From IMG/VR virus record IMGVR_UViG_3300006735_000020, positions 25,325 through 89,324 of that record: a stretch of DNA of 64,000 nt; one strand, written 5' to 3'. Below are positions 1-64,000 of the stretch, one piece after another. The position numbers and the translations under genes are program-made. The notes below the pieces were generated by a model that was given only the letters and a program-made list of their open reading frames with translations, made no database searches and had not been told where the DNA came from. The DNA is from a virus. The stretch's first letter is position 1. The number at the start of each line of letters is the position of its first letter.

Positions 1-1005
1 GATAATTACATCAATGAACCATTAGAAAGAGGCGATAGTAGTTCCCCTACTTTTATATATACAAATAATACACCGATTCTAATTGAAACTCATTTTACTA
101 CTAGCGGTGGTCCTTTCTACGGTACACTTGCGATACAGGAGCTTATAAACAAAGCAATAACTAAACTAGCAGGTGAAACGATGGGTGTGTATGGTGGTAA
201 TTATACACCTAACACAGTTGATATTGATGAAGAACTTTTAAAAGGTATTTCATCAAGTGATGATGATAGTTATGGTGTTGTACGTACAACACCACCGCCG
301 GATGAAACCACTCCTCCACCACCTCCAGTAACCCAACCTCCGTGTCCTGAAGGTAAGGAAAGAGTTAACGGTGAATGTGTAGATGTTTGTCCTGACGGTT
401 GGAGGCGTAATGAACAGGGTATATGCTATGATCCGTATCCTGAGCCGGTTGATGAATCGGATGGTTCATTAAACGGTAGCCCGATCATAAGAACACCAGA
501 TTTACCCGGATTAATATTTTCTGATCCAACCGACGGTAGTAGTAGTGATTTTAGGATATATGAAGATCCTACTACTGAGCCACCGTATAGAACTACACCA
601 CCGTATACTACGCCACCTTATACGACTACACCGACGTATACCACACCGACGTATACCACACCGGTATATACTACCCCACCGCCGCCATGTACAACTATTC
701 CACCACATATTGTACCACCGGGAGAGAGCTTTCCTCCAGATCCTAGAACCCCAATAATTACTCTACCTCCTGAACCACCAGAGCCGCCGGAGCTACCGGA
801 AACACCTGAGACTCAAGAGGTGCCGATATTTTTATATCCGGCTCCTATTTTACCGTTACAAACACCGTTCATAATGGACGAGGTTACAACTACGACTACT
901 ACAACTACTACAACTACTACTACGACAACGACAGTTCCTCCTGTATTAACGGTGACTACAACTATTTGTCCGGAGGATGAAGATTGCAATAACCTACAGT
1001 TTTAG
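1..1005 (+). CDS. Pro/Thr-rich mucin-like protein, 5'-truncated (probable virion surface/fibre protein)
   Basis: Frame 1 is open from base 1 to the stop at 1005. It contains TTPP(Y) repeats, a run of 16 Thr and a Cys-spaced EGF-like segment (CPEGKERVNGECVDVCPDGW...C). Confidence 0.75.
   Translation, partial: DNYINEPLERGDSSSPTFIYTNNTPILIETHFTTSGGPFYGTLAIQELINKAITKLAGETMGVYGGNYTPNTVDIDEELLKGISSSDDDSYGVVRTTPPPDETTPPPPPVTQPPCPEGKERVNGECVDVCPDGWRRNEQGICYDPYPEPVDESDGSLNGSPIIRTPDLPGLIFSDPTDGSSSDFRIYEDPTTEPPYRTTPPYTTPPYTTTPTYTTPTYTTPVYTTPPPPCTTIPPHIVPPGESFPPDPRTPIITLPPEPPEPPELPETPETQEVPIFLYPAPILPLQTPFIMDEVTTTTTTTTTTTTTTTTVPPVLTVTTTICPEDEDCNNLQF
580..687 (+). repeat. Coding tandem repeat (P-Y-T-T-P)n
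   Basis: Imperfect 15-bp units; ACACCGACGTATACC is exact at 628-642 and 643-657. Confidence 0.85.
886..933 (+). repeat. Poly-Thr tract (16 ACN codons)
   Basis: Mixed ACA/ACT/ACG codons all encoding Thr. Confidence 0.9.
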
Positions 1006-1016
1006 TAATTATTAAT

Positions 1017-1844
1017 GTGGGAAAGCTAACTATCGGAACTTGCGTTTATGATGACTATGAAGGTCTCTATTTTACTATTCAATCCTTAAGATTACATCAT
1101 AAAGAGGTATTAGATAGGCTAGAATTTGTTATCATTAATAACAACCCAAAATCAGCACAAGGAAGAGAGATCCGTAAGTTTGTCGACTGGCTTAAAGAGC
1201 CTGTAACATATGTTGAGTTTGATGGTTTCTCAGCAACCTCACTAAGAGATAAAATATTTGGTTTAGCTAACACTGAATACGTATTAGTATTAGATTGTCA
1301 TGTATTATTAGATCCTGGTAGCTTAAAGAAGCTTTTAGATTTTTATGATGCAGGTAAAGATCATCAAAACTTATTACAAGGGCCGTTAATATATGATGAT
1401 ATGAAGAATGTAAGCACCCATTTTAATCTCGATAAGTGGGGTAGTGATATGTGGGGCGTTTGGGATACAGATAAACGAGGTAAAGATCCTAATAATAAAC
1501 CATTTGAAATACCAGCACAAGGTTTAGGTTTATTTACATGTAGAAAAGATAGCTGGTTAGGCTTTAATAAAAAGTTTAGAGGATTTGGTGGTGAAGAGGG
1601 CTATATTCATGAAAAATATAGATTAGCTGGGCGAAAGGCTGTTTGTTTACCGTTTCTTCGATGGTTACATCGCTTCGGTAGACCTGCTGGTGTTCCTTAT
1701 CGCCCAACTAAAGAGGATAGATTCCGTAATTATATGATTGGATTCCAAGAAATTGGAAAAGATACTAATGAAATAATCGAAAGATTTAAAGGTAAAGTAT
1801 CAACAGAATATATCCAAGCCGTTAAAGAAGAATTAGGTTTATAA
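1017..1844 (+). CDS. GT-A glycosyltransferase, polypeptide GalNAc-transferase (GT27/GT60)-like
   Basis: LVLDCH (DxH), P-x-QGLGLF, GFGGEE and WLHRF..PY motifs in the same order as in ppGalNAc-T catalytic domains. Confidence 0.75.
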   Translation: MGKLTIGTCVYDDYEGLYFTIQSLRLHHKEVLDRLEFVIINNNPKSAQGREIRKFVDWLKEPVTYVEFDGFSATSLRDKIFGLANTEYVLVLDCHVLLDPGSLKKLLDFYDAGKDHQNLLQGPLIYDDMKNVSTHFNLDKWGSDMWGVWDTDKRGKDPNNKPFEIPAQGLGLFTCRKDSWLGFNKKFRGFGGEEGYIHEKYRLAGRKAVCLPFLRWLHRFGRPAGVPYRPTKEDRFRNYMIGFQEIGKDTNEIIERFKGKVSTEYIQAVKEELGL

Positions 1845-2072
1845 GTTACCTAAAGTAGCTTCTACCTTGAGATCATGCTTCATTGAATGAAATCTCTCAT
1901 CAATATACTTTTGAAAAGCGAGAGGCTTAATCCAGTTATTACTTTCAATATCGATATCTTCTCTACCACCTACTACTTCAAGCGCTTCAATTAGACAAGC
2001 CCAACGAACTAGTTCATCAAAGTCCATCGTCTTCGTTGTACCGTCTTTTAGTTTAAATTCATGTTTATTCAT
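1839..2072 (-). CDS. Hypothetical protein
   Basis: 77-aa ORF with TATAAT 6 nt upstream of ATG. Confidence 0.65.
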   Translation of the reverse strand: MNKHEFKLKDGTTKTMDFDELVRWACLIEALEVVGGREDIDIESNNWIKPLAFQKYIDERFHSMKHDLKVEATLGNL

Positions 2073-2084
2073 AATATAATTATA

Positions 2085-2540
2085 TTATAGTTCCGTTCCT
2101 GGCTTATAGTCAGATGTTATTTTTATATCCTGGCTTTCGCTTACTTCTTTCGCTAAGTCAGAGAATGTCTTATTAACATCGAGAGTTTCGGTTAGGAGCG
2201 TTGGTACTAGATTTATATCTACTCTATATGTATTGTTACACTTATCACATGTAAATGTATTATCCATATTTACAAATACATTCTGCTGAAAAGTATTATT
2301 ATTACATGGGCATACAATTGTCGCTTCATTAAGATCGAGAAGTTGTTGTAATTCTCCTTCAAACTCTGCAGTAAGATTATCTACTTTATTAATCTTGAGA
2401 GATGAAACAATAAAAGCAATTAAAAACTGACAAACAAAAACGAGAACTGTAGTCTCCCAAAATCCAAATATATTGCGTAATCCAAAACCAATAGCAAGAG
2501 ATACAAGTATAGTAATAAAAAACGACCTTAAGATAGTCAT
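2085..2540 (-). CDS. Membrane protein with CxC...CxxC zinc-ribbon
   Basis: Two N-terminal hydrophobic helices, then CPC and CDKC. Confidence 0.65.
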   Translation of the reverse strand: MTILRSFFITILVSLAIGFGLRNIFGFWETTVLVFVCQFLIAFIVSSLKINKVDNLTAEFEGELQQLLDLNEATIVCPCNNNTFQQNVFVNMDNTFTCDKCNNTYRVDINLVPTLLTETLDVNKTFSDLAKEVSESQDIKITSDYKPGTEL

Positions 2541-2863
2541 ATAGCTATTTTAGCCATATCCTCTGGAATATCAAGTAGTAGTTCGTTAATTTGATCAATT
2601 TTATTGTTAATTTGATCAATAACACCACCAGCAATATTTTCATTAGATTTTGCTGCTGCTAACATATTTCTTACTTCAACTAAATTTGTAAACGTGTCTC
2701 CTAGGAGCTGATTCATTTGCTGTAAGTGATATGGTAAGATAGGCGGCGCTTTTTGGTGTTTTTCATTATCCTTATACATACCCATTTGATCTGAAGCATT
2801 CATATGAAAGTTGATAGGCTTATCTTCTGGGCCTACGCTGTAAGGAAATTCTGGTCCATCCAT
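2537..2863 (-). CDS. Hypothetical late protein
   Basis: 108-aa ORF with TAAATA 5 nt upstream. Confidence 0.65.
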   Translation of the reverse strand: MDGPEFPYSVGPEDKPINFHMNASDQMGMYKDNEKHQKAPPILPYHLQQMNQLLGDTFTNLVEVRNMLAAAKSNENIAGGVIDQINNKIDQINELLLDIPEDMAKIAI

Positions 2864-2868
2864 GTAAT

Positions 2869-2890
2869 TATTTATGCTAGAGACTAAATA
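2869..2890. promoter_or_regulatory. Divergent pair of T4-type late promoters (TAAATA)
   Basis: TAAATA on minus (2869-2874) and plus (2885-2890), each 5 nt from an ATG. Confidence 0.7.
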
Positions 2891-2895
2891 ATTTT

Positions 2896-3333
2896 ATGAC
2901 CAAATTTGAAAACCGTTTTTTTAAATCTCTTAATGAACAAGCTGAAGAGGAGAGAGCAGCTTTTGAAGCAGAATTAGAGGATAATACCGAGGCTGGTGAT
3001 TTTGACGTAGATGTTGAAGTAGATGAAGTTGCTGTTGATGAAGATCCAAATGTAAAGGCTGCACAAGCTGTTAGCGAGCGCAACGCGGCTATGAGAACTA
3101 AGCTTGAAGGTTGGGTTGGTGAAATTGAACAGTTTTTAGAGTACTTAAATGGTTCATCTCCAGATTCAATTCAAACTCTACTAGCTAATGCTGAGCCTGA
3201 TACAATCTTTGATCGTATGAAAGCTTCTGAACAGCGTAAAATTGCTAGAGTTGCTACAGAGCTAGCTGCTCTAAACGAGTCGTTTAAAGGTTATATTGCC
3301 CAGACCGGAAATGCTCAGTTTAAATACGTTTGA
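2896..3333 (+). CDS. Acidic late protein, putative head internal protein
   Basis: N-terminus MTKFENRFFKSLNE resembles a capsid-targeting sequence; late promoter upstream. Confidence 0.65.
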   Translation: MTKFENRFFKSLNEQAEEERAAFEAELEDNTEAGDFDVDVEVDEVAVDEDPNVKAAQAVSERNAAMRTKLEGWVGEIEQFLEYLNGSSPDSIQTLLANAEPDTIFDRMKASEQRKIARVATELAALNESFKGYIAQTGNAQFKYV

Positions 3334-4376
3334 TTTCGATATTTTTTAATCTCAGATAATCTCACAATACCTTCGATTCCATCGAAGGTATTTTTTTCTA
3401 TAAAGCTCCACTTTATTTCATCTATCTTACAAGCAATTGCAATATCATTAAAGTCTTTAAATCTCTTGCCAAACTTCTCCGGCCATATAAACACTCTCTC
3501 TCCTTGTTTGAGTAGTACTTCAGACTTTACTAAGGATGCCTGATCAACCCACTGTGAATCAAGGATCCACGTTTTATCATACCATTTAAGCGTTGTATTT
3601 AACTGCTCTTCTTGCCGTTGTGTAAACGATTTACCACGTTCAGTAATACCTGCTACAGCAATTGAATTTTTCGTAAAGAAAGCATTAATTGGCCCCTCAA
3701 AAATATAAACACAATCATGATCACTACTTACACGATTAATATTAAAGAGCGTTTTTTCAGCATTTACCTTTCCTAAATATTTCGGTTTAACTTTATTATC
3801 TTTGTTTAGGACGGTCCTTGTTTGATAGAACTCTATTTCATCACGCTCATTAAAAAAAGGTATAACGAGTCTATTTTTATGTACCATATCAGTTAATGAT
3901 ACATATAACGATGAAGGTTTGTTTATCGCGGTATCTAATCGCCGCTCTTTAATTAAATGTCTAACAGCTGTAACAACGTTACTACTATTATAAAAGTTAA
4001 GCTGAAGCTCGTCAGACAAATTAATACTATCCTTAGGTAAGGTAGCGACTTTAAAGTTTGGTTTAGTATCTTCACTTCTTTCAACAATATCTTCAGCATC
4101 TGGAACATGATCTTTTAATTCTTTAATTATATCTTTATCCGTAGTACCTGATACTTCTTTTATCCATCTTAACGGTTTACCAGACCACCCACAGTTATGA
4201 CAAAATATATTTTCATTTTTAGGTATGTAATAACATCGTCTTTTTTTACCTAATGACTTACCCTCTCTGCAGATAGGACAACTACATTGATAAACGTTAT
4301 TAAATTTGTTATACTTAGGATAAAAACCTAGCTCAAAGAATTTTAGTATAACAAAATCTTCAGGAAGCGATATCAT
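3315..4376 (-). CDS. gp61: DNA primase (T4 gp61-like)
   Basis: CPIC...CHNC zinc finger, RLVIPF, and Toprim motifs FEGPINA and KDFND. Confidence 0.92.
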   Translation of the reverse strand: MISLPEDFVILKFFELGFYPKYNKFNNVYQCSCPICREGKSLGKKRRCYYIPKNENIFCHNCGWSGKPLRWIKEVSGTTDKDIIKELKDHVPDAEDIVERSEDTKPNFKVATLPKDSINLSDELQLNFYNSSNVVTAVRHLIKERRLDTAINKPSSLYVSLTDMVHKNRLVIPFFNERDEIEFYQTRTVLNKDNKVKPKYLGKVNAEKTLFNINRVSSDHDCVYIFEGPINAFFTKNSIAVAGITERGKSFTQRQEEQLNTTLKWYDKTWILDSQWVDQASLVKSEVLLKQGERVFIWPEKFGKRFKDFNDIAIACKIDEIKWSFIEKNTFDGIEGIVRLSEIKKYRNQTYLN

Positions 4377-5244
4377 TTAACTTATTATATAAGTTTTTCA
4401 TAAAAAACAAATTATGCCAATCTTCTTTTTTATCTAAAATTCTCTTAAAGGAATATTCCTCGCAATATTCAAGAAATACCTTATATGAAGGATCAACTTT
4501 AACAGCTAATTGATCTTTATAGTATTGTGCTTCATCAGGTAGAGACTCATACTTATCTAAACAAAATATATCTACGTTTCGTTTGAATATTTCGCGTTGA
4601 GAATCATCTAGCATAAATCCAGGATCTTCAAAATATTTTTTAACTGAAGCTTTACCAAAGCGAGGTATACCTGGTACATTATCCGACTTATCACCCGTCA
4701 AACATTTTGCAGTAAACCATTGCTCAACATCCTTATACCCTGTCTGCTCTTCAAAATTACTATCTTCAAAGAATCTCTTACGTATCGGATCGTATAAGGT
4801 ACACTCAGAACTAACCAATTGCAGAAAGTCTCTATCAACCGAGATAATTACTTTCGAACCTTCGTGCTCTCTACAAATATATGCAACAATATCATCTGCC
4901 TCTAGTTCACGAGGAAAGATAGAATTAATACCCATTGAGTAGAGTATCGACTTTATGACCTCGTTATTTTGATGAGGTGAAAGATCCTTAGATCGATTAC
5001 CCTTGTATTCCTTAAGGATGCTCTTGCGTATATTGGGTTTATAGTCTTGCTTTTCATCCCATACAAATATCGTAGTATCAGGAACAAACTGCTTCACGTA
5101 GGAGCTAACAGCGTTAAGCGTAAAGTAAATATGGAAGTTACTTACCTGGTAATCCGAGTGGTTCTCCGTCTTCTTCGACTGAATCTTCGCTGTATGATAT
5201 GTTCGGTGTATTAAATTGTTCCCGTCTATTATTAGAGTTTTCAT
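4360..5244 (-). CDS. rnh: RNase H / 5'-3' flap exonuclease
   Basis: IIDGNNL, YKGNR, EADD, SVDRDFLQL and GDKSDNVPGI motifs. Confidence 0.92.
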   Translation of the reverse strand: MKTLIIDGNNLIHRTYHTAKIQSKKTENHSDYQVSNFHIYFTLNAVSSYVKQFVPDTTIFVWDEKQDYKPNIRKSILKEYKGNRSKDLSPHQNNEVIKSILYSMGINSIFPRELEADDIVAYICREHEGSKVIISVDRDFLQLVSSECTLYDPIRKRFFEDSNFEEQTGYKDVEQWFTAKCLTGDKSDNVPGIPRFGKASVKKYFEDPGFMLDDSQREIFKRNVDIFCLDKYESLPDEAQYYKDQLAVKVDPSYKVFLEYCEEYSFKRILDKKEDWHNLFFMKNLYNKLNDIAS

Positions 5245-5494
5245 TTTTATTATATTGAGCCTCTACAACAGAATATACGTTTTTAGGAAGCTTCTCTACA
5301 AACTTAATTATATCATTGTTCCTTCCGTTATCAAATGATTCTATCGGAACATCAACGTTTTCCATTTGCGGTAAAATAAGACAGCCAATGGTGTCTTTTT
5401 TTAATTTTACCACTGCAAACATTTTACCTACGTAGTCTCCCGTCTCAACTGCGTATATATCTCTTTTACGATATTTCATCTGGACCGAACCCAT
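5138..5494 (-). CDS. Hypothetical protein
   Basis: ORF within the minus-strand operon; start uncertain; overlaps the rnh 5' end. Confidence 0.55.
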   Translation of the reverse strand: MGSVQMKYRKRDIYAVETGDYVGKMFAVVKLKKDTIGCLILPQMENVDVPIESFDNGRNNDIIKFVEKLPKNVYSVVEAQYNKNENSNNRREQFNTPNISYSEDSVEEDGEPLGLPGK

Positions 5495-5810
5495 GGCCTT
5501 TTATATGATGCATTTCAGATGCAAAGTATTTTAATAAAAACGAATTTAATGCTTCTTGTTGTTGTGGTGTTTTAGACGCTTTAATGTCTAAATGTTGCCC
5601 TTGAAAATCATAACCCAATAAAATATAACAATCTAAATATTCACTAATAATATTGCATAACCTACGCGCTAAATCTTGTCTTCTTTTAAATGTTTTTTTC
5701 TCAACTATACTTTGCTTAAGGGCCTTTTCAACCAATTCTCTTAATTCCTCATCATTTTCAACCGGATCCTCAAAATCTTCAAAATCTTTTTCTGGTTGAT
5801 CATCGCTCAT
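5466..5810 (-). CDS. Hypothetical protein
   Basis: 114-aa ORF; TAAATA at 5816-5821, 5 nt upstream. Confidence 0.65.
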   Translation of the reverse strand: MSDDQPEKDFEDFEDPVENDEELRELVEKALKQSIVEKKTFKRRQDLARRLCNIISEYLDCYILLGYDFQGQHLDIKASKTPQQQEALNSFLLKYFASEMHHIKGHGFGPDEIS

Positions 5811-5814
5811 ATAA

Positions 5815-6150
5815 TTATTTATTCAGAAAATCATTCTTATTCCTCTGCTGTACTCCGGATTTTAATAGCTTACTTACAACAACTTCAATTGAATCGGTTT
5901 TCAAACTAAAGTTATTGTTGAATATTTGATTACCGTCATTAAAGTTAAACAGATATTCTCCTTTAAATGGTGTATTTTCAAAACACGTAACATAGACAGA
6001 AGTTCCACCTGGATCAATTAAAACAGTCCACTTACGAGGATCAGTTTCACTATACTTATCAAATATTCGTAACGTTACAAAATCGTTATCTTTTAATCTT
6101 TTAATAAAATAACCTGCGGTTTTAAGCTTGTTCTTCTTCTGTGTATCCAT
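5815..6150 (-). CDS. Hypothetical protein
   Basis: 111-aa ORF tightly packed after the sliding clamp gene. Confidence 0.65.
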   Translation of the reverse strand: MDTQKKNKLKTAGYFIKRLKDNDFVTLRIFDKYSETDPRKWTVLIDPGGTSVYVTCFENTPFKGEYLFNFNDGNQIFNNNFSLKTDSIEVVVSKLLKSGVQQRNKNDFLNK

Positions 6151-6152
6151 TA

Positions 6153-6878
6153 TTATTGAGTTAAGGCTGATATAATATATTTTAATTTAATATCTTTATC
6201 TTCAATATCAAATACAACAACACCATATTCAGTATTTACTTTAACATTAAATTCTTCATTTATAATTGAAAGTAATCTAATATTATCTAAGTTTACCGGT
6301 ACAGGTTTTAACTCAATATTCGTCTTACCTAAGCTTAAGGTAAAATTATCGGTATTATGTCGTGCACGGTCAGTAAGCTCTGCCATTAAGTTATCACCTT
6401 CAGTATAAAAATATATTTTATTAGTCTCAGATGCAAAAGTACTGCCTTTAAATAACCGCTGCAGTGTATTTTTATTGAGCTTAAACTCAACATCAAATTT
6501 AAAGGAATTAATTTTTTCTAAATTAATATTAGGTCTAGTTATAAACCCTTCTTCAAATAAATGATACTTAAACTTAACACTATCACCTTTATACTCGAGA
6601 TTATTCGAATTAATATCTAAAGCTATATCAGTATCTTCTACGGTATCTAGAACATTACGCAGCTTTTTAACATCCGGAATATTTAGTGAGCTGTTAAAAC
6701 CAATCTCTGTTTTATATTCAGAGCACAATATTAAAGTACTATCAATACTTGATACTAAACTAGTTATTTTATTTTCTTGTAAATCAAGAATAACACCACT
6801 ATCATTTATTTTTGAAATAGCGTCTAATAACTTTAAAAATTCAGCTTTGTTTGCGACCTTTAATTGTCTTTTTTCCAT
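6153..6878 (-). CDS. gp45: Sliding clamp (gp45-like)
   Basis: 241 aa; FLKLLDAISKIN N-terminus, two-domain PCNA-like pattern, C-terminal LKYIISAL; replication context. Confidence 0.8.
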   Translation of the reverse strand: MEKRQLKVANKAEFLKLLDAISKINDSGVILDLQENKITSLVSSIDSTLILCSEYKTEIGFNSSLNIPDVKKLRNVLDTVEDTDIALDINSNNLEYKGDSVKFKYHLFEEGFITRPNINLEKINSFKFDVEFKLNKNTLQRLFKGSTFASETNKIYFYTEGDNLMAELTDRARHNTDNFTLSLGKTNIELKPVPVNLDNIRLLSIINEEFNVKVNTEYGVVVFDIEDKDIKLKYIISALTQ

Positions 6879-7329
6879 TATCTAATTTTAAGCTAATTTC
6901 TTTTAATAGCAAATTTTGCTCTTTTAAGAGATCAAGCAACTTATCTGTGGTAGAAGGTTCGGATAAGTTAAACTCCATTTGATCTGGATTCTCAACTGGT
7001 ATGGTATTAGGAATTTGTACTGGTACTGGAGCTTGCTGTAATTCAGCTGCAGCTTGCTCAGGCGTAACTTGTTGCACCTGTGGTGCTGGTTGCACCGGTT
7101 GGTCTGGTTGAGGTGCAGCTTGTGGTTGCTGCTGATATTGCGGGTGTTGTTGTACAGTAGGCATATGAGCAGTTTGTTCGAATACGGCTTTCATTTCTTG
7201 TGACTTAGGTTTTAAGTTAGTGGCACTTCCAACAATATTTTGATCTTGTTGGTGTAATTGACCGTATGTCTGGCCCATAAACTGCATCACTACAGCCTTT
7301 TCTTCTGGTGTCATTCCTTGTGTACTCAT
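6841..7329 (-). CDS. Gln/Pro-rich hypothetical protein
   Basis: Low-complexity Q/P centre; lies between gp32 and gp45. Confidence 0.65.
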   Translation of the reverse strand: MSTQGMTPEEKAVVMQFMGQTYGQLHQQDQNIVGSATNLKPKSQEMKAVFEQTAHMPTVQQHPQYQQQPQAAPQPDQPVQPAPQVQQVTPEQAAAELQQAPVPVQIPNTIPVENPDQMEFNLSEPSTTDKLLDLLKEQNLLLKEISLKLDNGKKTIKGRKQS

Positions 7330-7330
7330 A

Positions 7331-8164
7331 TTAAAGATCCTTTAACAAATCATCAATATCCTCTTCTACACTATCATTAGTAGCAGCTACCGGTTCCGGT
7401 TCTGCTGGTGTAGTATTAGTAGGTTCAGGGGCTGAAGTAGCAGGTACTTCTTCTTCTGTCTTACAATAATAATGCTCGTTAAGCATCTCTTTAAGTTCAT
7501 CGTAAGACTTTTGAGTAAACACTTCAGTAAGATCAAATGCACTCTCGTAGATTTCTTTCTGCTTATCATCCGATACATCAATCTTACCTGCAGTAGTAAA
7601 TCTTGATGATACATACGTCGGAAAGTCGCCTTGTTGCTCAACTTTAATCTTAAAGTTTACACCTTCACTACCTAGATCAAAGATACGAGGACCAAACTCT
7701 TCAGCATCTTCACCTTCAATAGCTTCAGTAATAATTTTTTGAAGCTGCTTACCGTATCGAAGAATTTTTACTTTACCGTTATTATCCGGATTAGCAGGAT
7801 CATCGATAACATATACGTTAACAAGCCACTTTTCCAAACGACGAATAGCTTGCATCTTTTCTTTCTCTTCTTCACTACCTGTTCTAAGAACCTTAAACCT
7901 CTCCTCAGCAATCGGATCTCTTTCACCGAAGGTTTGAGGGCTAAGCGTTTGAACATATTGTCCGGTTGCGAAAGAATTCCATCCATGATTGTAATAATGG
8001 AAAAAAGTCTTACTAGGATCTTTTGCATAAGGCAAAAGTCTTACCGTATAAGTATTACCTACTTTAGTAGGCATAATCTCGTTAAATGTAGCTGAACCCT
8101 TACTATCGGAGCTAGCTAACGCGTCTTTGATTGATTGAAACATTGAAGTATTAAAAGTACTCAT
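7331..8164 (-). CDS. gp32: Single-stranded DNA-binding protein (gp32-like)
   Basis: VRLLP, HGW, NVYVIDDPANPDNNGKV..YGK, GVNFKIKV, Y..SRF and an acidic tail DDLLKDL. Confidence 0.92.
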   Translation of the reverse strand: MSTFNTSMFQSIKDALASSDSKGSATFNEIMPTKVGNTYTVRLLPYAKDPSKTFFHYYNHGWNSFATGQYVQTLSPQTFGERDPIAEERFKVLRTGSEEEKEKMQAIRRLEKWLVNVYVIDDPANPDNNGKVKILRYGKQLQKIITEAIEGEDAEEFGPRIFDLGSEGVNFKIKVEQQGDFPTYVSSRFTTAGKIDVSDDKQKEIYESAFDLTEVFTQKSYDELKEMLNEHYYCKTEEEVPATSAPEPTNTTPAEPEPVAATNDSVEEDIDDLLKDL

Positions 8165-8170
8165 GCAATA

Positions 8171-8198
8171 ATTATAAGATCTAAAGAAAAGATATCAA
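8171..8198 (-). promoter_or_regulatory. Sigma70-like promoter TTGATA-N16-TATAAT
   Basis: -10 lies 6 nt upstream of the gp32 ATG. Confidence 0.65.
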
Positions 8199-8205
8199 CA
8201 GCTTT

Positions 8206-8505
8206 TTACAACTGTATATTCGAATTTGAATTAAGGAACTTAGTAATGTATTTAGACTTTGTTATTGCGGGTTCGAAGTCTATAAACAATTTTACTATAT
8301 CGTAGTTTGTTTCAATTGTTAAAAGTTCCTTTAAAATGTTTCTCAATCTTTCCTCTTGTAATACTAGTATAAAGATATTTTGTAGAGATAGTTTTTTACC
8401 TTTTAGCATTGAGCAAAACGTACAAAAGCAAAGAAGGAGATGCTCTGTCTCGTCTTTAATTAACGTTTTTGAGGGATTTGGGGATATATTTGATGTTGTT
8501 AGCAC
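8206..8505 (-). CDS. Hypothetical protein
   Basis: 99-aa ORF coupled to the DHH gene. Confidence 0.6.
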   Translation of the reverse strand: MLTTSNISPNPSKTLIKDETEHLLLCFCTFCSMLKGKKLSLQNIFILVLQEERLRNILKELLTIETNYDIVKLFIDFEPAITKSKYITKFLNSNSNIQL

Positions 8506-9374
8506 GGTACAAATGTTTTGGTTAAGTTTGCAAATTGTTCAGTTAATTTACCACCCGCTGATGATGCATGTCCTCCACCCTCACATATTTTTTTAGCTAA
8601 TATACTTACATCAACGTCACTTTCTTTCGAGCGTCTAAATGAAACTGTTTTAGCTTGAGTATTAACTATTATGCTGATATCTGTACTATATTTTTTAATT
8701 AAAAAATGCGCTAGCTCATTAATTGCATAATTTGCAAAAGTAGCTACTACACTATAGTCTTTTATCATCCCTGTAAATACTTGCCCACTATCTATCTGGT
8801 CTTTAAATTTTTTAAAATATAACTTTATAGCATTCTTTTCATGAATTGTAAATTCTCTATAACCATCTATAAACGCTTCTATAAATTTTTCAGTTTTAGG
8901 GGAATTTAAATTATAATAGACAGCATTTAGTTTTAATGATTCTTTATGTGTTGTGTTATACCAGTCGTAAGTACTAATATATTCTAACAGTAGCTTTTGT
9001 TTATCGGTTAAATGCTGTAAGTGTTTATTAAATTTATCTAACATTAAGTTAACGCAGGAATAATAACTATCATCTATTATAATTTTTGCTTCTTTATAAA
9101 GATGTTTATGCTTAATGTGACCTCTATGTGTATCAATAACAACAACATTATGGTGATCAGCTAACTTAATTTGTTCTGGCGTTAAGTCTAAGTCAACAAC
9201 AAAGACTTTATCATAATGATCTAATGATTGTTCTGCTCCTTTAAATTTACCGGTAAAAGTATACTCAGAAACGTCATTAATGCTAAATGTTTTAGCATCT
9301 TTATATAACCACTTTAATACAAGAGTAGCACCTGCTCCATGTAAGTCGGTATCTGTCCATACTTGTATATTCAC
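8499..9374 (-). CDS. DHH-family phosphoesterase (DHHA1 domain)
   Basis: DTDLHG, VVDL, IDTH, SFRR and GGGHASSAG motifs. Confidence 0.85.
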   Translation of the reverse strand: MNIQVWTDTDLHGAGATLVLKWLYKDAKTFSINDVSEYTFTGKFKGAEQSLDHYDKVFVVDLDLTPEQIKLADHHNVVVIDTHRGHIKHKHLYKEAKIIIDDSYYSCVNLMLDKFNKHLQHLTDKQKLLLEYISTYDWYNTTHKESLKLNAVYYNLNSPKTEKFIEAFIDGYREFTIHEKNAIKLYFKKFKDQIDSGQVFTGMIKDYSVVATFANYAINELAHFLIKKYSTDISIIVNTQAKTVSFRRSKESDVDVSILAKKICEGGGHASSAGGKLTEQFANLTKTFVPC

Positions 9375-9397
9375 TTCTAGTATTTACTAAAAGTTCC

Positions 9398-10705
9398 TTA
9401 TTGTGCAAGCCCAGCTAACACGTTAAGGGTATCATCCATTTCCTCACCTACCTCCACATCATCAGCTTGCTCAATTGTTAATGTAGAATAATCAATTCTC
9501 ATAGCCTGAGTATTACCTCTTGGACCGTATCGATTTTTCATCATACCTAAACGTATAACCCCTATACCTCTATCTTCTTCATTCTGAAAGATAGAAATAA
9601 TAGCATCAGCAGTAGCAGCAAGACCAATAGATTCAGAAATAGTCGCTAAGTCAGGGTTATCTGTATCGAACCCTGCTCTATTCAATTGAGTAGCTGAAAT
9701 AATAGGACAATTAAACAAGTAGCTCATAGCACGTACTTGCTCAGTTACATGCTTGATACGTTCATATGAATTATTACCCACAGTAGAGTGCATTAGGTTA
9801 AGGTAGTCTAATACAATAGCATCTAACTTAATACCTTGCTCTTCAAACTTTTTAACAAACGCTTTAAGTTGATTTGCGGTAATAGTTGCAGGCGGAAACT
9901 CCTTAATAAAAATTTTACCACCGTGCTGATTCATCCCATGTTTAATACTTGCAGAGTTTTGAGCTAGCTCCTTCATTGGAATCTTAGTAACATTACTACA
10001 AATACGTCTAGCATACAATAGCTCAGACATTTCTAAAGTAACCAATAGAACGTTTTTACCTTCTTCAGCTATATTACTAGCAATATTACCAAGAAAGATA
10101 GATTTACCAATATTAGTTTCACCAGCAAAGACATACAAGGCTTTACCTGCTTCTAAAAAGCCACCACCCAAGCAATTGTCTAACCATTCCCATTTACTAG
10201 GAACATATCTTTCAACAGAGTTAAGATCATCAATAAGCTTATCAACATCGCCGTAAAAGTCTAAACCAAGATCAGTTACAAGATTAATATTACAAGACTT
10301 TTCAAACTTATCTAGTACTACGGATGTATCTACTTTACCACTCGATACATCTTCTGCAACATTAAGCATTGTATGATAGACAGCCTTTTCTTTAAGGAAC
10401 TGCTCGGTATTATCATACAACTCGTCTTTATCTAAAGTATTATCAATATCAGAAAACGACTTAACAAGTTCCTTAAATGACTCTTTTTGCTCGTCAGAAA
10501 CAAGATAAGATTTTATTTCAGTAGCAGTAGGAAGTTTATTCCTCTTTTCAGAAAAGTCTTTGATAATATCAAAGATACTAGCAATCGATTTATTTTTAAA
10601 GTATTCAGGCTTTACAAAATCAGCAATAGAAGCCAGGTAACCACTATCAGTAAGAGACTTATAAATAAGAATATTTTCGAAATAATCTAAGTCTAATTTA
10701 CTCAC
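9398..10705 (-). CDS. gp41: Replicative DnaB-like helicase (gp41)
   Basis: AGETNIGKS Walker A, TLEMSE, LDYLNLM, SATQLNR, SESIGL, KNRYG. Confidence 0.95.
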   Translation of the reverse strand: MSKLDLDYFENILIYKSLTDSGYLASIADFVKPEYFKNKSIASIFDIIKDFSEKRNKLPTATEIKSYLVSDEQKESFKELVKSFSDIDNTLDKDELYDNTEQFLKEKAVYHTMLNVAEDVSSGKVDTSVVLDKFEKSCNINLVTDLGLDFYGDVDKLIDDLNSVERYVPSKWEWLDNCLGGGFLEAGKALYVFAGETNIGKSIFLGNIASNIAEEGKNVLLVTLEMSELLYARRICSNVTKIPMKELAQNSASIKHGMNQHGGKIFIKEFPPATITANQLKAFVKKFEEQGIKLDAIVLDYLNLMHSTVGNNSYERIKHVTEQVRAMSYLFNCPIISATQLNRAGFDTDNPDLATISESIGLAATADAIISIFQNEEDRGIGVIRLGMMKNRYGPRGNTQAMRIDYSTLTIEQADDVEVGEEMDDTLNVLAGLAQ

Positions 10706-10724
10706 AATTTAATGGTATAATAGT

Positions 10725-11384
10725 TTATTGAGTTTTCCACTTCTCGAGAAACCAGTCTTCACCTTTTTGAAACTCTTCAGTAAACTCTGTAAGACCGGGG
10801 GATTTATGCGTTACGATAAAATCACCAACACCGACTCTAAATCCAGCTTTATGACATTGCATAGAATAATCTAAATCATAAAAATGCCACTTAGATGGAC
10901 ACGTTTCATCAAAACGTATTTTTTCAAATACCTTTCTTTTTATAACTAAAAAGACTCCGTCAATAAGAATAGCTCTATTAGGATAAAATCCAAAACCGCC
11001 CATGTGTTTTTGGCCTTCTGTACCATGAGCAACTGCACCTAATAAATTTCCACCTTCGAATCCTCCTCCGAGTAAATGCCATAACACTGGTTTTTTAAGA
11101 GTTACTTTATTACAGCCAGCTACACCTACTATATCAAATTTTTCAAAGTTTCTCTCTATTCTTTTTTCTGAAAAAGCTTCTAAGATTACATCATCGTGAA
11201 CTAAGACTAAATTTTCAACTCTCTCCTTGATTGCAAAATCGATTGCTTTGTTATATGTTTTTTGTAACGATTCTTTATTATACTCTTTCATGAAGATATC
11301 AATTCCTTCATCTTTACAAGTATTATAAAGCATTGAATCTTCCTTCTTACCTGCTGTTGCAGAAAATATAAATGTTTTACTCAT
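10725..11384 (-). CDS. Glycosyltransferase-like protein (GT-A, Glyco_tranf_2_5-like)
   Basis: YNKAI, LVHDDV, GVAG, IDGVFL, FDE...WHFYDLDYS and H-x-SPG motifs. Confidence 0.8.
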   Translation of the reverse strand: MSKTFIFSATAGKKEDSMLYNTCKDEGIDIFMKEYNKESLQKTYNKAIDFAIKERVENLVLVHDDVILEAFSEKRIERNFEKFDIVGVAGCNKVTLKKPVLWHLLGGGFEGGNLLGAVAHGTEGQKHMGGFGFYPNRAILIDGVFLVIKRKVFEKIRFDETCPSKWHFYDLDYSMQCHKAGFRVGVGDFIVTHKSPGLTEFTEEFQKGEDWFLEKWKTQ

Positions 11385-12043
11385 ACAAATGCAAATGGGG
11401 ATTTAACTTCAAAAGTACCGGCTTTATTCCAACGTTTTGTTTTTTTATTTAATTTCATTATAACACCTTCCGGTAAAACTTTATAACCAGCACCAGGCAT
11501 TGTAGTATAGTTACCTCTATTATTGTAATGTAATATAGATCCTACCCTAGCAATAAACACTTCATTCGTTTCACAATTAACAATACTCAAAGCAAATGAA
11601 CCCTCGAGCATTGATAATACTTGCTTTATAGTATTAATAGATGTTTTATTAACTTGAGAGTGTTTCTCAAGCAACTCAACTATAACAGCTGTATCGACAG
11701 GATTTTCTAGAAACTCTACATGATTTTTTCTTAGCTTCTTTTCATTTGTCAAAACACCATTATGACTCACTAACCAATTCATAGTCTCAAACGGATGAGA
11801 TGTATTATAGTTCCAAGTTCTTTTAACTGAAGTTGGAGCTTGTACATGACCTAAAAGATATTCTATGTCTTTTTTACCAGCGTAGTTAAATTTATCAAAA
11901 TCTATATCACCTTCATATTTAGCAATAAATTGATCATCATCTGATAGACATACAACACTGCTAGCAAAAGTACCACGATCCTTATTTGCGTCATATAAGA
12001 CTTCTAACATATTCCTATCGAATGATCCAAAAATTGCACACAT
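11381..12043 (-). CDS. Class II (Ntn) glutamine amidotransferase, Gat-QueC-like Gat domain
   Basis: N-terminal MCAIFG, RG, GH..APT, HPF, HNGVL, DT and GSFA motifs. Confidence 0.85.
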   Translation of the reverse strand: MCAIFGSFDRNMLEVLYDANKDRGTFASSVVCLSDDDQFIAKYEGDIDFDKFNYAGKKDIEYLLGHVQAPTSVKRTWNYNTSHPFETMNWLVSHNGVLTNEKKLRKNHVEFLENPVDTAVIVELLEKHSQVNKTSINTIKQVLSMLEGSFALSIVNCETNEVFIARVGSILHYNNRGNYTTMPGAGYKVLPEGVIMKLNKKTKRWNKAGTFEVKSPFAFV

Positions 12044-12072
12044 AATTTATGTTAATATATTCTATGCAATAA

Positions 12073-12525
12073 TCAATCTTCCCAATCGAACTTAAATCCT
12101 GGCTCCCACATATGTGAATTATCAACATATTTACTCATAGTACCTTCAGGTCCCTCAGCTCTAACTCTTTCGCAAATTTTTCTCATTCGTAATGAATGCG
12201 CACTTGGTTCAGCGATAGATTGTCTATGCTCCTTAGGTATCCTCCAAAACAAATCAATATTACCATATCTCTTGTCTTTGGCTAGACTATAATCCGGGTA
12301 ATCGACACCATCAATAGTAAACCATTTTTTCTTTTTCTTTTTAGTTTTTTCGATTCCTAGATTCTTAAGTGTCTTTCTACCTAGACCCTTTACCTTAAAC
12401 AGATCGTCATTGTTTCTAAAAGGCCTAAAGCCTAAAACACGTTTAGCTGTGGTCCTCCCTACACCAGGTAGTTTACACAGTTCTTTTTCAGTCATTTTAT
12501 TAAAATCCTTATAATTTAGCTTCAT
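12073..12525 (-). CDS. Helix-hairpin-helix DNA-binding protein (ComEA-like)
   Basis: Tandem HhH motifs LPGVGRTTAKRV and VKGLGRKTL; Lys tract. Confidence 0.8.
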   Translation of the reverse strand: MKLNYKDFNKMTEKELCKLPGVGRTTAKRVLGFRPFRNNDDLFKVKGLGRKTLKNLGIEKTKKKKKKWFTIDGVDYPDYSLAKDKRYGNIDLFWRIPKEHRQSIAEPSAHSLRMRKICERVRAEGPEGTMSKYVDNSHMWEPGFKFDWED

Positions 12526-12528
12526 GGG

Positions 12529-12536
12529 TATAAATA
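12529..12536 (+). promoter_or_regulatory. T4-type late promoter TATAAATA
   Basis: Exact consensus 6 nt before ATG 12543. Confidence 0.75.
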
Positions 12537-12542
12537 TATTAT

Positions 12543-13928
12543 ATGAGTTCCTTCGATTTTACCGATAATTTTAGCGGCTTTAATGATTTATTCAACAGGG
12601 CAGAGTTCCTTACGGAAGCTAAAAAGTCACCTTACGCTAAATACCACCCTTCTTTTGGTGGTGTTACTAAAGATCTAAGATCTGCTGGGTTCAGTTCTGC
12701 TCCGTTGGATACAATTAACTTTATTAGAACAGCACTGTATAACTTAGAGCTTATAAGCGATGACGAGTTAGCTGCTGCTAAGAGAGGAGCTGGGTTTGCT
12801 GCCAAAAAGCAAAATCTTCTAGCTTTATTGGATGCAAAAGAGGATGTTATCGAACAAAATAAAGACGCAATTGCTAAAGAAGTTGAAGATAATCTCGCTC
12901 GTTATATTAACAGAGCAACAACTGATAGAGGTAGAGAAGAAAAATATGCAGCACAAAAAGCTGCTTTGGAATTAGCTAAAGACATTAAAGCAGGTGAAGA
13001 TATGGGTGATGCTGTTGAAGGCGCTGTAGGTCAAATGGATGCTGCAGAATCTGAGTTAGCTCAAAGTTTGGAAATGTCAAAAAAAGATCCAACAACATTT
13101 ATTGAGATTAAAATTAGAGATGCTGAGCGTGTTGAAGATGTTGGTAATATTGTCTCTAAGTATGCTAATGAAGATGGGTTAGATATTAGTGGTAATACAG
13201 TTCAGTTTTCAGTTGACCCAGATACTCCATTAGCTAATGCTGTTACAGCACACGGTATTGATAAAATTGAAGCAGCGTTAAAGAGAGACGTTGATAAGAT
13301 TAGTGATAGTGTAGTTGTTGTTATGTCACCAGATGAAGATTACGAGGAGATGGGATATGGTTTTGATAGTCCGGAAGAGCCTGATGAGTATTCAATGGGT
13401 GAAGAAGGTGGTGGAATTACTGAAGTAGAAGATGCAGAAGATCTTAGCGCTAAGAAAGCTAGAGCAGGAAAAGATATCGGTAAACCAGGAAAGAATTTCT
13501 CTAAAATAGCAAAAAGCGCTGGTAAAAAGTATGGCTCAAAAGCAGCTGGAGAAAGAGTAGCTGGTGCTGTATTAGCTAAGATGAGAGGTAATTACGAGGG
13601 TGCCGAGGACCTTGATCACTTCTTAACTAAAGAGCAGCCAGAGGATTATGTTCCATCAACTGATTATGAAGACGTGTTAGATGATCTTGTTAACAAGGAT
13701 AAAGAAAAGCATGCTATGAAGAAGCTTAGCAATGAAGATGAAGAAGATGCTATAGTAATGCAACCAATGCTTGAGTCACATAAGACAGATACATCTGCAT
13801 ATCTTACAGAGCAATCAGCTTCAGATAAACGTAATAAGAAAACGGAGATTGAACCTCAATCCTTTAAGGAAAAATACAAGCCAAAAACATCTTGGCAGTT
13901 AGAAGAGCTTAGACGCTACGGTCTCTAA
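12543..13928 (+). CDS. Late multi-segment protein, putative head internal polyprotein
   Basis: Late promoter; FLTEAKK; alternating acidic and basic segments separated by EDxE-like motifs. Confidence 0.7.
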   Translation: MSSFDFTDNFSGFNDLFNRAEFLTEAKKSPYAKYHPSFGGVTKDLRSAGFSSAPLDTINFIRTALYNLELISDDELAAAKRGAGFAAKKQNLLALLDAKEDVIEQNKDAIAKEVEDNLARYINRATTDRGREEKYAAQKAALELAKDIKAGEDMGDAVEGAVGQMDAAESELAQSLEMSKKDPTTFIEIKIRDAERVEDVGNIVSKYANEDGLDISGNTVQFSVDPDTPLANAVTAHGIDKIEAALKRDVDKISDSVVVVMSPDEDYEEMGYGFDSPEEPDEYSMGEEGGGITEVEDAEDLSAKKARAGKDIGKPGKNFSKIAKSAGKKYGSKAAGERVAGAVLAKMRGNYEGAEDLDHFLTKEQPEDYVPSTDYEDVLDDLVNKDKEKHAMKKLSNEDEEDAIVMQPMLESHKTDTSAYLTEQSASDKRNKKTEIEPQSFKEKYKPKTSWQLEELRRYGL

Positions 13929-14683
13929 GCACACTCTTTGCAATTATTTTCTTCGTACAGTTTATCCAACTTTTCTTGTTGGACATAGGCGATAGGATCT
14001 TTTAAACCGGCATCCACAAACCCTTTTACTCTCATACTACTAGACGGCGTAGTAGCATCTGCTAGTTTATCTTTTCTATCTGAATAACAAGTCCAAGTAT
14101 CTTTATACTTAACACCAAGTCTAGCCCCCTCTTTAATAATTTCAGCTTTAGACATTTCAAGCAACGGAGCTTCAATTACAACTCTATTTTCTCTATTAAG
14201 ATCTGTAACGTTATTAACCACATCTACAAACTCTTCACTACCATCCCAGTACCCAGCTAAGGAATCTACCTGAGCCGCACCATACCAAACAGTATCAGCA
14301 CCAACACTTTCAGCATACGAAGAGCAGATAGATAAAAACATTAAGTTTCGAAACGGTACATATGATACAGGTTGTGCATCACCAGCCATTTCACTAATAT
14401 TGGGATTATCAATATCTTCATTAGTTAAAGATGAAGTAGGAGCAATATCTCTAATGTATTTTACATCTAAGACCTTATTAGTTACCTCTAAATTAAACCA
14501 ACCGGAAAACTGCTCGTTAAAATTATTAATTTGTTTATTAACACACGTTAATTCACGTTTATGTCGCTGACCATAATCAAAAGTTAGAGTATGTATTTCT
14601 TCATAACCTCTATCTTGTGCCATATACAACAGCACAGACGAGTCCATTCCACCGCTAAGAGTTAATACTAGTTTACGTTTCAT
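13925..14683 (-). CDS. queC: 7-cyano-7-deazaguanine synthase QueC
   Basis: LSGGMDS PP-loop, FDYGQRH..E, YVPFRN, SKAEI and TWTCY motifs. Confidence 0.93.
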   Translation of the reverse strand: MKRKLVLTLSGGMDSSVLLYMAQDRGYEEIHTLTFDYGQRHKRELTCVNKQINNFNEQFSGWFNLEVTNKVLDVKYIRDIAPTSSLTNEDIDNPNISEMAGDAQPVSYVPFRNLMFLSICSSYAESVGADTVWYGAAQVDSLAGYWDGSEEFVDVVNNVTDLNRENRVVIEAPLLEMSKAEIIKEGARLGVKYKDTWTCYSDRKDKLADATTPSSSMRVKGFVDAGLKDPIAYVQQEKLDKLYEENNCKECA

Positions 14684-15374
14684 TAATTATAAAAGCTTTA
14701 CAGAAGGTACCGTATCTTAAAAATTCTTCTGTTTTAATATTTTTATTTTCTTCCAAAAATTCTTTAAATGCTAATCGTTCACCTTTATTCCTATCACCTT
14801 TAAAGTGAAACCAATCATCAAATAAAATTATACTACCTGGAACTAGTTTATCTCTAATTAAATTTAGTACAGTCTTTGTGCTAGTATATAAATCACAATC
14901 TATATGTACAATAGCAATTTTCGAAATATCATTAATTTCTAGATCTTCAAAATAGCCTGGTCTAATAATAGGTGTTTGTAAATTATAATGTGAAAAGAAG
15001 TTAACTACCTTCTCAGGCGTCACATCTTCACCATAACCAATTAAAGGGTGAAAAGAATGATTAACTTTAAAGACGCCTTTTTCCCATCTTGGATGCCCTT
15101 CTGAATCTTGTAACCCTTCAAAACTATCAAACCCATAAATTTTTCTATTTATGCTACTTTTTCTATTATGTTGATTTTCGTCTTGAAAGTATTGTTGATG
15201 AGAGTATGCTAGACTAGCTAAGCTCCTTCCCGTGTAACATCCAAACTCACATATATCACCTGGTACGAGTTCGTAGTTAATAAACCTCACAGCTTTTTTA
15301 AAAGCTTCATGACGAATATCACTTAATATCTGTTCGCGAAATTTATGACCAATTTTCATTATGTTATTTATCAC
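14673..15374 (-). CDS. TylF/MycF-family O-methyltransferase
   Basis: GDICEFGCYTG, GFDSFEGL, GYF, HIDCDLY and GSIILFDDW motifs. Confidence 0.88.
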   Translation of the reverse strand: MINNIMKIGHKFREQILSDIRHEAFKKAVRFINYELVPGDICEFGCYTGRSLASLAYSHQQYFQDENQHNRKSSINRKIYGFDSFEGLQDSEGHPRWEKGVFKVNHSFHPLIGYGEDVTPEKVVNFFSHYNLQTPIIRPGYFEDLEINDISKIAIVHIDCDLYTSTKTVLNLIRDKLVPGSIILFDDWFHFKGDRNKGERLAFKEFLEENKNIKTEEFLRYGTFCKAFIINET

Positions 15375-16479
15375 TGTCTAATAAATCTTCTAATCCAATC
15401 TCATCAGGAGCTTCTTCCCCTTCTTTATTACTATATGACCACTCATCTTTAATTCTTTCTTCTAACTTAGGTAAAATAGTTTCCTCCCAAAGCTTTTCAT
15501 CTTTACGCCAATTTTTATAATATCCTAACTTTTTACCATCTTCAAGTTGATAGGTAGCTCCAGTTTGTATCACTGCTCCTACTCCAACTGCTAAGTCCAC
15601 TAGTCCGTAGTACCTATCTAAACCAGTAGAGAAAGAAAGATACATTTCACCCTCTAGGTATTGTTTGATAAATCTATTTTTACGAGTTAAAGCTCTAATA
15701 ATAATACCAGAGTATTTTTTCTGACCAACAGCTAACTCACCATCAACAGTTTTACCACCATCCGATTTCATAGGCTTACGCGCTAATTGTACAGTTACTG
15801 ATGGTAGATATACACATGATTTACCACCCGGCATATTTTTTTCAATAGAAGGAAACAATGCAGTAGGGTCGTCGTATACATGGTTAGTACAGAGGATTGT
15901 AGTCTGAGTAATAGCACCTAAGTTGGTACAAGTTTGCATTAAGGTTTTCATAGCTCGAGCTTTAGTACCCATATCAGATGAAGTACTATCTTTACTCATA
16001 CGACTGAGTTCAAGTTCAGATTGTAAATTAGCAAGAGAATCAATAGCTACAATAAACTTACCTTCGAGTCCCTTCTCTTTAACAGAAGTAAGAAATTTAT
16101 ATAGAGCGTTTCTTGCTTGTTCAATACTAGTAGTAGGTACGTATTTTACTTTACTAATATCTAAACCGAGTCTCTCTGCACCATCTGGATCAATAGCATT
16201 TTCAGTATCAAAAATAACAGGAGTAAGACCTTCTTGCTGTGCTTTAGCTAGAATTTTTTGAACAAACAATGACTTACCGGTCATAGATTCACCAGCGAGC
16301 ATAGTTACTCTACCTTTAGGAATTCCACCATTAATTGAACCAGAAATAATCGCATTTAACACATATGATCCAGTATCAATCCATTCTCCAACATGACTAA
16401 GAGTATTATTATCGAGGTAGGTAGCAAAAGGGTTTACTTTATCTATAGCGTCTAATGCGCTAGCAATATCTTTATCCAT
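15364..16479 (-). CDS. uvsX: RecA-like recombinase UvsX
   Basis: DTGSYVLNAIISG, AGESMTGKS, FDTE, IDSL, DMG and TNHVY motifs. Confidence 0.93.
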   Translation of the reverse strand: MDKDIASALDAIDKVNPFATYLDNNTLSHVGEWIDTGSYVLNAIISGSINGGIPKGRVTMLAGESMTGKSLFVQKILAKAQQEGLTPVIFDTENAIDPDGAERLGLDISKVKYVPTTSIEQARNALYKFLTSVKEKGLEGKFIVAIDSLANLQSELELSRMSKDSTSSDMGTKARAMKTLMQTCTNLGAITQTTILCTNHVYDDPTALFPSIEKNMPGGKSCVYLPSVTVQLARKPMKSDGGKTVDGELAVGQKKYSGIIIRALTRKNRFIKQYLEGEMYLSFSTGLDRYYGLVDLAVGVGAVIQTGATYQLEDGKKLGYYKNWRKDEKLWEETILPKLEERIKDEWSYSNKEGEEAPDEIGLEDLLDSDK

Positions 16480-16487
16480 ATATAAGA

Positions 16488-16805
16488 TTATATTTTCTTA
16501 TATATGCTTTTCAACTGTTTAATTTGCTCTAATAGATGGAATACATTAGTTACTTTTATTCTATCTGTTTGTATTGTCATTGGATAGTTTAATTCTGTAT
16601 CAATACGTATACCTTCTACGTCACATTCCGGTGTAACCATATCATCTACAAAGTCATATAAACCTTGACTCTTGAGACTTTTATAGTGATAATCAATTAA
16701 TGGTCTAGTTGTCTCAACTACAACGTCAGCATCAACCATCATTGTTAGATACCTAAAGTATAGCCCCTCATTTGTGGTTAAATCAGCTATAATTATAAGA
16801 TTCAC
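16488..16805 (-). CDS. Hypothetical protein
   Basis: GTG start with TATAAATA (16811-16818) 5 nt upstream. Confidence 0.6.
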   Translation of the reverse strand: MNLIIIADLTTNEGLYFRYLTMMVDADVVVETTRPLIDYHYKSLKSQGLYDFVDDMVTPECDVEGIRIDTELNYPMTIQTDRIKVTNVFHLLEQIKQLKSIYKKI

Positions 16806-16823
16806 ACTTATATTTATAGATAA

Positions 16824-16847
16824 AAAAAGCCCCTTTCGGGGCTTTTT
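16824..16847. terminator. Intrinsic terminator (bidirectional-capable)
   Basis: AAAAAGCCCC-TTTC-GGGGCTTTTT; on the minus strand a GAAA loop followed by T7. Confidence 0.9.
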
Positions 16848-16850
16848 AAA

Positions 16851-17045
16851 GAGGTGGGTGAGAGGATTGTCTGGTTACCTCCAACTTTCAGTTAGGCAAG
16901 ATGCAGTTTCATCTTTTTACCTACTTGTACCCCGCATTATACACATAATAGTCAGTTGACCCTCCATGTAAGTCAGCAGTCCCCTTAACACTCTTGCTTA
17001 AAATGTTTATTCAGGCACACCCGGGTTTGGGCTAGCTAAGCCCAT
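16851..17045 (-). ncRNA. Candidate structured non-coding RNA (family unrecognised)
   Basis: GC-richer intergenic tract with several hairpins enclosed by GGGUG/CACCC, followed directly by a terminator. Confidence 0.6.
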
Positions 17046-17052
17046 TTAAATT

Positions 17053-17463
17053 TTAGACTGTATATGTTTTAATATATTCTTCTTTTTTCCTACGAGGTAC
17101 ATCTACCTCAAGGACTCCATTGATATAAGTGAAGTTAATCTTGTTAAGATCAAACTCTCTCCCGACTGAGAACGACCTATTATAGGTTTGTTCTTTTTCA
17201 CCATCATGAGCCTTAACCTTACGTTTAGCTTTGATGTAGACCTCACGTTGGTCAGTGTCTGTCGAAAGATCTAGATCATCTTTCGCAACTCCAGGTAAAT
17301 CGATCTGCACACTTAGTGTGTCTTCGTCTGAAGAAAATCGAACTTGATCACCTGTCTTGTAAACTTCTTCCAATTGATGAAAGACAGGTGTTAAGTTAAA
17401 AAAGCCATCAAAGGCTCTTTCGATTTCAGCAATTGGGTTATGTGTATATTTAGTTAGTTTCAT
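17053..17463 (-). CDS. Small heat-shock protein Hsp20
   Basis: IDLPGV, RSF and Y.NGVLEVDVP alpha-crystallin motifs; TAAATA 8 nt upstream. Confidence 0.9.
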   Translation of the reverse strand: MKLTKYTHNPIAEIERAFDGFFNLTPVFHQLEEVYKTGDQVRFSSDEDTLSVQIDLPGVAKDDLDLSTDTDQREVYIKAKRKVKAHDGEKEQTYNRSFSVGREFDLNKINFTYINGVLEVDVPRRKKEEYIKTYTV

Positions 17464-17503
17464 AGTAAAAGTATTTATTACACAGTATATATTTTTTTAT
17501 CAA

Positions 17504-17866
17504 TTAATCATCAAAAAGTTTAATTACTTCTGGCTCTTCTGTAGGAGCTTGCTCTTGAATGGGCGGTTGTGGGTTATTAATGTTTTCGTACTGCGTGATA
17601 ATTCTTTCATCAAGCTCGACATCAGAAGTACTAATAGAACTCTTGGTAAACGTCCAGTTGTTCTTATCTTTGTCTTTTAAGAACTCCATAAAGATATATG
17701 GAAAGGACTGTACTTGAAGTTGACCAGATTGTGGATCAGGTTGTACGTGAATAATCACAGGATTAAACAATGTAATTGTTTTTGGATCCTCTTTAGTGAC
17801 GGTACCTACAACTGTACGTCCAATATGATCAATAATAGTTTTGATTGTTGGTTTTTTGTCTGCCAT
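17504..17866 (-). CDS. Hypothetical protein (Sm-like beta fold possible)
   Basis: 120-aa ORF with TGGATT-N16-TAAAAT upstream. Confidence 0.65.
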   Translation of the reverse strand: MADKKPTIKTIIDHIGRTVVGTVTKEDPKTITLFNPVIIHVQPDPQSGQLQVQSFPYIFMEFLKDKDKNNWTFTKSSISTSDVELDERIITQYENINNPQPPIQEQAPTEEPEVIKLFDD

Positions 17867-17900
17867 AATAATATTTTAAATTAAATTTTGTAAAAATCCA

Positions 17901-18218
17901 CTAACCTTTTTGATATCTTAGTGTATCTGCTACTTTAATTGCTTCATCAAGCGCTTCTTTTGCTTGCTTTGAAAGGTATGTAGATTTGTCTGATGCATGT
18001 GATAGGGCATCTCTCAGAAGAAAAACTGATCTCCTAATTTTTTCAATCTCCGGGGAGTTAATAGTTCCGGAACCATCGTCGTTGCCGGTGATTACATCTT
18101 TTAAGATTGCTAATGTTTCTAATATACCTTGGATTTTACCTCTATTAAACGCAGGGTGTGCGTTTCGAGTATTATCATCTTCAGGTCTGTCTGTATATCC
18201 GCCGGGTTGTAATGCCAT
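17901..18218 (-). CDS. Hypothetical late protein
   Basis: Start moved to ATG 18218 (MALQPGG), 8 nt after TAAATA (18227-18232). Confidence 0.6.
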   Translation of the reverse strand: MALQPGGYTDRPEDDNTRNAHPAFNRGKIQGILETLAILKDVITGNDDGSGTINSPEIEKIRRSVFLLRDALSHASDKSTYLSKQAKEALDEAIKVADTLRYQKG

Positions 18219-18225
18219 AATGTTC

Positions 18226-20802
18226 TTATTTACTAAACAAGTCAAAAAGTTCTACTGTAACATTCTCAGCTGGTTTGCGAATATTCCAACCCACACAATC
18301 ATAAAATCTTTCGATACCTTGAAACAAAATCTTTTCAAACATTTTATCATAATCAATCTTAAACGTATCTTTAAACTCAGAAGGGTAAGCATACTTAAAG
18401 CCGATACTATCCAATCCGTATTTATTGGGTTTTTCGACATACATATAACGAACTTTATCACCCGAACCTAACGATTCATACTTGTTTCCTGTATTAAGCT
18501 TATCTAAAAGTAGATTATAAAAATATGCAGACTTAACATGTATTGGCATACTTTTCACAGTATTAAATTCGTTACAATCTACAGCATACTTCTCGTAACC
18601 CTTTACTCCCATAACAAACGCAAGTTCTTCCGGAGATAAACCTTTAAATATATCATACGTCTCGTTGAGTATCTTATTAGTTTCAGTCAAAGACTGTGTA
18701 CTTAACATAGTCTCAATAATTTTTTTAGCATACGGCTTAATAGCATTAGGCATAGTAGTTCGAACTACTTCAACTCCTGTATATTTAAATTTATTTTCCT
18801 TAATACCCTCATCATCAAGGATATGCATAACGTATCTTTTCTTTTGCAAAAAGACGCCTACATCCGCTATACATTCTCGCTTAAACACAAACCTACTATC
18901 TTTTGATAGTAGGGATTTTTTAGCCCAATTCTGTACACCTTCATTTAAATAGTCCTCAATCTCTTGAATCTTATCATGTGTATCTTGATGTACATCATCT
19001 CCATCTAAAAAGTTTAAACCCTTGCTAACAAGAGGAGTAATAGAAACATACGACGAGTCCGTATCATTGTATACAATACACTCTTCAAGCTCATTATCAG
19101 AGATATCTGGAATCTCTTTTTTGATAAATTGCTTGATAAGCTCATTTGAATATTTAATGACAGCTTGCCCGGTAAGCGTAACAGAAGATGCGATATCATC
19201 ATCACCAATAGGAGCATTCTTATTACCCATGTAACCATAACACGAATTAATAAGAATCTTAATAACCATTTGTGATGTATTCAGTCTCTCTACTTCATAC
19301 TTCGCGCTAGTATATTCTGCAGAATCTTTTTTAAGTTTCTTAAGTTTTGTCTTAGCTTTAAAGAGGTCTTTCTTAATTTTAACACGTTGATTATAATAAT
19401 GCTCTAGAAACTCTGGTATAATACCTTTCTTCTTTTGAGTAAAAAGGAACCCAGCTTTAGACAGTGCACACTCTTCATCTTTTAGGAACTTTACAAAAGC
19501 AGGCTTATCAAGTTCAAACACTTTACCTGTTACATGCTGTATAATAACCTTATCATCTGTGGTCTTCTCTACTCTACCTACTTTAGTTTCTGGTGAAGTA
19601 TTCAAAGATATCATCACATTAGGATATAGAGAATTAGCATCAAACGACACAACATGATTTTTAAAACCTTGCTTAGGTTCTGCAACATACGCGCCCGGAT
19701 TTTTACCGGTATCAGCATTACGTAAAAATGTAGCAATAACCTCACCTCGACGCCTTGCTTTAATGCAAAGAGCACCGTTAATCACCTGAATAGTTCCCAT
19801 TGCTCCCTCAAGAGTCGTTAACCCAACATATGAGAGCATTCTCAATAAAGGAACATATTGAAGCTTTTCTTCTAGTCTTACTAAAAGGTTAACGTCTTGA
19901 ATGTTGTAGTCAATAAACGTATCCCAGTCTTCATCAGATAAAGTTGCAAGGTTAGTATCACCGTAATCAATCTTTCGTTGACCGAGCTCAACTTCACCAA
20001 TTGCATCCAACTTATAAGACTCACGAAGCTTTAAACAAAACCGTCTATATACATCGAGATAATCTAAACAAGCAATACCATCAATATAGTATCTTTTTAG
20101 ATCACGCCCAAACTTACCCTTTACAGCTCTAAAATGTACTCTACCTAGAGGAGATAATCTATCAACATAATCTTGCCCAAGTATACGTTCAATTCGATTA
20201 ATAATATAAGGTATATCAAAGAATTCAGAGTTCCAACCACTTAAGATATCCGGGTAGTCGCTTTCAAGATATTCAATGAACCGGATAAACATTTCACGTT
20301 CATCTCTACAATGAACATAGTTTAAATTATCAGCACCTTTACCATTATATGGTTTAATACCAAATGTATGAAACTTTTTACTAAAGTTATCATAACAAGT
20401 TATAACGTTTACAACATGAGTTGGGTCTTCTGGGTTAGGAAACGAATCTGGTGAATATGTCTCAATATCAAGTAAACACGTCTTAAGCGGGTTAGTACTA
20501 AATTCCGGTTCTTCGTTTTGCTGCCAGTATAAATCAAGCAAGAATTGCTGAACGGGCGGCATATTTTCAAATACACGCTTTATGTTTGAGTCACGAACAA
20601 ATCTAGATCGGTCAAAACTAGTATTAAATTTACGTTTTGATACCTTAGTCCCGTAGATAGATGTTTTATCACCGGCAGTATTTTCAACATAGAGATAAGG
20701 CTCAAAAGAGCATTCGTGCATTACACGCTTACCATCTTTATCCCAAGTAAATAAATTTACACAACGGTTTCTACCGTTATAAACAACATTACGATACGAC
20801 AT
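18226..20802 (-). CDS. gp43: Family B DNA polymerase (gp43)
   Basis: Exo DIET and GWNSEFFDIPY; SFDANSLYP; KILINSCYG; YNDTDS; KKRY. Confidence 0.97.
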   Translation of the reverse strand: MSYRNVVYNGRNRCVNLFTWDKDGKRVMHECSFEPYLYVENTAGDKTSIYGTKVSKRKFNTSFDRSRFVRDSNIKRVFENMPPVQQFLLDLYWQQNEEPEFSTNPLKTCLLDIETYSPDSFPNPEDPTHVVNVITCYDNFSKKFHTFGIKPYNGKGADNLNYVHCRDEREMFIRFIEYLESDYPDILSGWNSEFFDIPYIINRIERILGQDYVDRLSPLGRVHFRAVKGKFGRDLKRYYIDGIACLDYLDVYRRFCLKLRESYKLDAIGEVELGQRKIDYGDTNLATLSDEDWDTFIDYNIQDVNLLVRLEEKLQYVPLLRMLSYVGLTTLEGAMGTIQVINGALCIKARRRGEVIATFLRNADTGKNPGAYVAEPKQGFKNHVVSFDANSLYPNVMISLNTSPETKVGRVEKTTDDKVIIQHVTGKVFELDKPAFVKFLKDEECALSKAGFLFTQKKKGIIPEFLEHYYNQRVKIKKDLFKAKTKLKKLKKDSAEYTSAKYEVERLNTSQMVIKILINSCYGYMGNKNAPIGDDDIASSVTLTGQAVIKYSNELIKQFIKKEIPDISDNELEECIVYNDTDSSYVSITPLVSKGLNFLDGDDVHQDTHDKIQEIEDYLNEGVQNWAKKSLLSKDSRFVFKRECIADVGVFLQKKRYVMHILDDEGIKENKFKYTGVEVVRTTMPNAIKPYAKKIIETMLSTQSLTETNKILNETYDIFKGLSPEELAFVMGVKGYEKYAVDCNEFNTVKSMPIHVKSAYFYNLLLDKLNTGNKYESLGSGDKVRYMYVEKPNKYGLDSIGFKYAYPSEFKDTFKIDYDKMFEKILFQGIERFYDCVGWNIRKPAENVTVELFDLFSK

Positions 20803-20828
20803 CTACTACTATTATAATAGCATAGTTC

Positions 20829-22061
20829 CTAATTCCACTCTCTTAGGTATCGTCTTTCGGAACTTCCGTATGGTGTATTCAGAGCTTCAAGATGAGCTCC
20901 AATATTAGGATCTAATTCAAGTATTCTCGCTTCACCTATTTTTCGAAGCTTATGTACATTTTGCATGTACTTATTCTTTTTATTTGGCCTTAGAATACGT
21001 TCTATTTTATCTTCGAATTCTTCTACCGAGCTAAATTTTAGGTTACTTGGAGCGTTACTATATGTTTCCATATCTTGACATAAACAAGGTATACCAAGTA
21101 TACACCCCTCTATATACTTAATATCAGATTTTGATCGATTAAAATCATTAACTTGTAAAGGTGCTACCATTAATTGCGCTCTTAAGCTATTAATAAAGTA
21201 TGGATATCTTAATAAAGTTTGCCAATTATAAAATTCAATTTTTTGCTGCTGTACTAAATCTGCTAGTTGTGGAGGAAAAGCACCAACGAAAATCCATTGA
21301 TATTTATCAACGGTTTTTCTTATAAAGTCGCGTACTTCAGATAAATCATCCTTACCACCAGTTTTATTATCTACATCATAATGGGCTCCGGAGCCTGTAT
21401 ATAGTATACGAGGCTTCTTTTTATTTTGATCGTAGTTTCTCTCTATCTCTCTCGGATTAAAAAGCTGACCCATCCAACCATGTGGTATAAAGTTTGGAAT
21501 AACAGTAATATTTTGCTGACCAGTTTTTTCTTGATAAAGCTTTCTCATGAAGTCACAAGTTACGGTAACTTCGTCAACTAAATTAATTATATCGACACAA
21601 TTTTGTCGAACTTCCTCTGTATCAAATGCAAATTTAAATTTATTATAATCAGGAATCACTTCCTTAAATACAACATCATCAACTTCATATATTATTTTAA
21701 AGCCATATTCTTGCTGAACCTGTTTTAAATATTTAACAAACTCGAGTTGATGCTTCGACGCTTGTCGTTGTAGCTTTACTGCCTTTACCCCTTGATACCA
21801 TTTCGGATCAGCAACCATAGCTGTGGTAGATTGAGACATACCATCACCTCTTGCATTAATTACTGCTTCAGGCCAAAGTATTCGCCAATGTCCACATCCA
21901 GAATAGTCTGCTAAATAATTAACATACCTAGGCATATCTGCTTCCGCAGGTTTATTTGCATCCGGCGTTAATGATACACCAGGCATTTGTGCTTGTTGAC
22001 CTACTACTGGAGCAGCAACCGGTGCTACCATTGGCTGCGGATAAGGAGACGGAGTAATCAT
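20829..22061 (-). CDS. GT-B glycosyltransferase (GT4-like)
   Basis: GCGHWRI, YEVDD, VIPN and APL...FNRSKSDIKYIEG motifs. Confidence 0.8.
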   Translation of the reverse strand: MITPSPYPQPMVAPVAAPVVGQQAQMPGVSLTPDANKPAEADMPRYVNYLADYSGCGHWRILWPEAVINARGDGMSQSTTAMVADPKWYQGVKAVKLQRQASKHQLEFVKYLKQVQQEYGFKIIYEVDDVVFKEVIPDYNKFKFAFDTEEVRQNCVDIINLVDEVTVTCDFMRKLYQEKTGQQNITVIPNFIPHGWMGQLFNPREIERNYDQNKKKPRILYTGSGAHYDVDNKTGGKDDLSEVRDFIRKTVDKYQWIFVGAFPPQLADLVQQQKIEFYNWQTLLRYPYFINSLRAQLMVAPLQVNDFNRSKSDIKYIEGCILGIPCLCQDMETYSNAPSNLKFSSVEEFEDKIERILRPNKKNKYMQNVHKLRKIGEARILELDPNIGAHLEALNTPYGSSERRYLREWN

Positions 22062-22075
22062 TATATTTATATAGG

Positions 22076-23881
22076 TTAAAGTTCCGTATAATCTACCCTC
22101 TTAGTAATACCATTCTTTTTCTCAAGATATATTACATCACCAGTTACAGCTTTAATTGACTCTTTACGATGTGAAATAACTATCGAACATTCATCAAGTT
22201 CTTCAACTCTATCTTGTAGTATGCTTGTAATTAATTCGATACCTTTTTCATCAAACGATGAGTCAAACAACTCATCATAGATTGCAATATTATACTGTAC
22301 CCCGCCTTGCAGTCTACGTATATCTGAAAAGGTAAATAGGCATGCTAAGTCAATTGATTTACGTTCAGCACCTGAGAAGTTAAAATAGGAACATACTTTA
22401 TTTTTTTCATTAAGGATTTCTTCCTCAAAATATTCATTAAAAATACAAATTGAGTTTGAATCCAATCTTTTAAGATAATGTAGAAGTTTACTATTTAAAA
22501 GTTCCAATAACTTATTAACAATATAAGATTTTACACCTTCCTCTGAAACTACATACTTAACAATATCAAGCTTAGCTAATTCATCTCTATATTCTTCAAC
22601 TCTACCTTGAAGTTTATCAACACGCTTCTTAGTTTCAACAATAAGAGAATCAAAGTCAGTCTCTGTGGACTCTATCGCCTCTAAGTCACCTTCTAACTCT
22701 TCTTGCCACTTATCCAACTGCTCAATTCGTTGTTCAATATTCCTCTTATTTTGTTCTTGTAGCCTTGCTTCAGATATCTTGTTTTGACACTGACTTATAG
22801 CTCTCGTAAATCTGTCTTTTCTTACTCTTAATTCCTTAAGTCCATCAGAGTAGTTTTTAATATTGTCAATCGCCTCGTGAATATACTCTTTGAGGTTTTC
22901 CTTCTCTTTAGCTATTAACTCTGCATCGTGTTCTTCCATAGGTCGAAGACATACCGGGCATTTTTCTTCTTCTGTACCCATCTTTTTATATCTTTCCTTT
23001 CTTTCTGCAGCTAAAGCTTTATTACGAGCAACAGCTTCTAAATTACTTTCGATCCTTATATCTTGATCTAAAACAGCCTCTTCAAGAGAAGATATTTGAT
23101 TTTGTATCTTACTAATATCTACTTCTTCGACTTCGTTGAGTTCGTTTTCGAGCTTTTCTTTTTCTTCGGTATTATCTTCTTGACGACCAAGGTACTTTTT
23201 TCTTTTTTCATTTCTTGTTTGAAGGATTCTTTGTTTTTGGTCTTCATAATTTTTATATGCTTTATCAATCTCTTCTAACTTAGTTAACTGCGTATCGTGC
23301 TCTTTCGAAATTTCATTATACTCTGTACGTAGCATCGTTAACATTGTACTAAAGATTTCCATACCAAAAATATCCTCAATAAACTTTCGTTTTTCAATTT
23401 TATTTTTAGCCATAAAAGGAACTGCATTGTTTACGGTCATAATAACACAGTTTTGAAATATAGAAGGTGAAGCGCTTAACACACTGTTAATATAAGCAGT
23501 TGTATTTTTAATACTATCACGAGTCCTATCAACTCCATCCTTAAAAATTAAAACCTTCGAAGGGGATAGTGTACGAATAATTTTATAACTGTTTGTGCCT
23601 TTAGGTGAATCTAATTCAAAGTCTAGTTCAATGTGAGTCTTACCGTTTGTTAAATTATTCGGTATAAGATCTTTCTTAAGCTCGCGTAACGTCTCGCCGA
23701 ATATAGCAAAATATAAAGCATCTGCTATAGTACTCTTACCAATAGCATTTCTACGATCTGGCTTGTCTTTATTTTTACCGGTGATGACATGAAGACCCTT
23801 ACTAAACTCAACAGTTACAGGTTCTTCACCGACAGATAAAAAATTTACTATACTAAGCTTTTTAAAGTTTACTTTTTTCAT
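22076..23881 (-). CDS. gp46: Recombination endonuclease ATPase subunit (gp46, Rad50/SbcC-like)
   Basis: NFLSVG, NAIGKST, CPVC zinc hook, FSGAE signature, YDELFD and ISH. Confidence 0.95.
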   Translation of the reverse strand: MKKVNFKKLSIVNFLSVGEEPVTVEFSKGLHVITGKNKDKPDRRNAIGKSTIADALYFAIFGETLRELKKDLIPNNLTNGKTHIELDFELDSPKGTNSYKIIRTLSPSKVLIFKDGVDRTRDSIKNTTAYINSVLSASPSIFQNCVIMTVNNAVPFMAKNKIEKRKFIEDIFGMEIFSTMLTMLRTEYNEISKEHDTQLTKLEEIDKAYKNYEDQKQRILQTRNEKRKKYLGRQEDNTEEKEKLENELNEVEEVDISKIQNQISSLEEAVLDQDIRIESNLEAVARNKALAAERKERYKKMGTEEEKCPVCLRPMEEHDAELIAKEKENLKEYIHEAIDNIKNYSDGLKELRVRKDRFTRAISQCQNKISEARLQEQNKRNIEQRIEQLDKWQEELEGDLEAIESTETDFDSLIVETKKRVDKLQGRVEEYRDELAKLDIVKYVVSEEGVKSYIVNKLLELLNSKLLHYLKRLDSNSICIFNEYFEEEILNEKNKVCSYFNFSGAERKSIDLACLFTFSDIRRLQGGVQYNIAIYDELFDSSFDEKGIELITSILQDRVEELDECSIVISHRKESIKAVTGDVIYLEKKNGITKRVDYTEL

Positions 23882-24911
23882 ATAAGCCGAGAGTGTATTT
23901 TATTATCTCTTTTTTATTCTTAATTTCAAGCAAGTTTACAAACTCTTCAATAGCTTGTGGTATATCAATGCCTGAAAGATCTTCCTTATCTTCGGTATCG
24001 TCTAAAAGTCTGTTAAAGTTAATATCATAATCAACTGTTAACACTTCAGGTTTCAGAAGTGTTAATTTTTTAATCAATATATCCATATCAGCTTGTGATA
24101 TATTCATATCGACTTTTAGCTTCGCAATATTACCAGCAAAACTATCTATTACCTCTCGTGTAATATTACCCTCTCTTACTAATTCACTAAGTGATATTTT
24201 TTTATACGACGGTGATATAGTATTAACGGTAAACTCATACTCTAGGGTATCTAAATCTAGTACATAATAGCCTTTATCATTACCAGCATCTCCAAAATCC
24301 ATTTGAAAGGGATTACCAACATACAGTACCGTTCCTTTACCAAATTTTTTCTCATGTCTAGTATGAAAATGCCCGGAAATAACTAACGAACTTTTCTTTA
24401 ATAAGTCTTTAACCTTTAATCCCTCTTCACAAACTTTATAAGAGTTCATCTTGAAGGTTTCTATCTCAAAGTGACCGAAGATAACATCACTTTTTGGTAT
24501 GTCACTTACTTTTGTGTTCCATGGACAAAGAGTAATTGTACGATCAAAAGCTTCAATCGTGTCGAAAGTATCTAAAATTGTAACATTTTGTCTTTTCTTA
24601 AAGATAGACAATGAATTAACATCTGTTCTATGCTTGTAGTAAATATCATGATTACCAGTGATCGCTATAATATTGAAATCACATAATATATCTAAAATAT
24701 CTGCAGATACTTGCAGAGTACTAACTGATATCTCACTTCTGTTGTGATGCCAATCACCGCAAAAGATTATATCTTTGATATTTTTTCTCTTACACTCGTC
24801 CTTAAACCAATGAGCCCATTCTACAGCATAATTATGCCAGTCTGAACTATTTGTATGAACACCTAAGTGAAGATCTGAAAAAATAGCAACTCTAGGCTTA
24901 CTAATCTTCAA
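23862..24911 (-). CDS. gp47: Recombination endonuclease nuclease subunit (gp47, Mre11/SbcD-like)
   Basis: SDLHLG, GD, GNHD, GHFE and SGHFH motifs. Confidence 0.95.
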   Translation of the reverse strand: MKISKPRVAIFSDLHLGVHTNSSDWHNYAVEWAHWFKDECKRKNIKDIIFCGDWHHNRSEISVSTLQVSADILDILCDFNIIAITGNHDIYYKHRTDVNSLSIFKKRQNVTILDTFDTIEAFDRTITLCPWNTKVSDIPKSDVIFGHFEIETFKMNSYKVCEEGLKVKDLLKKSSLVISGHFHTRHEKKFGKGTVLYVGNPFQMDFGDAGNDKGYYVLDLDTLEYEFTVNTISPSYKKISLSELVREGNITREVIDSFAGNIAKLKVDMNISQADMDILIKKLTLLKPEVLTVDYDINFNRLLDDTEDKEDLSGIDIPQAIEEFVNLLEIKNKKEIIKYTLGLYEKSKL

Positions 24912-25356
24912 AAGAATTTTCTTCGTCGGGTGGTTTTACATAAACGTGTCCGTGTGTATTATCCGGATTTGACATATAGTCCTCATAAACTCGTTCTCTA
25001 TATTTTGTAACAGCTTCATGGTGCTTCTTTTCCTTTTTTATTCTATTAATAAACGCGTGGTATGCAATAGTAGTAAAATAAGAGAAAGGATTTGTAGCTT
25101 TTTCGAAGTTAAACTTTTTATGTTTTAATGCTGAATACATTTTAATAAGAGCATCACCTATCATATCGTCTTTATACGTATAATTGATAAATGATCCATT
25201 ATAACTTAAACCATAAGCAATCTTCTTAATATTTTCTGCCAAATCATCCGTTAGAATATCTGTATCATAATATTTTTGTAGCGATGCTTTAAAGACCTTT
25301 GGCTCTATGTAATATGGTTTCTTTTCTTTTTTCGGTTTTTTCTCTTTTCCGGCCAT
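24901..25356 (-). CDS. gp55: Late-transcription sigma factor (gp55)
   Basis: FINYTYKDDMIGDA and NPFSYFTTIAYHAFINRIKKEKK. Confidence 0.93.
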   Translation of the reverse strand: MAGKEKKPKKEKKPYYIEPKVFKASLQKYYDTDILTDDLAENIKKIAYGLSYNGSFINYTYKDDMIGDALIKMYSALKHKKFNFEKATNPFSYFTTIAYHAFINRIKKEKKHHEAVTKYRERVYEDYMSNPDNTHGHVYVKPPDEENSFED

Positions 25357-25380
25357 TTGTTAGATTATAGTATAAAATTT

Positions 25381-26802
25381 TTATTTTTCAACAATATTAG
25401 TTTCACTATACTTTATCTTCTCTATATCGTAAATTTCCTTACGCTTTTCACAGTGTCTAATACCATATCTCAGTCTATCGCAGAGATCAAATATGATAAG
25501 TTTGGATTTTAGGTTGTGCTTCCTCAAACCACGGCCAATGGATTGTACTGTACGTACAAACGACTTGCCACCCGAGGCAAAAATAATATTATGTATATTC
25601 TTGATATTAACCCCGGTAGAAAAAATAGAACTCATTGCTACACATATAACGTCATTATCTTTCTCCATTATCCTCTTTATATCCTCACGTGTTTCTACTT
25701 CAACTTCACCTCTAATAAAGTAAATTTGCTTATCTTTACATTGAGTAAGGTATTCGGATAGATTTACCCCGTGAGAAATATGATTAACAAGTATTAGGGT
25801 GTTATTCTCGAGTTTAGAACATAATTTAGTAATAAAATCGTTTCTAAAATGACTTTCATATATGTAATCTAGCTCTTCTCTGTAGTAATTATCACTATTA
25901 TATGGCGGTGGTATACGATAATCTAAATTTAAGATCTTAACGTTAACATTAGCGAGGTAATCTTCTATTCTAAGTTCATAACTCGTCTTTTCGTATATAA
26001 CTGGTCCTAATTTACCTATAATTGTCCACTTATCTAAGTTGTTCTCCGGGAGAGTACCAGTAAAGCCATACTTATTAGGTGTTCTTATTCTAGATACTAT
26101 TTTACTAATCTTATTAGACGATTTTATCTTATGACACTCATCAACTATAAGTAGATCAACGTGCTTTAACCAGTCATTTTGTTCAAACCTACTTTGAACA
26201 ATACCTATGTTGCAGATAATAACGTTTGCAGTTAAGTCTGGCTTAATTTTACCTGTCCATTTAGTTATTTTAAAGGTAGTACCGCAGTTTAAGAACTCAT
26301 CATACGTTTGAGTAACGAGCCCTAAGTCTGGAACTAATACTACACACTTAAATGTATCTCTATCCTTACTATCTCTAAAGTAATTTTCAATTAAAGCTGC
26401 TGTCGTAAAGGTTTTACCGGCACCGGTACCCAAAACACAAGTGCCAGTACCGAGTTTAAGGGCTTTTTTGATAACATCTTCTTGATATTCCCGTAAATCA
26501 AATGCAAAGTCTTTATAAAGCTCTATATCTTTACCGACCTTTAACACTTTTTGTAGTTTATCGGTAGTTTCTGTATCTTCTTTAGTTAAAAACTTCTTAA
26601 TCTCCCAATATAGACCAACTTCACATGCACCACCTGGGGTTATAGCATACTTTCTCTGTGGTGCATATCGACCATATCGTCTACCAAAGCGTGCAGCATC
26701 ATTTATAATACTAAAATGCTGCCTTACACGGTTAAATAGATCTAAATCCTCTGTTTTTAGTAACAGCTTACGTGTTGAGGGGTTATAATCAAAAGTTATC
26801 AT
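25381..26802 (-). CDS. uvsW: UvsW SF2 helicase
   Basis: LREYQ, TGAGKT, DECH, GFTGT and QSIGRGLR motifs. Confidence 0.93.
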   Translation of the reverse strand: MITFDYNPSTRKLLLKTEDLDLFNRVRQHFSIINDAARFGRRYGRYAPQRKYAITPGGACEVGLYWEIKKFLTKEDTETTDKLQKVLKVGKDIELYKDFAFDLREYQEDVIKKALKLGTGTCVLGTGAGKTFTTAALIENYFRDSKDRDTFKCVVLVPDLGLVTQTYDEFLNCGTTFKITKWTGKIKPDLTANVIICNIGIVQSRFEQNDWLKHVDLLIVDECHKIKSSNKISKIVSRIRTPNKYGFTGTLPENNLDKWTIIGKLGPVIYEKTSYELRIEDYLANVNVKILNLDYRIPPPYNSDNYYREELDYIYESHFRNDFITKLCSKLENNTLILVNHISHGVNLSEYLTQCKDKQIYFIRGEVEVETREDIKRIMEKDNDVICVAMSSIFSTGVNIKNIHNIIFASGGKSFVRTVQSIGRGLRKHNLKSKLIIFDLCDRLRYGIRHCEKRKEIYDIEKIKYSETNIVEK

Positions 26803-27197
26803 TAATATTGTTCCATTTTATTCATATCGATAACATTTTTGATCTCCCAATGCATATTACTAAGAATTTTTTCAACCTTCTCAAGATATTCTATAATAGT
26901 ATCTTGTTCTTTTATGTTATCGTTAAGTTTTGCAACAGATTCATACCTTTCAGCAGCTGATTCTGCAGAAGCTTGATTAATACGTACAGGAGAATCAGCA
27001 ATTACCTTCTTAACTAAGTCCTTTTTAAGCTTACTCTTTTGAGCAATCAGTTTATTGCGTTGAATCTTTGCTTCCACAAGTCTACCAACCCAAAAATGCT
27101 TACGAGCTGGGAGTCTTTGCTGTTGTTGTTTAAGGTTGAGATCGTTTAGTACAAGATCTTCACCAATTTCTTGCATATACTTTTTTAGCAATTCCAC
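26802..27197 (-). CDS. uvsY: UvsY-like recombination mediator
   Basis: Helical 131 aa with C-terminal YLEKV...WEIKNVID; adjacent to uvsW. Confidence 0.75.
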   Translation of the reverse strand: MELLKKYMQEIGEDLVLNDLNLKQQQQRLPARKHFWVGRLVEAKIQRNKLIAQKSKLKKDLVKKVIADSPVRINQASAESAAERYESVAKLNDNIKEQDTIIEYLEKVEKILSNMHWEIKNVIDMNKMEQY

Positions 27198-27205
27198 TCT
27201 ATTAT

Positions 27206-27213
27206 TATAAATA
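27206..27213 (+). promoter_or_regulatory. T4-type late promoter TATAAATA
   Basis: Exact consensus 8 nt before ATG 27222. Confidence 0.75.
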
Positions 27214-27221
27214 TAATTATA

Positions 27222-27608
27222 ATGGAATCAAGTGGCAAATTTGAACGTATCTTTTTAAGAATGCTAAAAGAAGAGATGACAGCTGGTGCTGGAGGTGCAC
27301 TTGGTAGCGGATCTTCATACAATCCACCCGGAGATGTAAGTTCTGGTGATACTTATGCTCCAGGTGATGCTAGATTACCCAAGGCTCTTGGAGCAGTCCA
27401 AACACGTAAAGGTACAGCAGGTAAGAAGAAGAAAAGGAAAAGAAAAGAGGAGAACGAAGAGGGGTTTCCTGAGGAAGATGCAGAAAAGAAAAAGAAAGCT
27501 GATAGATGTAAGCGTAGGGCTGATTCCGCTTATGGTAAAAAGACTTCTGCTTACAAATCTGGAGCAATCGTAAGGTGTAGACAGGGAAAAATCTGGAAAA
27601 AGAAATGA
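27222..27608 (+). CDS. Basic late protein, putative head internal protein
   Basis: Leader ending LKEE; Lys-rich segments; SAYKSGAIVRCR module. Confidence 0.7.
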   Translation: MESSGKFERIFLRMLKEEMTAGAGGALGSGSSYNPPGDVSSGDTYAPGDARLPKALGAVQTRKGTAGKKKKRKRKEENEEGFPEEDAEKKKKADRCKRRADSAYGKKTSAYKSGAIVRCRQGKIWKKK

Positions 27609-28036
27609 GCATGTCACAAAAAGAGGTTCTTGAAGCTAGTGACTCTTTGCGACAGTGGTTTAAGAGAGGTGGAACTGATCCTAAGACTGGTAAGAAGTTT
27701 AAAGGGTGGGTAAATTGCAAGACTGGTGGCCCATGTGGTCGTAAATCTAAAAAATCCGGTGGTAGTTACCCGGCTTGTCGACCAACTAAAGCGGCTTGTA
27801 AGAGTATCAAGGGTAAGATGTATAAGAAAAAAGGACCTAAGCGTGTTAACTGGAAGAAGAAAAAGAGAAAGAGTGAAAACGCTGAAGATGTGCATAAGCC
27901 TGTTAAGCCTGGTATCTTAAAAAAGAGATTAGGTAAGTTATCTTGTAGTAAGGTGAGAGGTGCGAAGGGTAAGTTAAAGGATAAGGGTACGCATTACGCA
28001 AAAGCACTACAACGCTATTTAAATTATCATTGTTAG
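27605..28036 (+). CDS. Basic Cys/Lys-rich protein, putative head internal protein
   Basis: VLEA leader; LRQWF..GWVNCKTGGPCGR..YPACRP module. Confidence 0.7.
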   Translation: MSMSQKEVLEASDSLRQWFKRGGTDPKTGKKFKGWVNCKTGGPCGRKSKKSGGSYPACRPTKAACKSIKGKMYKKKGPKRVNWKKKKRKSENAEDVHKPVKPGILKKRLGKLSCSKVRGAKGKLKDKGTHYAKALQRYLNYHC

Positions 28037-28049
28037 CATAAATATTGTT

Positions 28050-28484
28050 ATGCAATTCGACGAATTAGTAAAGCAAATCTTAGAAGCTAAAGAAGCACCA
28101 AAGGGTAAGCATTATAACTCTGCCGGTCAGTTGAGAAAAGGCGATGCTGATTCAGATGGCCGTGGAGGTCCAAAGTATAGGTCTGATCCTACTTACAATA
28201 ACCCTAATGATCCGGATGATGAGGAGATTCCTGCTGAAGACGCTGAGAAAGTCGATAAGGATCGTATGAAGTGTAACAGTCCTCGTCGTACTTCAGGTGG
28301 TTCTAAGAAATTCGTTGTTAAAGCTTGTAAAGATGGTAAAGAAAAGATTGTTCGCTTTGGAGATCCAAATATGAAGATCAAAAAGAGCAATCCTAAGCGT
28401 AGAAAGTCGTTCCGCGCACGTCATAAGTGTGATCAGAAAAAGGATAAGTTCTCTGCTGGTTACTGGAGTTGTAAAAAATGGTAG
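28050..28484 (+). CDS. Basic late protein with DUF6321-like C-terminal domain
   Basis: KKFVVKA...VRFGDPNMKIK..NP.RRKSFRARHKC...AGYWSC..W; TAAATA 5 nt upstream. Confidence 0.75.
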   Translation: MQFDELVKQILEAKEAPKGKHYNSAGQLRKGDADSDGRGGPKYRSDPTYNNPNDPDDEEIPAEDAEKVDKDRMKCNSPRRTSGGSKKFVVKACKDGKEKIVRFGDPNMKIKKSNPKRRKSFRARHKCDQKKDKFSAGYWSCKKW

Positions 28485-28497
28485 ATAAATACGCCAT

Positions 28498-29286
28498 ATG
28501 GCGGTCGTAGATAAATACCTCAAAAACAGCTTTGCAGGGACTTTGCTTCCTGATGAGTGTGAGCAAAAAAACATTAATGTATTAACTCAAGTACACGAAG
28601 TTTTACAGATGAGATTGTTTTCTTATCTTATAGAACAAGAGTGTATTAAAGATAAAAATGACACTATTAGTATGATTGAGTTAGGTGCTGATGATGGTGA
28701 ATATACTCATATTTTTCGTAAAGTAGTTTCTTTGTTTGATAAAAAAAGCTTTAACATATGTACTGATGCTATGTTACATAGGGTCGAAAGCTTAGAAGAT
28801 AGATTTGAAGGTGAAAATGTAAAGTTATATCATGGATATTCAGGTGTATTCGATAAAAAATCGCATGAAGATGAGGCGGTTCCAGCAGGTTATTTTAGCG
28901 CAAAAAAAATTACAATGCGAGAACTCTTCACAAAAAATAATTTAGATTATTTAAATTTTTTACATATTGATATTCAGGGTGGGGAAGAAGAGTTAATTAC
29001 AGAGATTATTAATGAAGATTTATATGATAAAATAGGTTATTATTTTATTTCTACTCATGATATTGACAGACATTTAAGAGTATTGAGTGCATTAAAAAAT
29101 AATGGTCACGTAGTGTTTGATATAGCAGAGCCAGCGACTGGGTGGGCTTTTGGTGATGGTTTTATTTTAGCTACAAATAAAAAACAATCGTTATCACCAA
29201 GAGATATACCATTAGAATATATGCATTTTAATACTAAATTTAATGATCCTCCAGAAATCCGGGGCATAATACGGTATAATTTATGA
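28498..29286 (+). CDS. FkbM-like SAM-dependent methyltransferase
   Basis: MIELGA, FLHIDIQGGE, FISTH and GDG motifs; own TAAATA. Confidence 0.75.
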   Translation: MAVVDKYLKNSFAGTLLPDECEQKNINVLTQVHEVLQMRLFSYLIEQECIKDKNDTISMIELGADDGEYTHIFRKVVSLFDKKSFNICTDAMLHRVESLEDRFEGENVKLYHGYSGVFDKKSHEDEAVPAGYFSAKKITMRELFTKNNLDYLNFLHIDIQGGEEELITEIINEDLYDKIGYYFISTHDIDRHLRVLSALKNNGHVVFDIAEPATGWAFGDGFILATNKKQSLSPRDIPLEYMHFNTKFNDPPEIRGIIRYNL

Positions 29287-29681
29287 AAGATTTAGGCCAT
29301 TGGAAAGGAATTCTCGAAGAAAGTGTAGAGCTACCTTATGGTTTCATTTATAAGATAACTAATCTTACTAATGACAAAAAGTATATTGGTAAGAAGCAGT
29401 GTCAGTCAATAAGAAAGCGTCCTCCTCTGAAAGGTAAGAAGAATAAACGACATCAAAAAATAGAAACTGACTGGAAGACCTATACTTCCTCATCAAACGA
29501 ACTCAATGAACATATAAGAATACTCGGAAAGGTTAATTTTAAGTTTGAAATCCTTAGATGGTGCGATTCCAAGTGGGAGTTGAGTTATCATGAAACTAGA
29601 TTACAATTTGAAGAAGAGGTATTACTAAGAGATGACTATTACAACGGAATTATCAACGTCAGAATCGGAAGGCGTAAATGA
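29283..29681 (+). CDS. GIY-YIG endonuclease (endonuclease II/DenA-like)
   Basis: GFIYKITN...YIGKK, DWKTY.SSS, F.FEIL and YYNG motifs. Confidence 0.85.
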   Translation: MKDLGHWKGILEESVELPYGFIYKITNLTNDKKYIGKKQCQSIRKRPPLKGKKNKRHQKIETDWKTYTSSSNELNEHIRILGKVNFKFEILRWCDSKWELSYHETRLQFEEEVLLRDDYYNGIINVRIGRRK

Positions 29682-30126
29682 TACCATACGTGGTTTTGAG
29701 TTTATTAACCTTAATAAGTGTCTTAACAAGTCTTTCAATGAATATCTTCTTTATATTACCGAGCATGAGCTAAAATTAACTCGAAAAGAGAAGAATAAGC
29801 TTGGTATACACTTCATTATTAAAGAACTTATAAGTGTATGTTCTAAGACTAGTAATAAGAAATGGTTTTACTACAAGACAGACGGTAAAACAATCGAACA
29901 TACACTGGTTAAGCGTATTTTTAATGCACTACCTACTAATATATCATATAGTGAAGATAGCTTTGATACGTTTTTAGAAGAAAGAGACTACATTTCATTT
30001 AAAAAGAAAGATACATCAGCTGTTTCTTTCTATAAATTTAGACTTTTCCTTCGAAGATACGAATTGCAGCAAATTGAAAGTGAGTTTCTATCTAATATAA
30101 ATATAAAACTCTCACTACTTCCATAA
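29632..30126 (+). CDS. Hypothetical protein
   Basis: ORF filling the gap between genes; start uncertain. Confidence 0.55.
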   Translation: MTITTELSTSESEGVNDTIRGFEFINLNKCLNKSFNEYLLYITEHELKLTRKEKNKLGIHFIIKELISVCSKTSNKKWFYYKTDGKTIEHTLVKRIFNALPTNISYSEDSFDTFLEERDYISFKKKDTSAVSFYKFRLFLRRYELQQIESEFLSNINIKLSLLP

Positions 30127-30134
30127 ATATATAC

Positions 30135-30548
30135 ATGAGTAAGTTTCTAAGACTGGTAGAAGAGAATCGACCAGGTGAAGATAAATATACTGTGGAGTTA
30201 AGAGACGTAAACGGTGAAATAGTCGATTCTTTTGATATGTTTGGCGTGAGTAGCCCTTTCGATATTTTTGATAGCTTTAAGCGAGAGTATGCTCCCGAGA
30301 TTCCCGTAGAAGATCAAGAGGTTACCATGGGAAATAAAAATCCATACGATGTTGATAAGGAAGTTAATAAGTTAGCTAATCAAGCTAAGGGTGGTGTAAT
30401 GGGTAAGATTGCAGGAGCAATGGGAACAGCACCGCAAGAAGCTAAAAAGGCCGTAAAAATGAGATCAGACCTTGCAAAAAAAGCTGTAGAACTATATAAA
30501 CAACAAACTGGTAAGTTATCTAACGCAATTGATGACGCAAAAGTATAA
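30135..30548 (+). CDS. Late protein, putative head internal protein
   Basis: MSKFLRLVEE leader; TAAATA 5 nt upstream. Confidence 0.65.
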   Translation: MSKFLRLVEENRPGEDKYTVELRDVNGEIVDSFDMFGVSSPFDIFDSFKREYAPEIPVEDQEVTMGNKNPYDVDKEVNKLANQAKGGVMGKIAGAMGTAPQEAKKAVKMRSDLAKKAVELYKQQTGKLSNAIDDAKV

Positions 30549-30553
30549 AAATC

Positions 30554-30901
30554 ATGAAAAAGACATTACAATTATTTGAACAATATAAAAGGCTTTATTC
30601 AGAGCAGGATGAGGTAGAAGAAGTCGATGTTGATGTTGATGTCGAAGCTGATGCTACTGATGCAGAGGATATTCCACCGGAGCCTACTGGTATTTCACCT
30701 GAAGGTGAGGTATATGTCGCTGATCTGTTAACTAATGCCTTTATATATGCACCAGCTATGCAAGATATTAACATTGCTGCACAAGTGAATAAAGAATTTG
30801 GTAGGACACAGCCTAGAAAGGTCATTGAAACGATTGAAAGATTGATCGAATTTTCAAATGAAGAGGTTGAACAAGAACTTGAAGACTTAGACGCACAATA
30901 A
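30554..30901 (+). CDS. Acidic late protein
   Basis: MKKTLQLFEQYKRLYSE leader. Confidence 0.65.
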   Translation: MKKTLQLFEQYKRLYSEQDEVEEVDVDVDVEADATDAEDIPPEPTGISPEGEVYVADLLTNAFIYAPAMQDINIAAQVNKEFGRTQPRKVIETIERLIEFSNEEVEQELEDLDAQ

Positions 30902-30902
30902 C

Positions 30903-32294
30903 ATGCAGTGGTCATTAGAAGACATTTATAAAAAGCAGGTACGTGGTATTATTCCACCGCGTAGACATCTTCGCGTATTGGGTGAAAAGTTTAATTTAGA
31001 GGATGCGCCGGGGCTTGAACGTGTAAGAAAAGAGTTAAGCGGGGAAACGCCTATAAGAGCTAATTTATCGTTTATTGGTAAGCAAATTAATAGTAAAGAG
31101 GATATTGAGAAGTTGAATTTAGATCCAGAGATGGAAGAATATCTTAAGAAGACTCTATCGTATTGTTTAACACTTCCGGAAGAGGACCGTGAGGCTTGCT
31201 GGCAGGAATTAGCAGGGAAGGTTAAAACACATCCTATTGATAATATACTTACAAGATATCTTGTGTCAAGAGATTGGCCGAGTGTTTCTGCAGGTAAATA
31301 TGCAGGTGAGTTAGTTAAATTACTTACTAAGGATGTAGATGATATGAGAGGATTTAGTACAAAAGATCTAGAGGATTATATTGAGGGAAATATAGCTAAA
31401 CCTAATTTTGGTACTGAAACAAAAGGCAATCTTGTAACTGACTTAGGTAAGATTAAAGTACCTAGTGATTTTGTATATAAACTTATGCAGCATAAGACTC
31501 AGGATGAAAAAATAAGAGGAGTTGGAATGGGTGAGCTTGCGATGACTATATTCTTTGATAATGTTAAAGCAGCGACAGGTAAAGGAGATTTAAGTATAGA
31601 CGATCAGGAATTAGAAATTAAGGGGCATGGAGCAGCTTTAGGGGCAACTGGGGATCAAAGATTAGATATTAGGGAGTTGGTTAAAAAACCTTTAGAAGCG
31701 GGAGGGTTAGGTATTGGTTATAAGGATGTTTTAGCAAAAACAGGTAAGTTAAGGTTCACAGGACCGACTTATGGTGGTAAGATTTACAATGCTGCAAATT
31801 TTGCACAAGCTATTGCAGATGCGTACGCGGATGCGCGCGATAAAAAGAGATTTAAAGATAACTTTTGGACTATTATAGAGAAAAACTTTAACTCTGGTCA
31901 AAAAGGTGAAATGGGTAACGAACAAGATGTTAAGAGGGTATATGATGAGATAGATTTGACGAGTGCAGACGATATTAATAGTACTATAGCATTAATGAAT
32001 TTTGTTAGATATATTAGTAAAGAGGAGGTTAATCACTTTATGGTGCATGATTTTGGATCTAGAGGGAAGATTGCAAAAACAACTGGGGATTATGGACCGA
32101 GTACACCAGCGAATAGAGGAGATTATATTTACGTACACGGTGAGCCTCTAGAAATGGCACAACAATTAAGTGAGCTAGGAGAGAAAGTTGGATTTGAGCG
32201 TATACAGCTTAATAACTTAAGGCCACGGATAGGGTTACCAATGCACGGTGGAGGGTTCTACGGAGCTCCAACTGTATTAAAAGACAAATATTAA
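30903..32294 (+). CDS. Putative PD-(D/E)xK nuclease
   Basis: GVGMGE...KGDL..DDQELEIKG catalytic-like pattern. Confidence 0.55.
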   Translation: MQWSLEDIYKKQVRGIIPPRRHLRVLGEKFNLEDAPGLERVRKELSGETPIRANLSFIGKQINSKEDIEKLNLDPEMEEYLKKTLSYCLTLPEEDREACWQELAGKVKTHPIDNILTRYLVSRDWPSVSAGKYAGELVKLLTKDVDDMRGFSTKDLEDYIEGNIAKPNFGTETKGNLVTDLGKIKVPSDFVYKLMQHKTQDEKIRGVGMGELAMTIFFDNVKAATGKGDLSIDDQELEIKGHGAALGATGDQRLDIRELVKKPLEAGGLGIGYKDVLAKTGKLRFTGPTYGGKIYNAANFAQAIADAYADARDKKRFKDNFWTIIEKNFNSGQKGEMGNEQDVKRVYDEIDLTSADDINSTIALMNFVRYISKEEVNHFMVHDFGSRGKIAKTTGDYGPSTPANRGDYIYVHGEPLEMAQQLSELGEKVGFERIQLNNLRPRIGLPMHGGGFYGAPTVLKDKY

Positions 32295-32297
32295 AAA

Positions 32298-33506
32298 ATG
32301 AAAAAATTTAAACTATATTTCGAAGATTACTTAGAGCTCCTTGAAGAGGGTAAGGCTAATACACATCTCACACACTTAGAAGAACTAATTCTTACTAAAG
32401 GTAAGGGTGGTTATGATCAAGCTAAGGGCTTTTTAGTTAATTTACTCGGTCATTTACAGGGAAAGAGTAAGAGAAAGATCGGTACTACAGTAAAATGGGA
32501 CGGTGCGCCTGCTATCTTCGCTGGAAAGCACCCTGATACCGGTAAATTCTTTGTTGGTACTAAGTCTATCTTTAATAGAGATCCTAAAATTAACTATAAT
32601 GAGCAAGATGTTGAAATAAATCACGGGCATTCACCTGGTTTAGCAGATAAGCTTAAAAAAGCTCTTAAGCATTTACCTAAATTAGGTATCAAAAACATAA
32701 TGCAAGGTGATTTCATGTTTGACTCTTCATCAGTTAAGAAAGAGAACATCGACGGTGAGGTACATTATACCTTTCAACCAAATACAATTAAGTATGCAGT
32801 AGAAGCTGACTCAGATTTAGGTAAACAGATAGCTAACTCCGTGTTTGGTATTATATTCCACACTGAATATGATGGATTGGACAGCCCTGCATCATTTGGT
32901 GCTAAGGTTAACCGGTTGAATAAGGTGCCCGGTGTTTGGTTTGATGATGCTTTCTTTAAAGACGATACTGGCATTGTAAATTTAACAGATGATGAGGTAA
33001 AACAGGTTAGAGACTTAATTAAGACCGCTGATTCAATTAAAGTAGATTATAAAGACCTACCTTCCGACCTACTCAACCCTTATATCAATACAGAAATTAG
33101 AGAAGGTAAGTTCTTAAATGATCCAGAAGAATCTTATAGGAACTTTATTGAGTGGTATACTACTAGAATTAAAAAAGAAATAGATAAAAGAAAATCTGTA
33201 CGTGGTAAACAGAAATTAGAAGAGACACTTAAGCAAAAGACGGCTCAGTTTGAATCACAAAAGAGTGATATAGTTAATTTGTTTAAGGTTAGTAGTTTGT
33301 TGTCGCAGGCTAAACAGATCTTTATTAACAAGTATAATAATGCTGTATATAACACTAAACACTTCATTGATGAAGGTGAGGGTGTGCTGAGGGTCACTGC
33401 TCCTGAGGGATATGTAGCAGTTGATAGAGATGGTAATGCTGTTAAGCTTGTTAACAGATTAGATTTTAGTTCAGCTAACTTTCAAAAAGATAAACCTGGG
33501 TCATGA
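32298..33506 (+). CDS. DUF6267-like protein with ligase-type nucleotidyltransferase motifs
   Basis: NTHLTHLEE, TVKWDGAPA (KxDG), QGDFMF, PEGYV and VKLVNRLDFS.ANF motifs. Confidence 0.75.
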   Translation: MKKFKLYFEDYLELLEEGKANTHLTHLEELILTKGKGGYDQAKGFLVNLLGHLQGKSKRKIGTTVKWDGAPAIFAGKHPDTGKFFVGTKSIFNRDPKINYNEQDVEINHGHSPGLADKLKKALKHLPKLGIKNIMQGDFMFDSSSVKKENIDGEVHYTFQPNTIKYAVEADSDLGKQIANSVFGIIFHTEYDGLDSPASFGAKVNRLNKVPGVWFDDAFFKDDTGIVNLTDDEVKQVRDLIKTADSIKVDYKDLPSDLLNPYINTEIREGKFLNDPEESYRNFIEWYTTRIKKEIDKRKSVRGKQKLEETLKQKTAQFESQKSDIVNLFKVSSLLSQAKQIFINKYNNAVYNTKHFIDEGEGVLRVTAPEGYVAVDRDGNAVKLVNRLDFSSANFQKDKPGS

Positions 33507-34042
33507 GAACATTTAGAGAATATTTTGAAGATATGGAGACAAGAGTTGAGCGAATCGCTCTTCTCCCCGGTGGTTTTAAGCCCCCTACAAAGGGTCACTT
33601 TAATGCTTTAAGGTATTTGCTTGATGATGCTGATAAGGGTATTGTTTTTATTGGTGGTAAGGCGCGTGAGGGTATCACACCAGAGCAATCAGAGAAGATA
33701 TGGAACATATATGCAAAATATTTTGATAAGCCTGTAGAGGTTGTGCATGTACCAAACCCAGTAAGGGCGGTTTATGACTTTGCTGACGAACATTTAGACA
33801 GTACATTACTTGTTGGTGCTGGTGAAAAGGATGAAGATGTTAAGCGTTACAAATATTTTATAGATAATGTTGAAAAGTATCCATATGTTAATGTAGTTAA
33901 GATACCAATGCAAGAAGGTGGTATATCTGGTAGTGAAACAAGAGAGATGATACAAAAAAATATTGACGAGTCGTTAGATTACTTTGTACCTGAAGAGATA
34001 TCCATTGAAGATAGAGATCAAATAAAAGCAATATTGGTATAA
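33503..34042 (+). CDS. HxGH cytidyltransferase-like nucleotidyltransferase
   Basis: PGGFKPPTKGH and ISGSETR motifs. Confidence 0.85.
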   Translation: MRTFREYFEDMETRVERIALLPGGFKPPTKGHFNALRYLLDDADKGIVFIGGKAREGITPEQSEKIWNIYAKYFDKPVEVVHVPNPVRAVYDFADEHLDSTLLVGAGEKDEDVKRYKYFIDNVEKYPYVNVVKIPMQEGGISGSETREMIQKNIDESLDYFVPEEISIEDRDQIKAILV

Positions 34043-34050
34043 ATAATATT

Positions 34051-34470
34051 ATGAGAGATAAGAAACGTAAAGAGAAAGCTATGCTTGAAGAAGCGTACGG
34101 AAGGGTCAACGAGATGTTAGGACCTCATAATAACCCTTATCCTCAAGAGATGACAATAGCAGTGCCTGTACCAGCAGAAGATGAAAGCTGTGGAGAGTAT
34201 GATCAATCAGAAATCGATATGGCTGGTAGAGACCTTCTCAAAGCTCAAGAGTACGCAGCTAAGTTAACCGCTATGGTACAGCAGGTTCCAGGTTTAGATG
34301 GATGGGTTTCCGCTAAGATAACAAAAGCTTCAGATTATCTTTCTTCTGTATACCATTTTCTCGATTATGAGCTACGTGAAAAGCCACAGGAGGCAGTGAT
34401 AGACGTAGAGGAGATTGAAGCTCCTGTAGAAGTCTTCAATGTTGGGTATGAAGAAGCAGAAAACACTTGA
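34051..34470 (+). CDS. Late protein, putative head internal protein
   Basis: TATAAATA at 34038-34045; MLEEAY leader; WVSAKITKASDYLSSVYHFLDYE module. Confidence 0.7.
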   Translation: MRDKKRKEKAMLEEAYGRVNEMLGPHNNPYPQEMTIAVPVPAEDESCGEYDQSEIDMAGRDLLKAQEYAAKLTAMVQQVPGLDGWVSAKITKASDYLSSVYHFLDYELREKPQEAVIDVEEIEAPVEVFNVGYEEAENT

Positions 34471-34494
34471 CCTCATTCTTAGATAACAGTTGTT

Positions 34495-34935
34495 ATGAAA
34501 AAATTTAATCAATTCTTCCTCGAAAAACAAGTTTTAGGACTCATCGAGTTCTTTGACGTAGATGGTATTGGTAAGATACCATCAAAGCTTGACTCCGGTA
34601 ACGGAGCATTTAACGTTATACATGGGGAAGATATACAAGTACAGGGTAATAAAGTGCTTTTTAAGACAGTTAACAATCAACATCTTATGAAAGATAAGGT
34701 GGACGACATTGTTATTAACGTTGGTGCTGGTAATACAGAAGAAAGACCTGTAGTTAACTTTGATCTTAAGATTGGTAATAAAGAATTTAAAGATATACCC
34801 TTTTCAATTGGTAATAGATCTTCTAACCTATTTAAAATCTTAGTAAGTAAAGATTTTATTGAAAAAGAGCTTGATGCTCTTATCGATGTTAGTCAAGAAA
34901 ACATCGCTGATAGTGAAATTGAAGCTACTTATTAA
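34495..34935 (+). CDS. Retropepsin-like (RimK-associated Zn_protease family) protease
   Basis: KLDSGNG (D-S-G catalytic), EERPVV and FSIGNRS motifs; MKKFNQFFLE leader. Confidence 0.8.
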   Translation: MKKFNQFFLEKQVLGLIEFFDVDGIGKIPSKLDSGNGAFNVIHGEDIQVQGNKVLFKTVNNQHLMKDKVDDIVINVGAGNTEERPVVNFDLKIGNKEFKDIPFSIGNRSSNLFKILVSKDFIEKELDALIDVSQENIADSEIEATY

Positions 34936-35462
34936 TACCAAGTAGGCTTCCAACGTAACGTCCAAGTAGCAAAGTCTTTATCATGACGAATATACTCTCT
35001 ATATTTGTCAATGGTTGAAAGATTATTAAAATCTTTTACCTTTCTACAATCACAATCGTCACTAATAGCTACTGCATAATTAGTTAGACCGGTTTTATTC
35101 ATAATAGTATTATGAATATTCTTACCGCACCATTCAATAAACGTTTTTGTAAAATGCTCGTTTGATTCAGGCCATCTATACATACGCTCAGTAAACATTT
35201 CCAATGTATGATCAACTAACCACTTAAAGTTATCTTTAGTTTCGCGAGCCCATATAGAGCATTGATGATTAAAGTACCCTTTACCTCTTCTTCGAGGTTT
35301 ACCGGTAGAAGTTCTTGGAGTAGATGGATGATCTAATACTTCTTGAGGAAATGCATGAGCTAACATAATAGCCCCTTCAATTTGCATCTTTGATCTTACG
35401 TGTTGATCACAGAGATTATAAGTAGAGACGATAGGATCGTCATCCGTTACAAAAATATTCAT
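34932..35462 (-). CDS. Pyrimidine-dimer DNA glycosylase-like protein
   Basis: MNIFVTD.DP, CDQHV.KM.IE, NH.CSIWAR and YR.Y..DK motifs. Confidence 0.8.
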   Translation of the reverse strand: MNIFVTDDDPIVSTYNLCDQHVRSKMQIEGAIMLAHAFPQEVLDHPSTPRTSTGKPRRRGKGYFNHQCSIWARETKDNFKWLVDHTLEMFTERMYRWPESNEHFTKTFIEWCGKNIHNTIMNKTGLTNYAVAISDDCDCRKVKDFNNLSTIDKYREYIRHDKDFATWTLRWKPTWY

Positions 35463-35484
35463 TCCTTTATTGTAAAGTCGTTCC

Positions 35485-36534
35485 TTACCTTAATCCAGTC
35501 GACTCAAAAACATCTCTAGTAACACCAGCTTTAAAGCCTCCTTCAATACCTTTTACAATAACTGATACAGCATTATGACTATGCAAACTCTCATTATGAG
35601 AAGCTACAATCTTAAAGTCTAAGATACGGGATTCGTTAGTAAGCTTTTCATATAACAGTCTCACAGCGTCTTCCACGAACTTTAAGTAAGCACCATTCTT
35701 TTCAGCAAATGCTTGCTCATCTTCTCGCTTAACCATAACTTGTGTCTCAGTTTGTAGAGCATCGAGACATAATTCTTGAATATCTTCAATCCAAAGCATA
35801 TCTTCAAACTTTACACTTACACGAGCAACGCTTCTCTGACTATGAGGTACAGTAGCTCTATTACGATACTTCTCAGCATGCTCACTTAATTCAAAGCTAC
35901 AAGGACAGGCAGAAGAATAAACAAAATCAAAATGAATATACTTCTTAAATTCACCCTCTTTAGTTAAGTCACCTTCAAATACCACATCATAGTATTGATA
36001 ACCTTCTAGACCACTACGTAAGCTTTTTTGTTTAATAGGGTAAGAAATTTTAAGCATTATTCTTGAGTCAAAACACTTGAGATTATTTTTATAAGTCTCT
36101 AAAACGTCTTTAATCTTATCAATACTAAATGTCTCATCCTTATGATCGTAAAAACTTCTCATAATACGTGACATATTAATGCCTTTCTTATGAGCTTCTA
36201 AACTAACACTACCAGTAACACTCGTTTCTAGTTCAATAGTCTTACCATTTCTCTTTTTATAAGTCAAAGGCAGTTTAAAGTTATGAATACCTACTTGCTG
36301 AATAGGAACTGCCGCACCTTGAATTAAGCTAGATGGTCCATTTTGCAGATCAGGTAAAGAAGATATATACTCTTTAGTAGCGACGACGTTTTTATCATAA
36401 ACTCGAATAGGAGGAAAATAACTACTGCTATATTCTTCACCCATTATTTTTTTTGCAATAACATCTTTTTCGCCAGTAAGTTCATCATCCTCTCCTAGCC
36501 ACTCATAATTAGAATCTTTTTTACTTTTACTCAT
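35485..36534 (-). CDS. folE2: GTP cyclohydrolase I type B (FolE2)
   Basis: LPDLQ, VGI, KGINMSR, SACPCS, PHSQRS, VKREDE, FVEDAVR and ESLHSHNA motifs. Confidence 0.93.
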   Translation of the reverse strand: MSKSKKDSNYEWLGEDDELTGEKDVIAKKIMGEEYSSSYFPPIRVYDKNVVATKEYISSLPDLQNGPSSLIQGAAVPIQQVGIHNFKLPLTYKKRNGKTIELETSVTGSVSLEAHKKGINMSRIMRSFYDHKDETFSIDKIKDVLETYKNNLKCFDSRIMLKISYPIKQKSLRSGLEGYQYYDVVFEGDLTKEGEFKKYIHFDFVYSSACPCSFELSEHAEKYRNRATVPHSQRSVARVSVKFEDMLWIEDIQELCLDALQTETQVMVKREDEQAFAEKNGAYLKFVEDAVRLLYEKLTNESRILDFKIVASHNESLHSHNAVSVIVKGIEGGFKAGVTRDVFESTGLR

Positions 36535-36588
36535 TTATATGATACTATTATAACTACAATATTTGATTTTCAAGACTAAATATTGTAT

Positions 36589-38010
36589 ATGGCGAAAATG
36601 TCACAAAAAGAACTGGTTGAAGAAGGTTTTTCAGATAAGATACGTGGTATAGCGAAAGCGGTTAAAACCGGTGTTAAGCAAGCTGCTCAGCAAGGTGTAA
36701 ATTTAGATACCGGTCAGCTAACTACGGGGATGTATAAGTCTTATAAAGGCGAGCAACCAGTAGCGTTCCTTAAGAAAGCTCTAGAGAATGACAAAGAGAT
36801 TGGGATAGTTAAAATTGACAAGAGTAATATTAAAAAACAACAAGCAAGTGGTAAGAAGGGTTACCTAGGTCGAATTGTTGGACCGAAAACAGTAACTTTA
36901 ATTCCATTCGAAGGTACTTTATATAATAAGAAGGAGAGGCGTTATGAGGGACCTGGAGCTGGTACTTCACCTCCACCTGATGCTGTAAATGCGGAGCTTA
37001 AAAATGAAAAGACAGCATATATGGGTGATTCAAGAGGTGAAAGAGGTAAGTACAGACCGGTAAGTGAGAAGGGATCAGTAAAAAAACGACTGTTGGGAGC
37101 TCTAACCAAGATAGGTATAGATGATCAATCGGCAAAAGAGTTCGCTTTATATTTAAGTAAAAATATGAAACGAGTTCTCGCAGGGATACAGAAAACAAGA
37201 GCTGGACGTGGTTATGATTTTACGTTTGATCCTGATGCAGCACTCGGTGTAACTAAGACAACAAAGAAGGCTCCGAAGTTTCCTAGAGCGGGAGGTGTTG
37301 CCGAGGGTCCTACTGTGCAAGAGTTACAAGATAACCCTCCTAAAACAAAAAAGTTAGTTATACCAGAAGGTTTTACTTTAAGAGATATTATTCAGTTATC
37401 TAAAAAGGTTTTGCTTTTTGAAGAGCCAGGGGATGACTTTTCTGAATATAAAAAAATGGGCCCTGCTAAATTTATTGCTAATTTATCTGATGAACAAATG
37501 GAATCCTTGTTAAAGGATATTCAAGAGATACAGCCTGGATTAGACGTGCAATTTAAATTAAAAGCATCACAAGACTATCTTGATAGAAAAGAGAAAGAAG
37601 AGACTGGTCCGAAATCAGACTATCAAGGTGAAACAGGGATGTTTGTAGCAGAAATATTTAGAACGAAAGATGGATTACAGCTTGGCGATATATATAGACA
37701 AGAAGATCCAACAGACGTTGTTAGAGGCGCGCAACAAAGTAAGAGTAAAGAAGAAGTTAAACTGTCCCCATTTGATAAAACTGTAGAAACCTTAAAAACT
37801 AAGAATAATCTTAAAGCTAACACGCTAGTATCTGCAATCAAAGAAATTAATGATGTTAATATAATAACTAATATTACCGGTGGCAAGGAAGGGGATAGAT
37901 TATCTGATGATGATATAGTAAAAATTAAAAACGAGTTAATTAAGCAAAAGATCATTAAAGAAAAAAGTTCTCAAAAAATCCTGCTTCGACAGTTGACTTC
38001 GCTTTCCTAA
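36589..38010 (+). CDS. Large late protein, putative head internal protein
   Basis: Start moved to ATG 36589, 6 nt after TAAATA (36577-36582); SQKELVEEG leader. Confidence 0.7.
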   Translation: MAKMSQKELVEEGFSDKIRGIAKAVKTGVKQAAQQGVNLDTGQLTTGMYKSYKGEQPVAFLKKALENDKEIGIVKIDKSNIKKQQASGKKGYLGRIVGPKTVTLIPFEGTLYNKKERRYEGPGAGTSPPPDAVNAELKNEKTAYMGDSRGERGKYRPVSEKGSVKKRLLGALTKIGIDDQSAKEFALYLSKNMKRVLAGIQKTRAGRGYDFTFDPDAALGVTKTTKKAPKFPRAGGVAEGPTVQELQDNPPKTKKLVIPEGFTLRDIIQLSKKVLLFEEPGDDFSEYKKMGPAKFIANLSDEQMESLLKDIQEIQPGLDVQFKLKASQDYLDRKEKEETGPKSDYQGETGMFVAEIFRTKDGLQLGDIYRQEDPTDVVRGAQQSKSKEEVKLSPFDKTVETLKTKNNLKANTLVSAIKEINDVNIITNITGGKEGDRLSDDDIVKIKNELIKQKIIKEKSSQKILLRQLTSLS

Positions 38011-38064
38011 TAATTAATTAACCGAGACCAGACGAGGGAAAGCCTTTTAAATTCACCTCTGCAG

Positions 38065-38092
38065 TTGATTTTTACTTGCATCCTCATATAAT
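38065..38092 (+). promoter_or_regulatory. Sigma70-like promoter TTGATT-N16-TATAAT
   Basis: -10 lies 6 nt upstream of the queD ATG. Confidence 0.65.
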
Positions 38093-38098
38093 AATATT

Positions 38099-38731
38099 AT
38101 GACTTATACATCTTCGAAGGTACTCGAATTAGGATCAACAGCATTTCGTCAGCCTAATGCAGATTCTCATTGCAAATATTTACATGGCTATCAACTCAAA
38201 GCAGAACTTACTTTTGGTTGTGAAAAACTAGATAACAATAACTGGGTATTTGATTTTGGTGGGTTAAAACAACTTAAAGAAATTTTTAATAATCAATTTG
38301 ATCATACTACTGTTATTTCTGGTTTAGATCCTGATTTGGATACTTTTAAGGACTTGCAAGATAAAAATATTATTCAACTAAGAATTCTAGAAACTGGTGT
38401 AGGTATTGAAAAATTTGGTGAATGGGTATTTAAGACTGCAGATACGTATATTGAAGAAGCAACTGAAGGACGCGTATGGATTGAAAACGTAACAGTATTT
38501 GAGCATGGTAATAACTTTGCATCATGTCATAAGTCTGTAAAAGCTGGATCAACGTTTGTTGATGAAGAGGGTACTAAAACACATGTTGTTGAGGATGTGG
38601 CTCCGGAAGAGCCAATCACTACAACAGAACCACCGGAACAGCGAGTTGATCCAAGAGCTGCTAATGTTGGTCCTGCTAAAAAGAGTAACAACTTTAGTAA
38701 CCCATTTGAAGGTACATCTTGGGGTGCTTAA
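38099..38731 (+). CDS. queD: QueD-like 6-carboxytetrahydropterin synthase with C-terminal extension
   Basis: HCKYLHGY, WVFDFGGLK, FDH, GIE and V.VFEH motifs. Confidence 0.85.
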   Translation: MTYTSSKVLELGSTAFRQPNADSHCKYLHGYQLKAELTFGCEKLDNNNWVFDFGGLKQLKEIFNNQFDHTTVISGLDPDLDTFKDLQDKNIIQLRILETGVGIEKFGEWVFKTADTYIEEATEGRVWIENVTVFEHGNNFASCHKSVKAGSTFVDEEGTKTHVVEDVAPEEPITTTEPPEQRVDPRAANVGPAKKSNNFSNPFEGTSWGA

Positions 38732-39459
38732 GTACCGAGTACTGAGCAAATAAAGCGAAGTATTTTACTTCGAGCTATTTCCGAATTACCAAATTCGAAG
38801 GAATATATATCATTATCTGTGCACTGTTTATTGTTAAACTTGTTAAATATTTCTCTGTAGCCAGATTTGTTAACATCAGCTTGATTACAATCACCAATTA
38901 CGATATATTTTGAGTCTCTTCCAAATCTTGTTAAGATTGTTGTGAGTTCCTTTCGCGATAAGTTTTGCGCTTCATCGACAATGACTAGAGACTTGTTAAA
39001 AGTTAAACCTCTTACAAAGTTAACAGGTATTGCTTCAACAACACCTTTCTGTTTTAACATACTGTAAGTACCTCTATCTGCAATTTCAGTTACCTTCTCT
39101 TCAAGAGGTATTGAGTAAGGTGAAAACTTATCATCAATTTCTCCTGGTAAGGATCCTAGACTTCTTTCAGCAGACTCAGCAACAGATCTAATATATACCA
39201 TTCTGGTAAACTCTTCTTGTTTTATTAACTCAAGACCTGCATAAACAGCTATATATGTCTTCATACTCCCGGCTGGTCCATCAACGAACCCCATCTTTGT
39301 CTTTGGATTCTTAATACAGTTATAAAACTCTCGATGCTTTGGATTAAAATAGAATGGACGCTTAATCTTAAAATTAAATAACCAATTTTTTTCTAATGAT
39401 TCTGTAAGCTCTACTTCTGGCGAACTTACCCGACGTAAACGGGCTGTTTTTACACTCAT
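38728..39459 (-). CDS. phoH: PhoH-like ATPase
   Basis: GPAGSMKT, LGSLPG, FVRGLTF, DEAQN, TRFG and GD..Q.D motifs. Confidence 0.92.
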   Translation of the reverse strand: MSVKTARLRRVSSPEVELTESLEKNWLFNFKIKRPFYFNPKHREFYNCIKNPKTKMGFVDGPAGSMKTYIAVYAGLELIKQEEFTRMVYIRSVAESAERSLGSLPGEIDDKFSPYSIPLEEKVTEIADRGTYSMLKQKGVVEAIPVNFVRGLTFNKSLVIVDEAQNLSRKELTTILTRFGRDSKYIVIGDCNQADVNKSGYREIFNKFNNKQCTDNDIYSFEFGNSEIARSKILRFICSVLGT

Positions 39460-39472
39460 TACTAATATTTAG

Positions 39473-39501
39473 TTGAAAACCCAATAGTTTCATAATATAA
39501 T
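39473..39501 (+). promoter_or_regulatory. Sigma70-like promoter TTGAAA-N17-TATAAT
   Basis: Near-consensus; 9 nt upstream of the queE ATG. Confidence 0.7.
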
Positions 39502-39510
39502 TAAAGAAAT

Positions 39511-40266
39511 ATGATTGATTGTACTAAAGAAACTTTACTAGTATCGGACGATAAAGCATTTTATACACTTGAAGGAGAAGGCGAATATGTTGGCATGCCA
39601 TCTGTCTTTTTTAGGCTTTCGATGTGTAACTTAACATGTAAAGGATTTGCTTCTGAGGATTCTCCTCATGGTTGTGATTCTTATATATCGTGGTCTGTTA
39701 AAAATAAAATGACCTTTAATGAGATTTTTGAATACTTTGAAAAACATAAACTTGTAGATAAGTTACGTGAAGGTGCAATCTTTAAACTTACAGGTGGTGA
39801 ACCTATGGTACAACAAAAGCAGCTACTTAAGTTTATTAAGGCCTTTATATATAAGTACGATTTTCACCCTGTAATTGATTTCGAGACGAATGCTACAATT
39901 CAACCTGATGAAGCTTGGATAAAGGAGTTTCATGCTACCTTTACAACATCACCTAAATTAACATCAAATGGAGATCCAGAGAAGAGGACTTATAAGCCTG
40001 AAGTATTAAAGTGGCATAGAGAAGTAGGATCTGGATTTAAGTTTGTTATTAACTCTGATGAAGACATTAACGAAATATGGCGTAAATATGTTGACGATGA
40101 TACTGTTCGGGTACCGAAAAATAGAATATGGTTTATGCCTTGTAGTGGTAGTAGAGAAGAGCATGTAGAAAGAGCACCTGCTGTTGCTGAATATGCAAAA
40201 GCGATGAATGTTAATTTTTCACCTAGATTGCATTTACTTATCTGGGATATGGCTTTAAAGGTTTAG
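39511..40266 (+). CDS. queE: 7-carboxy-7-deazaguanine synthase QueE (radical SAM)
   Basis: FYTLEGEG, FFRLSMCNLTC...GCDS, TGGEP, ETN, SPKL and RLH motifs. Confidence 0.92.
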   Translation: MIDCTKETLLVSDDKAFYTLEGEGEYVGMPSVFFRLSMCNLTCKGFASEDSPHGCDSYISWSVKNKMTFNEIFEYFEKHKLVDKLREGAIFKLTGGEPMVQQKQLLKFIKAFIYKYDFHPVIDFETNATIQPDEAWIKEFHATFTTSPKLTSNGDPEKRTYKPEVLKWHREVGSGFKFVINSDEDINEIWRKYVDDDTVRVPKNRIWFMPCSGSREEHVERAPAVAEYAKAMNVNFSPRLHLLIWDMALKV

Positions 40267-40281
40267 TGTCATATATATAGT

Positions 40282-41040
40282 ATGAGAATAGCATTTTCAG
40301 GTACAGGGAATAGTGGTAAGACCACCCTTTTAAGAAGCTTTTTATATACGTGGACGGGTTATAAAACTCCAGAAAAAACGTATAGAGAGGTGTTACAGGA
40401 GAAAGAGTTACCTCACTCTTCCGAGTTAACTACTGAAACACAAGAAGAAATACTTAACTTTATGGTTGATGATGTACAATTAGCCGGGAAAGGTGATAAG
40501 GTGGTGTATGATAGATGTCCTCTTGACGCTATAGCCTACTCAATGTGGGGACATGACAAGAAGATTGAAGGCTTTACAAAGGAATTTGTTACAAAACAAA
40601 TTAACTTAATGAGAGAATCGATGAGATCTATTGATATTATATTTTTATGTCGGTTTGATCCTAATCAGGCTATACAGGATGACGGATTTCGTGATACAGA
40701 TAAAAAATTTATAGTGGAGGTTGATAATATCTTTTATTCTCTCTTCAGACAGTATACAGAACACCCGGAAGCTGATGTCTTTTTTCCTAAAGGTGACTCA
40801 CCGTGTATAATTCTGTTACCAGATAATGGTCAAGAGAGGATCGACTTAATTAGTGAATATGTTACTGTTGATGGAGAAATGTATGGTGATGAAAATTCAC
40901 TCTTTAGCCCAGAAAATATTAATCAGTTAGAAGATTTGGTTAAGCAGCAACAGAATGCTCATGACGCTGAAGAAAAAGAAAAAGAACTTAAGAAAAAATT
41001 TGGGTTACCTGGTGGTGGTTATCCGCCAATAACGCTATGA
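40282..41040 (+). CDS. P-loop nucleotide kinase-like protein (AAA_28/dNMP kinase-like)
   Basis: IAFSGTGNSGKTT, YDRCPLD and DDGFRD motifs. Confidence 0.75.
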   Translation: MRIAFSGTGNSGKTTLLRSFLYTWTGYKTPEKTYREVLQEKELPHSSELTTETQEEILNFMVDDVQLAGKGDKVVYDRCPLDAIAYSMWGHDKKIEGFTKEFVTKQINLMRESMRSIDIIFLCRFDPNQAIQDDGFRDTDKKFIVEVDNIFYSLFRQYTEHPEADVFFPKGDSPCIILLPDNGQERIDLISEYVTVDGEMYGDENSLFSPENINQLEDLVKQQQNAHDAEEKEKELKKKFGLPGGGYPPITL

Positions 41041-41834
41041 GTAAGGTTGGGGTAGGTATTATTACATGCAATAGGGTTGCTATGTATAAAAAATGTTGTG
41101 ACTCAATACAAAAGAGTTGGTATGATGAATTAGTTACTGTAAACGATGGTGATCAAAGTATTACATGTAATAATGGTGATTATATAGAGACTTCAGGTGG
41201 AGAAGGTGTTGGTAAGGCTAAGAATAAAGCTATAAAACACTTGCTAGATAAAAATTGTGATTATATCGTTCTTGTAGAGGATGATATGTTGTTTAAAGGC
41301 AACCTCTTCGAGCAATATATTAAAGCACATAAAGAAACCGGTATACATCACTTTATGTTTGCTTACCATGGACCGGCAAATAAGGCAGGAATAAGCAGAG
41401 GGAAGCCGGTTCCACGTAAGGTTATTGATTATGGCGATGTTAAGATTGCTTTAAATCAGCATTGTGTTGGTGCCGTTTGTTTTTATACAAAACAATGTCT
41501 AGATGAGGTAGGGTTATACGACGAATCTTACACTAATGCATTTGAACATGTTGACCATTCATATGAATTAGCAAAAGCTAATTATAGTACACCTTACTGG
41601 TGGTGGGCTGATATTGAAAATAGTTTAGACTATGTAGAAGAACAAGCATGTTCAGAAGATAATTCAGCAATTCGTCCAAGATCAGATTGGCAATCTAATA
41701 TTCAAAAATCAGCTATAAGATTTTCACAAAAGCACGGTGTATCACCAGTACAAGTATCAGATACACCAGTAGATAAAATTATTGATAAACTCAAACAAAT
41801 TAAAAATGAAAATAGACCTATTTTGTCCAAGTAG
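41037..41834 (+). CDS. Glycosyltransferase family 2
   Basis: IITCNR, VNDG, GVGKAKN, LVEDD and GLYDE..AFEHVD motifs. Confidence 0.85.
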   Translation: MSKVGVGIITCNRVAMYKKCCDSIQKSWYDELVTVNDGDQSITCNNGDYIETSGGEGVGKAKNKAIKHLLDKNCDYIVLVEDDMLFKGNLFEQYIKAHKETGIHHFMFAYHGPANKAGISRGKPVPRKVIDYGDVKIALNQHCVGAVCFYTKQCLDEVGLYDESYTNAFEHVDHSYELAKANYSTPYWWWADIENSLDYVEEQACSEDNSAIRPRSDWQSNIQKSAIRFSQKHGVSPVQVSDTPVDKIIDKLKQIKNENRPILSK

Positions 41835-42534
41835 AGAAAGAATTAATAAAGTATTAACGTTTATTTGCAGTATAATTACAACAGCAAAAGATATTAATAA
41901 TATTAATCTCGTTTTAGGAGTTGATGATGATGATCCAAAGCTTGATCATTATTTAAAAATAGCTCAAAATTTAGATTTCATACAAGTAGTACGCTACCCT
42001 GAAGGTCTCATAGAAAAGATAGGATTGTGTGGACTATGGAATGTAATGGCTGAACAAACAACAAATGAAATTATCGCTATGGTTGGTGATGATATGAAGT
42101 TTGAAACACCAGACTGGGATGAAAAAATACTTAAAGAATTTTCTAATAAAGAAGATAATTTTTATCTTATCCACTGCAATGATGGTATGAGGGGTCCGGG
42201 TAACAAGTATGCTAATGTACCACCGTTAGCAGTTAATTCATTTATACATAGAGATTATGTCGATACAGTCGGTCATTATATGGAAGAGGTAGAGCCTAAT
42301 ACCTTTGGTGACACATACCTAGATAAGGTATTTGAACTCTTAAATCGTAAAATTTACTTTCATGATATTATGATAAGGCATATGCATTTTTCAGAGTATG
42401 GTGGAAAGGATCAGGTATCAGTTAATATTGAAAAAACGAGAGAAGGTATATGGGATGATCCTGCTTTTTTTCAAGAAAAATTAATGCCTGAGATTCTTAA
42501 AGAAGTGGAAATTATAAAAGCAAAAATTGCATGA
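41806..42534 (+). CDS. Glycosyltransferase family 2-like
   Basis: PSRER, GVDDDD, MVGDDM...WD and H-x-H motifs; start moved to ATG 41806. Confidence 0.8.
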   Translation: MKIDLFCPSRERINKVLTFICSIITTAKDINNINLVLGVDDDDPKLDHYLKIAQNLDFIQVVRYPEGLIEKIGLCGLWNVMAEQTTNEIIAMVGDDMKFETPDWDEKILKEFSNKEDNFYLIHCNDGMRGPGNKYANVPPLAVNSFIHRDYVDTVGHYMEEVEPNTFGDTYLDKVFELLNRKIYFHDIMIRHMHFSEYGGKDQVSVNIEKTREGIWDDPAFFQEKLMPEILKEVEIIKAKIA

Positions 42535-43193
42535 ACATATATACTCACTATAGTGATTCACATAAAGAATTATATGAAGATTTTTTTAAGCCGTCCTTAA
42601 GAAATATTTATAACAAGGATAAAGTATCTATTCGAGCTGCTTATCATAAACAAACAACTAACGAGGGTAAGTTTATGGAAGCTGGTTGGCTTGATAGTAT
42701 GAAATATAAATTACAGGTTATTCTTCAAGCTATAGAAGAAAATAACAATGATTATTTTATTTTTGCTGATACAGATATTGTTTTTTATGATGATTTTATT
42801 GATGATTTAAAAGAATCATTAGGTAATAAAGATATAGCATGTCAAGAAGATTGTAATTCTCTATGTGCTGGTTTTTTTATAGCTCGTGGTAACGATAAAA
42901 ATAAAAAATTATTTACTGAAATATATAATAATTTTACACAAATGGTAAATGATCAAGTAGCTTTAAATCGCTTAAAAGACATGGTCGACTATAAGTTTCT
43001 AGATAAAGAAAAATATTATACTATTGGTAATTTTTATGATAATCCTGATGGTACACATGTTTGGGACGGTGTTACAAATATTATGCCTCCTAAAAATATG
43101 AAGTTACATCATGCTAATTATGTAGTCGGGGTAGAAGATAAAATTAAGCTTATTAAGTTAATAAGAAATCATTATCTAGCAATGGTAGAATGA
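42531..43193 (+). CDS. Nucleotide-diphospho-sugar transferase (GT77-like)
   Basis: FADTDIVF, CAGFF, NDQ..LN and HHANY..G..K motifs. Confidence 0.8.
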   Translation: MNIYTHYSDSHKELYEDFFKPSLRNIYNKDKVSIRAAYHKQTTNEGKFMEAGWLDSMKYKLQVILQAIEENNNDYFIFADTDIVFYDDFIDDLKESLGNKDIACQEDCNSLCAGFFIARGNDKNKKLFTEIYNNFTQMVNDQVALNRLKDMVDYKFLDKEKYYTIGNFYDNPDGTHVWDGVTNIMPPKNMKLHHANYVVGVEDKIKLIKLIRNHYLAMVE

Positions 43194-44065
43194 TTGTAGA
43201 TTTTAAAGAGTTAAGGATACCTTTAATACATCCAACATACCCTCCATACCACACAGGTAAATATATGGAGGAATACTTTTATGAGTTTTATCTCAACAAT
43301 AAAAAAGAGTTCGATCAAACAGGCTTTACTCTTATACCGATATTTTGGACAAATGTATATATAATGGAGGGTAAGGGGGCTAATAAGCGTAAATTAATAC
43401 AACCCTATTTAAACGCTCTACCGAGTGGTAAATATTTTACTGTATCACAACACGATGATGCAGTAGCAGAGCAACTTCCGGAAGGAACTCTATCATTCGA
43501 AGGGGGAGGTAATGGTAATGGCATACCTCTACCATTAATATGTTCTAAAATGCCTACCAAAACAACTACAACTAAAAAAGATATTTTTTGTTCTTTTGTT
43601 GGATCGGCATCACACCCTGTTCGTCAGACTATTAAAGAAACTTATATAAATGATAGCGACTTTCAATTATATATGAAGCCATGGACACAGGCTATACCTG
43701 AAGCTCAGCTTAATTTTTTTATAGACATAACAAATAGATCAAAATTCTCATTATCACCTCGAGGGTATGGAGCTCAAAGCTTTAGATTCTACGAAATATT
43801 ACAACTTAACTCAATACCGGTTATTGTATACGATAAAAAATGGCTTCCATTTGAAGATGAAATTGATTATGAATCATTTTGTGTACTAGTACATGCAGAT
43901 GAAATTTGTAACTTAAAGAATATACTGAATAATATTTCTGATAAGCAGCAAAAAGATATGCTTAAAAGAGGTAAAATTATATACAATAAGTATTTTACAC
44001 TCGACGGTATGTGTAAACAAATATTAAAAGCATTACAATCAAATGTTGAGTTATCTCAATCTTAG
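43190..44065 (+). CDS. Exostosin-family glycosyltransferase (GT47-like)
   Basis: SFVGS...R and SKFSLSPRGYG..SFRFYE.L...IPV....LPF motifs. Confidence 0.85.
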   Translation: MIVDFKELRIPLIHPTYPPYHTGKYMEEYFYEFYLNNKKEFDQTGFTLIPIFWTNVYIMEGKGANKRKLIQPYLNALPSGKYFTVSQHDDAVAEQLPEGTLSFEGGGNGNGIPLPLICSKMPTKTTTTKKDIFCSFVGSASHPVRQTIKETYINDSDFQLYMKPWTQAIPEAQLNFFIDITNRSKFSLSPRGYGAQSFRFYEILQLNSIPVIVYDKKWLPFEDEIDYESFCVLVHADEICNLKNILNNISDKQQKDMLKRGKIIYNKYFTLDGMCKQILKALQSNVELSQS

Positions 44066-44079
44066 TATAAAATATACTG

Positions 44080-44907
44080 ATGATAGTTGATGGAAATAAC
44101 TTTATAAGTCATTATTTAAAAAATAATATTCCATTTACAGCAGGAAAGCTTGGTGGTAATGAGCTTCAAATTTTATGGTGTACTCTTAATAGATCAAACC
44201 CTTGGGGCCAGCAATTTTTAAAAGAGACACAAGATGTAGCTGGTTTATATCCGGTTAATGATGATACTTTTAAATGGTTTACTGATAATGTATTACAAGA
44301 TTTAAAATATTTAGATTTAGCACCGGTATGGAGAGAGAATGTTCTTCCAGGATTTGAAAAAGATATATATCAAAAATATTGTGATAAGGTAAATATTACA
44401 AAATTACAACATCTAGAGCCATATTTCTTTGATGATCCATGGACAACATATTTAGAGGGTAAAAAAGTTGCAGTGTTTTCTCCGTTTGCAACATCAATAT
44501 CTAATAACTTTAAAAATCTTAGTAAAATATGGAACGGTAAGATAACTTCTAATTTTGATCTTATACCTGTACAGTATCCAACAGCTATTACCATAACAAA
44601 AGATACTCCTTATAAAAACTCACGAGAAATATATGATGAAACTCTTACAAAAGTTAAAGAACTAGATTTTGATATAGGTATTTTTGGTACAGGTCATACA
44701 GGTCTTTTACTAGCATTAGAGTGTAAGAAAGTTGGGAAGACAGGAATACACTTAGGTGGTGCAACGCAAATTTTATTTGGTATAAAAGGTAATAGATGGG
44801 ATAAGATGAAAGAGTTTCAACCATTTTTCAACGAATATTGGTCACGTCCGTTAGAGAGTGAAACTCCTGATCAAATAGACGTTGTTGAACAAGCTTGTTA
44901 TTGGTAA
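44080..44907 (+). CDS. Putative glycosyltransferase (GT-D-like)
   Basis: LEPY...PW...L.GKKV, DFDI..G.G and GIHLGGATQILFGIKG.RW motifs; upstream TTGAGT-N16-TAAAAT. Confidence 0.6.
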   Translation: MIVDGNNFISHYLKNNIPFTAGKLGGNELQILWCTLNRSNPWGQQFLKETQDVAGLYPVNDDTFKWFTDNVLQDLKYLDLAPVWRENVLPGFEKDIYQKYCDKVNITKLQHLEPYFFDDPWTTYLEGKKVAVFSPFATSISNNFKNLSKIWNGKITSNFDLIPVQYPTAITITKDTPYKNSREIYDETLTKVKELDFDIGIFGTGHTGLLLALECKKVGKTGIHLGGATQILFGIKGNRWDKMKEFQPFFNEYWSRPLESETPDQIDVVEQACYW

Positions 44908-44908
44908 T

Positions 44909-45685
44909 ATGAGAGTAATAATAGAATATGATCCGTGGGGTCGACTAGGAAATAGAATGTTTCAATATGCTTTTGCATATTTGTTGGCTGAAAAATTTAA
45001 TTGTGAGTTATTTTATAGAGAAGGTTTACCTAATTTTGGAATTGAACCTAAACCGGTTGATAGATTACAATCTAATGTTTTAAAAGCAAGATCTTTAGGA
45101 GATCAACATTTTGATTTTGATGCAATTAAGGATTTTGATGGTGATATAATCCTTGACTCTTTTGTACAGCAATCGAAGTATTATATCGATAATCGTGATA
45201 CATTAAGAAAGGTGTTTGGAATTAGAGATTTAGATACTATTAATAAAGACTCATTAGTACTGCACGTGAGAGGTGGTGATTATCATCAACTAAAACAGTT
45301 TTTAGGTTTGGACTTTTATAAAGGTCTTATAGATTTTTCTGGATTTTCAAAAGTTAAAATTGTTACAGACGATCCAAAATGTGAAACTGTAACTAATTTA
45401 TTAGAGTATGGATGTGAGCTTGAAACATCTTCACTAGGACCAGATTTTAATATTAATGGAGATAGAAGCGCGATGGATGATATGAAAACATTATTATATA
45501 GTGAAAATCTGGCTATATCACAATCTTCTTTTGCTTGGTGGCCAGCATTTTTAGGTACGCATAAGAAAATTATTTTTCCATACAGCCTTACACTCGATAC
45601 TCAATCATGGCCATTGGATCCAAAACACGACGATATTGATTTGTATTTTGACTTTAATAATACCAGTCATAAGTACGTAAAATGA
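44909..45685 (+). CDS. Alpha-1,2-fucosyltransferase-like (GT11)
   Basis: GRLGNRMFQYA, LHVRGGDY, VTDD and SSFAWW.A.L motifs. Confidence 0.88.
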   Translation: MRVIIEYDPWGRLGNRMFQYAFAYLLAEKFNCELFYREGLPNFGIEPKPVDRLQSNVLKARSLGDQHFDFDAIKDFDGDIILDSFVQQSKYYIDNRDTLRKVFGIRDLDTINKDSLVLHVRGGDYHQLKQFLGLDFYKGLIDFSGFSKVKIVTDDPKCETVTNLLEYGCELETSSLGPDFNINGDRSAMDDMKTLLYSENLAISQSSFAWWPAFLGTHKKIIFPYSLTLDTQSWPLDPKHDDIDLYFDFNNTSHKYVK

Positions 45686-46599
45686 ACATTGTTTTATTTC
45701 ATAGAGGTAATTATTTACCACATCGACCAGATATGTCTGGCTTACCTGGTCATATAAAATATTGTATTAGACAAATACGCCACACAAATCCCGACTATAA
45801 TATATATTTTCTTACAAATTTAAATATAGAGGCACCGGATGACCCTAAAATAAAAATTATTAATGTAAATGAATTTACTGCTCCGGATATTTCTAATTAT
45901 TTTTCACATGATATACCAGAACATGTGCAGCTATGGCAGACATCTATACTAAGAGTATTTTATCTAGAAAAATTCTTAGAAAAATACAATATTGAAGATG
46001 TTATTCATTTTGATAATGATATTGTTTTATATTCTGATCTTAAAAAGTTTGAAAGTAAATTTAAAAAATTTAACCTTTTAATAACTCCACATTTTGAAAC
46101 GGAATATGTTTTTGGTTTTAGCTATATAAAAAATTACAAAGCATTAACAAAAATAAACAAAGAGCTTTTACAGTTAGTAAATTTACCGTTTAGTGAATTA
46201 CAGCAAAAAGTTAATCATGAATGTCCGCATGAAATGAGAATGATTAACTATATAAACAATTGTAGTAATATGAAGTTAATAGATCATCTTCCCGTTGTAC
46301 CAACTGGTGAAGGTAGTGATAACTTTAAATTGTTTAATACTATTTTCGATCCCTCAACATACGGTAAGCATGTTGGAGGGTCTCATGAACTTGGTCATCA
46401 TAATAAACATTATGTACCGACAGAAAGTTGGAATGGTACAGAAGGTCACCACTACGCAGGTAAGCAAATTATTAAAAATAATATTAAAGTTGATTTTAAA
46501 AATAAACAACCATATTTAAAGTGTAGCGATGGTAATATATATGATATTGCAAATTTGCATATACATACAAAAGAGTTAGATAAATTTATAACTTACTAG
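45682..46599 (+). CDS. Putative glycosyltransferase
   Basis: R.FYL, HFDND, EM, IFDP..YG..VGG and NLHIH.K motifs. Confidence 0.65.
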   Translation: MNIVLFHRGNYLPHRPDMSGLPGHIKYCIRQIRHTNPDYNIYFLTNLNIEAPDDPKIKIINVNEFTAPDISNYFSHDIPEHVQLWQTSILRVFYLEKFLEKYNIEDVIHFDNDIVLYSDLKKFESKFKKFNLLITPHFETEYVFGFSYIKNYKALTKINKELLQLVNLPFSELQQKVNHECPHEMRMINYINNCSNMKLIDHLPVVPTGEGSDNFKLFNTIFDPSTYGKHVGGSHELGHHNKHYVPTESWNGTEGHHYAGKQIIKNNIKVDFKNKQPYLKCSDGNIYDIANLHIHTKELDKFITY

Positions 46600-46601
46600 C
46601 T

Positions 46602-47438
46602 ATGTTTATTTCCGGTGAAGCTTTACAAGAGCTAGCTGATTTGACTATAATATTTTCAGATCAGCGTCATGACGAATTATGGAAAGTTCAAATACATAAT
46701 ATAAACTGTAAATACATTGTAATTAGCCCAGGTGATAGCTTACCTGAAGAAATATTTACAGCACGTTCTATTTTTATATACACACATGCACTACCATTAT
46801 TTTTTGAAAGAGTATTTCCGTTATTAACAAAACCTATAACACTCTTATCACATAACTCTGATCACGGTGTAGATAATAATTATTTAGAATATTTAAACAG
46901 TAATAAAATTAATAAATGGTTTTGTCAAAATAGATTAACATCTCATCCAAAATTATTTTCTTTTCCAATAGGAATTGCAAACAGTCAATGGGAACATGGT
47001 AATCAAGAGCTTTTTAAGAGTGTAGTTGATAAAAATATACCTAAAGAATTTTTAGTATATAAAAATTTTGATATAGGTACAAATGCATATGAGCGTAATT
47101 TATGTCACGCTATCACTCAGCGTAATGGTATACCTATGAGCTCAAAAACAACTATTCCTGCGTATTGGGATATGCTAGCAAAAAGCGCATTTGTAATATC
47201 GCCTCCTGGTGGGGGTATTGATTGTCACCGTATATGGGAAGCTCTTTATTTTAAAACTATACCTATTGTTCAAAGCCATGTAAGCTTTTCGCAATTTGAA
47301 CATTTACCAATACTGTTTGTAGATAAATGGGAGGATATAACGATACAGTACCTGCGTAATAAATTATTATATAATGATATTGACTGGAATATAGATGAGC
47401 TTAAGTTAGATTTTTGGAAGAAAAGCTTAGTTGAATAG
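46602..47438 (+). CDS. Exostosin-like glycosyltransferase
   Basis: HNSD, WFCQN, PIG and FVISPPGGGIDCHRIWEALY...PIV motifs. Confidence 0.75.
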   Translation: MFISGEALQELADLTIIFSDQRHDELWKVQIHNINCKYIVISPGDSLPEEIFTARSIFIYTHALPLFFERVFPLLTKPITLLSHNSDHGVDNNYLEYLNSNKINKWFCQNRLTSHPKLFSFPIGIANSQWEHGNQELFKSVVDKNIPKEFLVYKNFDIGTNAYERNLCHAITQRNGIPMSSKTTIPAYWDMLAKSAFVISPPGGGIDCHRIWEALYFKTIPIVQSHVSFSQFEHLPILFVDKWEDITIQYLRNKLLYNDIDWNIDELKLDFWKKSLVE

Positions 47439-47458
47439 TGTACATTGTATTATACAAT
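47431..47458 (+). promoter_or_regulatory. Sigma70-like promoter TTGAAT-N16-TACAAT
   Basis: 5 nt upstream of ATG 47464. Confidence 0.6.
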
Positions 47459-47463
47459 AGGGT

Positions 47464-48045
47464 ATGATTATTAGAGAAGGTGTATACGACGGTAAATTAA
47501 TTCATGAAAGATTTGCTTATAAATATTTTCGAAAGCAAGTATCTCCAGCGGGTAATATTGTAGCATTTAGAGCTCCAATGTATGTTAAAGAAGAGCTTAT
47601 TGACTTAGAAGACTCTTTGAGTAATGATTTTATTCATAGTCAAGATGCTATAAATTTTTGCTGGGAGATTCCTAACTTATGTCCGCTTGGTGCTGTATCG
47701 TTTCAAAGACTACTCAATACAGCAATTGCTAATATTCTATCTAATATTATTCAAAAGCCTATTGTAGTAGATGGTGACGATTTATTGGTGCAAGATGAGT
47801 TTGTAGGTGTTGATAAGCAAGTTCGACAGTCTGGTAAAGTAAGTGTTTCGATTACTTACTCGAAAGATAATGTAGCTGTAGGTCATACCGGTATCAATAT
47901 TGTAGCTGGTGATAAAGCTCCTGCGTTTGCTTACTCTTCTAATTTATCAGAAAAAAATACAGAAGAGTTTATGACTGCTGTAATCGATTATTTTAATAAT
48001 GAGGTTGCTGATCAGTTTGTTGCTACTACAAAAGTAATTGTATGA
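47464..48045 (+). CDS. DUF366-family protein
   Basis: YDG...AY, IVAFR, IDLED, QRLL, DGDDL, KVSVSI and H.GINI motifs. Confidence 0.75.
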   Translation: MIIREGVYDGKLIHERFAYKYFRKQVSPAGNIVAFRAPMYVKEELIDLEDSLSNDFIHSQDAINFCWEIPNLCPLGAVSFQRLLNTAIANILSNIIQKPIVVDGDDLLVQDEFVGVDKQVRQSGKVSVSITYSKDNVAVGHTGINIVAGDKAPAFAYSSNLSEKNTEEFMTAVIDYFNNEVADQFVATTKVIV

Positions 48046-48404
48046 ATTTTTTCCAACTTCAAAATAAATTATTTTACTCTAAGAAAGATAAAGCGGGGGA
48101 TTTAGATGCTGAAGGCGAACAATCATTCGTTCCATTCTTGTTTAATCGTTGGCTTTCTTTTTATAATAATGATATGTCTGTCTTTACGAATGAGACATTG
48201 AATAAGTTCAGTACTATATTTGAAAATAAACAAGACGCTTATAAATTATATTACTATTTGATTCCGCGACTTAAGTTTAAAAGAATATCCTATATTAAGA
48301 AGGTAAAAAAGGATAAAGAAGAGGAAGAGAATTTAAATTTACTTGCTAAAAATAAGAATATTTCAGTTCGCGAATTAAAAAATTATATAAAAAATTATGA
48401 GTAA
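48042..48404 (+). CDS. gp62: Clamp-loader small subunit (gp62-like)
   Basis: FVPFLFNRWLS, NE.LN, Y..Y...IP and basic KK..K region; 120 aa. Confidence 0.7.
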   Translation: MNFFQLQNKLFYSKKDKAGDLDAEGEQSFVPFLFNRWLSFYNNDMSVFTNETLNKFSTIFENKQDAYKLYYYLIPRLKFKRISYIKKVKKDKEEEENLNLLAKNKNISVRELKNYIKNYE

Positions 48405-49404
48405 AAAAGCATTAGTATTAGGCGGCGGTGGCTTTATAGGTGGGCACCTCGCAAAAAGATTAAAATCAGAAGGCCTATGGGTACGTATTGTAGATATTAA
48501 AAAGAGTCATGAATATTGGGATCATACGGATATTTGTGATGAATACATATCTGGTGACTTAACAGATCCAACAGTAGTTGACAACGCATTAACACTAGAG
48601 GGCGGCTTTGATGAAGTGTATCAATTAGCAGCTGATATGGGAGGAGCCGGTTATATTTTTACTGGTGATAATGATGCAAATGTAATGCATAATTCAGCTT
48701 TGGTTAACTTAAACGTGGTTCACTATGCTACAAAACATGGAGCTAAGAGAGTATTTTATTCTTCTTCAGCTTGTATGTATCCGGAACATAATCAACTCGA
48801 CCCTGATAACCCTAATTGTGAGGAATCTTCAGCTTACCCGGCAAATCCGGATAGTGAATATGGGTGGGAAAAACTCTTCGGTGAAAGACTGTTTCTAGCT
48901 TTTAGTCGTAACTATGGTCTTAATGTTAGAGTAGCGAGATATCACAATATATTTGGACCACAGGGTACGTACGATGGTGGTAAAGAAAAAGCGCCAGCAG
49001 CTATGTGCCGAAAAGCTGTAGAAGGAGCAACAGAAATAGAGGTATGGGGTGATGGATCCCAAACAAGATCCTTTTTATATGTTGAAGAGTGTGTTGAGGC
49101 TACATTGAGACTAATGAGACAAGATAAATTTAATGGACCGGTAAATATTGGATCAGAAGAGATGGTAACTATCAACGAGTTAGCTCAAATTGCAATTAAT
49201 CTCTCAGGTAAAGATATTAAAATTAAAAATATCGATGGTCAAGAGTTTATTGATAAGTATGGTTTTAAGTGTCCTTTAGGAGTAAGAGGTAGAAATTCTG
49301 ATAATAAGCTTTATAGAGAAAAGATAGGTTGGGAGTCAACAGCAACTTTAAAAGAAGGAATGACCAAAACATATAAGTGGATTAGCGAACAGTTAAATGG
49401 ATAA
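48397..49404 (+). CDS. GDP-mannose 3,5-epimerase-like NAD-dependent epimerase
   Basis: GGGGFIG, LAADMGGAGYI, YSSSAC.YP, DSEYGWEKL, GGKEKAPAA.CRK and GVRGRNSDN motifs. Confidence 0.9.
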   Translation: MSKKALVLGGGGFIGGHLAKRLKSEGLWVRIVDIKKSHEYWDHTDICDEYISGDLTDPTVVDNALTLEGGFDEVYQLAADMGGAGYIFTGDNDANVMHNSALVNLNVVHYATKHGAKRVFYSSSACMYPEHNQLDPDNPNCEESSAYPANPDSEYGWEKLFGERLFLAFSRNYGLNVRVARYHNIFGPQGTYDGGKEKAPAAMCRKAVEGATEIEVWGDGSQTRSFLYVEECVEATLRLMRQDKFNGPVNIGSEEMVTINELAQIAINLSGKDIKIKNIDGQEFIDKYGFKCPLGVRGRNSDNKLYREKIGWESTATLKEGMTKTYKWISEQLNG

Positions 49405-50668
49405 AATAAAACAAGAAATATTTAAAAAGGTAGAAGAATATTTTAAGTCTAAGAAAAGCGAACCGGGTCAAAAAATTGGTGTCGCTTATCCATGCTTTGA
49501 TCATAAAGAAGTTAATCAAGCCTTAGACTCTCTTCTCGATGTATGGATATCACAAGGTCCAAAAGTAAAACAATTTGAAAAAGAGTATGCTGAATATATA
49601 GGAACAAAATATGGTTTAGGTTGTAACTCTGGCTCCTCTGCTAATTTATTAGCTCTAACAGCATTACTAAAAGCAGGATTATTAACTCCCGGTGACGAAG
49701 TAATACTACCAGCAGCTACATTCACAACTGTAATGTCACCCATTTTACAGACAGGACTTGTGCCTGTTTTTGTAGATGTAGAAATGGAAACTTACAATAA
49801 TGATCCAGCAGCAATAGAAAAAGCAATTACAGATAAAACAAAACTTATTATGGTAGTTCATTCACTTGGATGCCCTTGCAACATGGAAGAAATAATGAGA
49901 ATATCTGAGCAATACAATATTCCTGTTCTAGAAGATTGTTGTGAAGCTCATGGAGCCTCAATAAACGGTAAACGAGTAGGCAGTTTTGGTCTTATATCTA
50001 CTTTTAGTTTTTTTGTTGCACATAATATGACTACCGGTGAGGGTGGTATGATTATGACTAATGATGAAAATTTATATGATATATTATGCTCTGTTCGTGA
50101 ATTTGGTAGATTAACTAAGTATGAAGAAAATCAGCCTAGATTTTATTATAAAGATAAACATTTAAAAGAATACGACGAAAGGTACGTATTTACAAATATT
50201 GGTTATAACTTAAGAATGACTGATATTGCTGCATCATTAGGAATTGAGCAATTAAAAAAGCTTGATGCATTTAATGATAAACGAGTAGAAATTGCGCAAT
50301 CATATACTGATAAACTTTCTATCTATAACAAATGGTTAATTTTACCTTCTGTGCCCGGTGGTTATTTTAATTCATTTTATGGTTACCCTATCGTAATTAA
50401 AGACGGTGCACCATTTTCTAGAAAAGAGTTAGTAAATCATTTAGAAGAAAATAATATTGAAACTAGAGCTTTTATGGCTGGGGATTTATCCAGGCAACCT
50501 GCATACGTAGATACTAATTGGAAGATGCCCTTCGATATGCCTAATACAAAAACTTTACTTAATAATGCATTCTTTATAGGGTGTCATCCTTTTGTTACCT
50601 CAAATCAAGAAGAAATAATTATAAATTCATTTAATGAATTTATGCTAAAGGTAGAAAAAAATATTTAA
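49397..50668 (+). CDS. DegT/DnrJ-family PLP enzyme (RfbH/ColD-like sugar 3-dehydratase)
   Basis: NSGSSANL, EDCCEAHG, SFFVAHNMTTGEGG (His in place of Lys, as in E1/ColD dehydratases) and GYNLR. Confidence 0.88.
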   Translation: MDKIKQEIFKKVEEYFKSKKSEPGQKIGVAYPCFDHKEVNQALDSLLDVWISQGPKVKQFEKEYAEYIGTKYGLGCNSGSSANLLALTALLKAGLLTPGDEVILPAATFTTVMSPILQTGLVPVFVDVEMETYNNDPAAIEKAITDKTKLIMVVHSLGCPCNMEEIMRISEQYNIPVLEDCCEAHGASINGKRVGSFGLISTFSFFVAHNMTTGEGGMIMTNDENLYDILCSVREFGRLTKYEENQPRFYYKDKHLKEYDERYVFTNIGYNLRMTDIAASLGIEQLKKLDAFNDKRVEIAQSYTDKLSIYNKWLILPSVPGGYFNSFYGYPIVIKDGAPFSRKELVNHLEENNIETRAFMAGDLSRQPAYVDTNWKMPFDMPNTKTLLNNAFFIGCHPFVTSNQEEIIINSFNEFMLKVEKNI

Positions 50669-51472
50669 ATGAGTTATAGTGTCGGTGTTATTGGTATAGG
50701 TATCGTAGGAGAAGCCGTTAAGTATGGTATGGAGAAGCTTGGTCATCAAGTTACACCGCACGATATTAGATATGATACAAAAATAGAAGATGTTTTAAGC
50801 ACAGATATTTGTTTTATTTGTGTACCAACACCGTCAAGAGATAATCTCCAATGTGATACTTCTATCGTTGAAAGTGTTGTAGGTGAGTTATGTGAGCTAA
50901 ATTATAGTGGTATAATTGCGATTAAATCAACAATACCACCTACTACTACAGAGAAATTACAAATAAAATATAGTAATGATGCTATTTGCTTTGTGCCAGA
51001 ATTTTTACGAGAGCGTTGCGCGATTGCAGATTTTACCGAAAATCATGACATTTGTATAATTGGTTCTTGTGATAAAAATATATGCAAATTAATAGAGTGT
51101 TTACATGGTAAATACCCGAGACAGTTTAAATACCTAACGCCTACGGAAGCTGAATTTGTAAAGTACTTTAACAACATTTACAATGCTAATTTAATTATTT
51201 TAGCGAATAATTTTTACCAAGTGTGTAAAGCATTAGATATCGATTATAATGCAGTAAAAGATACTATTGTGTGCCGCGACCATATTAATGATGTTTATCT
51301 AGATTGTAATGAAAATTTTAGAGGGTATGCCGGAGCATGTCTACCAAAAGATGTAAAAGCATTTGTACATCTCGTAGAGGAGCTAAATATTGAAGCTGGT
51401 ATTTTTAAATTTTTAGATGAAGAAAATAAAAAATATAAACCAACTGTCTTCCCAGGAATGCGCGATGACTAA
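50669..51472 (+). CDS. UDP-glucose/GDP-mannose dehydrogenase-like (short form)
   Basis: GIGIVG, CVPTP, KST, PEFLRE, AE..KY..N and GYAGACLPKD motifs. Confidence 0.88.
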   Translation: MSYSVGVIGIGIVGEAVKYGMEKLGHQVTPHDIRYDTKIEDVLSTDICFICVPTPSRDNLQCDTSIVESVVGELCELNYSGIIAIKSTIPPTTTEKLQIKYSNDAICFVPEFLRERCAIADFTENHDICIIGSCDKNICKLIECLHGKYPRQFKYLTPTEAEFVKYFNNIYNANLIILANNFYQVCKALDIDYNAVKDTIVCRDHINDVYLDCNENFRGYAGACLPKDVKAFVHLVEELNIEAGIFKFLDEENKKYKPTVFPGMRDD

Positions 51473-52451
51473 AATATTAATAACAGGTGGAGCAGGATTT
51501 GTAGGTTATCACTTAGCCTTAAAAGAGGCTAATCTCGGAAACGAGGTAACAATTATAGATAGCTTTGAAAGACCAAATGAAGATCCGGAATTTCAAGCAT
51601 TAGTAGAACATGAAAATGTTAGGTTTTTACAAAAAGACGTATCGGAAGAAAACACGTTTAAGGTGTATCTACCGTTAGATCATTACGACGTTGTCTATCA
51701 TTTAGCGGCTTTAAATGGTACATCTAATTTTTACAACTACCCGGCTAAAGTATTAAAGATAGGGTGTCTCTCAACGATCTATTTACTAGATTGGGTAGCT
51801 AGACATAAAAAGGGAAAAAGACCGAAGGTAATTTATACTAGTAGCTCTGAAGCATACGCTGGTACTGCTAATATACAAGGTGAAAATTTTCCAATACCAA
51901 CACCAGAAGATGTACCTTTAACTATCGACGATGTACGTAACGTAAGATGGAGTTACGGAGCTAGTAAATTAGTAGGTGAAGTTGCTTTCTTTTGTTATTC
52001 AAAAATGTATGATATTACTGATTTTAATATTATTAGATTGCATAATATATACGGACCGAGAATGGGATTTGAACATGTTATAAGTCAATTTATTAAGAGG
52101 TTTATAGACGGGGAAAGACCTTTTAAGATTATGGGAAGCGATCAAACTAGGTCTTTTTGTTTTATTGACGATGTGTTAGAGGCCTTTGAGAAGATTACAC
52201 AATCAAATATACAGGGTGAAATTATACATGTTGGTAATGATAAAGAAGAAATATTAATTGCTGATTTAGCAAAAATTGTATTTGATATTGGTCAAGAGAC
52301 GTATAATTTTAATGAGCAGCCTGCACCAGCTGGTAGCGTAGGACGTCGTTGTCCAAATATTGATAAACTCAAATCTTTAGGTATAAAAGATCAACTTGAT
52401 CTCCGTAAAGGTATTGAAAAAACATTTAAATGGTATAAAAATAAATTATGA
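51465..52451 (+). CDS. NAD-dependent nucleotide-sugar epimerase/decarboxylase
   Basis: TGGAGFVG, TSSSEAY, RWSYGASK, HNIYGPR and QTRSFCFIDD motifs; start moved to 51465. Confidence 0.88.
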   Translation: MTKILITGGAGFVGYHLALKEANLGNEVTIIDSFERPNEDPEFQALVEHENVRFLQKDVSEENTFKVYLPLDHYDVVYHLAALNGTSNFYNYPAKVLKIGCLSTIYLLDWVARHKKGKRPKVIYTSSSEAYAGTANIQGENFPIPTPEDVPLTIDDVRNVRWSYGASKLVGEVAFFCYSKMYDITDFNIIRLHNIYGPRMGFEHVISQFIKRFIDGERPFKIMGSDQTRSFCFIDDVLEAFEKITQSNIQGEIIHVGNDKEEILIADLAKIVFDIGQETYNFNEQPAPAGSVGRRCPNIDKLKSLGIKDQLDLRKGIEKTFKWYKNKL

Positions 52452-53359
52452 AAAAGAGAGCATTAGTAACAGGCGGGGCCGGATTTATTGGGTCAAATTT
52501 AGTTGATCAGCTTATTGCTGACGGGTATGAAGTAGCGATAATTGATAATGAAAGCTCTACAGTAAATGCAGAGTTTTATTGGAATGATAAAGCTGAAAAA
52601 CATCTTATAAATATAACAGATCAAAGAGAATGTAGTAAGATTTTTTCTAAATTTAAACCGGATTATGTATTTCATTTGGCTGCTCATTCGAGGATACCGG
52701 TAGCAATTAAAAATCCTATTCAATCTTGCGATGTTAATGTAGTTGGTACATGTAATATGTTACAACAAAGCAGAGAGCATGGTGTAAAGAGATTTATGTT
52801 TTCATCAACATCTTCTGTTTACGGACTTGCAAATGAATGCCCATTAAAAGAAGACATGCCCCGAGACTGTCTAAATCCCTACTCTGTATCAAAAGCTGCA
52901 GCAGAAGAGCTATGTAAAATGTATTATAATCTATTTGATCTTGAAACAGTTATTTTTAGATACTTTAATGTATATGGTGAGCGTCAACCTTTAAAAGGTC
53001 AATATGCACCTCTGATTGGTATTTTTCAGAAACAAAAAGAAGCCGGTCTACCAATGACAGTTGTTGGTGATGGTGAACAGCGAAGAGATTTTACATACGT
53101 TAAGGATATTGTAAAAGCTAATATACTAGCTGCAGAAAGTGATAATGTAGATATTATAGGAGAAATATTCAATGTGGGTTCTGGTGTAAATCATAGTGTA
53201 CTCGACGTAGCAAATATTATTGAAGGTGAAACTGAGTTTATTCCTGATAGACCAGGTGAAGCTAGAGAGACATTAGCTGATTTAACAAAGAGTAGAGAAC
53301 TTCTTGGTTACGAGCCGAGCGTTAAATTAGAAGATTGGATTAAGTCTTATGAAGCTTAA
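52448..53359 (+). CDS. NAD-dependent epimerase (UDP-glucose 4-epimerase-like)
   Basis: TGGAGFIGS, SSTSSVYG, PYSVSK, RYFNVYG and GDGEQRRDF motifs. Confidence 0.9.
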   Translation: MKKRALVTGGAGFIGSNLVDQLIADGYEVAIIDNESSTVNAEFYWNDKAEKHLINITDQRECSKIFSKFKPDYVFHLAAHSRIPVAIKNPIQSCDVNVVGTCNMLQQSREHGVKRFMFSSTSSVYGLANECPLKEDMPRDCLNPYSVSKAAAEELCKMYYNLFDLETVIFRYFNVYGERQPLKGQYAPLIGIFQKQKEAGLPMTVVGDGEQRRDFTYVKDIVKANILAAESDNVDIIGEIFNVGSGVNHSVLDVANIIEGETEFIPDRPGEARETLADLTKSRELLGYEPSVKLEDWIKSYEA

Positions 53360-54173
53360 GGTAGGTATTGTAGGACACGGATTTGTCGGTAAAGCGGTTG
53401 ATTACGGCTTTTCAAATAACGTTAAAAAGAAACTAATAGATCCAAACTATAATACTACATGTGAAGATTTGTTAACTTTTGCACCGGATGTTGTTTTTAT
53501 ATGTGCGCCTACCCCTATGGGTAATGATGGTAGTATCGACGCATCAATAGTCGAACAGTGTTGTACTGAAGTAAGTGAGTATACTAGTGCATTAATTGTT
53601 CTCAAGTCAACAGTAACACCAGATATTGCAGGTAGGTTGTCAGATAAATTTAAAGACTTTGTTTATAATCCTGAATTCTTAACTGAAAAGAACGCTAATG
53701 AAGATTTTGTGAATCAGTTTATGCTTGTATTAGGTGGTACCGGACATAACACAGTAGAGCTTTTAGAATTATATAACGAATATAGTATATGTCGCCCATG
53801 TCCAGTTTTTCATATGTCAGCTACTGAAGCTGCATTTGTAAAATATAGCATTAATACCTTTTTAGCTACGAAAGTAACATTTTTTAATCAATTGTATGAT
53901 ATAGCAAAAGATCATAATGCTAACTATAATGCAATTATAAGTGCTGTAGGATCCGATCCACGTATTACACACTCACATACTACAGTACCAGGATTTGATA
54001 ATAAACGAGGTTACGGAGGCGCGTGTTTTCCAAAAGATACTGCTGCATTTAATGCTTTTGCGAAACATTTTTCTATTCTAACTGAAGCTATTAAGGTTAA
54101 TAATGAGTACAGAAAGGATTATGAACTCGATGAAAGAGAAAAGGAGCAAAATGTTCATTATAAACCTGTCTAA
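53349..54173 (+). CDS. Second UDP-glucose dehydrogenase-like protein (short form)
   Basis: GHGFVG, CAPTP, KST, NPEFL, KY..N.FLA.KV and GYGGACFPKD motifs. Confidence 0.88.
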   Translation: MKLKVGIVGHGFVGKAVDYGFSNNVKKKLIDPNYNTTCEDLLTFAPDVVFICAPTPMGNDGSIDASIVEQCCTEVSEYTSALIVLKSTVTPDIAGRLSDKFKDFVYNPEFLTEKNANEDFVNQFMLVLGGTGHNTVELLELYNEYSICRPCPVFHMSATEAAFVKYSINTFLATKVTFFNQLYDIAKDHNANYNAIISAVGSDPRITHSHTTVPGFDNKRGYGGACFPKDTAAFNAFAKHFSILTEAIKVNNEYRKDYELDEREKEQNVHYKPV

Positions 54174-54209
54174 TATTGGATAAAAGGAACTACACTGTTA
54201 AATAGTCTT

Positions 54210-54641
54210 ATGGCAATGGCATCAATAGATAATTTAGCACCTACTAGAAGTTTGATTGATTTATCAGCTCCGGATAAAGGTGATTTTGGTTTAACCGACT
54301 ATGATTTAACATTTCTTTTTGACGATATTTTATTAATCGAATATGTAGATCTATCAGAAATGGTACCAGATGGTCAAGAAGCAATTGAACGAAACGGTAT
54401 TTTAATTCCAACAAATCAAATTACTATGGCATGGCGAAAAGGTAGAGTTATCCTAGCAGGACCAGATGCAAAATTTGCCAAGGAAGGTGACATTGTTCTC
54501 TTTCCGAATAATATGGGTGTTACTATTTCTGGCGTCTCTGTACCAGGTAAGGGGTCGGTAGATAAGGGCATCTTTTTGAACGAAGAAAGAATGTTCGGTA
54601 TCTGTAAAGAAAAAGATGATAATACAAAAAGCAGCTCTTGA
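54210..54641 (+). CDS. GroES-like co-chaperonin (gp31-like)
   Basis: DDILL, GILIP, GRVILAGP..KEGDIV.FP and FLNEER motifs; TAAATA 5 nt upstream. Confidence 0.7.
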   Translation: MAMASIDNLAPTRSLIDLSAPDKGDFGLTDYDLTFLFDDILLIEYVDLSEMVPDGQEAIERNGILIPTNQITMAWRKGRVILAGPDAKFAKEGDIVLFPNNMGVTISGVSVPGKGSVDKGIFLNEERMFGICKEKDDNTKSSS

Positions 54642-54993
54642 CGCTCTTTTATTAGACAATGTTTGTGAAATAAGATTTGCTCGTAGAATAATTAAACCTG
54701 GTCAAGCTCCTACGAGAAGAATGCTTTGCACAAAATCACTATCTCTACTAAATTCGGTTAATGGTAGGATTTCTTTAAATTATTTTCCACCAAAAGGACC
54801 GCCTAAAGCTTACCTTGGTCCAGATAGGTTAGCTGTTGCGTGGGATATAATAATGCAGGATTATAGAAATATAAACACCTTGCAGTGTGATTTGATACAG
54901 CAAATACCTGCTAACGATGATTTTTGGGTATATTTTAACGAGAATATATACCCCATGTCCCCAGGACAAAAATTTAATTTTATGAATTCATGA
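54616..54993 (+). CDS. Hypothetical protein (WYL/SH3-like)
   Basis: EIRF.RR..RRMLCT...WDI..QDYR pattern. Confidence 0.6.
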   Translation: MIIQKAALDALLLDNVCEIRFARRIIKPGQAPTRRMLCTKSLSLLNSVNGRISLNYFPPKGPPKAYLGPDRLAVAWDIIMQDYRNINTLQCDLIQQIPANDDFWVYFNENIYPMSPGQKFNFMNS

Positions 54994-55340
54994 ATGTAAG
55001 TTTAGAAAAAGTAACAGATTTTTTAAAGCCATTTTTATTGCAAGAAATAGTAATAAGAACAGATAAAAAAATATTAAAAAGAGGTAAGCTTAAAATTTTT
55101 CAGATTAAGCAATACTATATTAATTTAACTTTAGAATTTAATAATTCAGTTAAATCTTATGAAATACCTTACCCGTTTAAAATGTACCATGAAGAAGATA
55201 GGGGTATTTTAAATTATCATTTAAGCTCCTTTATACCTAATTCTCAATTAACTATGGTAAAGTTTTTAGATAGTTCATCAAAATCAAAACTATACAACAA
55301 TCTTGTCTATATATTGCCTTCTGAAAAAGCTATAGTATAA
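54990..55340 (+). CDS. Hypothetical protein
   Basis: 116-aa coupled ORF. Confidence 0.6.
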   Translation: MNVSLEKVTDFLKPFLLQEIVIRTDKKILKRGKLKIFQIKQYYINLTLEFNNSVKSYEIPYPFKMYHEEDRGILNYHLSSFIPNSQLTMVKFLDSSSKSKLYNNLVYILPSEKAIV

Positions 55341-55341
55341 T
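55314..55341 (+). promoter_or_regulatory. Sigma70-like promoter TTGCCT-N16-TATAAT
   Basis: 5 nt upstream of GTG 55347. Confidence 0.6.
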
Positions 55342-55346
55342 AAAGT

Positions 55347-56978
55347 GTGTTAGGCGGTTTATTAAAAAGCTTTCCGGAGGAATATACTCCAAACTCTGCG
55401 CAAGTAAAGTTACTAAAAAATATTGATCAAGCTTTTGAGGATGGTTATAAGTTTGTAGTGTGTAATGCTCCTACTGGTTCAGGTAAGAGTTTTATATCTA
55501 AGACACTTGCAAATTCTTCAGAAGAACCGTCAGAAAACTTTAAGGATCTGATAACTTCATATACTGCTTTTAAAATAGATCAAACAGGTTCGTATACCCA
55601 TGAAGACGAATGTGAAGATGAACAAGCTGCTGGTACTTTTGCTCTTACAATAACTAAAGCGTTACAAGATCAATATAAAGATTTATTTAATGACACTGCA
55701 ATATTAAAAGGTAAGAGTAATTATATTAGTACAATTGATTCTAATATTGATGTAGAGCTAGAGTCTTTAATTATGCCTAAAAGCATATTAGAAGATCATA
55801 GAAGACGTCATAAATGTCCATATCATAATGATCGTAGAGATGCACTTATTAATAAGTTTGCTGCGCTAAATTATAATATGTTCTTTTCTCTACCTAATCA
55901 TGTAAAGAAAAAACAATATTTAGTATGTGATGAAGCTGCAGAGCTAGAAGATCAATTAGTTAAAGAGTTTTCATGCGATATTAATTTTGAAATATTAAAG
56001 AGAATGGATATTGTAGTTCGACCTTTCTATTCTAAGAATAATGCAAATGTTGTAAAATGGATTAACAATCTTTTGCTTGATCTAAGCGATAAGATAGATC
56101 AATTACGTGATACAATTAGTAATACTAACAATAAAAAGTTTATAGTTGAAACGCGTCGTCAAATTGTTAGTATGAGAAACTTACATTCGAAGCTTTCATT
56201 AATTATTGATACGTGGAGTGAGAGTGAATATCTTTTTGAAACAAACAAAGAAGGAATTAACTTTATGCCACTTAAGGTAAACAATCTTTCTAATCATCTT
56301 TTCAGATATGCTGATAAAGTAATATTGATGTCTGCAACTATTATTGATCCTGTCAATTTTTGTAAAGCGTTAGGTATTGATAAATTTAAATATGTTGAAG
56401 CTGAGTCGTCATTTGATGCTAAAAAAGCACCGATTTATTGTAATACAAAAATTAAGCTCAACTATCATAACTTAAAGCGAAGCTTACCAAAAATTATAAA
56501 GCAGGTAGAAGGTATTTGCGAGCATCATAAAAACGATAAAGGTATTATTCACACTCATAATAATACCATTACGTCTTTCTTACAGAAAAAATTATTTAAC
56601 GAAAGATTTTTATTTAGAGAGCCAGGTGTTCGTAATGAAGAGATTTTAGATACACATCTAAGTAGCAATAAACCGACGATTTTAATATCTCCTTCTATGT
56701 CTCATGGGGTTGATTTAAAGGATGATTTAGCGAGATTTCAAATTATTATAAAAGCGCCTTACCTACCAACTAAAGATAAGAGAATAGAAAGATTAATGAA
56801 AGATGATTTTAATTGGTATTCTAATAAAATGTTATGTTCAGTAATTCAATCTTGTGGTCGAGGGGTACGCTCTAAAAAAGACCATTGTACTACGTATATT
56901 TTAGATGGAGCTGTTGTAGAGAGTGTTGTAAATAATAAGCATAAATTACCAAAATATTTCATTGACAGGTTTCTGTAA
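55347..56978 (+). CDS. DinG/XPD-family SF2 helicase
   Basis: APTGSGKS, LQDQY, DEA, MSAT, GVD, K.PYL and Q..GRGVRS..D motifs. Confidence 0.9.
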   Translation: MLGGLLKSFPEEYTPNSAQVKLLKNIDQAFEDGYKFVVCNAPTGSGKSFISKTLANSSEEPSENFKDLITSYTAFKIDQTGSYTHEDECEDEQAAGTFALTITKALQDQYKDLFNDTAILKGKSNYISTIDSNIDVELESLIMPKSILEDHRRRHKCPYHNDRRDALINKFAALNYNMFFSLPNHVKKKQYLVCDEAAELEDQLVKEFSCDINFEILKRMDIVVRPFYSKNNANVVKWINNLLLDLSDKIDQLRDTISNTNNKKFIVETRRQIVSMRNLHSKLSLIIDTWSESEYLFETNKEGINFMPLKVNNLSNHLFRYADKVILMSATIIDPVNFCKALGIDKFKYVEAESSFDAKKAPIYCNTKIKLNYHNLKRSLPKIIKQVEGICEHHKNDKGIIHTHNNTITSFLQKKLFNERFLFREPGVRNEEILDTHLSSNKPTILISPSMSHGVDLKDDLARFQIIIKAPYLPTKDKRIERLMKDDFNWYSNKMLCSVIQSCGRGVRSKKDHCTTYILDGAVVESVVNNKHKLPKYFIDRFL

Positions 56979-56995
56979 TAAATATATAAGTACGC

Positions 56996-58210
56996 ATGAA
57001 GAACCGAGCGTTTCATTTTGAAATTAAAGACTTACTAACACAGTTTATAGCTGCGTTTGATGATACTGTTATCAGTAGATTTAATAAAGATAGAAATCCT
57101 GCAAGTGATATTGAAGTCCGTTATGTATTTGCTCCTAAGCAACGGGTAATGTATGATATTATAAACAAGGCACAGAACATAACATTGCCTGTTGTAGCTG
57201 TTAACTTAACAGGTATATCAAGAGATAATGATAGAGTATTTAATAAATTAGCTCCATCATATGTACCGGCACAAAAAATAGAAAATCCAAAATCTGCTTC
57301 GAAGTTTTTAATGCCTGTCCCGGTTAATTTAGAAGTTAGTATGTCAATTCTTGCAAGATATATGCAAGACGTGGATCAAATTGTATCAAACTTTGTACCA
57401 TATAATAATCCGTATATTATACTTACCTGGGAGGTGCCAGCTGATTTTGGAGCGCAATACCCGCAAGAGATAAGAAGTGAAGTATTATGGAGTGGTGATT
57501 TAGCCTATACAACACCAACAGATACAACCTATAATGATAAATTTAGAGTAGTTGTTGATACGTCTTTTACAATTAAAGGGTGGTTATTCCCAGAAGAAAA
57601 AAGTACACAAGGTAGTGTTTATAAAGTTGATAGTAATTTTATTGCTGTTGACTTAGCAAACAAAATTTATTCGCCTCTAGATCCAACCATACCTGTACAA
57701 GATAACACATATCAACAATTAGGTTATCCAAGTCTTTCTGGGTTTAATGATAGTGTACCAACAAACTATACAGAAACAATAACCGTCTCAGGTATACCAG
57801 AGTTTACTAATATTTTTTATTCAACAACAGGAACTTATTTTCCACTTAACAACTACCCGCAAGGAACTGTTACAAATATTTTATCATGTACAAATCCGAG
57901 TAGTACAAATAATAACTTTATTCTTTATGGTAAAAGATTAGATGCAAATAATAAGTTTTATTTAAGTTCTTACGTTGATAACTTCTTTACGAATTTTACA
58001 GCGATAACTTCAGCTAAGAATCCAACTATTAGTGGATATGAACTTAGTGAAAATTTCTATAAGGTTGTCAATGATAATGTAGTCAATTTCTTTTTTCCTT
58101 TATCTTCTCTCAGCGCTGCCAAGGCTGGTGAGTTTACAATCGTTACTGGTAATGAAGCTGGGTGGGCAACTTCCTACCAAGCCAGTAGCTCTATCCTTAA
58201 ATTAACATAA
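56996..58210 (+). CDS. gp15: Tail sheath stabiliser/terminator (gp15-like) with C-terminal extension
   Basis: F.A.FDD, PKQR, LP, PVPVNL, QIVSNF.PY and FTIKGWLF motifs. Confidence 0.8.
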   Translation: MKNRAFHFEIKDLLTQFIAAFDDTVISRFNKDRNPASDIEVRYVFAPKQRVMYDIINKAQNITLPVVAVNLTGISRDNDRVFNKLAPSYVPAQKIENPKSASKFLMPVPVNLEVSMSILARYMQDVDQIVSNFVPYNNPYIILTWEVPADFGAQYPQEIRSEVLWSGDLAYTTPTDTTYNDKFRVVVDTSFTIKGWLFPEEKSTQGSVYKVDSNFIAVDLANKIYSPLDPTIPVQDNTYQQLGYPSLSGFNDSVPTNYTETITVSGIPEFTNIFYSTTGTYFPLNNYPQGTVTNILSCTNPSSTNNNFILYGKRLDANNKFYLSSYVDNFFTNFTAITSAKNPTISGYELSENFYKVVNDNVVNFFFPLSSLSAAKAGEFTIVTGNEAGWATSYQASSSILKLT

Positions 58211-58220
58211 ATATATATAA

Positions 58221-60035
58221 ATGCCTGGATCCGGATCATCAACAAGCTCAGACCAAAATCGCTCTTATGTGACTAATGACGGTCGTGCATCAACTTTTGG
58301 AAGAAGTCTTATACAGTACATTCAAAATAGGTTACCATATGCTACAGATGGCCGTGGTGAAAATGATGCATTAAATCCGAAGTATAAAGTTTTTCAGAAA
58401 GCAGGAATGCGAAGAGCTGAAGCTTTAGCTAAAGCTTCTATTTCCTCTTCTAACCCTTATAATAATATACCTATAGGTGATTTTGCTAAAGACTCATCCT
58501 TTGGTGATGTCATGTATGCTAACATACAAGACGATAAAGCTGGGAGACTTCGCGATTATAGAATAATGGCAGCTTATTCTGAGATCTCAGATGCGTTAGA
58601 TGAAATTTGCGATGAAATGATTAACCCTGATGAGACTGGGTGGATTACAAGCTTACACTATAAAGACATTGATTTAACGATAGATGAAAAAGCTGAAGTA
58701 GAAAAACAATTTCATAGGTATGTTGAATATTACGATCTTAAAAATAAAGGTTGGCAATATTTTCGACAAATGATGGTTGAGGGAGAGGTTTTCTTTGAGC
58801 AGATAATTCACGAAGGTTACGTTAAAGACGGGGTACTCGGTGTTATTAATCTGCCAGCTGAAATTATAGATCCAGTATACAATAATATACAAAATATGCT
58901 TGTTAAGGGGTATATATACAGAAAGCCAATTTTTAGTCCATCACAACCTCAAAAAGTAGAAAAGGTTGAATTTATACCAATGGATCAAAACCAGATTATG
59001 TATGTTAATTCTGGTGTATATAACGAAACAAAGAACTTTATTATACCTTTCTTGGAGAATGCAAGACGCCCTTATAGGCAGCTATCATTGATTGAAGATG
59101 CAATTGTTATCTATCGCTTAGTTAGAGCGCCAGAAAGATTAGTCTTTAACGTTGATGTTGGTAATATGCCACCGCCTAAAGCTGAAGCATATCTTAAAAA
59201 ATTAATTCAACAATATTGGTCTAGAAAAACGTTTGATGTAGATCAAAATGATGTTGTTAAAAAGTTTAACCCTCAATCTATGCTTGATGCATTTTGGTTT
59301 GCCAAGAGACAAGGTTCAGAGGGGACTGACGTTAGACAATTAGCCGGTGGTCAAAATTTAGGCGAGTTATCTGACTTAATGTATTTTATTAAGAAACTCT
59401 ATAGAGCTCTTAAAGTACCGACAGCGAGATTAGATCCACAGGATCAAGTTGAAGCTTCTGGAACATCAATATTGAGAGAAGAACTTAAGTTTGCTCGTTT
59501 TGTAATAAGACAACAGCAAAGGTTTGCAGCTGGTCTTAAAAAAGGATTTATTACCCACCTGACATTAATGGGTATTTTTGAAAAATTAGAACTCAATGAA
59601 CAAAATTTAGAGATTGAGTTTAATGTACCTACTAATTTTTATGAGCTTAGAGAAAATCAAAGACTTGAACTTAAGTCTGGAAACTATACTAACTTAGCTG
59701 GTAATGAGTTTGTATCTGCAACATACGCGCAGAAAAAATATCTTGGGTGGAAAGATAAGGATATTCTAGCTAACAGGGAATTCTTAAGAAAAGATGCTGA
59801 ACTGCAGTGGGAGTTAGCTCAAATTACTGCTGCAGGACCTGCATGGAAAGAACAAGCACTAGCAGGTGAATTAGCTGAAGGTGATGCAGCTGCTGTCGGT
59901 GGTGAAGGAGCTGGTGTAGGCGGTGGAGGTGGAGCTATACCAGAGTTTGGAGGAGGCCCGGCTGATACCGGTGAAGCCGATACAGAGGAAGTCGCAGAAA
60001 CTGAAGTTGAAGTAGAAGAGCCGGCTGTAGTTTAA
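58221..60035 (+). CDS. gp20: Portal vertex protein (gp20)
   Basis: YR.MA...E...A.DEI, EDAIVIYRLVRAPERLVFNVDVGNMP, LYRALKVP..RL and REELKF motifs. Confidence 0.96.
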   Translation: MPGSGSSTSSDQNRSYVTNDGRASTFGRSLIQYIQNRLPYATDGRGENDALNPKYKVFQKAGMRRAEALAKASISSSNPYNNIPIGDFAKDSSFGDVMYANIQDDKAGRLRDYRIMAAYSEISDALDEICDEMINPDETGWITSLHYKDIDLTIDEKAEVEKQFHRYVEYYDLKNKGWQYFRQMMVEGEVFFEQIIHEGYVKDGVLGVINLPAEIIDPVYNNIQNMLVKGYIYRKPIFSPSQPQKVEKVEFIPMDQNQIMYVNSGVYNETKNFIIPFLENARRPYRQLSLIEDAIVIYRLVRAPERLVFNVDVGNMPPPKAEAYLKKLIQQYWSRKTFDVDQNDVVKKFNPQSMLDAFWFAKRQGSEGTDVRQLAGGQNLGELSDLMYFIKKLYRALKVPTARLDPQDQVEASGTSILREELKFARFVIRQQQRFAAGLKKGFITHLTLMGIFEKLELNEQNLEIEFNVPTNFYELRENQRLELKSGNYTNLAGNEFVSATYAQKKYLGWKDKDILANREFLRKDAELQWELAQITAAGPAWKEQALAGELAEGDAAAVGGEGAGVGGGGGAIPEFGGGPADTGEADTEEVAETEVEVEEPAVV

Positions 60036-60412
60036 CGAGCAGGATTACTACTAAAGAACTGAGCTCTATAGTAAATTGGACCTGTTGATGCTGCAAATGC
60101 AGATACCTCATTGACGTTTGTCAACCCTCTAAAAGTAAATTGATCATTATCTGCTAATACAAACCCTTGGGAACCTCTAGCTCCTTGTGGTGATCCAGAG
60201 GCAAATGGTCCAAAATTTTGATCCCAAATAGTTAAATTACCACCGGTTTTATTTACTATAATAACTTCAGAACAGGGTTGCCCAGCCCCCATACCACCGA
60301 GATCGGTACTTGAAAGACATGTTAGAGTAGTAGCAGCTAATCGCATGCTATATGATCTGCACTGATTTATATTAAAATATTCACTTCCAGTATTCTTCGT
60401 TGGTGTCGCCAT
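60032..60412 (-). CDS. Small beta-rich late protein (possible virion decoration)
   Basis: TAAATA (60418-60423) 5 nt upstream; located in the head cluster. Confidence 0.6.
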   Translation of the reverse strand: MATPTKNTGSEYFNINQCRSYSMRLAATTLTCLSSTDLGGMGAGQPCSEVIIVNKTGGNLTIWDQNFGPFASGSPQGARGSQGFVLADNDQFTFRGLTNVNEVSAFAASTGPIYYRAQFFSSNPAR

Positions 60413-60417
60413 ATATT

Positions 60418-60437
60418 TATTTATGCCTGAATAAATA
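60418..60437. promoter_or_regulatory. Divergent late promoters (TAAATA)
   Basis: Minus 60418-60423 and plus 60432-60437, each 5 nt from an ATG. Confidence 0.7.
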
Positions 60438-60442
60438 ATTTT

Positions 60443-61735
60443 ATGGCACTTGCATGCAATATTAAACCGCTTTCTGCATTTTTATCAACAAATTTAAATA
60501 GCAAAATTAAAACATACGATCAACTGGGTGATAGAATTAAGAGATCTCTAGGTTATCCTTTAATAAGTTTAGAGATTCATACCGATCAACTTAGACAAAA
60601 CGTTCAGATAGCAGTTGAATACTTTACAAAATACGCTGGTTATACAAGAGAGTATTTAATATTCGATTCTGACATGTATGAAACTAATAAAGGTATTAGA
60701 TTAGATTTTCTTTATACTTTAGCTAATACAGATTTAGATACAAAAGTAAAACAAGTAGCAGGTACGAATCCATTAGGACCGGGTCCAGAGTTTTATGGAT
60801 CACAACCACCAAACTTATTAAGCGGTGCTAAAGGAGCCTTAAGCGGAACTCAGCTAGCAACCGGTACAGGTAACCCACAGACAAATCTACCTTCTGTATA
60901 TGTAGCAATGTCGTCTTTGAGTGCAACAAACTTTGTTGGGCCACCTCACGGTGGGGGAATTAACTCACTATCATCATTGTTTGCTTCTGTAACAGCCGGG
61001 TCTACTGCAAATCCATCAGCTTTAGGTGCAGGTATAGAAGCATTTCAAGTGTTTGATACTTCACTTTACCGGGATATAACTTCATTTAAACCAGGTCTTA
61101 GTGCTTTCTTTAAAGCTTCACCTCCTCAAACTATAACATTTCAGGGTGAAGAGACTAACGCTCTTTACTATCAAAATGTATTTGATTACGATGTAATGGA
61201 ATATAGAAAGGTAGTAGATGTTATTGACTTTGAAGAGGGATCAACAACCGGTATTAATACACTATTTACTTTAGAACAAACACTAGCACAACAAACATAT
61301 TTTAGTTATGCAATGGGTAACTATGGCTTTGATTTAGTATCTTGGTATACACTAAAAGAATGGATAGACACAAGAGAAAAGTTATTAGCAATTCGAAGAG
61401 ATATAAAATTCGATCCCAGGACACAATATATGCAGATGTATCCACAGCCAGGTGGAGATAGATTTTATGGAGTTCTTGGATGTTATCTCGAAAAACCTAT
61501 AAGAGACGTTATTATGGAGCAATGGGTGTATGAATACGCTCTTGCGTTAAGTATGATAACTATAGGACGCGTTAGAGGTAAGTTTGGTAGCGTACAATTA
61601 CTTGGTGGTGGTGCATTGAACTACGATATGCTTCAAGAGGGCCTAGATAAAAAATCTGAACTTGAAAATAAATTATTAGAAGGCGCATCACCTGGGTTTG
61701 GGGATACAGAACCACCAATGTTCTTTGTAGGATGA
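60443..61735 (+). CDS. gp13: Neck protein (gp13-like)
   Basis: IKRSLGYP.I..E, WV.EYALAL....G..RGKF..V.L.GG..LN and C-terminal PPMFFVG. Confidence 0.88.
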   Translation: MALACNIKPLSAFLSTNLNSKIKTYDQLGDRIKRSLGYPLISLEIHTDQLRQNVQIAVEYFTKYAGYTREYLIFDSDMYETNKGIRLDFLYTLANTDLDTKVKQVAGTNPLGPGPEFYGSQPPNLLSGAKGALSGTQLATGTGNPQTNLPSVYVAMSSLSATNFVGPPHGGGINSLSSLFASVTAGSTANPSALGAGIEAFQVFDTSLYRDITSFKPGLSAFFKASPPQTITFQGEETNALYYQNVFDYDVMEYRKVVDVIDFEEGSTTGINTLFTLEQTLAQQTYFSYAMGNYGFDLVSWYTLKEWIDTREKLLAIRRDIKFDPRTQYMQMYPQPGGDRFYGVLGCYLEKPIRDVIMEQWVYEYALALSMITIGRVRGKFGSVQLLGGGALNYDMLQEGLDKKSELENKLLEGASPGFGDTEPPMFFVG

Positions 61736-62172
61736 GAAAAAAGTGGCGACAAGGCATCTTTACTCCAACTAATTCTGAAAAATTTATTGGTTCAAAAGCA
61801 GTATATAGATCAGGATTAGAGTTAAAGTTCTTTAGATTTTGCGATACAAGTCCAAACGTCCTAAAATGGGGCAGTGAAAACGTTATTGTTCCTTATAAAA
61901 GTCCTCTAGACAATAGAGTACATAAGTATTATGTAGATAATTTTGTCTCTATAAAGGAAGGTAATGAGGTAATAAATTATCTTGTTGAAATAAAACCATC
62001 TAAACAGACAAAACCACCTCAAACAAAGTATAGAAAGAAGCAGCATTTGATATACGAACAAAAAATGTATATAACAAATCAAGCAAAGTGGAAAGCAGCT
62101 CGGGAATATTGTAAAAAATCTGGGTTTACCTTCATAATTATTACAGAAAAGGAGCTTTATCGTAAGGGGTGA
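61732..62172 (+). CDS. gp4: Head completion protein (gp4-like)
   Basis: YRSGLE, W.SE...PY.SP.D..VH.Y..D, VEIKP.KQT, N.AKW.AA and ITEKEL motifs. Confidence 0.92.
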   Translation: MRKKWRQGIFTPTNSEKFIGSKAVYRSGLELKFFRFCDTSPNVLKWGSENVIVPYKSPLDNRVHKYYVDNFVSIKEGNEVINYLVEIKPSKQTKPPQTKYRKKQHLIYEQKMYITNQAKWKAAREYCKKSGFTFIIITEKELYRKG

Positions 62173-62184
62173 CTAAATAATAAT

Positions 62185-62850
62185 ATGGCATTAAAACTTA
62201 ACTTGGTTGTTGAAAAACCTGATGTAAATGATGAGTTCGAATACATTGAAGAAGAAGTAGATAGAAACTCGCCTTCAAATTTATTTATAAAAGGCCCATA
62301 TATGATGGCAGAGGGTGTCAATAGAAACAACCGGATGTATCCATTAAAAGAATTAGAAAGAGAAACTGCGCGTTATATGGAAGAAATGGTAACACCAGGC
62401 AGGGCGATGGGTGAGTTAAACCATCCAACTACAGCAGATGTTGACCTTGAAAGAGCCTGTCACATTGTAACAGAGCTAACTCAAGATGGAAATGTTTTTT
62501 ATGGTAAATCAAAAGTTTTAACAACACCATGTGGTCAGATAGTTAGGGCTTTAATTAACGATGGTGTAAAAGTTGGTATGTCTTCTCGTGCTTTAGGTAC
62601 ACTTGAAGAAAGCAGCGATCATAGTACAGTAAAAAACATGAAACTAGTAGCTATTGACTGCGTAGCAGACCCGTCATATCCAAAAGCTTTTGTTAATGGT
62701 ATCTTAGAATCAAAGCAATGGGTTGTTGTTGGTGATGATAAATACGAGGAAGTATATGAAAATTTCGAAAAATCACTAAAAAGATTACCTAAAAAGGATG
62801 TAGATACCTTTTTACGTGATAGAATTCTTAGCTTTATTAGATCAATTTAA
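62185..62850 (+). CDS. gp21: Prohead protease (gp21)
   Basis: NRNNR.YP, GELNHP, GMSSRALG and D.VADPS...AFV.GILE motifs; TAAATA at 62174-62179. Confidence 0.95.
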   Translation: MALKLNLVVEKPDVNDEFEYIEEEVDRNSPSNLFIKGPYMMAEGVNRNNRMYPLKELERETARYMEEMVTPGRAMGELNHPTTADVDLERACHIVTELTQDGNVFYGKSKVLTTPCGQIVRALINDGVKVGMSSRALGTLEESSDHSTVKNMKLVAIDCVADPSYPKAFVNGILESKQWVVVGDDKYEEVYENFEKSLKRLPKKDVDTFLRDRILSFIRSI

Positions 62851-62861
62851 TAAATAATATT

Positions 62862-63008
62862 ATGGGCAAAGAAAAATTAAAGATTATTAAGGTCATTGAG
62901 CATATTTCTAAGAAAAATTATGCCCAGGCACATAAATATTTAAAGAGCGTTGTCGAGGATAAAATTACAAAAAGAATCGACCGCGCAACAGAAAAACCAC
63001 TCTTTTAA
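62862..63008 (+). CDS. Small prohead core protein candidate (gp67-like), 48 aa; not in ORF track
   Basis: MGKEKLKIIKVIEHISKKNYAQAHKYLKSVVEDKITKRIDRATEKPLF; TAAATA (62851-62856) 5 nt upstream; stop lies 2 nt before gp22. Confidence 0.7.
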   Translation: MGKEKLKIIKVIEHISKKNYAQAHKYLKSVVEDKITKRIDRATEKPLF

Positions 63009-63010
63009 AC

Positions 63011-63862
63011 ATGAAGAAATCAGAAGCATTACCAGAACAGGCAGCAGGAGTTTTAACAGAAGACTCTGTTAAGGAAATAGAAACTGCTATCGAAGAAAAA
63101 ATTCAATTATCAGTTGAAGCTGCTTTAACGAATCAAGATGAGCTTTATGCTGAAAAACTTGAAGAGTTAGTCGGTGCAATTGATAAAGACCATACAGACA
63201 AGCTTAAAAGAGTTGTTGAAGCTGTTGATCATAATAACGCTAATAAACTTATTACTGTTGTAAAGCGTTATGAGGGCGAACTTAATGGAAGAGCCAATAA
63301 GTTTAAATCTACTTTAGTTGAAAGTATATCAGATTATTTAGAAGAGTATATTGATGAAGCTATTCCAGCTCAAGCTATTGAAGAAGCAACTAAGAATAGA
63401 ACATCTCGTGAAGTTCTTGCTAACTTAAGAAAGGTTCTTGCTGTTGATTCTTCCCTTATGTCTGAGTCAGTTAAAGAAGCTGTTGTAGATGGTAAATCAC
63501 AAATTGATCATCTAGCGCAAAAAGTTGCAAAGCTTGAGAGAGAAAACGGACTTCTTAAAGAAGCTTATACCAAAACCAAAGCTGATTTATTGTTAGAGTC
63601 TAAAACTTCACACTTAACTGGTAAGAAGAAGGAGTATATGTTACGTATTCTATGTGATAAATCACCTAAGTTTATTGAAGAAAATTTCGAATACACTGAG
63701 AGACTTTTTGATAAAAAAGAAAAAGAAAGACTTAGTGTTATTAAAGAGGAGGCATTCGTACAGCGTAAGGTCAAAGCTGATGCCCCACAACCAAAACTTT
63801 CAGAGAAGAAAAAAGAGCCTGCTAACCCTTACTTACAAGAGTTAAAAAGAACTCACAAATAA
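63011..63862 (+). CDS. gp22: Prohead scaffold/core protein (gp22-like)
   Basis: Coiled-coil; LVESISDYLE; lies between gp21 and the capsid gene. Confidence 0.85.
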   Translation: MKKSEALPEQAAGVLTEDSVKEIETAIEEKIQLSVEAALTNQDELYAEKLEELVGAIDKDHTDKLKRVVEAVDHNNANKLITVVKRYEGELNGRANKFKSTLVESISDYLEEYIDEAIPAQAIEEATKNRTSREVLANLRKVLAVDSSLMSESVKEAVVDGKSQIDHLAQKVAKLERENGLLKEAYTKTKADLLLESKTSHLTGKKKEYMLRILCDKSPKFIEENFEYTERLFDKKEKERLSVIKEEAFVQRKVKADAPQPKLSEKKKEPANPYLQELKRTHK

Positions 63863-63880
63863 TTTCAACCCTGAACAATG

Positions 63881-63936
63881 AGGTGCTTGTCACCTGAGTA
63901 ACTTGGGACTAGATCCCATGAGGTAAAATGAAAGGA
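63881..63936 (+). promoter_or_regulatory. Structured 5' leader of the major capsid gene with SD
   Basis: Hairpins AGGTG/CACCT (63881-63895) and TGGGA/TCCCA (63904-63918); AAAGGA 8 nt before ATG. Confidence 0.55.
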
Positions 63937-63944
63937 AACGTCTA

Positions 63945-64000
63945 ATGAATAAACCACAATCATTTATTGATAGAGATAGAGCAGATTCACTTCTTGAGAA
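63945..64000 (+). CDS. gp23: Major capsid protein gp23, 5' end (truncated)
   Basis: MNKPQSFIDRDRADSLLE(K) resembles the gp23 L.EKW N-terminus; position after gp22; SD present. Confidence 0.7.
   Translation, partial: MNKPQSFIDRDRADSLLE

Follow-up and report, generated by a model that had tools for sequence, protein, structure and literature searches.

Mucin-type O-glycosylation is regarded as a process of the eukaryotic Golgi, and, to our knowledge, the only experimental demonstrations of virion protein glycosylation come from a few mycobacteriophages. In the mycobacteriophage Che8 and its relatives, phage glycosyltransferases (GTs) were shown in experiments to glycosylate the phages' own structural proteins, namely major capsid proteins (Freeman et al. 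2023, as cited in PMC11256854 and PMC12582341). A different target, the host O-chain, has been proposed for the GTs of the pelagimyophage host-recognition cluster (PMC7029224). The locus described here belongs to an uncultured marine T4-like phage and lies in a 64,000-nucleotide window (the whole stretch of viral DNA that we analyzed) within an 89-kb record, and it shares features with both systems. Like the mycobacteriophages, it has a phage-encoded GT whose predicted targets are the phage's own structural proteins. Those phages, however, are actinobacteriophage siphoviruses glycosylated on the capsid, whereas here the phages are aquatic T4-like myoviruses, the predicted target is a mucin-like tail on fibre-module proteins, and the enzyme is GT27-like. 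As in the pelagimyophages, the genomes are those of uncultured aquatic T4-like phages with GT genes among tail-fibre genes, but the acceptor indicated here is a phage protein rather than the host O-chain proposed there.

The GT gene occupies positions 1017 to 1844 of the window on the plus strand. It starts with GTG at 1017, after an 11-nt gap that separates it from a mucin-like open reading frame (ORF), and it encodes a soluble, single-domain GT-A glycosyltransferase of 275 aa that is ppGalNAc-T-like by fold (Pfam, AlphaFold, and Foldseek). The initial annotation had correctly placed the gene, its distance from a Thr/Pro protein, and the motifs VLDCH, PFEIPAQGLGLF, GFGGEE, and WLHRFGRPAGVPY. 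In an alignment of 30 sequences that are 55-90% identical to the window GT, the residues D93, H95, H218, G189, F190, G191, E193, E194, G195, and Y196 are invariant. The protein begins at its first beta strand, carries no extra domain, and has no transmembrane segment (maximum 19-aa hydropathy, 1.43). A search of the 89-kb record with the family profile matched no other protein. Pfam places it in PF00535 (Glycos_transf_2; E value of 3.2e-9 and 37.4 bits, above the cut-off of 23.3), and the broad GT2 family consists mostly of polysaccharide enzymes.

Structure comparison points elsewhere. The AlphaFold (AF2) model of the GT has a pLDDT of 92, and the best 50 matches listed by Foldseek against the PDB are all GT27 ppGalNAc-Ts (E value of about 2e-13 and TM of 0.74), human GalNAc-T2 among the GT27 enzymes that match best, over nearly the full length. 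A second aligner, run all-against-representatives, ranked mouse GalNAc-T1 (8v9q) highest, with a Z score of 22.1 over 255 of the 275 aa and an rmsd of 2.9, and gave Toxoplasma GalNAc-T3 a Z score of 21.2. The next matches were K4CP (Z of 18.2), the WrtF fucosyltransferase (16.8), and B4GALNT1 (16.7), with generic GT-A structures at 16.5 or less. The initial annotation had opposed a ppGalNAc-T-like enzyme to an ordinary polysaccharide GT2, and no enzyme of the latter kind appears among the best 50 matches listed. The likeness extends to the motifs, since the DxH, the downstream His, and the GGE(E/N) motif stand in the same order as in GT27 and the predicted acceptors are likewise Thr/Pro-rich and mucin-like. 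The order and spacing of D93-x-H95, H218, and GFGGEEGY fit the aligned range 115-396 of GalNAc-T1, and D93-x-H95 and H218 would be the equivalents of the GT27 Mn2+ ligands.

The same likeness is not detectable at the level of sequence. Neither phmmer with the GT nor a search with the 30-sequence profile recovered a GT27 chain from all PDB chains at an E value of <=10; these searches gave nothing significant, and the only GT that they returned was TarS (E value of 0.33). PF02709 (Glyco_transf_7C), which represents the WGGEN-type Gal/GalNAc-T motif, was not detected in the GT at an E value of <=1, and GFGGEEGY is invariant; as a lead only, this domain occurs on 20-82% of the members of some neighboring Atlas clusters. 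The window GT also differs from GT27 in having no type-II anchor, stem, or ricin-type lectin domain, and it would act in the bacterial cytoplasm rather than the Golgi. Classification as a GT27 member was rejected on sequence similarity and domain architecture. Judged on its model, the GT resembles GT27 in fold and motifs and is not a member by sequence, so the ppGalNAc-T-like label given initially holds for fold and motifs and does not extend to HMMER-detectable similarity, a membrane anchor, or a lectin domain. PHROGs and NCBIfam contained nothing informative for the GT or for the protein encoded upstream of it.

That upstream ORF (1 to 1005, plus strand, with its stop codon at 1003-1005) is open at the window start and covers the last 334 of the 1176 aa of a mucin-like fibre-module protein, the predicted acceptor. 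The whole gene (G000:C1:22799-26329) starts 2526 nt before the window and is the last of a co-directional block with four tail-fibre or tail-collar proteins. Comparison with relatives indicates a modular protein with a conserved N-terminus and tail and a variable middle. The window opens within the end (1 to 264) of a putative protease-like domain (aa 630-930, approximately), which was recognized by motif. H86, D138, and G224-D-S-S-x-P229 (a GDSSSP motif) are invariant in its alignment (A2), a pattern that suggests a trypsin-like domain. An AF2 model built from an 8-sequence alignment was unusable (pLDDT of 46), the profile of the region had no PDB match, there was no Pfam match, and region 630-930, used as a query for homologues, matched nothing beyond the 1176-aa protein itself. 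A small segment with four Cys follows at about 343 to 429. It had been described as EGF-like: the Cys-rich segment is real, and Pfam EGF was not detected in it at an E value of <=1, which leaves an EGF identity unconfirmed. The block containing it (aa 960-1031) is kept at 46-89% in relatives.

The remainder of the tail is rich in threonine. TTPPY/YTTP-type Thr/Pro repeats form a first mucin-like tract at about 571 to 690, and a run of exactly 16 Thr codons at 886 to 933 is the predicted main O-glycosylation tract; as previously noted, its codons are mixed (ACT x8, ACA x5, and ACG x3). Homologous tails carry equivalent runs of up to 23 Thr. The protein ends in a conserved Cys loop with an aromatic end at 964 to 1005 (I-C-x5-C-N-N-L-Q-F and stop), the general form of which, C-x(2-9)-C-x(1-3)-L-x-[FYW]-stop, is the best-conserved part of the phage tails. 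Within the 89-kb record the Thr-rich tract is confined to fibre-module proteins. The suggestion of a mucin-like coat over the whole particle was rejected on this ground, and the likely targets belong to the fibre module, not the capsid.

We observed the same gene arrangement in many other phages. Among 47 phage GT clusters built at 90% identity, 33 have a polyThr and Cys-loop ORF that ends 0-40 nt before the GT gene in the same orientation, with one to three such ORFs per locus and tandem arrays of two or three in nine clusters. Of 80 GT-selected phage loci, 59 (34 of the 47 clusters) carry a polyThr tract with the Cys-loop terminus. These counts are not independent, because many of the loci come from related T4-like phages. 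Spurious matches to the combined motif numbered 3 among 6652 frames. The pairing of the GT with a polyThr tail is far beyond chance. The partner ORFs, with lengths of 103 to about 2000 aa, have only the tail in common. In roughly one phage cluster in four the GT has no tail ORF beside it, and three large contigs that carry the GT contain no run of 8 Thr. Because neither megablast with positions 1-6000 nor tblastn with the GT matched any of 50,697 phage records, no cultured model was found; the DNA polymerase of the window phage is only about 32% identical to that of any cultured T4-like phage.

In syntenic phages that lack the GT, the Thr tract is mostly gone. Eight tail ORFs in syntenic position at GT-less loci keep the Cys loop, with Thr runs of 1-6 residues and an acidic tail, a contrast that rests on perhaps two lineages and is less marked when the last 300 aa are compared. 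No member of the GT family was found in a relative that spans 171 kb and is 81% complete, in a search that did match the 89-kb record as a positive control.

The pairing also extends to bacteria, where GT homologues of about 50% identity are soluble fusion enzymes. PqqD, a peptide-recognition element, is present in 16 of 68 family representatives and GT25 in 18 of 68; other partners include HprK-like, sulfotransferase, and methyltransferase domains, and a GalE-GT fusion is present in Bradyrhizobium. The PqqD, GT25, and other fusions fit a peptide or protein acceptor that is later elaborated. The GT25 and sulfotransferase fusions also fit lipopolysaccharide-type chemistry. Many of the bacterial GT genes adjoin small Tat-leader polyThr proteins, often in tandem. 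We found 43 leader ORFs in 31 of 80 bacterial loci, defined by an RR signal and W-x-K/R-P-V-V-x-S-V-x-x-P-A-H-A and usually carrying a polyThr/Pro tract, most of them immediately 5' of the GT gene and co-oriented with it. T/S/P-dense sequence characterizes 28 of the 43, compared with 91 of 2479 background frames; the other 49 loci have no leader ORF within 5 kb. The bacterial partners do not have the phage-type Cys loop. GT/polyThr pairing is found on both sides of the deepest split (phage/bacteria) of the family tree, with partners that are not homologous.

The bacterial loci recall the glycosylation of RiPPs, in which SunS is likewise a GT-A enzyme: GT homologues fused to PqqD or HprK-like domains lie beside leader-bearing, precursor-like ORFs. 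In contrast, the phage GT has no PqqD domain, and its partners have no N-terminal leader and reach about 2000 aa. A RiPP-type recognition element with a leader precursor is thus a feature of many bacterial homologues and not of the phage enzyme.

Taken together, the structural matches and the adjacency, which persists across divergent phages and in bacteria, support the enzyme-substrate pair and the ppGalNAc-T-like character proposed in the initial annotation. Because the pairing of enzyme and polyThr protein recurs in so many phages and bacteria, the phage probably sugar-coats its mucin-like protein, and we favor, with reasonable though far from full confidence, the view that the GT works in the cytoplasm as a protein Thr O-glycosyltransferase and that its acceptors are mucin-like proteins of the fibre module.

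One could argue instead that the substrate is a glycan of the host envelope (O-antigen, capsule, or lipooligosaccharide), altered for instance to block superinfection, and that the GT lies beside fibre genes merely because the host recognition cluster of T4-like marine phages is mosaic. Pfam assigns the enzyme to GT2 only, a large glycan island is present in the phage genome, GT25 "LPS" domains are frequent fusion partners of the bacterial homologues, and GTs of pelagimyophage host-recognition clusters have been read in this way (PMC7029224). We nevertheless consider this unlikely: the GT is soluble and lacks a membrane segment, the folds nearest to it are those of protein O-GalNAc transferases, and polyThr partners recur in unrelated bacteria with PqqD fusions, which would be unexpected for a lipid-linked acceptor. 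Moreover, flippase, polymerase, and lipid-carrier transferase families were unmatched among the island ORFs scanned (>=150 aa, 39.5-54.2 kb). It is very unlikely that the adjacency is inherited synteny with no functional link, in which case the Thr tracts would be flexible linkers left unmodified and the substrate of the GT would be DNA or a small molecule. Phage GTs that hypermodify DNA are known (bioRxiv 10.1101/2023.12.21.572611), and relatedness among the T4-like loci lowers the weight of their number. Against this reading stand the pairing with non-homologous partners across the phage/bacteria split and the partner ORFs, which differ in length by about 20-fold and are unrelated apart from the tail.

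Other acceptors within the phage were also weighed. A 308-aa protein encoded upstream, outside the window, has a homologue in 48 of 80 GT-selected loci and stays beside the GT where the tail ORF is missing (e.g., in the L034 and L029 groups), so that this protein, or other fibre proteins, might be glycosylated in place of the polyThr tract. This is decidedly unlikely given that the homologue is absent from 80 of 80 bacterial loci, whereas polyThr partners are common to both groups, and that it is the Thr tracts and not the 308-aa protein that are reduced in GT-less loci. S- or O-glycosylation of the terminal Cys loop, as in glycocins, with polyThr as a linker, would agree with the strong conservation of the loop and with the presence of the glycocin S-glycosyltransferase SunS among the structural matches. 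SunS, however, ranks far below GT27 (Z of 12.5), the loop persists in GT-less relatives, and the bacterial partners have polyThr and no such loop, which makes this alternative extremely unlikely.

If the GT does act on the fibre-module proteins, it would be a soluble, cytoplasmic, metal-dependent GT-A enzyme that transfers sugar from a UDP-sugar to Thr hydroxyls in the polyThr/Pro tracts of the upstream protein or, in related phages, of one to three small mucin-like proteins in the equivalent position. UDP-GalNAc or UDP-Gal is a plausible donor, as suggested by the GalE-GT fusion in Bradyrhizobium and by top structural matches that use GalNAc. The GT gene stands last in the fibre block, after the Thr-tract protein, a conserved arrangement that links it to structural genes, and it is probably co-transcribed and translationally coupled with this late block. 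A promoter/terminator scan of positions 1-3000 gave nothing above chance between the two genes, which is compatible with co-transcription and no proof of it. Modification would take place in the infected cell before assembly and would leave a fibre-module protein with a stalk that is extended, glycosylated, and resistant to protease. The analysis itself demonstrates the fold and motifs of the enzyme, the order of the genes, the conserved pairing, and the domains fused to the homologues; we infer that the acceptor is a protein modified on Thr, as well as the donor sugar, the virion location, and the biological role.

More tentatively, and with somewhat less than even confidence, we suggest that the family as a whole constitutes a prokaryotic and phage system of mucin-type O-glycosylation, in which a soluble ppGalNAc-T-like enzyme initiates O-glycans on polyThr. 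It would build glycosylated bottle-brush stalks on the fibre proteins of aquatic T4-like phages and Tat-exported mucin-like glycoproteins in diverse bacteria, and it may represent a bacterial root of the eukaryotic GT27 fold. In literature searches that covered GT27 in bacteriophage, Thr-rich phage GTs, PqqD/HPr-kinase/GT precursors, and Tat in combination with mucin-like proteins, we came across no account of such a system. The cassette occurs both in uncultured aquatic T4-like phages, which are abundant, and across many bacterial phyla. If the proposal is true, sugar-coated fibres would be common among ocean and lake viruses, with effects on adsorption, particle stickiness, protease resistance, and grazing, and "LPS-type" GTs in the host-recognition clusters of phages would have to be reinterpreted. 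With simple peptides as acceptors, so small and soluble an enzyme would also be directly assayable and might be useful for glyco-engineering.

Two neighboring features deserve mention. The 308-aa protein had no Pfam or PDB match, either as a single sequence or as a 27-sequence profile, and its Atlas leads are weak (Laminin_G_3 on 10% of one cluster), so that a lectin identity is unconfirmed. Farther downstream, Pfam scans delineate a glycan-building island at 41037 to 54173 (plus strand) with GT2-, GT77-, GT47/RXYLT1-, and GT11-like transferases and nucleotide-sugar enzymes, and this island could supply or extend the glycan.

The IMG/VR record that supplied the window (its bases 25325-89324) is 89,324 bp long, carries portal, gp15-like, primase, RNase H, and DNA polymerase genes, and is a fragment of a T4-like myovirus. 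Because its DNA polymerase (window 18226-20802, minus strand) shares at most ~32% identity with the polymerases of cultured T4-like phages, we place it in a deep-branching uncultured lineage without a cultured model. The gene for a mucin-like protein of 1176 aa (G000:C1:22799-26329 in record coordinates, plus strand) comes last in a run of large genes on one strand, four of which match tail-fiber or tail-collar families; this ORF is open at the window start, with its last 334 aa inside. On gene position only, this protein would be placed on the virion.

The TTPPY-type repeats that the initial annotation described are present in the 1176-aa protein, as is its run of 16 Thr residues, written in ACT, ACA, and ACG codons. 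Where that annotation placed a Cys segment we found a four-Cys segment, and the protein ends in I-C-x5-C-N-N-L-Q-F. The neighboring glycosyltransferase (GT; 275 aa, window 1017-1844, plus strand) does lie next to this Thr/Pro protein, starting with GTG at 1017, 11 nt past its stop. The GT is the last plus-strand gene ahead of a set of convergent genes; a scan for promoter- and terminator-like sites between the two genes found none above chance. Residues ~630 to 930 of the 1176-aa protein (window 1-264 and upstream; L005:4687-5589 in this record's own locus, plus strand) form a putative, motif-based protease-like domain, with an invariant His, Asp, and G-D-S-S-x-P laid out like a chymotrypsin-type catalytic triad. 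Relatives L013, L026, L028, and L080 also have this domain, for which no profile match was found and the AF2 model is unreliable (pLDDT 46).

The GT belongs to a very large family (1802 close homologues; 1687 family representatives at 50% clustering) whose members carry only generic database names. Its sole Pfam match is Glycos_transf_2 (E 3e-9), and PHROGs, NCBIfam, and the cultured-phage collection gave no match. In an alignment of 30 sequences, D93-x-H95, H218, and G-F-G-x-E-E-G-Y at 189-196 are invariant. AlphaFold gave a high-confidence model (pLDDT 92, pTM 0.90), and the best 50 matches listed by Foldseek against the PDB are all polypeptide GalNAc-transferases (ppGalNAc-Ts). When an independent alignment program compared the model with 48,161 representative chains, mouse GalNAc-T1 came first (Z 22.1, 255 aa, rmsd 2.9), followed by Toxoplasma GalNAc-T3 (Z 21.2), both above the chondroitin polymerase K4CP (Z 18.2), the fucosyltransferase WrtF (Z 16.8), B4GALNT1 (Z 16.7), and generic GT-A enzymes (Z ≤ 16.5). 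The proposal of a ppGalNAc-T-like enzyme is thus borne out structurally, with chains of GT27, the eukaryotic ppGalNAc-T family, at the top of both alignments. The likeness is one of fold and motifs, from which we infer residue-level equivalence. GT27 membership by sequence was rejected, as HMMER matched the phage enzyme to none of the solved GT27 chains, and the enzyme, which has no hydrophobic segment, differs from GT27 in having neither membrane anchor nor lectin domain.

In the literature, we found no paper that describes a cassette of such a GT with a mucin-like protein. We sampled 80 IMG/VR loci with GT orthologues 55 to 99% identical. Of these, 59 have one to three upstream same-strand ORFs, here called tail ORFs, that close with a Thr-rich tract and then C-x(2-9)-C-x(1-3)-L-x-[FYW]-stop, a motif with only 3 spurious matches among 6652 frames. 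After clustering of the GTs at 90% identity, a tail ORF accompanies 34 of the 47 usable clusters, and in 33 it ends 0 to 40 nt upstream, so the suggested adjacency is retained among related phages, although these counts, like the bacterial ones below, are phylogenetically non-independent. Tandem arrays occur in 9 of the 47 clusters, and about one-quarter of clusters lack an obvious partner. Partner ORFs range from 103 to ~2000 aa and share only a C-terminal module, consisting of a Cys/Pro motif, a P-x-P-L-[TS] segment, polyThr, and a two-Cys loop; N-terminal to it are unrelated globular heads or mucin-like sequence alone. Some freshwater and marine relatives have two or three small, nearly pure mucin-like ORFs in tandem upstream of a single GT (L043:689-2171 and 3858-5987; L079:3-2216 and 5122-5988; L063:3-2002), each terminating in the polyThr and Cys-loop module.

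A 308-aa protein is a conserved third partner in the cassette. Its gene lies just before the window (G000:C1:21873-22799; L005:1874-2800) and shares one base with the beginning of the 1176-aa gene. Homologues occur in 48 of the 80 phage GT loci, keep their place beside the GT even at loci that lack an adjacent mucin-like ORF, and are absent from the bacterial loci. Among 54 loci sampled by this protein, 44 have the GT, 36 a tail ORF, and 32 both. It has no Pfam or PDB match.

Relatives without the GT retain part of this arrangement. Eight distinct tail ORFs in syntenic GT-less loci keep the Cys loop, but their Thr runs span only 1 to 6 residues and acidic sequence precedes the loop. The contrast is weaker across the last 300 aa (maximum Thr per 20 aa, 5 to 14 without the GT versus a median of 14 with it; naive Mann-Whitney P of 5e-4), and the eight ORFs may represent only ~2 lineages. 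Its retention without the GT makes an assembly or structural role for the Cys loop more likely than a role as acceptor. In one GT-less locus, L194, whose gene order otherwise matches that of the present record, a 1269-aa fiber protein (L194:8867-12676) has many C-L-P-G-G-G-type Cys repeats; an acidic tail replaces polyThr, and the terminal Cys loop is kept. A GT-family profile found no member in a 171-kb, 81%-complete relative and a single match in the record studied here.

The pairing extends to bacteria. We examined 80 bacterial loci with GT domains ~50% identical, from Alphaproteobacteria, Desulfobulbaceae, Acidobacteriota, Bacteroidota, and other groups, many on megabase contigs; 76 of the 80 sequences form one clade in the GT tree, and the phage sequences make up the rest. 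In 31 loci we found 43 leader-type ORFs, often in tandem, most of them immediately preceding the GT gene on its strand. All encode a twin-arginine signal and a highly conserved W-x-K/R-P-V-V-x-S-V-x-x-P-A-H-A segment; after this comes either a polyThr/Pro tract or a domain of ~100 aa with a Thr-rich tail behind it. T/S/P-dense sequence marks 28 of the 43, versus 91 of 2479 background frames, and most bacterial loci have no obvious partner within 5 kb. A GT-polyThr link therefore exists in both branches at the family's deepest split, between which the partner proteins are otherwise unrelated. The small Tat/polyThr ORFs (L088:3532-3903; L090:3710-3934; four copies each in L164 and L136; others) match no NCBIfam or Pfam family beyond the Tat signal, and the genes immediately downstream of most of them encode soluble PqqD/HprK-like/GT/GT25 fusion enzymes.

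The bacterial GTs are soluble multidomain enzymes. Among 68 representatives, PqqD is present in 16 and GT25 in 18, with a second GT2, sulfotransferase, methyltransferase, and HprK-like domains in others; by domain content, the repeated occurrence of GTs fused to a peptide-recognition domain suggests that the acceptor is a polypeptide. In one Bradyrhizobium diazoefficiens protein, the GT domain is fused to GalE (UDP-glucose 4-epimerase, above the NCBIfam cutoff; L095:3405-5888), which, together with the GalNAc-using top structural neighbors, hints at UDP-Gal or UDP-GalNAc as donor.

In the mechanism we propose, a soluble GT-A enzyme would bind the UDP-sugar through its DxH/His metal site and glycosylate Thr in the extended Thr/Pro tracts of fiber-module proteins inside the infected cell. 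GTs of the pelagimyophage host-recognition cluster have been interpreted as modifiers of the host O-chain (PMC7029224), and glycosylated virions are an established finding in mycobacteriophages (Freeman 2023, as cited in PMC11256854 and PMC12582341). An island at window 41037-54173 (plus strand) encodes exostosin (GT47)/RXYLT1-, GT77-, GT11-, and GT2-like enzymes together with nucleotide-sugar enzymes. A DegT aminotransferase is also encoded there, as are three epimerase/dehydratases and two UDP-glucose dehydrogenase-like proteins, both short. Among its scanned ORFs of at least 150 aa, none matched flippase or polymerase families; a role for the island in supplying or extending the glycan is possible.

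Follow-up and report, generated by a model that had tools for sequence, protein, structure and literature searches.

The minus-strand interval 16851-17044 of the window, a term used here for the whole 64,000-nucleotide stretch of DNA that was analysed, holds a conserved, multi-stem RNA of 194 nt that is very probably a divergent member of the manA RNA family (Rfam RF01745) of marine T4-like phages. The RNA is a variant of a known family and not a new class; the manA core is kept, with a smaller domain specific to this class in place of the central four-way junction. Taken as a whole, the explanation preferred below, in which this manA-type RNA would be produced together with hsp20 as a discrete product, is given about an even chance of being right.

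Identification and classification

A permissive Rfam scan returned manA as the sole match in the window (RF01745, 16851-17044, minus strand, model positions 1-192 of 192, 43.1 bits, E 6.9e-10), and the RNA is present as a single copy in the 89-kb record. The score is below the RF01745 gathering score of 55.2 bits, so that a default Rfam scan misses the RNA, and the scan performed at gathering thresholds accordingly gave nothing in the region. A model of canonical manA built for this study scored the window RNA at 34.3 bits (E 8e-8). The preliminary description had proposed a structured non-coding RNA on the minus strand, belonging to no class that it recognised, and had stated that an Rfam match would make the element known rather than novel; the first part is upheld, and the full-length match to manA (E 7e-10, below the gathering score) decides the second in favour of a known family. 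Its choice of the minus strand agrees with the strand of the only Rfam match and with three G-U pairs in the P3b helix, and tRNA and tmRNA, which it had set aside, were both rejected as identities.

Relatives were collected by scanning IMG/VR with the core word GGGNGTGNCTGAATAA, and further loci were fetched via Hsp20. The scan recovered canonical manA RNAs, approximately 100 in number, together with a separate group of the same type as the window RNA, designated class V1. Among loci with an Hsp20 at least 90% identical to that of the window, V1 was present in 28 and a second class, V2, in four, while 11 had no RNA; in these 11, hsp20 still ends with a terminator, a different one. V2 carries GUGAGUGACGCGAAUAA ... 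CCUCCCUCAC and is quite different in sequence elsewhere. Two further classes were found, V3 (loci L239 and L246) and V4 (L251 and L252), and a degenerate two-anchor scan for more classes gave only V4 and one chance match. Scores against RF01745 were 125-195 bits for canonical sequences, 90 for V3, 69 for a 6FAB-like RNA (L254), 36.8-47.4 for V1 and V2, and 37 for V4; at 37-47 bits, the hsp20-linked classes are missed systematically by the curated Rfam threshold. A scan for the P9 motif in one genome per prokaryote species revealed no cellular copy and no clue to the host, the single match reading as coding sequence and having no manA features.

Three observations were made at loci of related phages. 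The contig IMGVR_UViG_3300030107_007843 (L243 and L169) combines an RNA-less hsp20 site with a truncated V1 RNA at the opposite end, after which comes the 105-aa ORF that is described below; the contig may be a mixed-strain assembly or contain a terminal repeat. In phages with a 65-71% identical Hsp20, 11 of 12 loci have a short conserved G-rich motif just after hsp20 instead of manA (..GGYMGGNGMRU.. about 15 nt ..AAAYWGGGGWYGGWUGGUGGG; L215:2900-2975, L216:1274-1349, L217, L218, L220, L221, L223, L226, and L228). This motif had no Rfam match in the three loci scanned (L215, L218, and L223), RNAalifold predicts no nested helix for it, and it could form a G-quadruplex or pseudoknot. Approximately 1 kb from hsp20 in one of these loci (L218:1816-1899, minus strand), a glutamine riboswitch aptamer (RF01739) was identified at 42.3 bits, above the cut-off.

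Secondary structure and covariation

The window RNA (all positions on the minus strand) begins with the P1 hairpin UGGGC-UUAGCUA-GCCCA (17028-17044), which is paired in 98.9% of cells in 19 relatives and has in its loop the palindrome UAGCUA (17038-17033), invariant in V1 relatives. Its stem UGGGC/GCCCA stands directly before the core, where V2 has GGAGGG/CCCUCC. The closing helix P2 joins GGGUG (17018-17022) to CACCC (16856-16860) and is followed by the tail ACCUC (16855-16851). Within it, the P3 module (16982-17017) consists of UGCCUGAAUAA, the hairpin ACAUUUU-AAGCA-AGAGUGU, and UAAGG, with CC/GG as the 2-bp P3a; it aligns with high posterior probability to the segment of highest conservation in the Rfam model, GUGaCUGAAUAA...UAAgG, and thus contains the conserved UG-N-CUGAAUAA ... 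UAAGG internal-loop module of manA. On the 3' side, P8 (16890-16925) comprises an outer stem, AGUAGG/CCU-A-ACU, which is paired in 90% of cells and shifts register between subtypes, and an inner hairpin, AAGAUG-AAACUG-CAUCUU, which is invariant and aligns to the ACUG-loop hairpin of the manA model. The P9 hairpin GGAGG-UAACCAGACAAU-CCUCU (16861-16882) corresponds to the GGUA...AAUCC hairpin of the model.

Between P3 and P8 lies the class-specific central domain (16926-16981), which is unaligned or gapped in both the Rfam model and our own. The four-way junction P4-P7 of manA, with its GUGGUG (L5) and ACCA (L7) loops, is absent, and neither motif occurs in the centre of the window RNA; since the variant rows are gapped in the helices of the central junction, the domain has been replaced. 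Candidate pairings in the replacement are CUGC/GCGG (16979-16976 with 16935-16932), UACAU/GUGUA (16970-16966 with 16944-16940), and GGUC/GACU, all of which are 100% compatible in the relatives, via one-sided changes only.

A covariance model built from 45 diverse canonical manA sequences was used to align canonical, V1, V2, and V3 RNAs. In the resulting 51 distinct rows, 97.8% of cells pair, compared with 78% in shuffles and 42-52% with slid partners, and changes on both sides occur in 22 of 32 pairs, a count matched by none of 500 shuffles. This alignment was fitted to the model and therefore favours the structure; the swaps between classes are nonetheless clean and two-sided. P2, which has the form GGGNG/CNCCC around the core, is 100% paired in the 51 rows from four classes, with three of its five pairs changed on both sides (AU:29/UA:22, GC:48/UA:3, and GC:49/AU:2). 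The pairs of P3b covary between classes, with four pair types at one position, and in P9 two pairs differ from canonical manA by swaps of both bases (UA:25/GC:24 and AU:25/UA:23). P2, P3b, and P9 of the variants are thus kept by compensatory changes relative to canonical manA. A plain MAFFT alignment of V1 and V2 analysed with RNAalifold had yielded fragments only, owing to a one-base shift of V2 in P3, and was replaced by the model-guided alignment.

All of the stems listed in the preliminary description were found in the window sequence, and GGGC/GCCC, GGGUG/CACCC, AACAUUUU/AGAGUGUU, AGAUG/CAUCU, and GAGG/CCUC are kept in 19 of 19 distinct close relatives. The inner stems fared less well, with UGACUU/GGGUCA, AUUAU/AUAAU, and UAGGUA/UGCCUA paired in 89.5%, 72.6%, and 87.7% of cells, respectively; they are not kept across subtypes, and two of the inner hairpins proposed are not conserved. 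Within V1, the fold proposed there pairs 92.0% of cells and an alternative composed of CUGC/GCGG, UACAU/GUGUA, GGUC/GACU, and AGUAGG/CCU-A-ACU pairs 98.7%. The V1 alignment (20 sequences, 95% identity) has no two-sided covariation and neither fold beats shuffles in it; its variation is too low for covariation to separate the two, and helix enumeration within V1 yielded so many compatible stems that none could be singled out. The central-domain fold of V1 is consequently provisional.

Folding energy, which the preliminary description had named as a check, was unexceptional (z = -1.29 for the minus and -0.01 for the plus strand) and neither supports nor refutes a functional RNA; the evidence for the RNA is its conservation and cross-class covariation. 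The unremarkable single-sequence energy and a 61-aa ORF (16774-16959, plus strand) that overlaps the region are the points in favour of a chance GC-rich spacer, or of a small protein-coding gene on either strand, with no functional RNA. Such a reading is hardly credible, given the mean column identity of 95% across 20 relatives, the full-length covariance-model match (E 7e-10), and the compensatory changes with respect to three other classes; the Rfam match, the cross-class covariation, and the V1 alignment already refute it. Its protein-coding form is ruled out by single-base indels in the V1 alignment that break any reading frame.

Canonical manA loci

Weinberg et al. (2010, PMC2864571), who described the manA family, considered it a riboswitch candidate that probably acts in cis and located it ahead of mannose/fructose, nucleotide-synthesis, ibpA-chaperone, and photosynthesis genes. 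Of 83 distinct canonical upstream regions, 53 have an extended -10 element (TGnTAnnnT) at a fixed distance, 20-32 nt ahead of the closing helix (13.5% expected); canonical manA RNAs therefore seem to stand at the start of their transcripts, which would begin with P1. Among 78 canonical loci, an ORF starts no more than 100 nt downstream in 43, seven of which also have a terminator-like hairpin; the conserved GACCUAAGAUGCAAC hairpin follows in 18, a terminator only in seven, and a tRNA gene located 5-19 nt downstream in three (L007, L028, and L042). Genes downstream of canonical copies include those for gp32, transaldolase, a 2OG-Fe(II) oxygenase, pyrimidine-dimer glycosylase, and DUF6561, and the arrangements in cultured phages are pstS-manA in P-SSM4, regA-manA-purL-hsp20 in P-SSM2, and gp23-manA in S-SSM5. 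No Hsp20 was detected near canonical manA with the divergent Hsp20 of the window as query. A cis-regulatory role is possible for the manA family, as about half of the canonical copies lie 11-50 nt before an ORF.

Outside the canonical group, the V3 copy at L239:3112-3470 (90 bits) is located between two tRNA genes with 1-nt spacers, and L246 is similar; spacers of this length imply that a discrete RNA would be released by tRNA processing.

Two side observations concern annotation at canonical loci. The GACCUAAGAUGCAAC...GGGCAGAUGGUC hairpin occurs 5-30 nt after the canonical RNA (for example in L020, L017, and L113), often with a U run, and may be the 'abiF' sRNA reported beside manA in phage S-CREM1 (PMC9964418). 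In GenBank, the manA RNA is called a 'hypothetical protein' (T4-GC 428) in P-SSM4 (PSSM4_169.1, L255:2551-2724) and S-SSM5 (SSSM5_127, L257:2505-2711); a structured RNA has probably been mistaken for a gene there.

Locus and transcription context

The window comes from a virus record of 89 kb in IMG/VR. Its minus-strand gene order in this region is gp43 DNA polymerase (18226-20802), two small ORFs, hsp20 (17053-17463, a 136-aa small heat-shock protein; Pfam HSP20 PF00011, E 3.9e-13), the gap holding the RNA, a 105-aa ORF with a GTG start (16488-16805) that is taken from the ORF listing and has no Pfam family match, uvsX/RecA (15364-16479), a TylF-type methyltransferase, and QueC. Among the cultured phages compared, those with the best-matching polymerases are T4-like cyanophages, and the identity to gp43 of the window is only about 32%; on this sequence comparison, the phage is assigned to a deep-branching, uncultured lineage of T4-like marine myoviruses. 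Neither blastn of the RNA region nor tblastn of Hsp20 had a match in 50,697 phage records, so that a cultured relative was absent for context. The gap (16806-17052, 247 nt) is the largest stretch of the window uncovered by ORFs of at least 80 aa, and its GC content is 0.43-0.44 compared with approximately 0.33 in the flanks, both in agreement with the preliminary description.

The hsp20 stop codon is 8 nt ahead of the window RNA and 5-27 nt ahead in all relatives, and neither an extended -10 element nor a late-promoter box was found upstream of the RNA in 16 distinct upstream regions; co-transcription with hsp20, as had been suggested, is most likely. The position in a 5'-UTR behind its own promoter, a usual feature of manA, was thus not found for this RNA. 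Immediately behind it is the strong terminator reported earlier, at 16847-16824: the intrinsic terminator AAAAAGCCCC-GAAA-GGGGCUUUUUUU (16822-16847, minus strand; consensus scan, 10 pairs and a U tract) begins a few bases past the closing helix and has no overlap with the RNA. In a thermodynamic prediction for the full context, its five G-C pairs have probabilities of 0.999-1.0 and all alternative partners fall below 0.001, and its stem and loop vary compatibly among relatives. A TATAAATA box with the T4-type late-promoter consensus (16811-16818, minus strand) stands between the terminator and the next gene and is a putative late promoter; (N)ATAAATA-like boxes occur in the same spacer of several RNA-bearing relatives. 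Upstream, hsp20 is the constant neighbour in 32 of 32 RNA-bearing loci, and nothing downstream is constant, the 105-aa ORF being next after 13 of 28 V1 loci and absent after 15.

With regard to the 105-aa ORF itself, its GTG start is 5 nt past the perfect TATAAATA box (window 16803-16818, minus strand), a spacing that points to a late message with almost no leader. Compared by eye with L164, the ORF shows only synonymous differences in its first 22 codons, so that the N-terminus is coding.

The missing promoter, the terminator free of rivals, the box following it, and the variable next gene argue against a leader or attenuator. They bear in particular on an orphan riboswitch or attenuator, in which a ligand aptamer, with the terminator as its expression platform, would control whether transcription continues from hsp20 to the next ORF and uvsX, and which accords with the proposal of manA as a riboswitch candidate (Weinberg 2010, PMC2864571), with the classic layout in which a terminator comes directly behind a complex conserved fold, and with the terminator-like hairpins within approximately 40-80 nt of about 30% of canonical loci. 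That reading is nevertheless quite unlikely, because the terminator is separate from the RNA and is predicted to form with a probability of about 1.0 and no competing pairing, so that the model gives no sign of an expression platform; because the RNA-less relatives also have a terminator after hsp20, a late-promoter box follows it, and the downstream gene varies; and because some manA copies are embedded between tRNA genes. In addition, the literature searched reports no ligand or function for manA 16 years after its description.

The promoter, terminator, and neighbour data are in better accord with transcription of the RNA as a tail to hsp20. A tail could also act in cis, as a 3'-UTR element: its fold would keep 3' exonucleases away from the hsp20 message, or would attract a factor controlling the stability or translation of that message. 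The constant hsp20 neighbour in all 32 loci, the RNA without its own promoter, the position of manA near hsp20 in P-SSM2, and the ibpA chaperones listed among the associated genes (Weinberg, PMC2864571) are in keeping with this. The terminator hairpin already gives 3' protection, however, 11 close relatives manage without the RNA, and in other phages the same fold is found 5' of unrelated genes or flanked by tRNA genes, which makes a cis-acting element unlikely.

Proposed mechanism and self-association

The mechanism favoured here, tentatively and at a little less than an even chance, is that of a stable, possibly self-associating RNA co-produced with hsp20. We infer that the RNA is the minus-strand 3' part of the hsp20 transcript, ending at the intrinsic terminator directly behind it, and infer its ends, stability, and processing likewise. 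It would be a discrete stable product made together with hsp20 and no switch for the downstream gene; it would also behave as an exchangeable cassette, of which close relatives carry one of two forms or none. As with the manA RNAs examined by cryo-EM, its role may be structural and involve self-association.

RNAs of the manA family assemble in vitro into octamers, decamers, and a 60-subunit T=1 cage built of pentamers, held by the kissing loops L5-L7', L8-L9', or L3-L8' and, in the cage, L1-L1'; these oligomers were obtained at high RNA and Mg2+ concentrations and with family members other than the window class (Ren et al., bioRxiv 10.64898/2026.07.01.735769; cryo-EM). The L5-L7 contact corresponds to the invariant UGGU/ACCA pair of canonical sequences, which the automatic structure had nested as a never-varying helix 5. 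These canonical kissing loops are absent from the window class, and this counts against manA-like self-association.

Candidate loop-loop contacts in the window RNA are the P1-loop UAGCUA, CUG in L8 with CAG in L9, and the central UACAU with GUGUA; as sequence motifs they are hints, not proof, of interfaces. Palindromes of at least 4 nt occur in 11 of 18 distinct P1 loops (25% expected) and of at least 6 nt in five of 18 (4.6% expected), and every non-canonical manA class has a palindromic P1 loop. The L8-L9 match is 3 nt in the window class and 6 nt in V4 (CUGAUU/AAUCAG). Family-wide, L8-L9 complementarity averages 2.83 compared with 2.62 +/- 0.08 (maximum 2.92) for a permuted-partner null, a weak excess obtained with automatic loop calling that is unreliable for the variants.

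A more specific proposal, judged unlikely, is that RNAs of the hsp20-linked class assemble on their own, late in infection, into a ring- or cage-shaped particle. If so, the P1-loop palindrome and class-specific loop pairs would hold the assembly in place of the canonical UGGU/ACCA contact, and phages would be exchanging 'RNA capsule' cassettes, with V1, V2, and the RNA-less state as the alternative alleles. That manA-type RNAs recur beside the oligomeric chaperone Hsp20 would then be explained by a function common to both, such as the sequestration or protection of cargo during infection.

Significance

Rfam files manA as a cis-regulatory element and riboswitch candidate. The window class bears on that filing, as it falls systematically below the cut-off, lies at the 3' end of a gene before a constitutive-looking terminator, and is gained, swapped, or lost among near-identical phages. 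Together with the tRNA-flanked copies and the cages seen by cryo-EM in 2026, the V1 context gives manA the appearance of an independent structural RNA more than that of a gene switch. The class further presents the manA core as a portable module with an exchangeable middle, and supplies natural variants with different interface loops for asking whether assembly is biological.

Comparison with known systems

Canonical manA (RF01745) resembles the window RNA in its length of approximately 190 nt, in the order of its parts (P1, a 5-bp closing helix, UGNCUGAAUAA...UAAGG, the ACUG-loop hairpin, the GGUA..AAUCC hairpin, and a CCCACC-type tail), and in its occurrence in marine T4-like phages with one copy per genome. 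The two differ in score (125-195 bits for canonical manA and 43 bits, below the gathering score, for the window RNA), in the four-way junction with invariant GUGGUG and ACCA loops, which is replaced in the window RNA, and in the extended -10 that canonical copies usually possess and the window RNA lacks. The window RNA, moreover, is situated behind hsp20 and before a terminator and not in front of a gene.

The closest look-alike is the 6FAB type, represented here by L254:10625-10796. 6FAB is an accepted manA member without a four-way junction (10.64898/2026.07.01.735769), and this type, like the window RNA, has no P4-P5-P6-P7 junction. It shares with the window RNA a G-rich P9 stem (GGAGG in 6FAB and GGGGG in L254), a CAG-containing loop, the tail ACCCACCUU, and a P1 loop with a UAGCU/AGCU palindrome. 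L254 nevertheless scores 69 bits, above the cut-off that the window RNA does not reach, keeps ACCA and UGGUGG centrally, and comes from a GC-richer virus with no hsp20 nearby. Of the RNAs in this comparison, only 6FAB has been shown to form oligomers.

To our knowledge, no biological role is known for the particles of ROOL, GOLLD, or the manA cage. ROOL and GOLLD are much longer than the window RNA, and assembly of the window class is putative. With these RNAs and the manA 60-mer cage, the comparison is of the 'works like' kind only, the likeness being that of a phage-associated structured RNA with loops suited to symmetric RNA-RNA contacts.

What the first reader, a model, noticed from the sequence alone, without database searches (positions are those of the whole stretch)
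27222..38010. Set of late proteins with capsid-targeting-like N-termini: a putative injected enzyme cargo
N-termini MKKFNQFFLE (protease), MKKFKLYFEDYLELLEE (ligase-like), MRTFREYFED (nucleotidyltransferase), MSKFLRLVEE, MKKTLQLFEQYKRLYSE, MQFDELVKQILE, GKFERIFLRMLKEE, MSQKEVLE, MSQKELVEE and MTKFENRFFKSLNE (2896) resemble the T4 internal-protein targeting peptide (MKTYQEFIAE type), which gp21 cleaves after Glu. Inference: about ten proteins, including several enzymes, are packaged in the head and delivered at infection for host takeover or counter-defence.
Basis: partly seen in the sequence, partly recalled or inferred. Interest (0 to 1): 0.68.

Follow-up and report, generated by a model that had tools for sequence, protein, structure and literature searches.

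The report
Capsid-cargo leaders in marine myophage
A marine T4-like phage starts a cluster of late proteins, several of them nucleic-acid enzymes, with short address peptides like those phage T4 uses to load proteins into its head, so it probably ships an enzyme kit with its DNA, though no packaging has been measured.

Summary
Observation partly confirmed. All ten quoted N-termini are in the sequence; 36583 more likely starts at ATG 36589. A rule taken from T4's capsid targeting sequence (aromatic at 4, hydrophobic at 7-8, Glu at 9 or 10) is met by 4 of 101 ORFs of the contig (0.11 expected), all within 30135-34935. The other six leaders are looser, but they are conserved in relatives and end in hydrophobic-x-Glu.

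The window is an uncultured marine T4-like myovirus with an S77 prohead protease and a gp55-like sigma factor. The cluster carries the same TAAATA-N4-9-ATG signal as the virion genes.

For head cargo:
- The 27222 protein copies the maturation-cleavage region of a relative's capsid protein.
- The gene before DUF6267 keeps a 28-residue leader ending VLGE, while its nuclease-like body is swapped.
- Published mass spectrometry finds the homologous nucleotidyltransferase in cyanomyovirus virions.

Against: no cleavage, packaging or injection data exist for this phage, and the S-SM1 data fit only partly.

The principle is known (T4 CTS and internal proteins); this is a new variant. The scan has flagged the same kind of system on many other T4-like phages.

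The parts
27222..27608 (+). Small basic protein (128 aa, pI 10.0). It has a leader MESSGKFERIFLRMLKE(E), then a segment copying the capsid protein's cleavage region and N-arm, then a Lys-rich tail behind an EDAE junction.
   Evidence: Residues 15-56 are 53% identical to residues 56-104 of the major capsid protein of relative G004 (E 2e-8 in the database search, 2e-10 pairwise). The leader is conserved in 14 loci. TATAAATA lies 8 nt before the ATG.
27605..28036 (+). Small basic protein (143 aa, pI 10.4, 32% K+R) with leader MSMSQKEVLE|ASDSL.
   Evidence: In L006 and L007 the leader is replaced by MSKFEQALESYLEE while the body from ASDSLRQWF onward stays 92-97% identical.
28050..28484 (+). Small basic protein (144 aa, pI 9.7) with leader MQFDELVKQILE|A. 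Its C-terminal module is phrog_7595.
   Evidence: The C-module recurs alone in HTVC008M and fused to the end of the Melnitz 650-aa nucleotidyltransferase. TAAATA precedes the start.
28498..29286 (+). 262-aa late gene without a leader, with weak FkbM-methyltransferase likeness. It lies inside the cluster but is not counted as cargo.
   Evidence: E 9e-5, below cut-off. It is found in only 2 related loci. TAAATA start signal.
29283..30126 (+). segE-type GIY-YIG homing endonuclease (29283-29681) plus an overlapping 164-aa ORF (29632-30126). This is a mobile insert that interrupts the cluster.
   Evidence: Pfam PF19835, E 1e-32. Present in 21 related loci.
30135..30548 (+). 137-aa acidic protein with T4-CTS-like leader MSKFLRLVE(E).
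   Evidence: Passes rule B. Leader 70-100% identical while the rest falls to 24%. TAAATA start signal.
30554..30901 (+). 115-aa very acidic protein (pI 4.1) with leader MKKTLQLFE.
   Evidence: Passes the relaxed rule D only. Orthologs start MKTLKLIEQY.
30903..32294 (+). 463-aa protein with a 28-residue conserved leader MQWSLEDIYKKQVRGIIPPRRHLRVLGE, followed by a hypervariable body with a PD-(D/E)xK-type nuclease core (E211, D229, E238, K240).
   Evidence: Leader 75-93% identical in 13 of 14 homologues (43% in the fourteenth, L020) against a body of 11-25%. 17 leader-bearing proteins fall into 5 body clusters. The core residues are invariant in 33 sequences and present in all body types. In the AF2 model residues 11-37 have pLDDT <50.
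32298..33506 (+). DUF6267 protein (402 aa), a candidate ligase/capping-type nucleotidyltransferase (KxDG). Leader MKKFKLYFEDYLELLEE|GKANTHL.
   Evidence: AF2 residues 1-24 have pLDDT <50. Ligase folds match at Z 4.3-5.1 starting at K66. In relatives it is the C-terminal part of 760-864-aa fusions, joined at ...ELLTE|AKANTHL.
33503..34042 (+). 179-aa (T/H)xGH nucleotidyltransferase (PPAT/NMNAT/cytidylyltransferase-like) with leader MRTFREYFED.
   Evidence: E 6e-5 to the S-SM1 virion cytidylyltransferase SSM1_190. Fused to DUF6267 in relatives.
34051..34470 (+). 139-aa acidic protein of unknown function. N-terminus MRDKKRKEKAMLE(E), a loose leader.
   Evidence: TATAAATA precedes the start.
34495..34935 (+). 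146-aa retropepsin-like protein (KLDSGNGA) with the leader closest to T4's, MKKFNQFFLE.
   Evidence: Rule A and rule B hit. PF05618 at 22.3 bits (cut-off 27). PDB 9g58, E 0.006. RloA3, E 1e-5, below cut-off. Alignment A2.
36589..38010 (+). 473-aa basic protein (pI 9.4) of unknown function. Leader MAKMSQKELVE(E), of the same type as 27605.
   Evidence: No family, Atlas or PDB lead.
2896..3333 (+). 145-aa acidic late protein set among early genes. Leader MTKFENRFFKSLNE, of the same type as 27222.
   Evidence: The G004 ortholog starts MARFENRFFKVLKE. CTAAATA start signal.
62185..62850 (+). T4-type prohead protease (Peptidase_S77), the presumed processing enzyme.
   Evidence: Pfam PF03420, E 1.2e-32. 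phrog_207, E 2e-56.
62862..63862 (+). 48-aa basic core-like protein (62862-63008) and a scaffold-like protein (63011-63862), the presumed docking partners in the prohead core.
   Evidence: Position between the protease and the contig end. Weak T4_CASP hit, E 0.003. Synteny with G004, where the capsid gene follows.
24901..25356 (-). gp55-like late sigma factor.
   Evidence: phrog_234, E 6e-26.

Best explanation
The + strand late cluster 27222-34935, together with 36589-38010 and 2896-3333, encodes proteins that are loaded into the assembling head. Short N-terminal propeptides do the loading, and there are at least four sequence types. The phage's S77 prohead protease then removes them after a hydrophobic-x-Glu site, as T4 does with IPI-III and Alt.

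The predicted cargo is:
- three small, very basic internal-protein-like proteins;
- a rapidly diversifying PD-(D/E)xK-type nuclease;
- a KxDG ligase-like protein (DUF6267);
- a PPAT/NMNAT-like nucleotidyltransferase;
- a retropepsin-like protein;
- several acidic or basic proteins of unknown function.

Shown here: the leaders and their conservation, the protease gene, the late-type start signals, the homology of one cargo to the capsid protein's cleavage region, and the domain assignments (of graded strength). Taken from papers: homologues of the nucleotidyltransferase and of neighbouring genes are found in purified virions of related cyanomyoviruses. Inferred: docking to the core, cleavage, copy number, ejection with the DNA, and any role in takeover or counter-defence.
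For: 1. T4-type machinery is present: Peptidase_S77 (E 1.2e-32), portal, late sigma factor and scaffold-like protein.

2. Four of 101 ORFs fit the T4-CTS geometry against 0.11 expected, and all four lie in the cluster. The literature rule is that residues 4 and 7 target, and residues 8 and 10 govern processing (PMC9026906 section 2.6, passages read).

3. TAAATA lies 4-9 nt before the start at 27 of 101 genes, against 0.6% of random positions. These genes include baseplate, fibre, portal and protease genes, and 27222, 28050, 28498, 30135, 34051, 36589, 2896.

4. The leaders behave as separate modules:
- 30903 leader 75-93% identical in 13 of 14 homologues (43% in L020) against a body of 11-25%.
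- 5 body clusters among 17 leader-bearing proteins.
- 15 of 28 leader positions are invariant, 8 of them despite synonymous codon changes.
- In 27605 the leader is swapped while the body stays 92-97% identical.
- AF2 gives pLDDT <50 for DUF6267 residues 1-24 and 30903 residues 11-37.
- The PPAT alignment starts at residue 15 of 33503.

5. 27222 residues 15-56 are homologous to residues 56-104 of the capsid protein of G004 (53% identity, E 2e-10). That stretch runs from the only Glu residues (CIEE) lying between the conserved ENQEK and MIRR blocks, which is where T4 gp23 has its FLTE|AEIGG stretch.

6. In relatives, DUF6267 is fused behind a nucleotidyltransferase, with the junction ...ELLTE|AKANTHL at the place where the free protein's leader ends.

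7. Virion mass spectrometry:
- S-SM1 T4-GC190 cytidylyltransferase, 25 peptide counts, and neighbours GC1453 (12), GC1454 (10) and GC1455 (7) (Sullivan 2010, PMC3037559, section 26 and Suppl. Table 8; mapped to SSM1_188/190/191/192 by the GenBank notes).
- S-SCSM1 NMNAT, and the authors' remark that NMNAT-like proteins are frequently detected in cyanophage virions (PMC9602691 section 13).
- S-CREM2 cytidylyltransferase (PMC10665884, passages).
- SSM1_190 starts MKKFSAFLNE and SSM1_192 starts MLSFKELQE.
Against: There are no proteomic, N-terminal or expression data for this phage or its close relatives.

Only 4-5 leaders match the T4 peptide. The rest share little beyond a Glu-terminated amphipathic start, and hydrophobic-x-Glu near the N-terminus also occurs in 36 of 89 other proteins.

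Two strong leaders have Asp at position 10. In T4, Asp at position 10 blocks processing, though not targeting. Here Glu sits at position 9.

The S-SM1 data do not track leaders cleanly. SSM1_188 has no leader yet was detected. The Syn9 homologue has the leader MKKFSAFLSE but was not detected in Syn9 or S-PM2 virions. DUF6267 (T4-GC71) is absent from all three virion lists; its S-SM1 and Syn9 forms are leaderless.

Mass spectrometry shows association with purified particles, not location in the head. The S-SCSM1 authors themselves allow carry-over.

AAA/TTT-rich starts could partly reflect selection on translation initiation in a genome without Shine-Dalgarno sites.

The ligase, nuclease and peptidase assignments rest on motifs and sub-threshold matches.
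Confidence: 0.6

Rival explanations
1. The proteins are ordinary late cytoplasmic enzymes and small proteins. The alike N-termini reflect selection for A/T-rich, unstructured 5' coding ends on nearly leaderless mRNAs, plus generic amphipathic helices. Virion detection of homologues is carry-over of abundant late proteins.
For: No Shine-Dalgarno sites are visible, and promoter-like motifs lie 4-9 nt before the starts. Several leaders begin ATG AAA AAA TTT. MKK starts also occur on unrelated genes (22076, 51417, 52448). The S-SCSM1 authors allow carry-over. Syn9 and S-PM2 did not detect the homologue.
Against: Codon bias does not explain several observations:
- the aromatic residues at positions 4 and 7 with Glu at 9 or 10, confined to one cluster;
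- the 28-residue 30903 leader kept over swapped bodies, with synonymous changes;
- the homology of 27222 to the capsid cleavage region;
- the reuse of the leader end as a fusion junction;
- detection in four independent virion preparations.
Confidence: 0.15
2. The leaders do target the prohead, but the proteins serve assembly (core or scaffold accessories like T4 gp67/gp68, or DNA-condensing proteins) or stay in the capsid. They are not an injected effector set.
For: The three basic proteins look like DNA-binding fillers (pI 9.7-10.4). 27222 mimics the capsid protein's N-arm. Nothing in the sequence speaks to ejection.
Against: Enzymes such as a nucleotidyltransferase, a ligase-like protein and a nuclease have no obvious job inside a head. 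T4 internal proteins and CTS fusions are delivered into the cell (PMC9026906 section 2.7). The hypervariability of the nuclease-like gene suggests an arms race with something outside the particle.
Confidence: 0.15
3. The conserved 5' ends, above all in 30903, are recombination joints that let gene cassettes be exchanged between phages. They have no targeting function of their own.
For: Bodies are swapped behind a constant 84-nt start among phages whose DUF6267 is 91-99% identical. Modules of the small basic proteins are exchanged at a conserved EDAE junction.
Against: Among 11 distinct leader DNAs, 8 invariant residues use two or three codons. Pairwise codon differences are 318 synonymous to 289 non-synonymous, which points to selection on the peptide. 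Exchange at a shared leader is also what is described for T4 internal-protein genes (the review cites Repoila 1994, which was not read), so the two readings do not exclude each other.
Confidence: 0.1

Closest known systems
Phage T4 internal proteins IPI, IPII, IPIII and Alt, with the capsid targeting sequence (CTS), processed by prohead protease gp21
   Same: Both have a short N-terminal propeptide with hydrophobic or aromatic residues at positions 4 and 7 and a Glu-terminated cut site. Both have a T4-type S77 protease and late expression. Both have small basic proteins among the cargo, and variable cargo behind a conserved leader.
   Different: - There are several leader types (10 to 28 residues) instead of one.
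- The cargo is dominated by predicted nucleic-acid enzymes rather than small inhibitors.
- One cargo copies the capsid protein's cleavage region.
- There is no sequence homology to the T4 internal proteins.
- Nothing has been measured.
Virion-associated NMNAT/cytidylyltransferase-like proteins of cyanomyoviruses (T4-GC190 of Sullivan et al. 2010; S-SCSM1 ORF91; S-CREM2 ORF154)
   Same: 33503 belongs to the same (T/H)xGH nucleotidyltransferase group (E 6e-5 to SSM1_190) and sits in the same gene order next to DUF6267 (T4-GC71). The S-SM1 and Syn9 forms carry a like leader, MKKFSAFL(N/S)E.
   Different: The passages read do not mention a targeting peptide or processing. Searches for 'capsid targeting' together with 'cyanophage' gave only a T4 review. 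The window's protein is short (179 aa), against 387 aa in S-SM1.
Ejection proteins of giant phages (SPN3US, phiKZ group) cut by their prohead protease
   Same: Many head-internal proteins, enzymes included, are processed by a T4-related protease and delivered to the cell (abstracts of PMC5694885 and PMC7411985 in the search listing).
   Different: This is a different phage group with a different cleavage logo, and it rests on proteomic evidence. Here the evidence is sequence only.

Membership tests
T4-type CTS-bearing head cargo (IP/Alt class) | N-terminal propeptide of 10-19 residues, with targeting residues at positions 4 and 7 and processing residues at 8 and 10 | tested here: met
   Met by 30135, 32298, 33503 and 34495 (4 of 101 ORFs). 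30554 meets it only when relaxed. 2896, 27222, 27605, 28050, 34051 and 36589 do not meet it. 30903 has a 28-residue leader of another type.
T4-type CTS-bearing head cargo (IP/Alt class) | A T4-type prohead protease is encoded by the same phage | tested here: met
   Peptidase_S77, E 1.2e-32, at 62185-62850. Also found in the relatives G002, G004 and G005, that is in 3 of 5 records searched; the two records without it are fragments of 24-27% completeness.
T4-type CTS-bearing head cargo (IP/Alt class) | Late expression together with the head genes | tested here: inconclusive
   The same TAAATA-N4-9-ATG motif as on structural genes (27 of 101 starts against 0.6% at random). No transcript data were examined.
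T4-type CTS-bearing head cargo (IP/Alt class) | Propeptide removed after Glu; mature protein inside the head; ejected with the DNA | not testable with these tools
   Only indirect evidence: virion mass spectrometry of homologues in cyanomyoviruses and the homology of 27222 to the capsid cleavage region.
Cytidylyltransferase-like (T/H)xGH nucleotidyltransferases (PPAT/NMNAT) | Rossmann-like fold with a (T/H)xGH motif near the N-terminus | tested here: met
   GGFKPPTKGH motif. PDB 4f3r PPAT, E 8e-5, over residues 15-163. The Pfam and NCBIfam models score below their cut-offs, so the subfamily and the substrate are open.
Covalent nucleotidyltransferases (ATP/NAD ligases, capping enzymes) | KxDG motif I lysine within a ligase-type nucleotidyltransferase fold | tested here: inconclusive
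   K66-W-D-G is invariant in 31 of 31 sequences. Foldseek E values are 0.15 or worse, although ligases recur in the list. The VIA second look gives Z 4.3-5.1 to Trl1, Naegleria Rnl, T4 Rnl2 and LIG1, beginning at or next to K66. A profile against PDB sequences found nothing.
PD-(D/E)xK nucleases (restriction-endonuclease-like) | Glu on a helix, then Asp and (D/E)xK on successive strands | tested here: inconclusive
   E211, D229, E238 and K240 are invariant in 33 sequences. They sit on H209-217, E230-232 and E235-240 of the model. The core is present in all 5 body types. Foldseek and VIA-wide gave no significant nuclease match. The Atlas lead to restriction enzymes scores only 0.79.
Retropepsin-like aspartic peptidases (PF05618 / RloA) | D-(S/T)-G catalytic motif and a family HMM score above the cut-off | tested here: inconclusive
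   D33-S34-G35 is invariant in 11 of 11 sequences. PF05618 scores 22.3 bits (cut-off 27). RloA3 scores 25 bits (cut-off 210). PDB 9g58, E 0.006.

The most novel reading that the evidence does not exclude
The phage delivers a ready-made nucleic-acid toolkit with its genome. The toolkit would hold a fast-evolving restriction-endonuclease-like nuclease whose specificity is swapped between strains behind a fixed head-address peptide, a ligase-like enzyme and an NMNAT/PPAT-like nucleotidyltransferase that are fused into one protein in relatives, a retropepsin-like peptidase, and basic DNA-coating proteins. The phage also encodes a 7-deazaguanine pathway (FolE2, QueC, QueD, QueE), so its own DNA may be protected. 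The injected nuclease could then attack unmodified host DNA or competing-phage DNA from the first second of infection, which would be a virion-borne 'reverse restriction' system.
Probability: 0.15. Interest if true: 0.8.

Novelty: new variant of a known kind. Interest (0 to 1): 0.55.

Why it matters
T4-like myoviruses are among the most abundant viruses in the sea. If they load enzymes into the head through exchangeable address peptides, part of their host takeover or counter-defence acts before any phage gene is transcribed, and gene-expression studies would not see it.

The leaders give a simple sequence handle for predicting virion cargo in uncultured phages. They would explain why 'non-structural' NMNAT-like proteins keep turning up in cyanophage virion proteomes. 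They also point to a hypervariable nuclease-like cargo as a likely arms-race gene.

The leaders could serve as packaging tags for engineering marine phages, as the T4 CTS does for T4.

Tried and rejected
- Near-identical DNA search of the phage collection for 27222-38010: no match.
- DUF6267 against PDB sequences, as a single sequence and as a profile: nothing meaningful.
- VIA-wide on the DUF6267 model: only helical-bundle matches at Z up to 6.8, uninformative.
- Foldseek and VIA-wide on the 30903 model: no significant match, so the nuclease reading rests on the motif and strand order.
- Atlas search for 36589: no usable hit.
- Pfam, PHROGs and NCBIfam gave nothing for 27222, 27605, 30135, 30554, 34051, 36589, 2896 and 12543.
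- Genome-wide leader scan of the 93%-complete relative G004: 5 of 256 ORFs. Three lie in the cluster, one is a further late gene (MVSFKVYYE), and one is a clamp-loader false positive. The strict motif is therefore not widespread.
- The T4 control for the rule covered only 60 kb of 169 kb and left out the internal-protein genes themselves, so it gauges false positives only.
- The wider rule M[KRST][KRST][FYW] also picks the ssDNA-binding protein (7331), so it was dropped as too loose.
- Complex prediction (leader with scaffold or protease) was not run. No deep alignments of the scaffold were at hand, and a failure would say nothing.
- Not read: Weigele 2007 (Syn9), Clokie 2008 (S-PM2), Mullaney & Black 1996 and Repoila 1994. 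They are known here only through citing papers.

Full report
**What the window is**

The window is part of one 89,324-base contig of an uncultured phage. It encodes:
- a T4-type replication set (DNA polymerase, gp41-, gp46/47-, UvsX/UvsY- and gp32-like proteins);
- a gp55-like late sigma factor (24901-25356);
- a portal (58221-60035);
- a Peptidase_S77 prohead protease (62185-62850; Pfam E 1.2e-32);
- a scaffold-like protein.

The 25 kb upstream carries baseplate and fibre genes. Nothing in the phage collection is close at the DNA level. The DUF6267 protein finds 406 phage records by tblastn. The best are Pelagibacter phage HTVC008M (39%) and Methylophilales phage Melnitz (37%); the rest are mostly cyanomyoviruses, all Kyanoviridae. 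IMG/VR holds many closer uncultured relatives: 183 of 193 candidate stretches were confirmed and 80 kept, at 58-99% identity.

**The observation**

All ten quoted N-termini are real. For 36583 the likelier start is ATG 36589, which gives MAKMSQKELVEE.

I fixed a rule from what is published for the T4 capsid targeting sequence (CTS). The propeptide has 10-19 residues; positions 4 and 7 matter for targeting; positions 8 and 10 matter for processing (PMC9026906 section 2.6, passages read). The rule is M..[FYW]..[FYWLIM][FYWLIVM] followed by E or xE.
- It hits 4 of 101 ORFs on the contig: 30135, 32298, 33503 and 34495.
- 0.11 hits are expected from random N-termini of the same composition (maximum 3 in 2000 draws).
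- Internal Met sites give 2 of 378.
- On 60 kb of T4 that lack the internal-protein genes it hits 1 of 103 ORFs. That single hit is gene 61.1, itself strikingly CTS-like.
- 30554 passes only a relaxed form. The other five quoted leaders do not pass.

A hydrophobic-x-Glu ending at residues 5-20 occurs in 10 of 12 cluster proteins against 36 of 89 others (p 0.006), but this motif carries little information. The observation therefore holds strongly for four or five proteins and loosely for the rest.

**Leader types and conservation**

The looser leaders are not noise. They fall into types that recur and are conserved in relatives:
- 27222 and 2896 share xFExxFFxxLxE. The G004 ortholog of 2896 starts MARFENRFFKVLKE.
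- 27605 and 36589 share MSQKE-hydrophobic-hydrophobic-E.
- In L006 and L007 the 27605 leader is replaced by MSKFEQALESYLEE, while the body from ASDSLRQWF onward stays 92-97% identical.

Gene 30903, just before DUF6267, starts with 28 residues ending HLRVLGE.
- In 13 of its 14 homologues in relatives the leader is 75-93% identical, although the body is only 11-25% identical. The fourteenth, the most distant (L020), keeps 43%.
- Seventeen proteins with this leader fall into five body clusters.
- Among 11 distinct leader DNAs, 15 of 28 positions are invariant, 8 of them through two or three codons.
- Pairwise codon differences are 318 synonymous to 289 non-synonymous, so the peptide itself is under selection.

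A constant address on exchangeable bodies is the hallmark the T4 review describes for internal-protein genes.

**Late expression signal**

TAAATA lies 4-9 nt before the start codon of 27 of 101 genes, against 0.6% of 20,000 random positions. The set holds baseplate, fibre, portal, neck and protease genes. It also holds 27222, 28050, 28498, 30135, 34051, 36589, 2896 and 12543. The remaining cluster genes abut or overlap the gene before them.

The cluster thus shares the start signal of the virion genes. No transcript data were examined.

**A link to the capsid protein**

Residues 15-56 of the 27222 protein match residues 56-104 of the major capsid protein of G004. G004 is a 196,877-base relative whose DUF6267 is 93% identical. 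The match is 53% identity, E 2e-8 in the ORF set and 2e-10 pairwise.

Aligned with T4 gp23, that capsid stretch lies between the conserved ENQEK block and the MIRR..GVQPM block, which is where T4 has FLTE|AEIGG. That T4 gp23 is cut there after Glu65 is recalled, not taken from a call. In G004 the only Glu residues in this interval are in CIEE, and these align with LKEE of 27222.

The small basic protein therefore carries a copy of the capsid protein's maturation site and N-arm, followed by a Lys-rich tail. This is the strongest sequence argument that at least this protein meets the prohead protease.

**What the cargo would be**

- 27222, 27605 and 28050 are 128-144 residues long, with pI 9.7-10.4 and 26-32% Lys+Arg. 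In this they resemble T4's basic internal proteins.
- 33503 is a (T/H)xGH nucleotidyltransferase (PPAT 4f3r, E 8e-5, residues 15-163) and a distant homologue of S-SM1 'cytidylyltransferase' SSM1_190 (E 6e-5).
- 32298 is Pfam DUF6267 (E 2e-97) with K66-W-D-G invariant in 31 of 31 sequences.
  - In its AF2 model (pLDDT 75), residues 1-24 score below 50.
  - Foldseek gives only weak matches, in which DNA and RNA ligases and a capping enzyme recur.
  - A second look gives Z 4.3-5.1 to Trl1, Naegleria RNA ligase, T4 Rnl2 and human LIG1, starting at or next to K66. That these positions are the adenylated lysines is recalled, and the entry titles only hint at it.
  - 'Ligase-like' is a reasonable lead, not a demonstrated membership.
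- The 30903 body has E211, D229, E238 and K240 invariant in 33 sequences.
  - They sit on a helix and two successive strands of the model.
  - The same GxGE...GD(L/I)...E(L/I/V)K core is in all five body types. A regex found it in 5 of 8 printed sequences, and I found it by eye in the other 3.
  - Fold searches did not confirm a nuclease fold.
- 34495 is retropepsin-like, below every curated cut-off, with an invariant DSG.
- 30135, 30554, 34051, 36589 and 2896 have no assignable function.

In more distant relatives the nucleotidyltransferase, a middle domain and DUF6267 form one protein of 760-864 residues. Its N-terminus is again leader-like (MKTLGHEIIEQMLSE). The junction ...ELLTE|AKANTHL falls where the free protein's leader ends. 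L080 has the reverse order. The two enzymes therefore very probably work together.

**Published evidence**

Sullivan et al. 2010 (PMC3037559; section 26, Supplementary Table 8 in full, and passages of the protein file read) detected 41 proteins in purified S-SM1 virions.
- Detected were T4-GC190 'cytidylyltransferase' (25 counts) and the S-SM1-specific GC1453, GC1454 and GC1455 (12, 10 and 7 counts).
- The GenBank notes map these to SSM1_190, 188, 191 and 192. These flank SSM1_189, the DUF6267 homologue T4-GC71, which is not in the table.
- SSM1_190 starts MKKFSAFLNE and SSM1_192 starts MLSFKELQE. SSM1_189 has no such leader.

NMNAT- or cytidylyltransferase-like proteins were also found in virions of S-SCSM1, S-CBWM1 and S-CREM2. 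The S-SCSM1 authors note their frequent detection and suggest that they are carried by the particle, but they also allow carry-over (PMC9602691 section 13; PMC10665884 passages).

Points against:
- SSM1_188 is in the virion without a leader.
- Syn9 gp184 has the leader but was not detected in Syn9.
- S-PM2 also lacks it in its list.

I found no paper that links these proteins to a targeting peptide. 'Capsid targeting' together with 'cyanophage' returns only a T4 review, and 'DUF6267' returns nothing. Those searches cover the held library only.

**Reading**

The best explanation is a T4-style cargo system. Several families of N-terminal propeptides dock late proteins to the prohead core. The S77 protease trims them after hydrophobic-x-Glu. 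The mature proteins stay with the DNA and are probably ejected with it.

I put 0.6 on packaging plus processing for the core set. Ejection and any takeover or counter-defence role are further inferences.

The rivals are codon or initiation bias with carry-over, assembly-only roles, and pure recombination joints. Each explains part of the data, but none explains the capsid-site copy, the selected leader peptide and the repeated virion detections together.

**Novelty**

The principle is textbook for T4, and the virion association of the nucleotidyltransferase is in print. New here:
- the multiple leader families in a marine Kyanoviridae-like clade;
- the capsid-cleavage-site mimic;
- the leader-tagged hypervariable nuclease-like gene;
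- the fusion evidence tying the nucleotidyltransferase to DUF6267.

The scan itself has already noted the same kind of system on many other T4-like phages: 612 notes hold the search words, and one of the eight shown was marked as having partly failed a later check. I therefore rate this a new variant of a known kind, of moderate interest.

Noticed in passing
whole contig; e.g. window 1839-2072(-), 18226-20802(-), 27222, 58221, 62185: No Shine-Dalgarno sites are visible. TAAATA (27 of 101 genes) or TATAAT (12 of 101) lies only 3-9 nt before the start codon, against 0.6-0.8% at random positions. Many mRNAs may therefore be leaderless or nearly so.
   Followed up: partly
window 27222-28484 and relatives L008, L010, L015: Each of the three small basic proteins has one E(D/N)AE site (6 in the contig, about 1.5 expected). 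The site is conserved in orthologs. At this site, N-modules of the 27222 type are joined to C-modules of the 28050 type in relatives. It is a module junction and perhaps a second cut site, though it lacks the hydrophobic P3.
   Followed up: partly
L080:177-4571 and 10273-10971: In another phage lineage that carries a DUF6267-nucleotidyltransferase fusion, at least five ORFs start with, or contain near the start, MKLL(L/F)ENWR(K/E)(Y/F)L(N/K/D)E or MKFINEWRQFLKE. This is an independent shared-leader family.
   Followed up: no
L099:18966-19130 (-), phage T4 gene 61.1: The 54-residue hypothetical protein gp61.1 of T4 starts MKTFKEFIKE, very like the CTS of the T4 internal proteins. It was the only rule hit among 103 T4 ORFs examined.
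   Followed up: no
window 11381-12043(-), 13925-14683(-), 35485-36534(-), 38099-38731(+), 39511-40266(+): There is a gene set for 7-deazaguanine synthesis: an amidotransferase-like gene, QueC-like, FolE2, QueD-like and QueE-like. It wraps around the cluster, and the phage DNA may be modified.
   Followed up: no
window 29283-30126: A segE-type GIY-YIG homing endonuclease, with an overlapping 164-aa ORF behind it, sits inside the cargo cluster and is present in 21 related loci.
   Followed up: no
window 12543-13928 (+): A 461-aa late gene (TATAAATA 6 nt before the ATG) lies on the opposite strand to its early neighbours. In G004 its N- and C-terminal ends are conserved and its middle is variable. 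It starts MSSFDFTDNFSGFNDLFNRAEFLTE and may be a further cargo or virion protein.
   Followed up: partly
L001:7878-8936, L002:7836-8921, L097:947-1780: The gene before DUF6267 in HTVC008M, Melnitz and S-SM1 belongs to a different family from 30903 and shares a PKTD...S(L/M)K motif, which may be another restriction-enzyme-like core. The S-SM1 member is a virion protein by mass spectrometry.
   Followed up: partly
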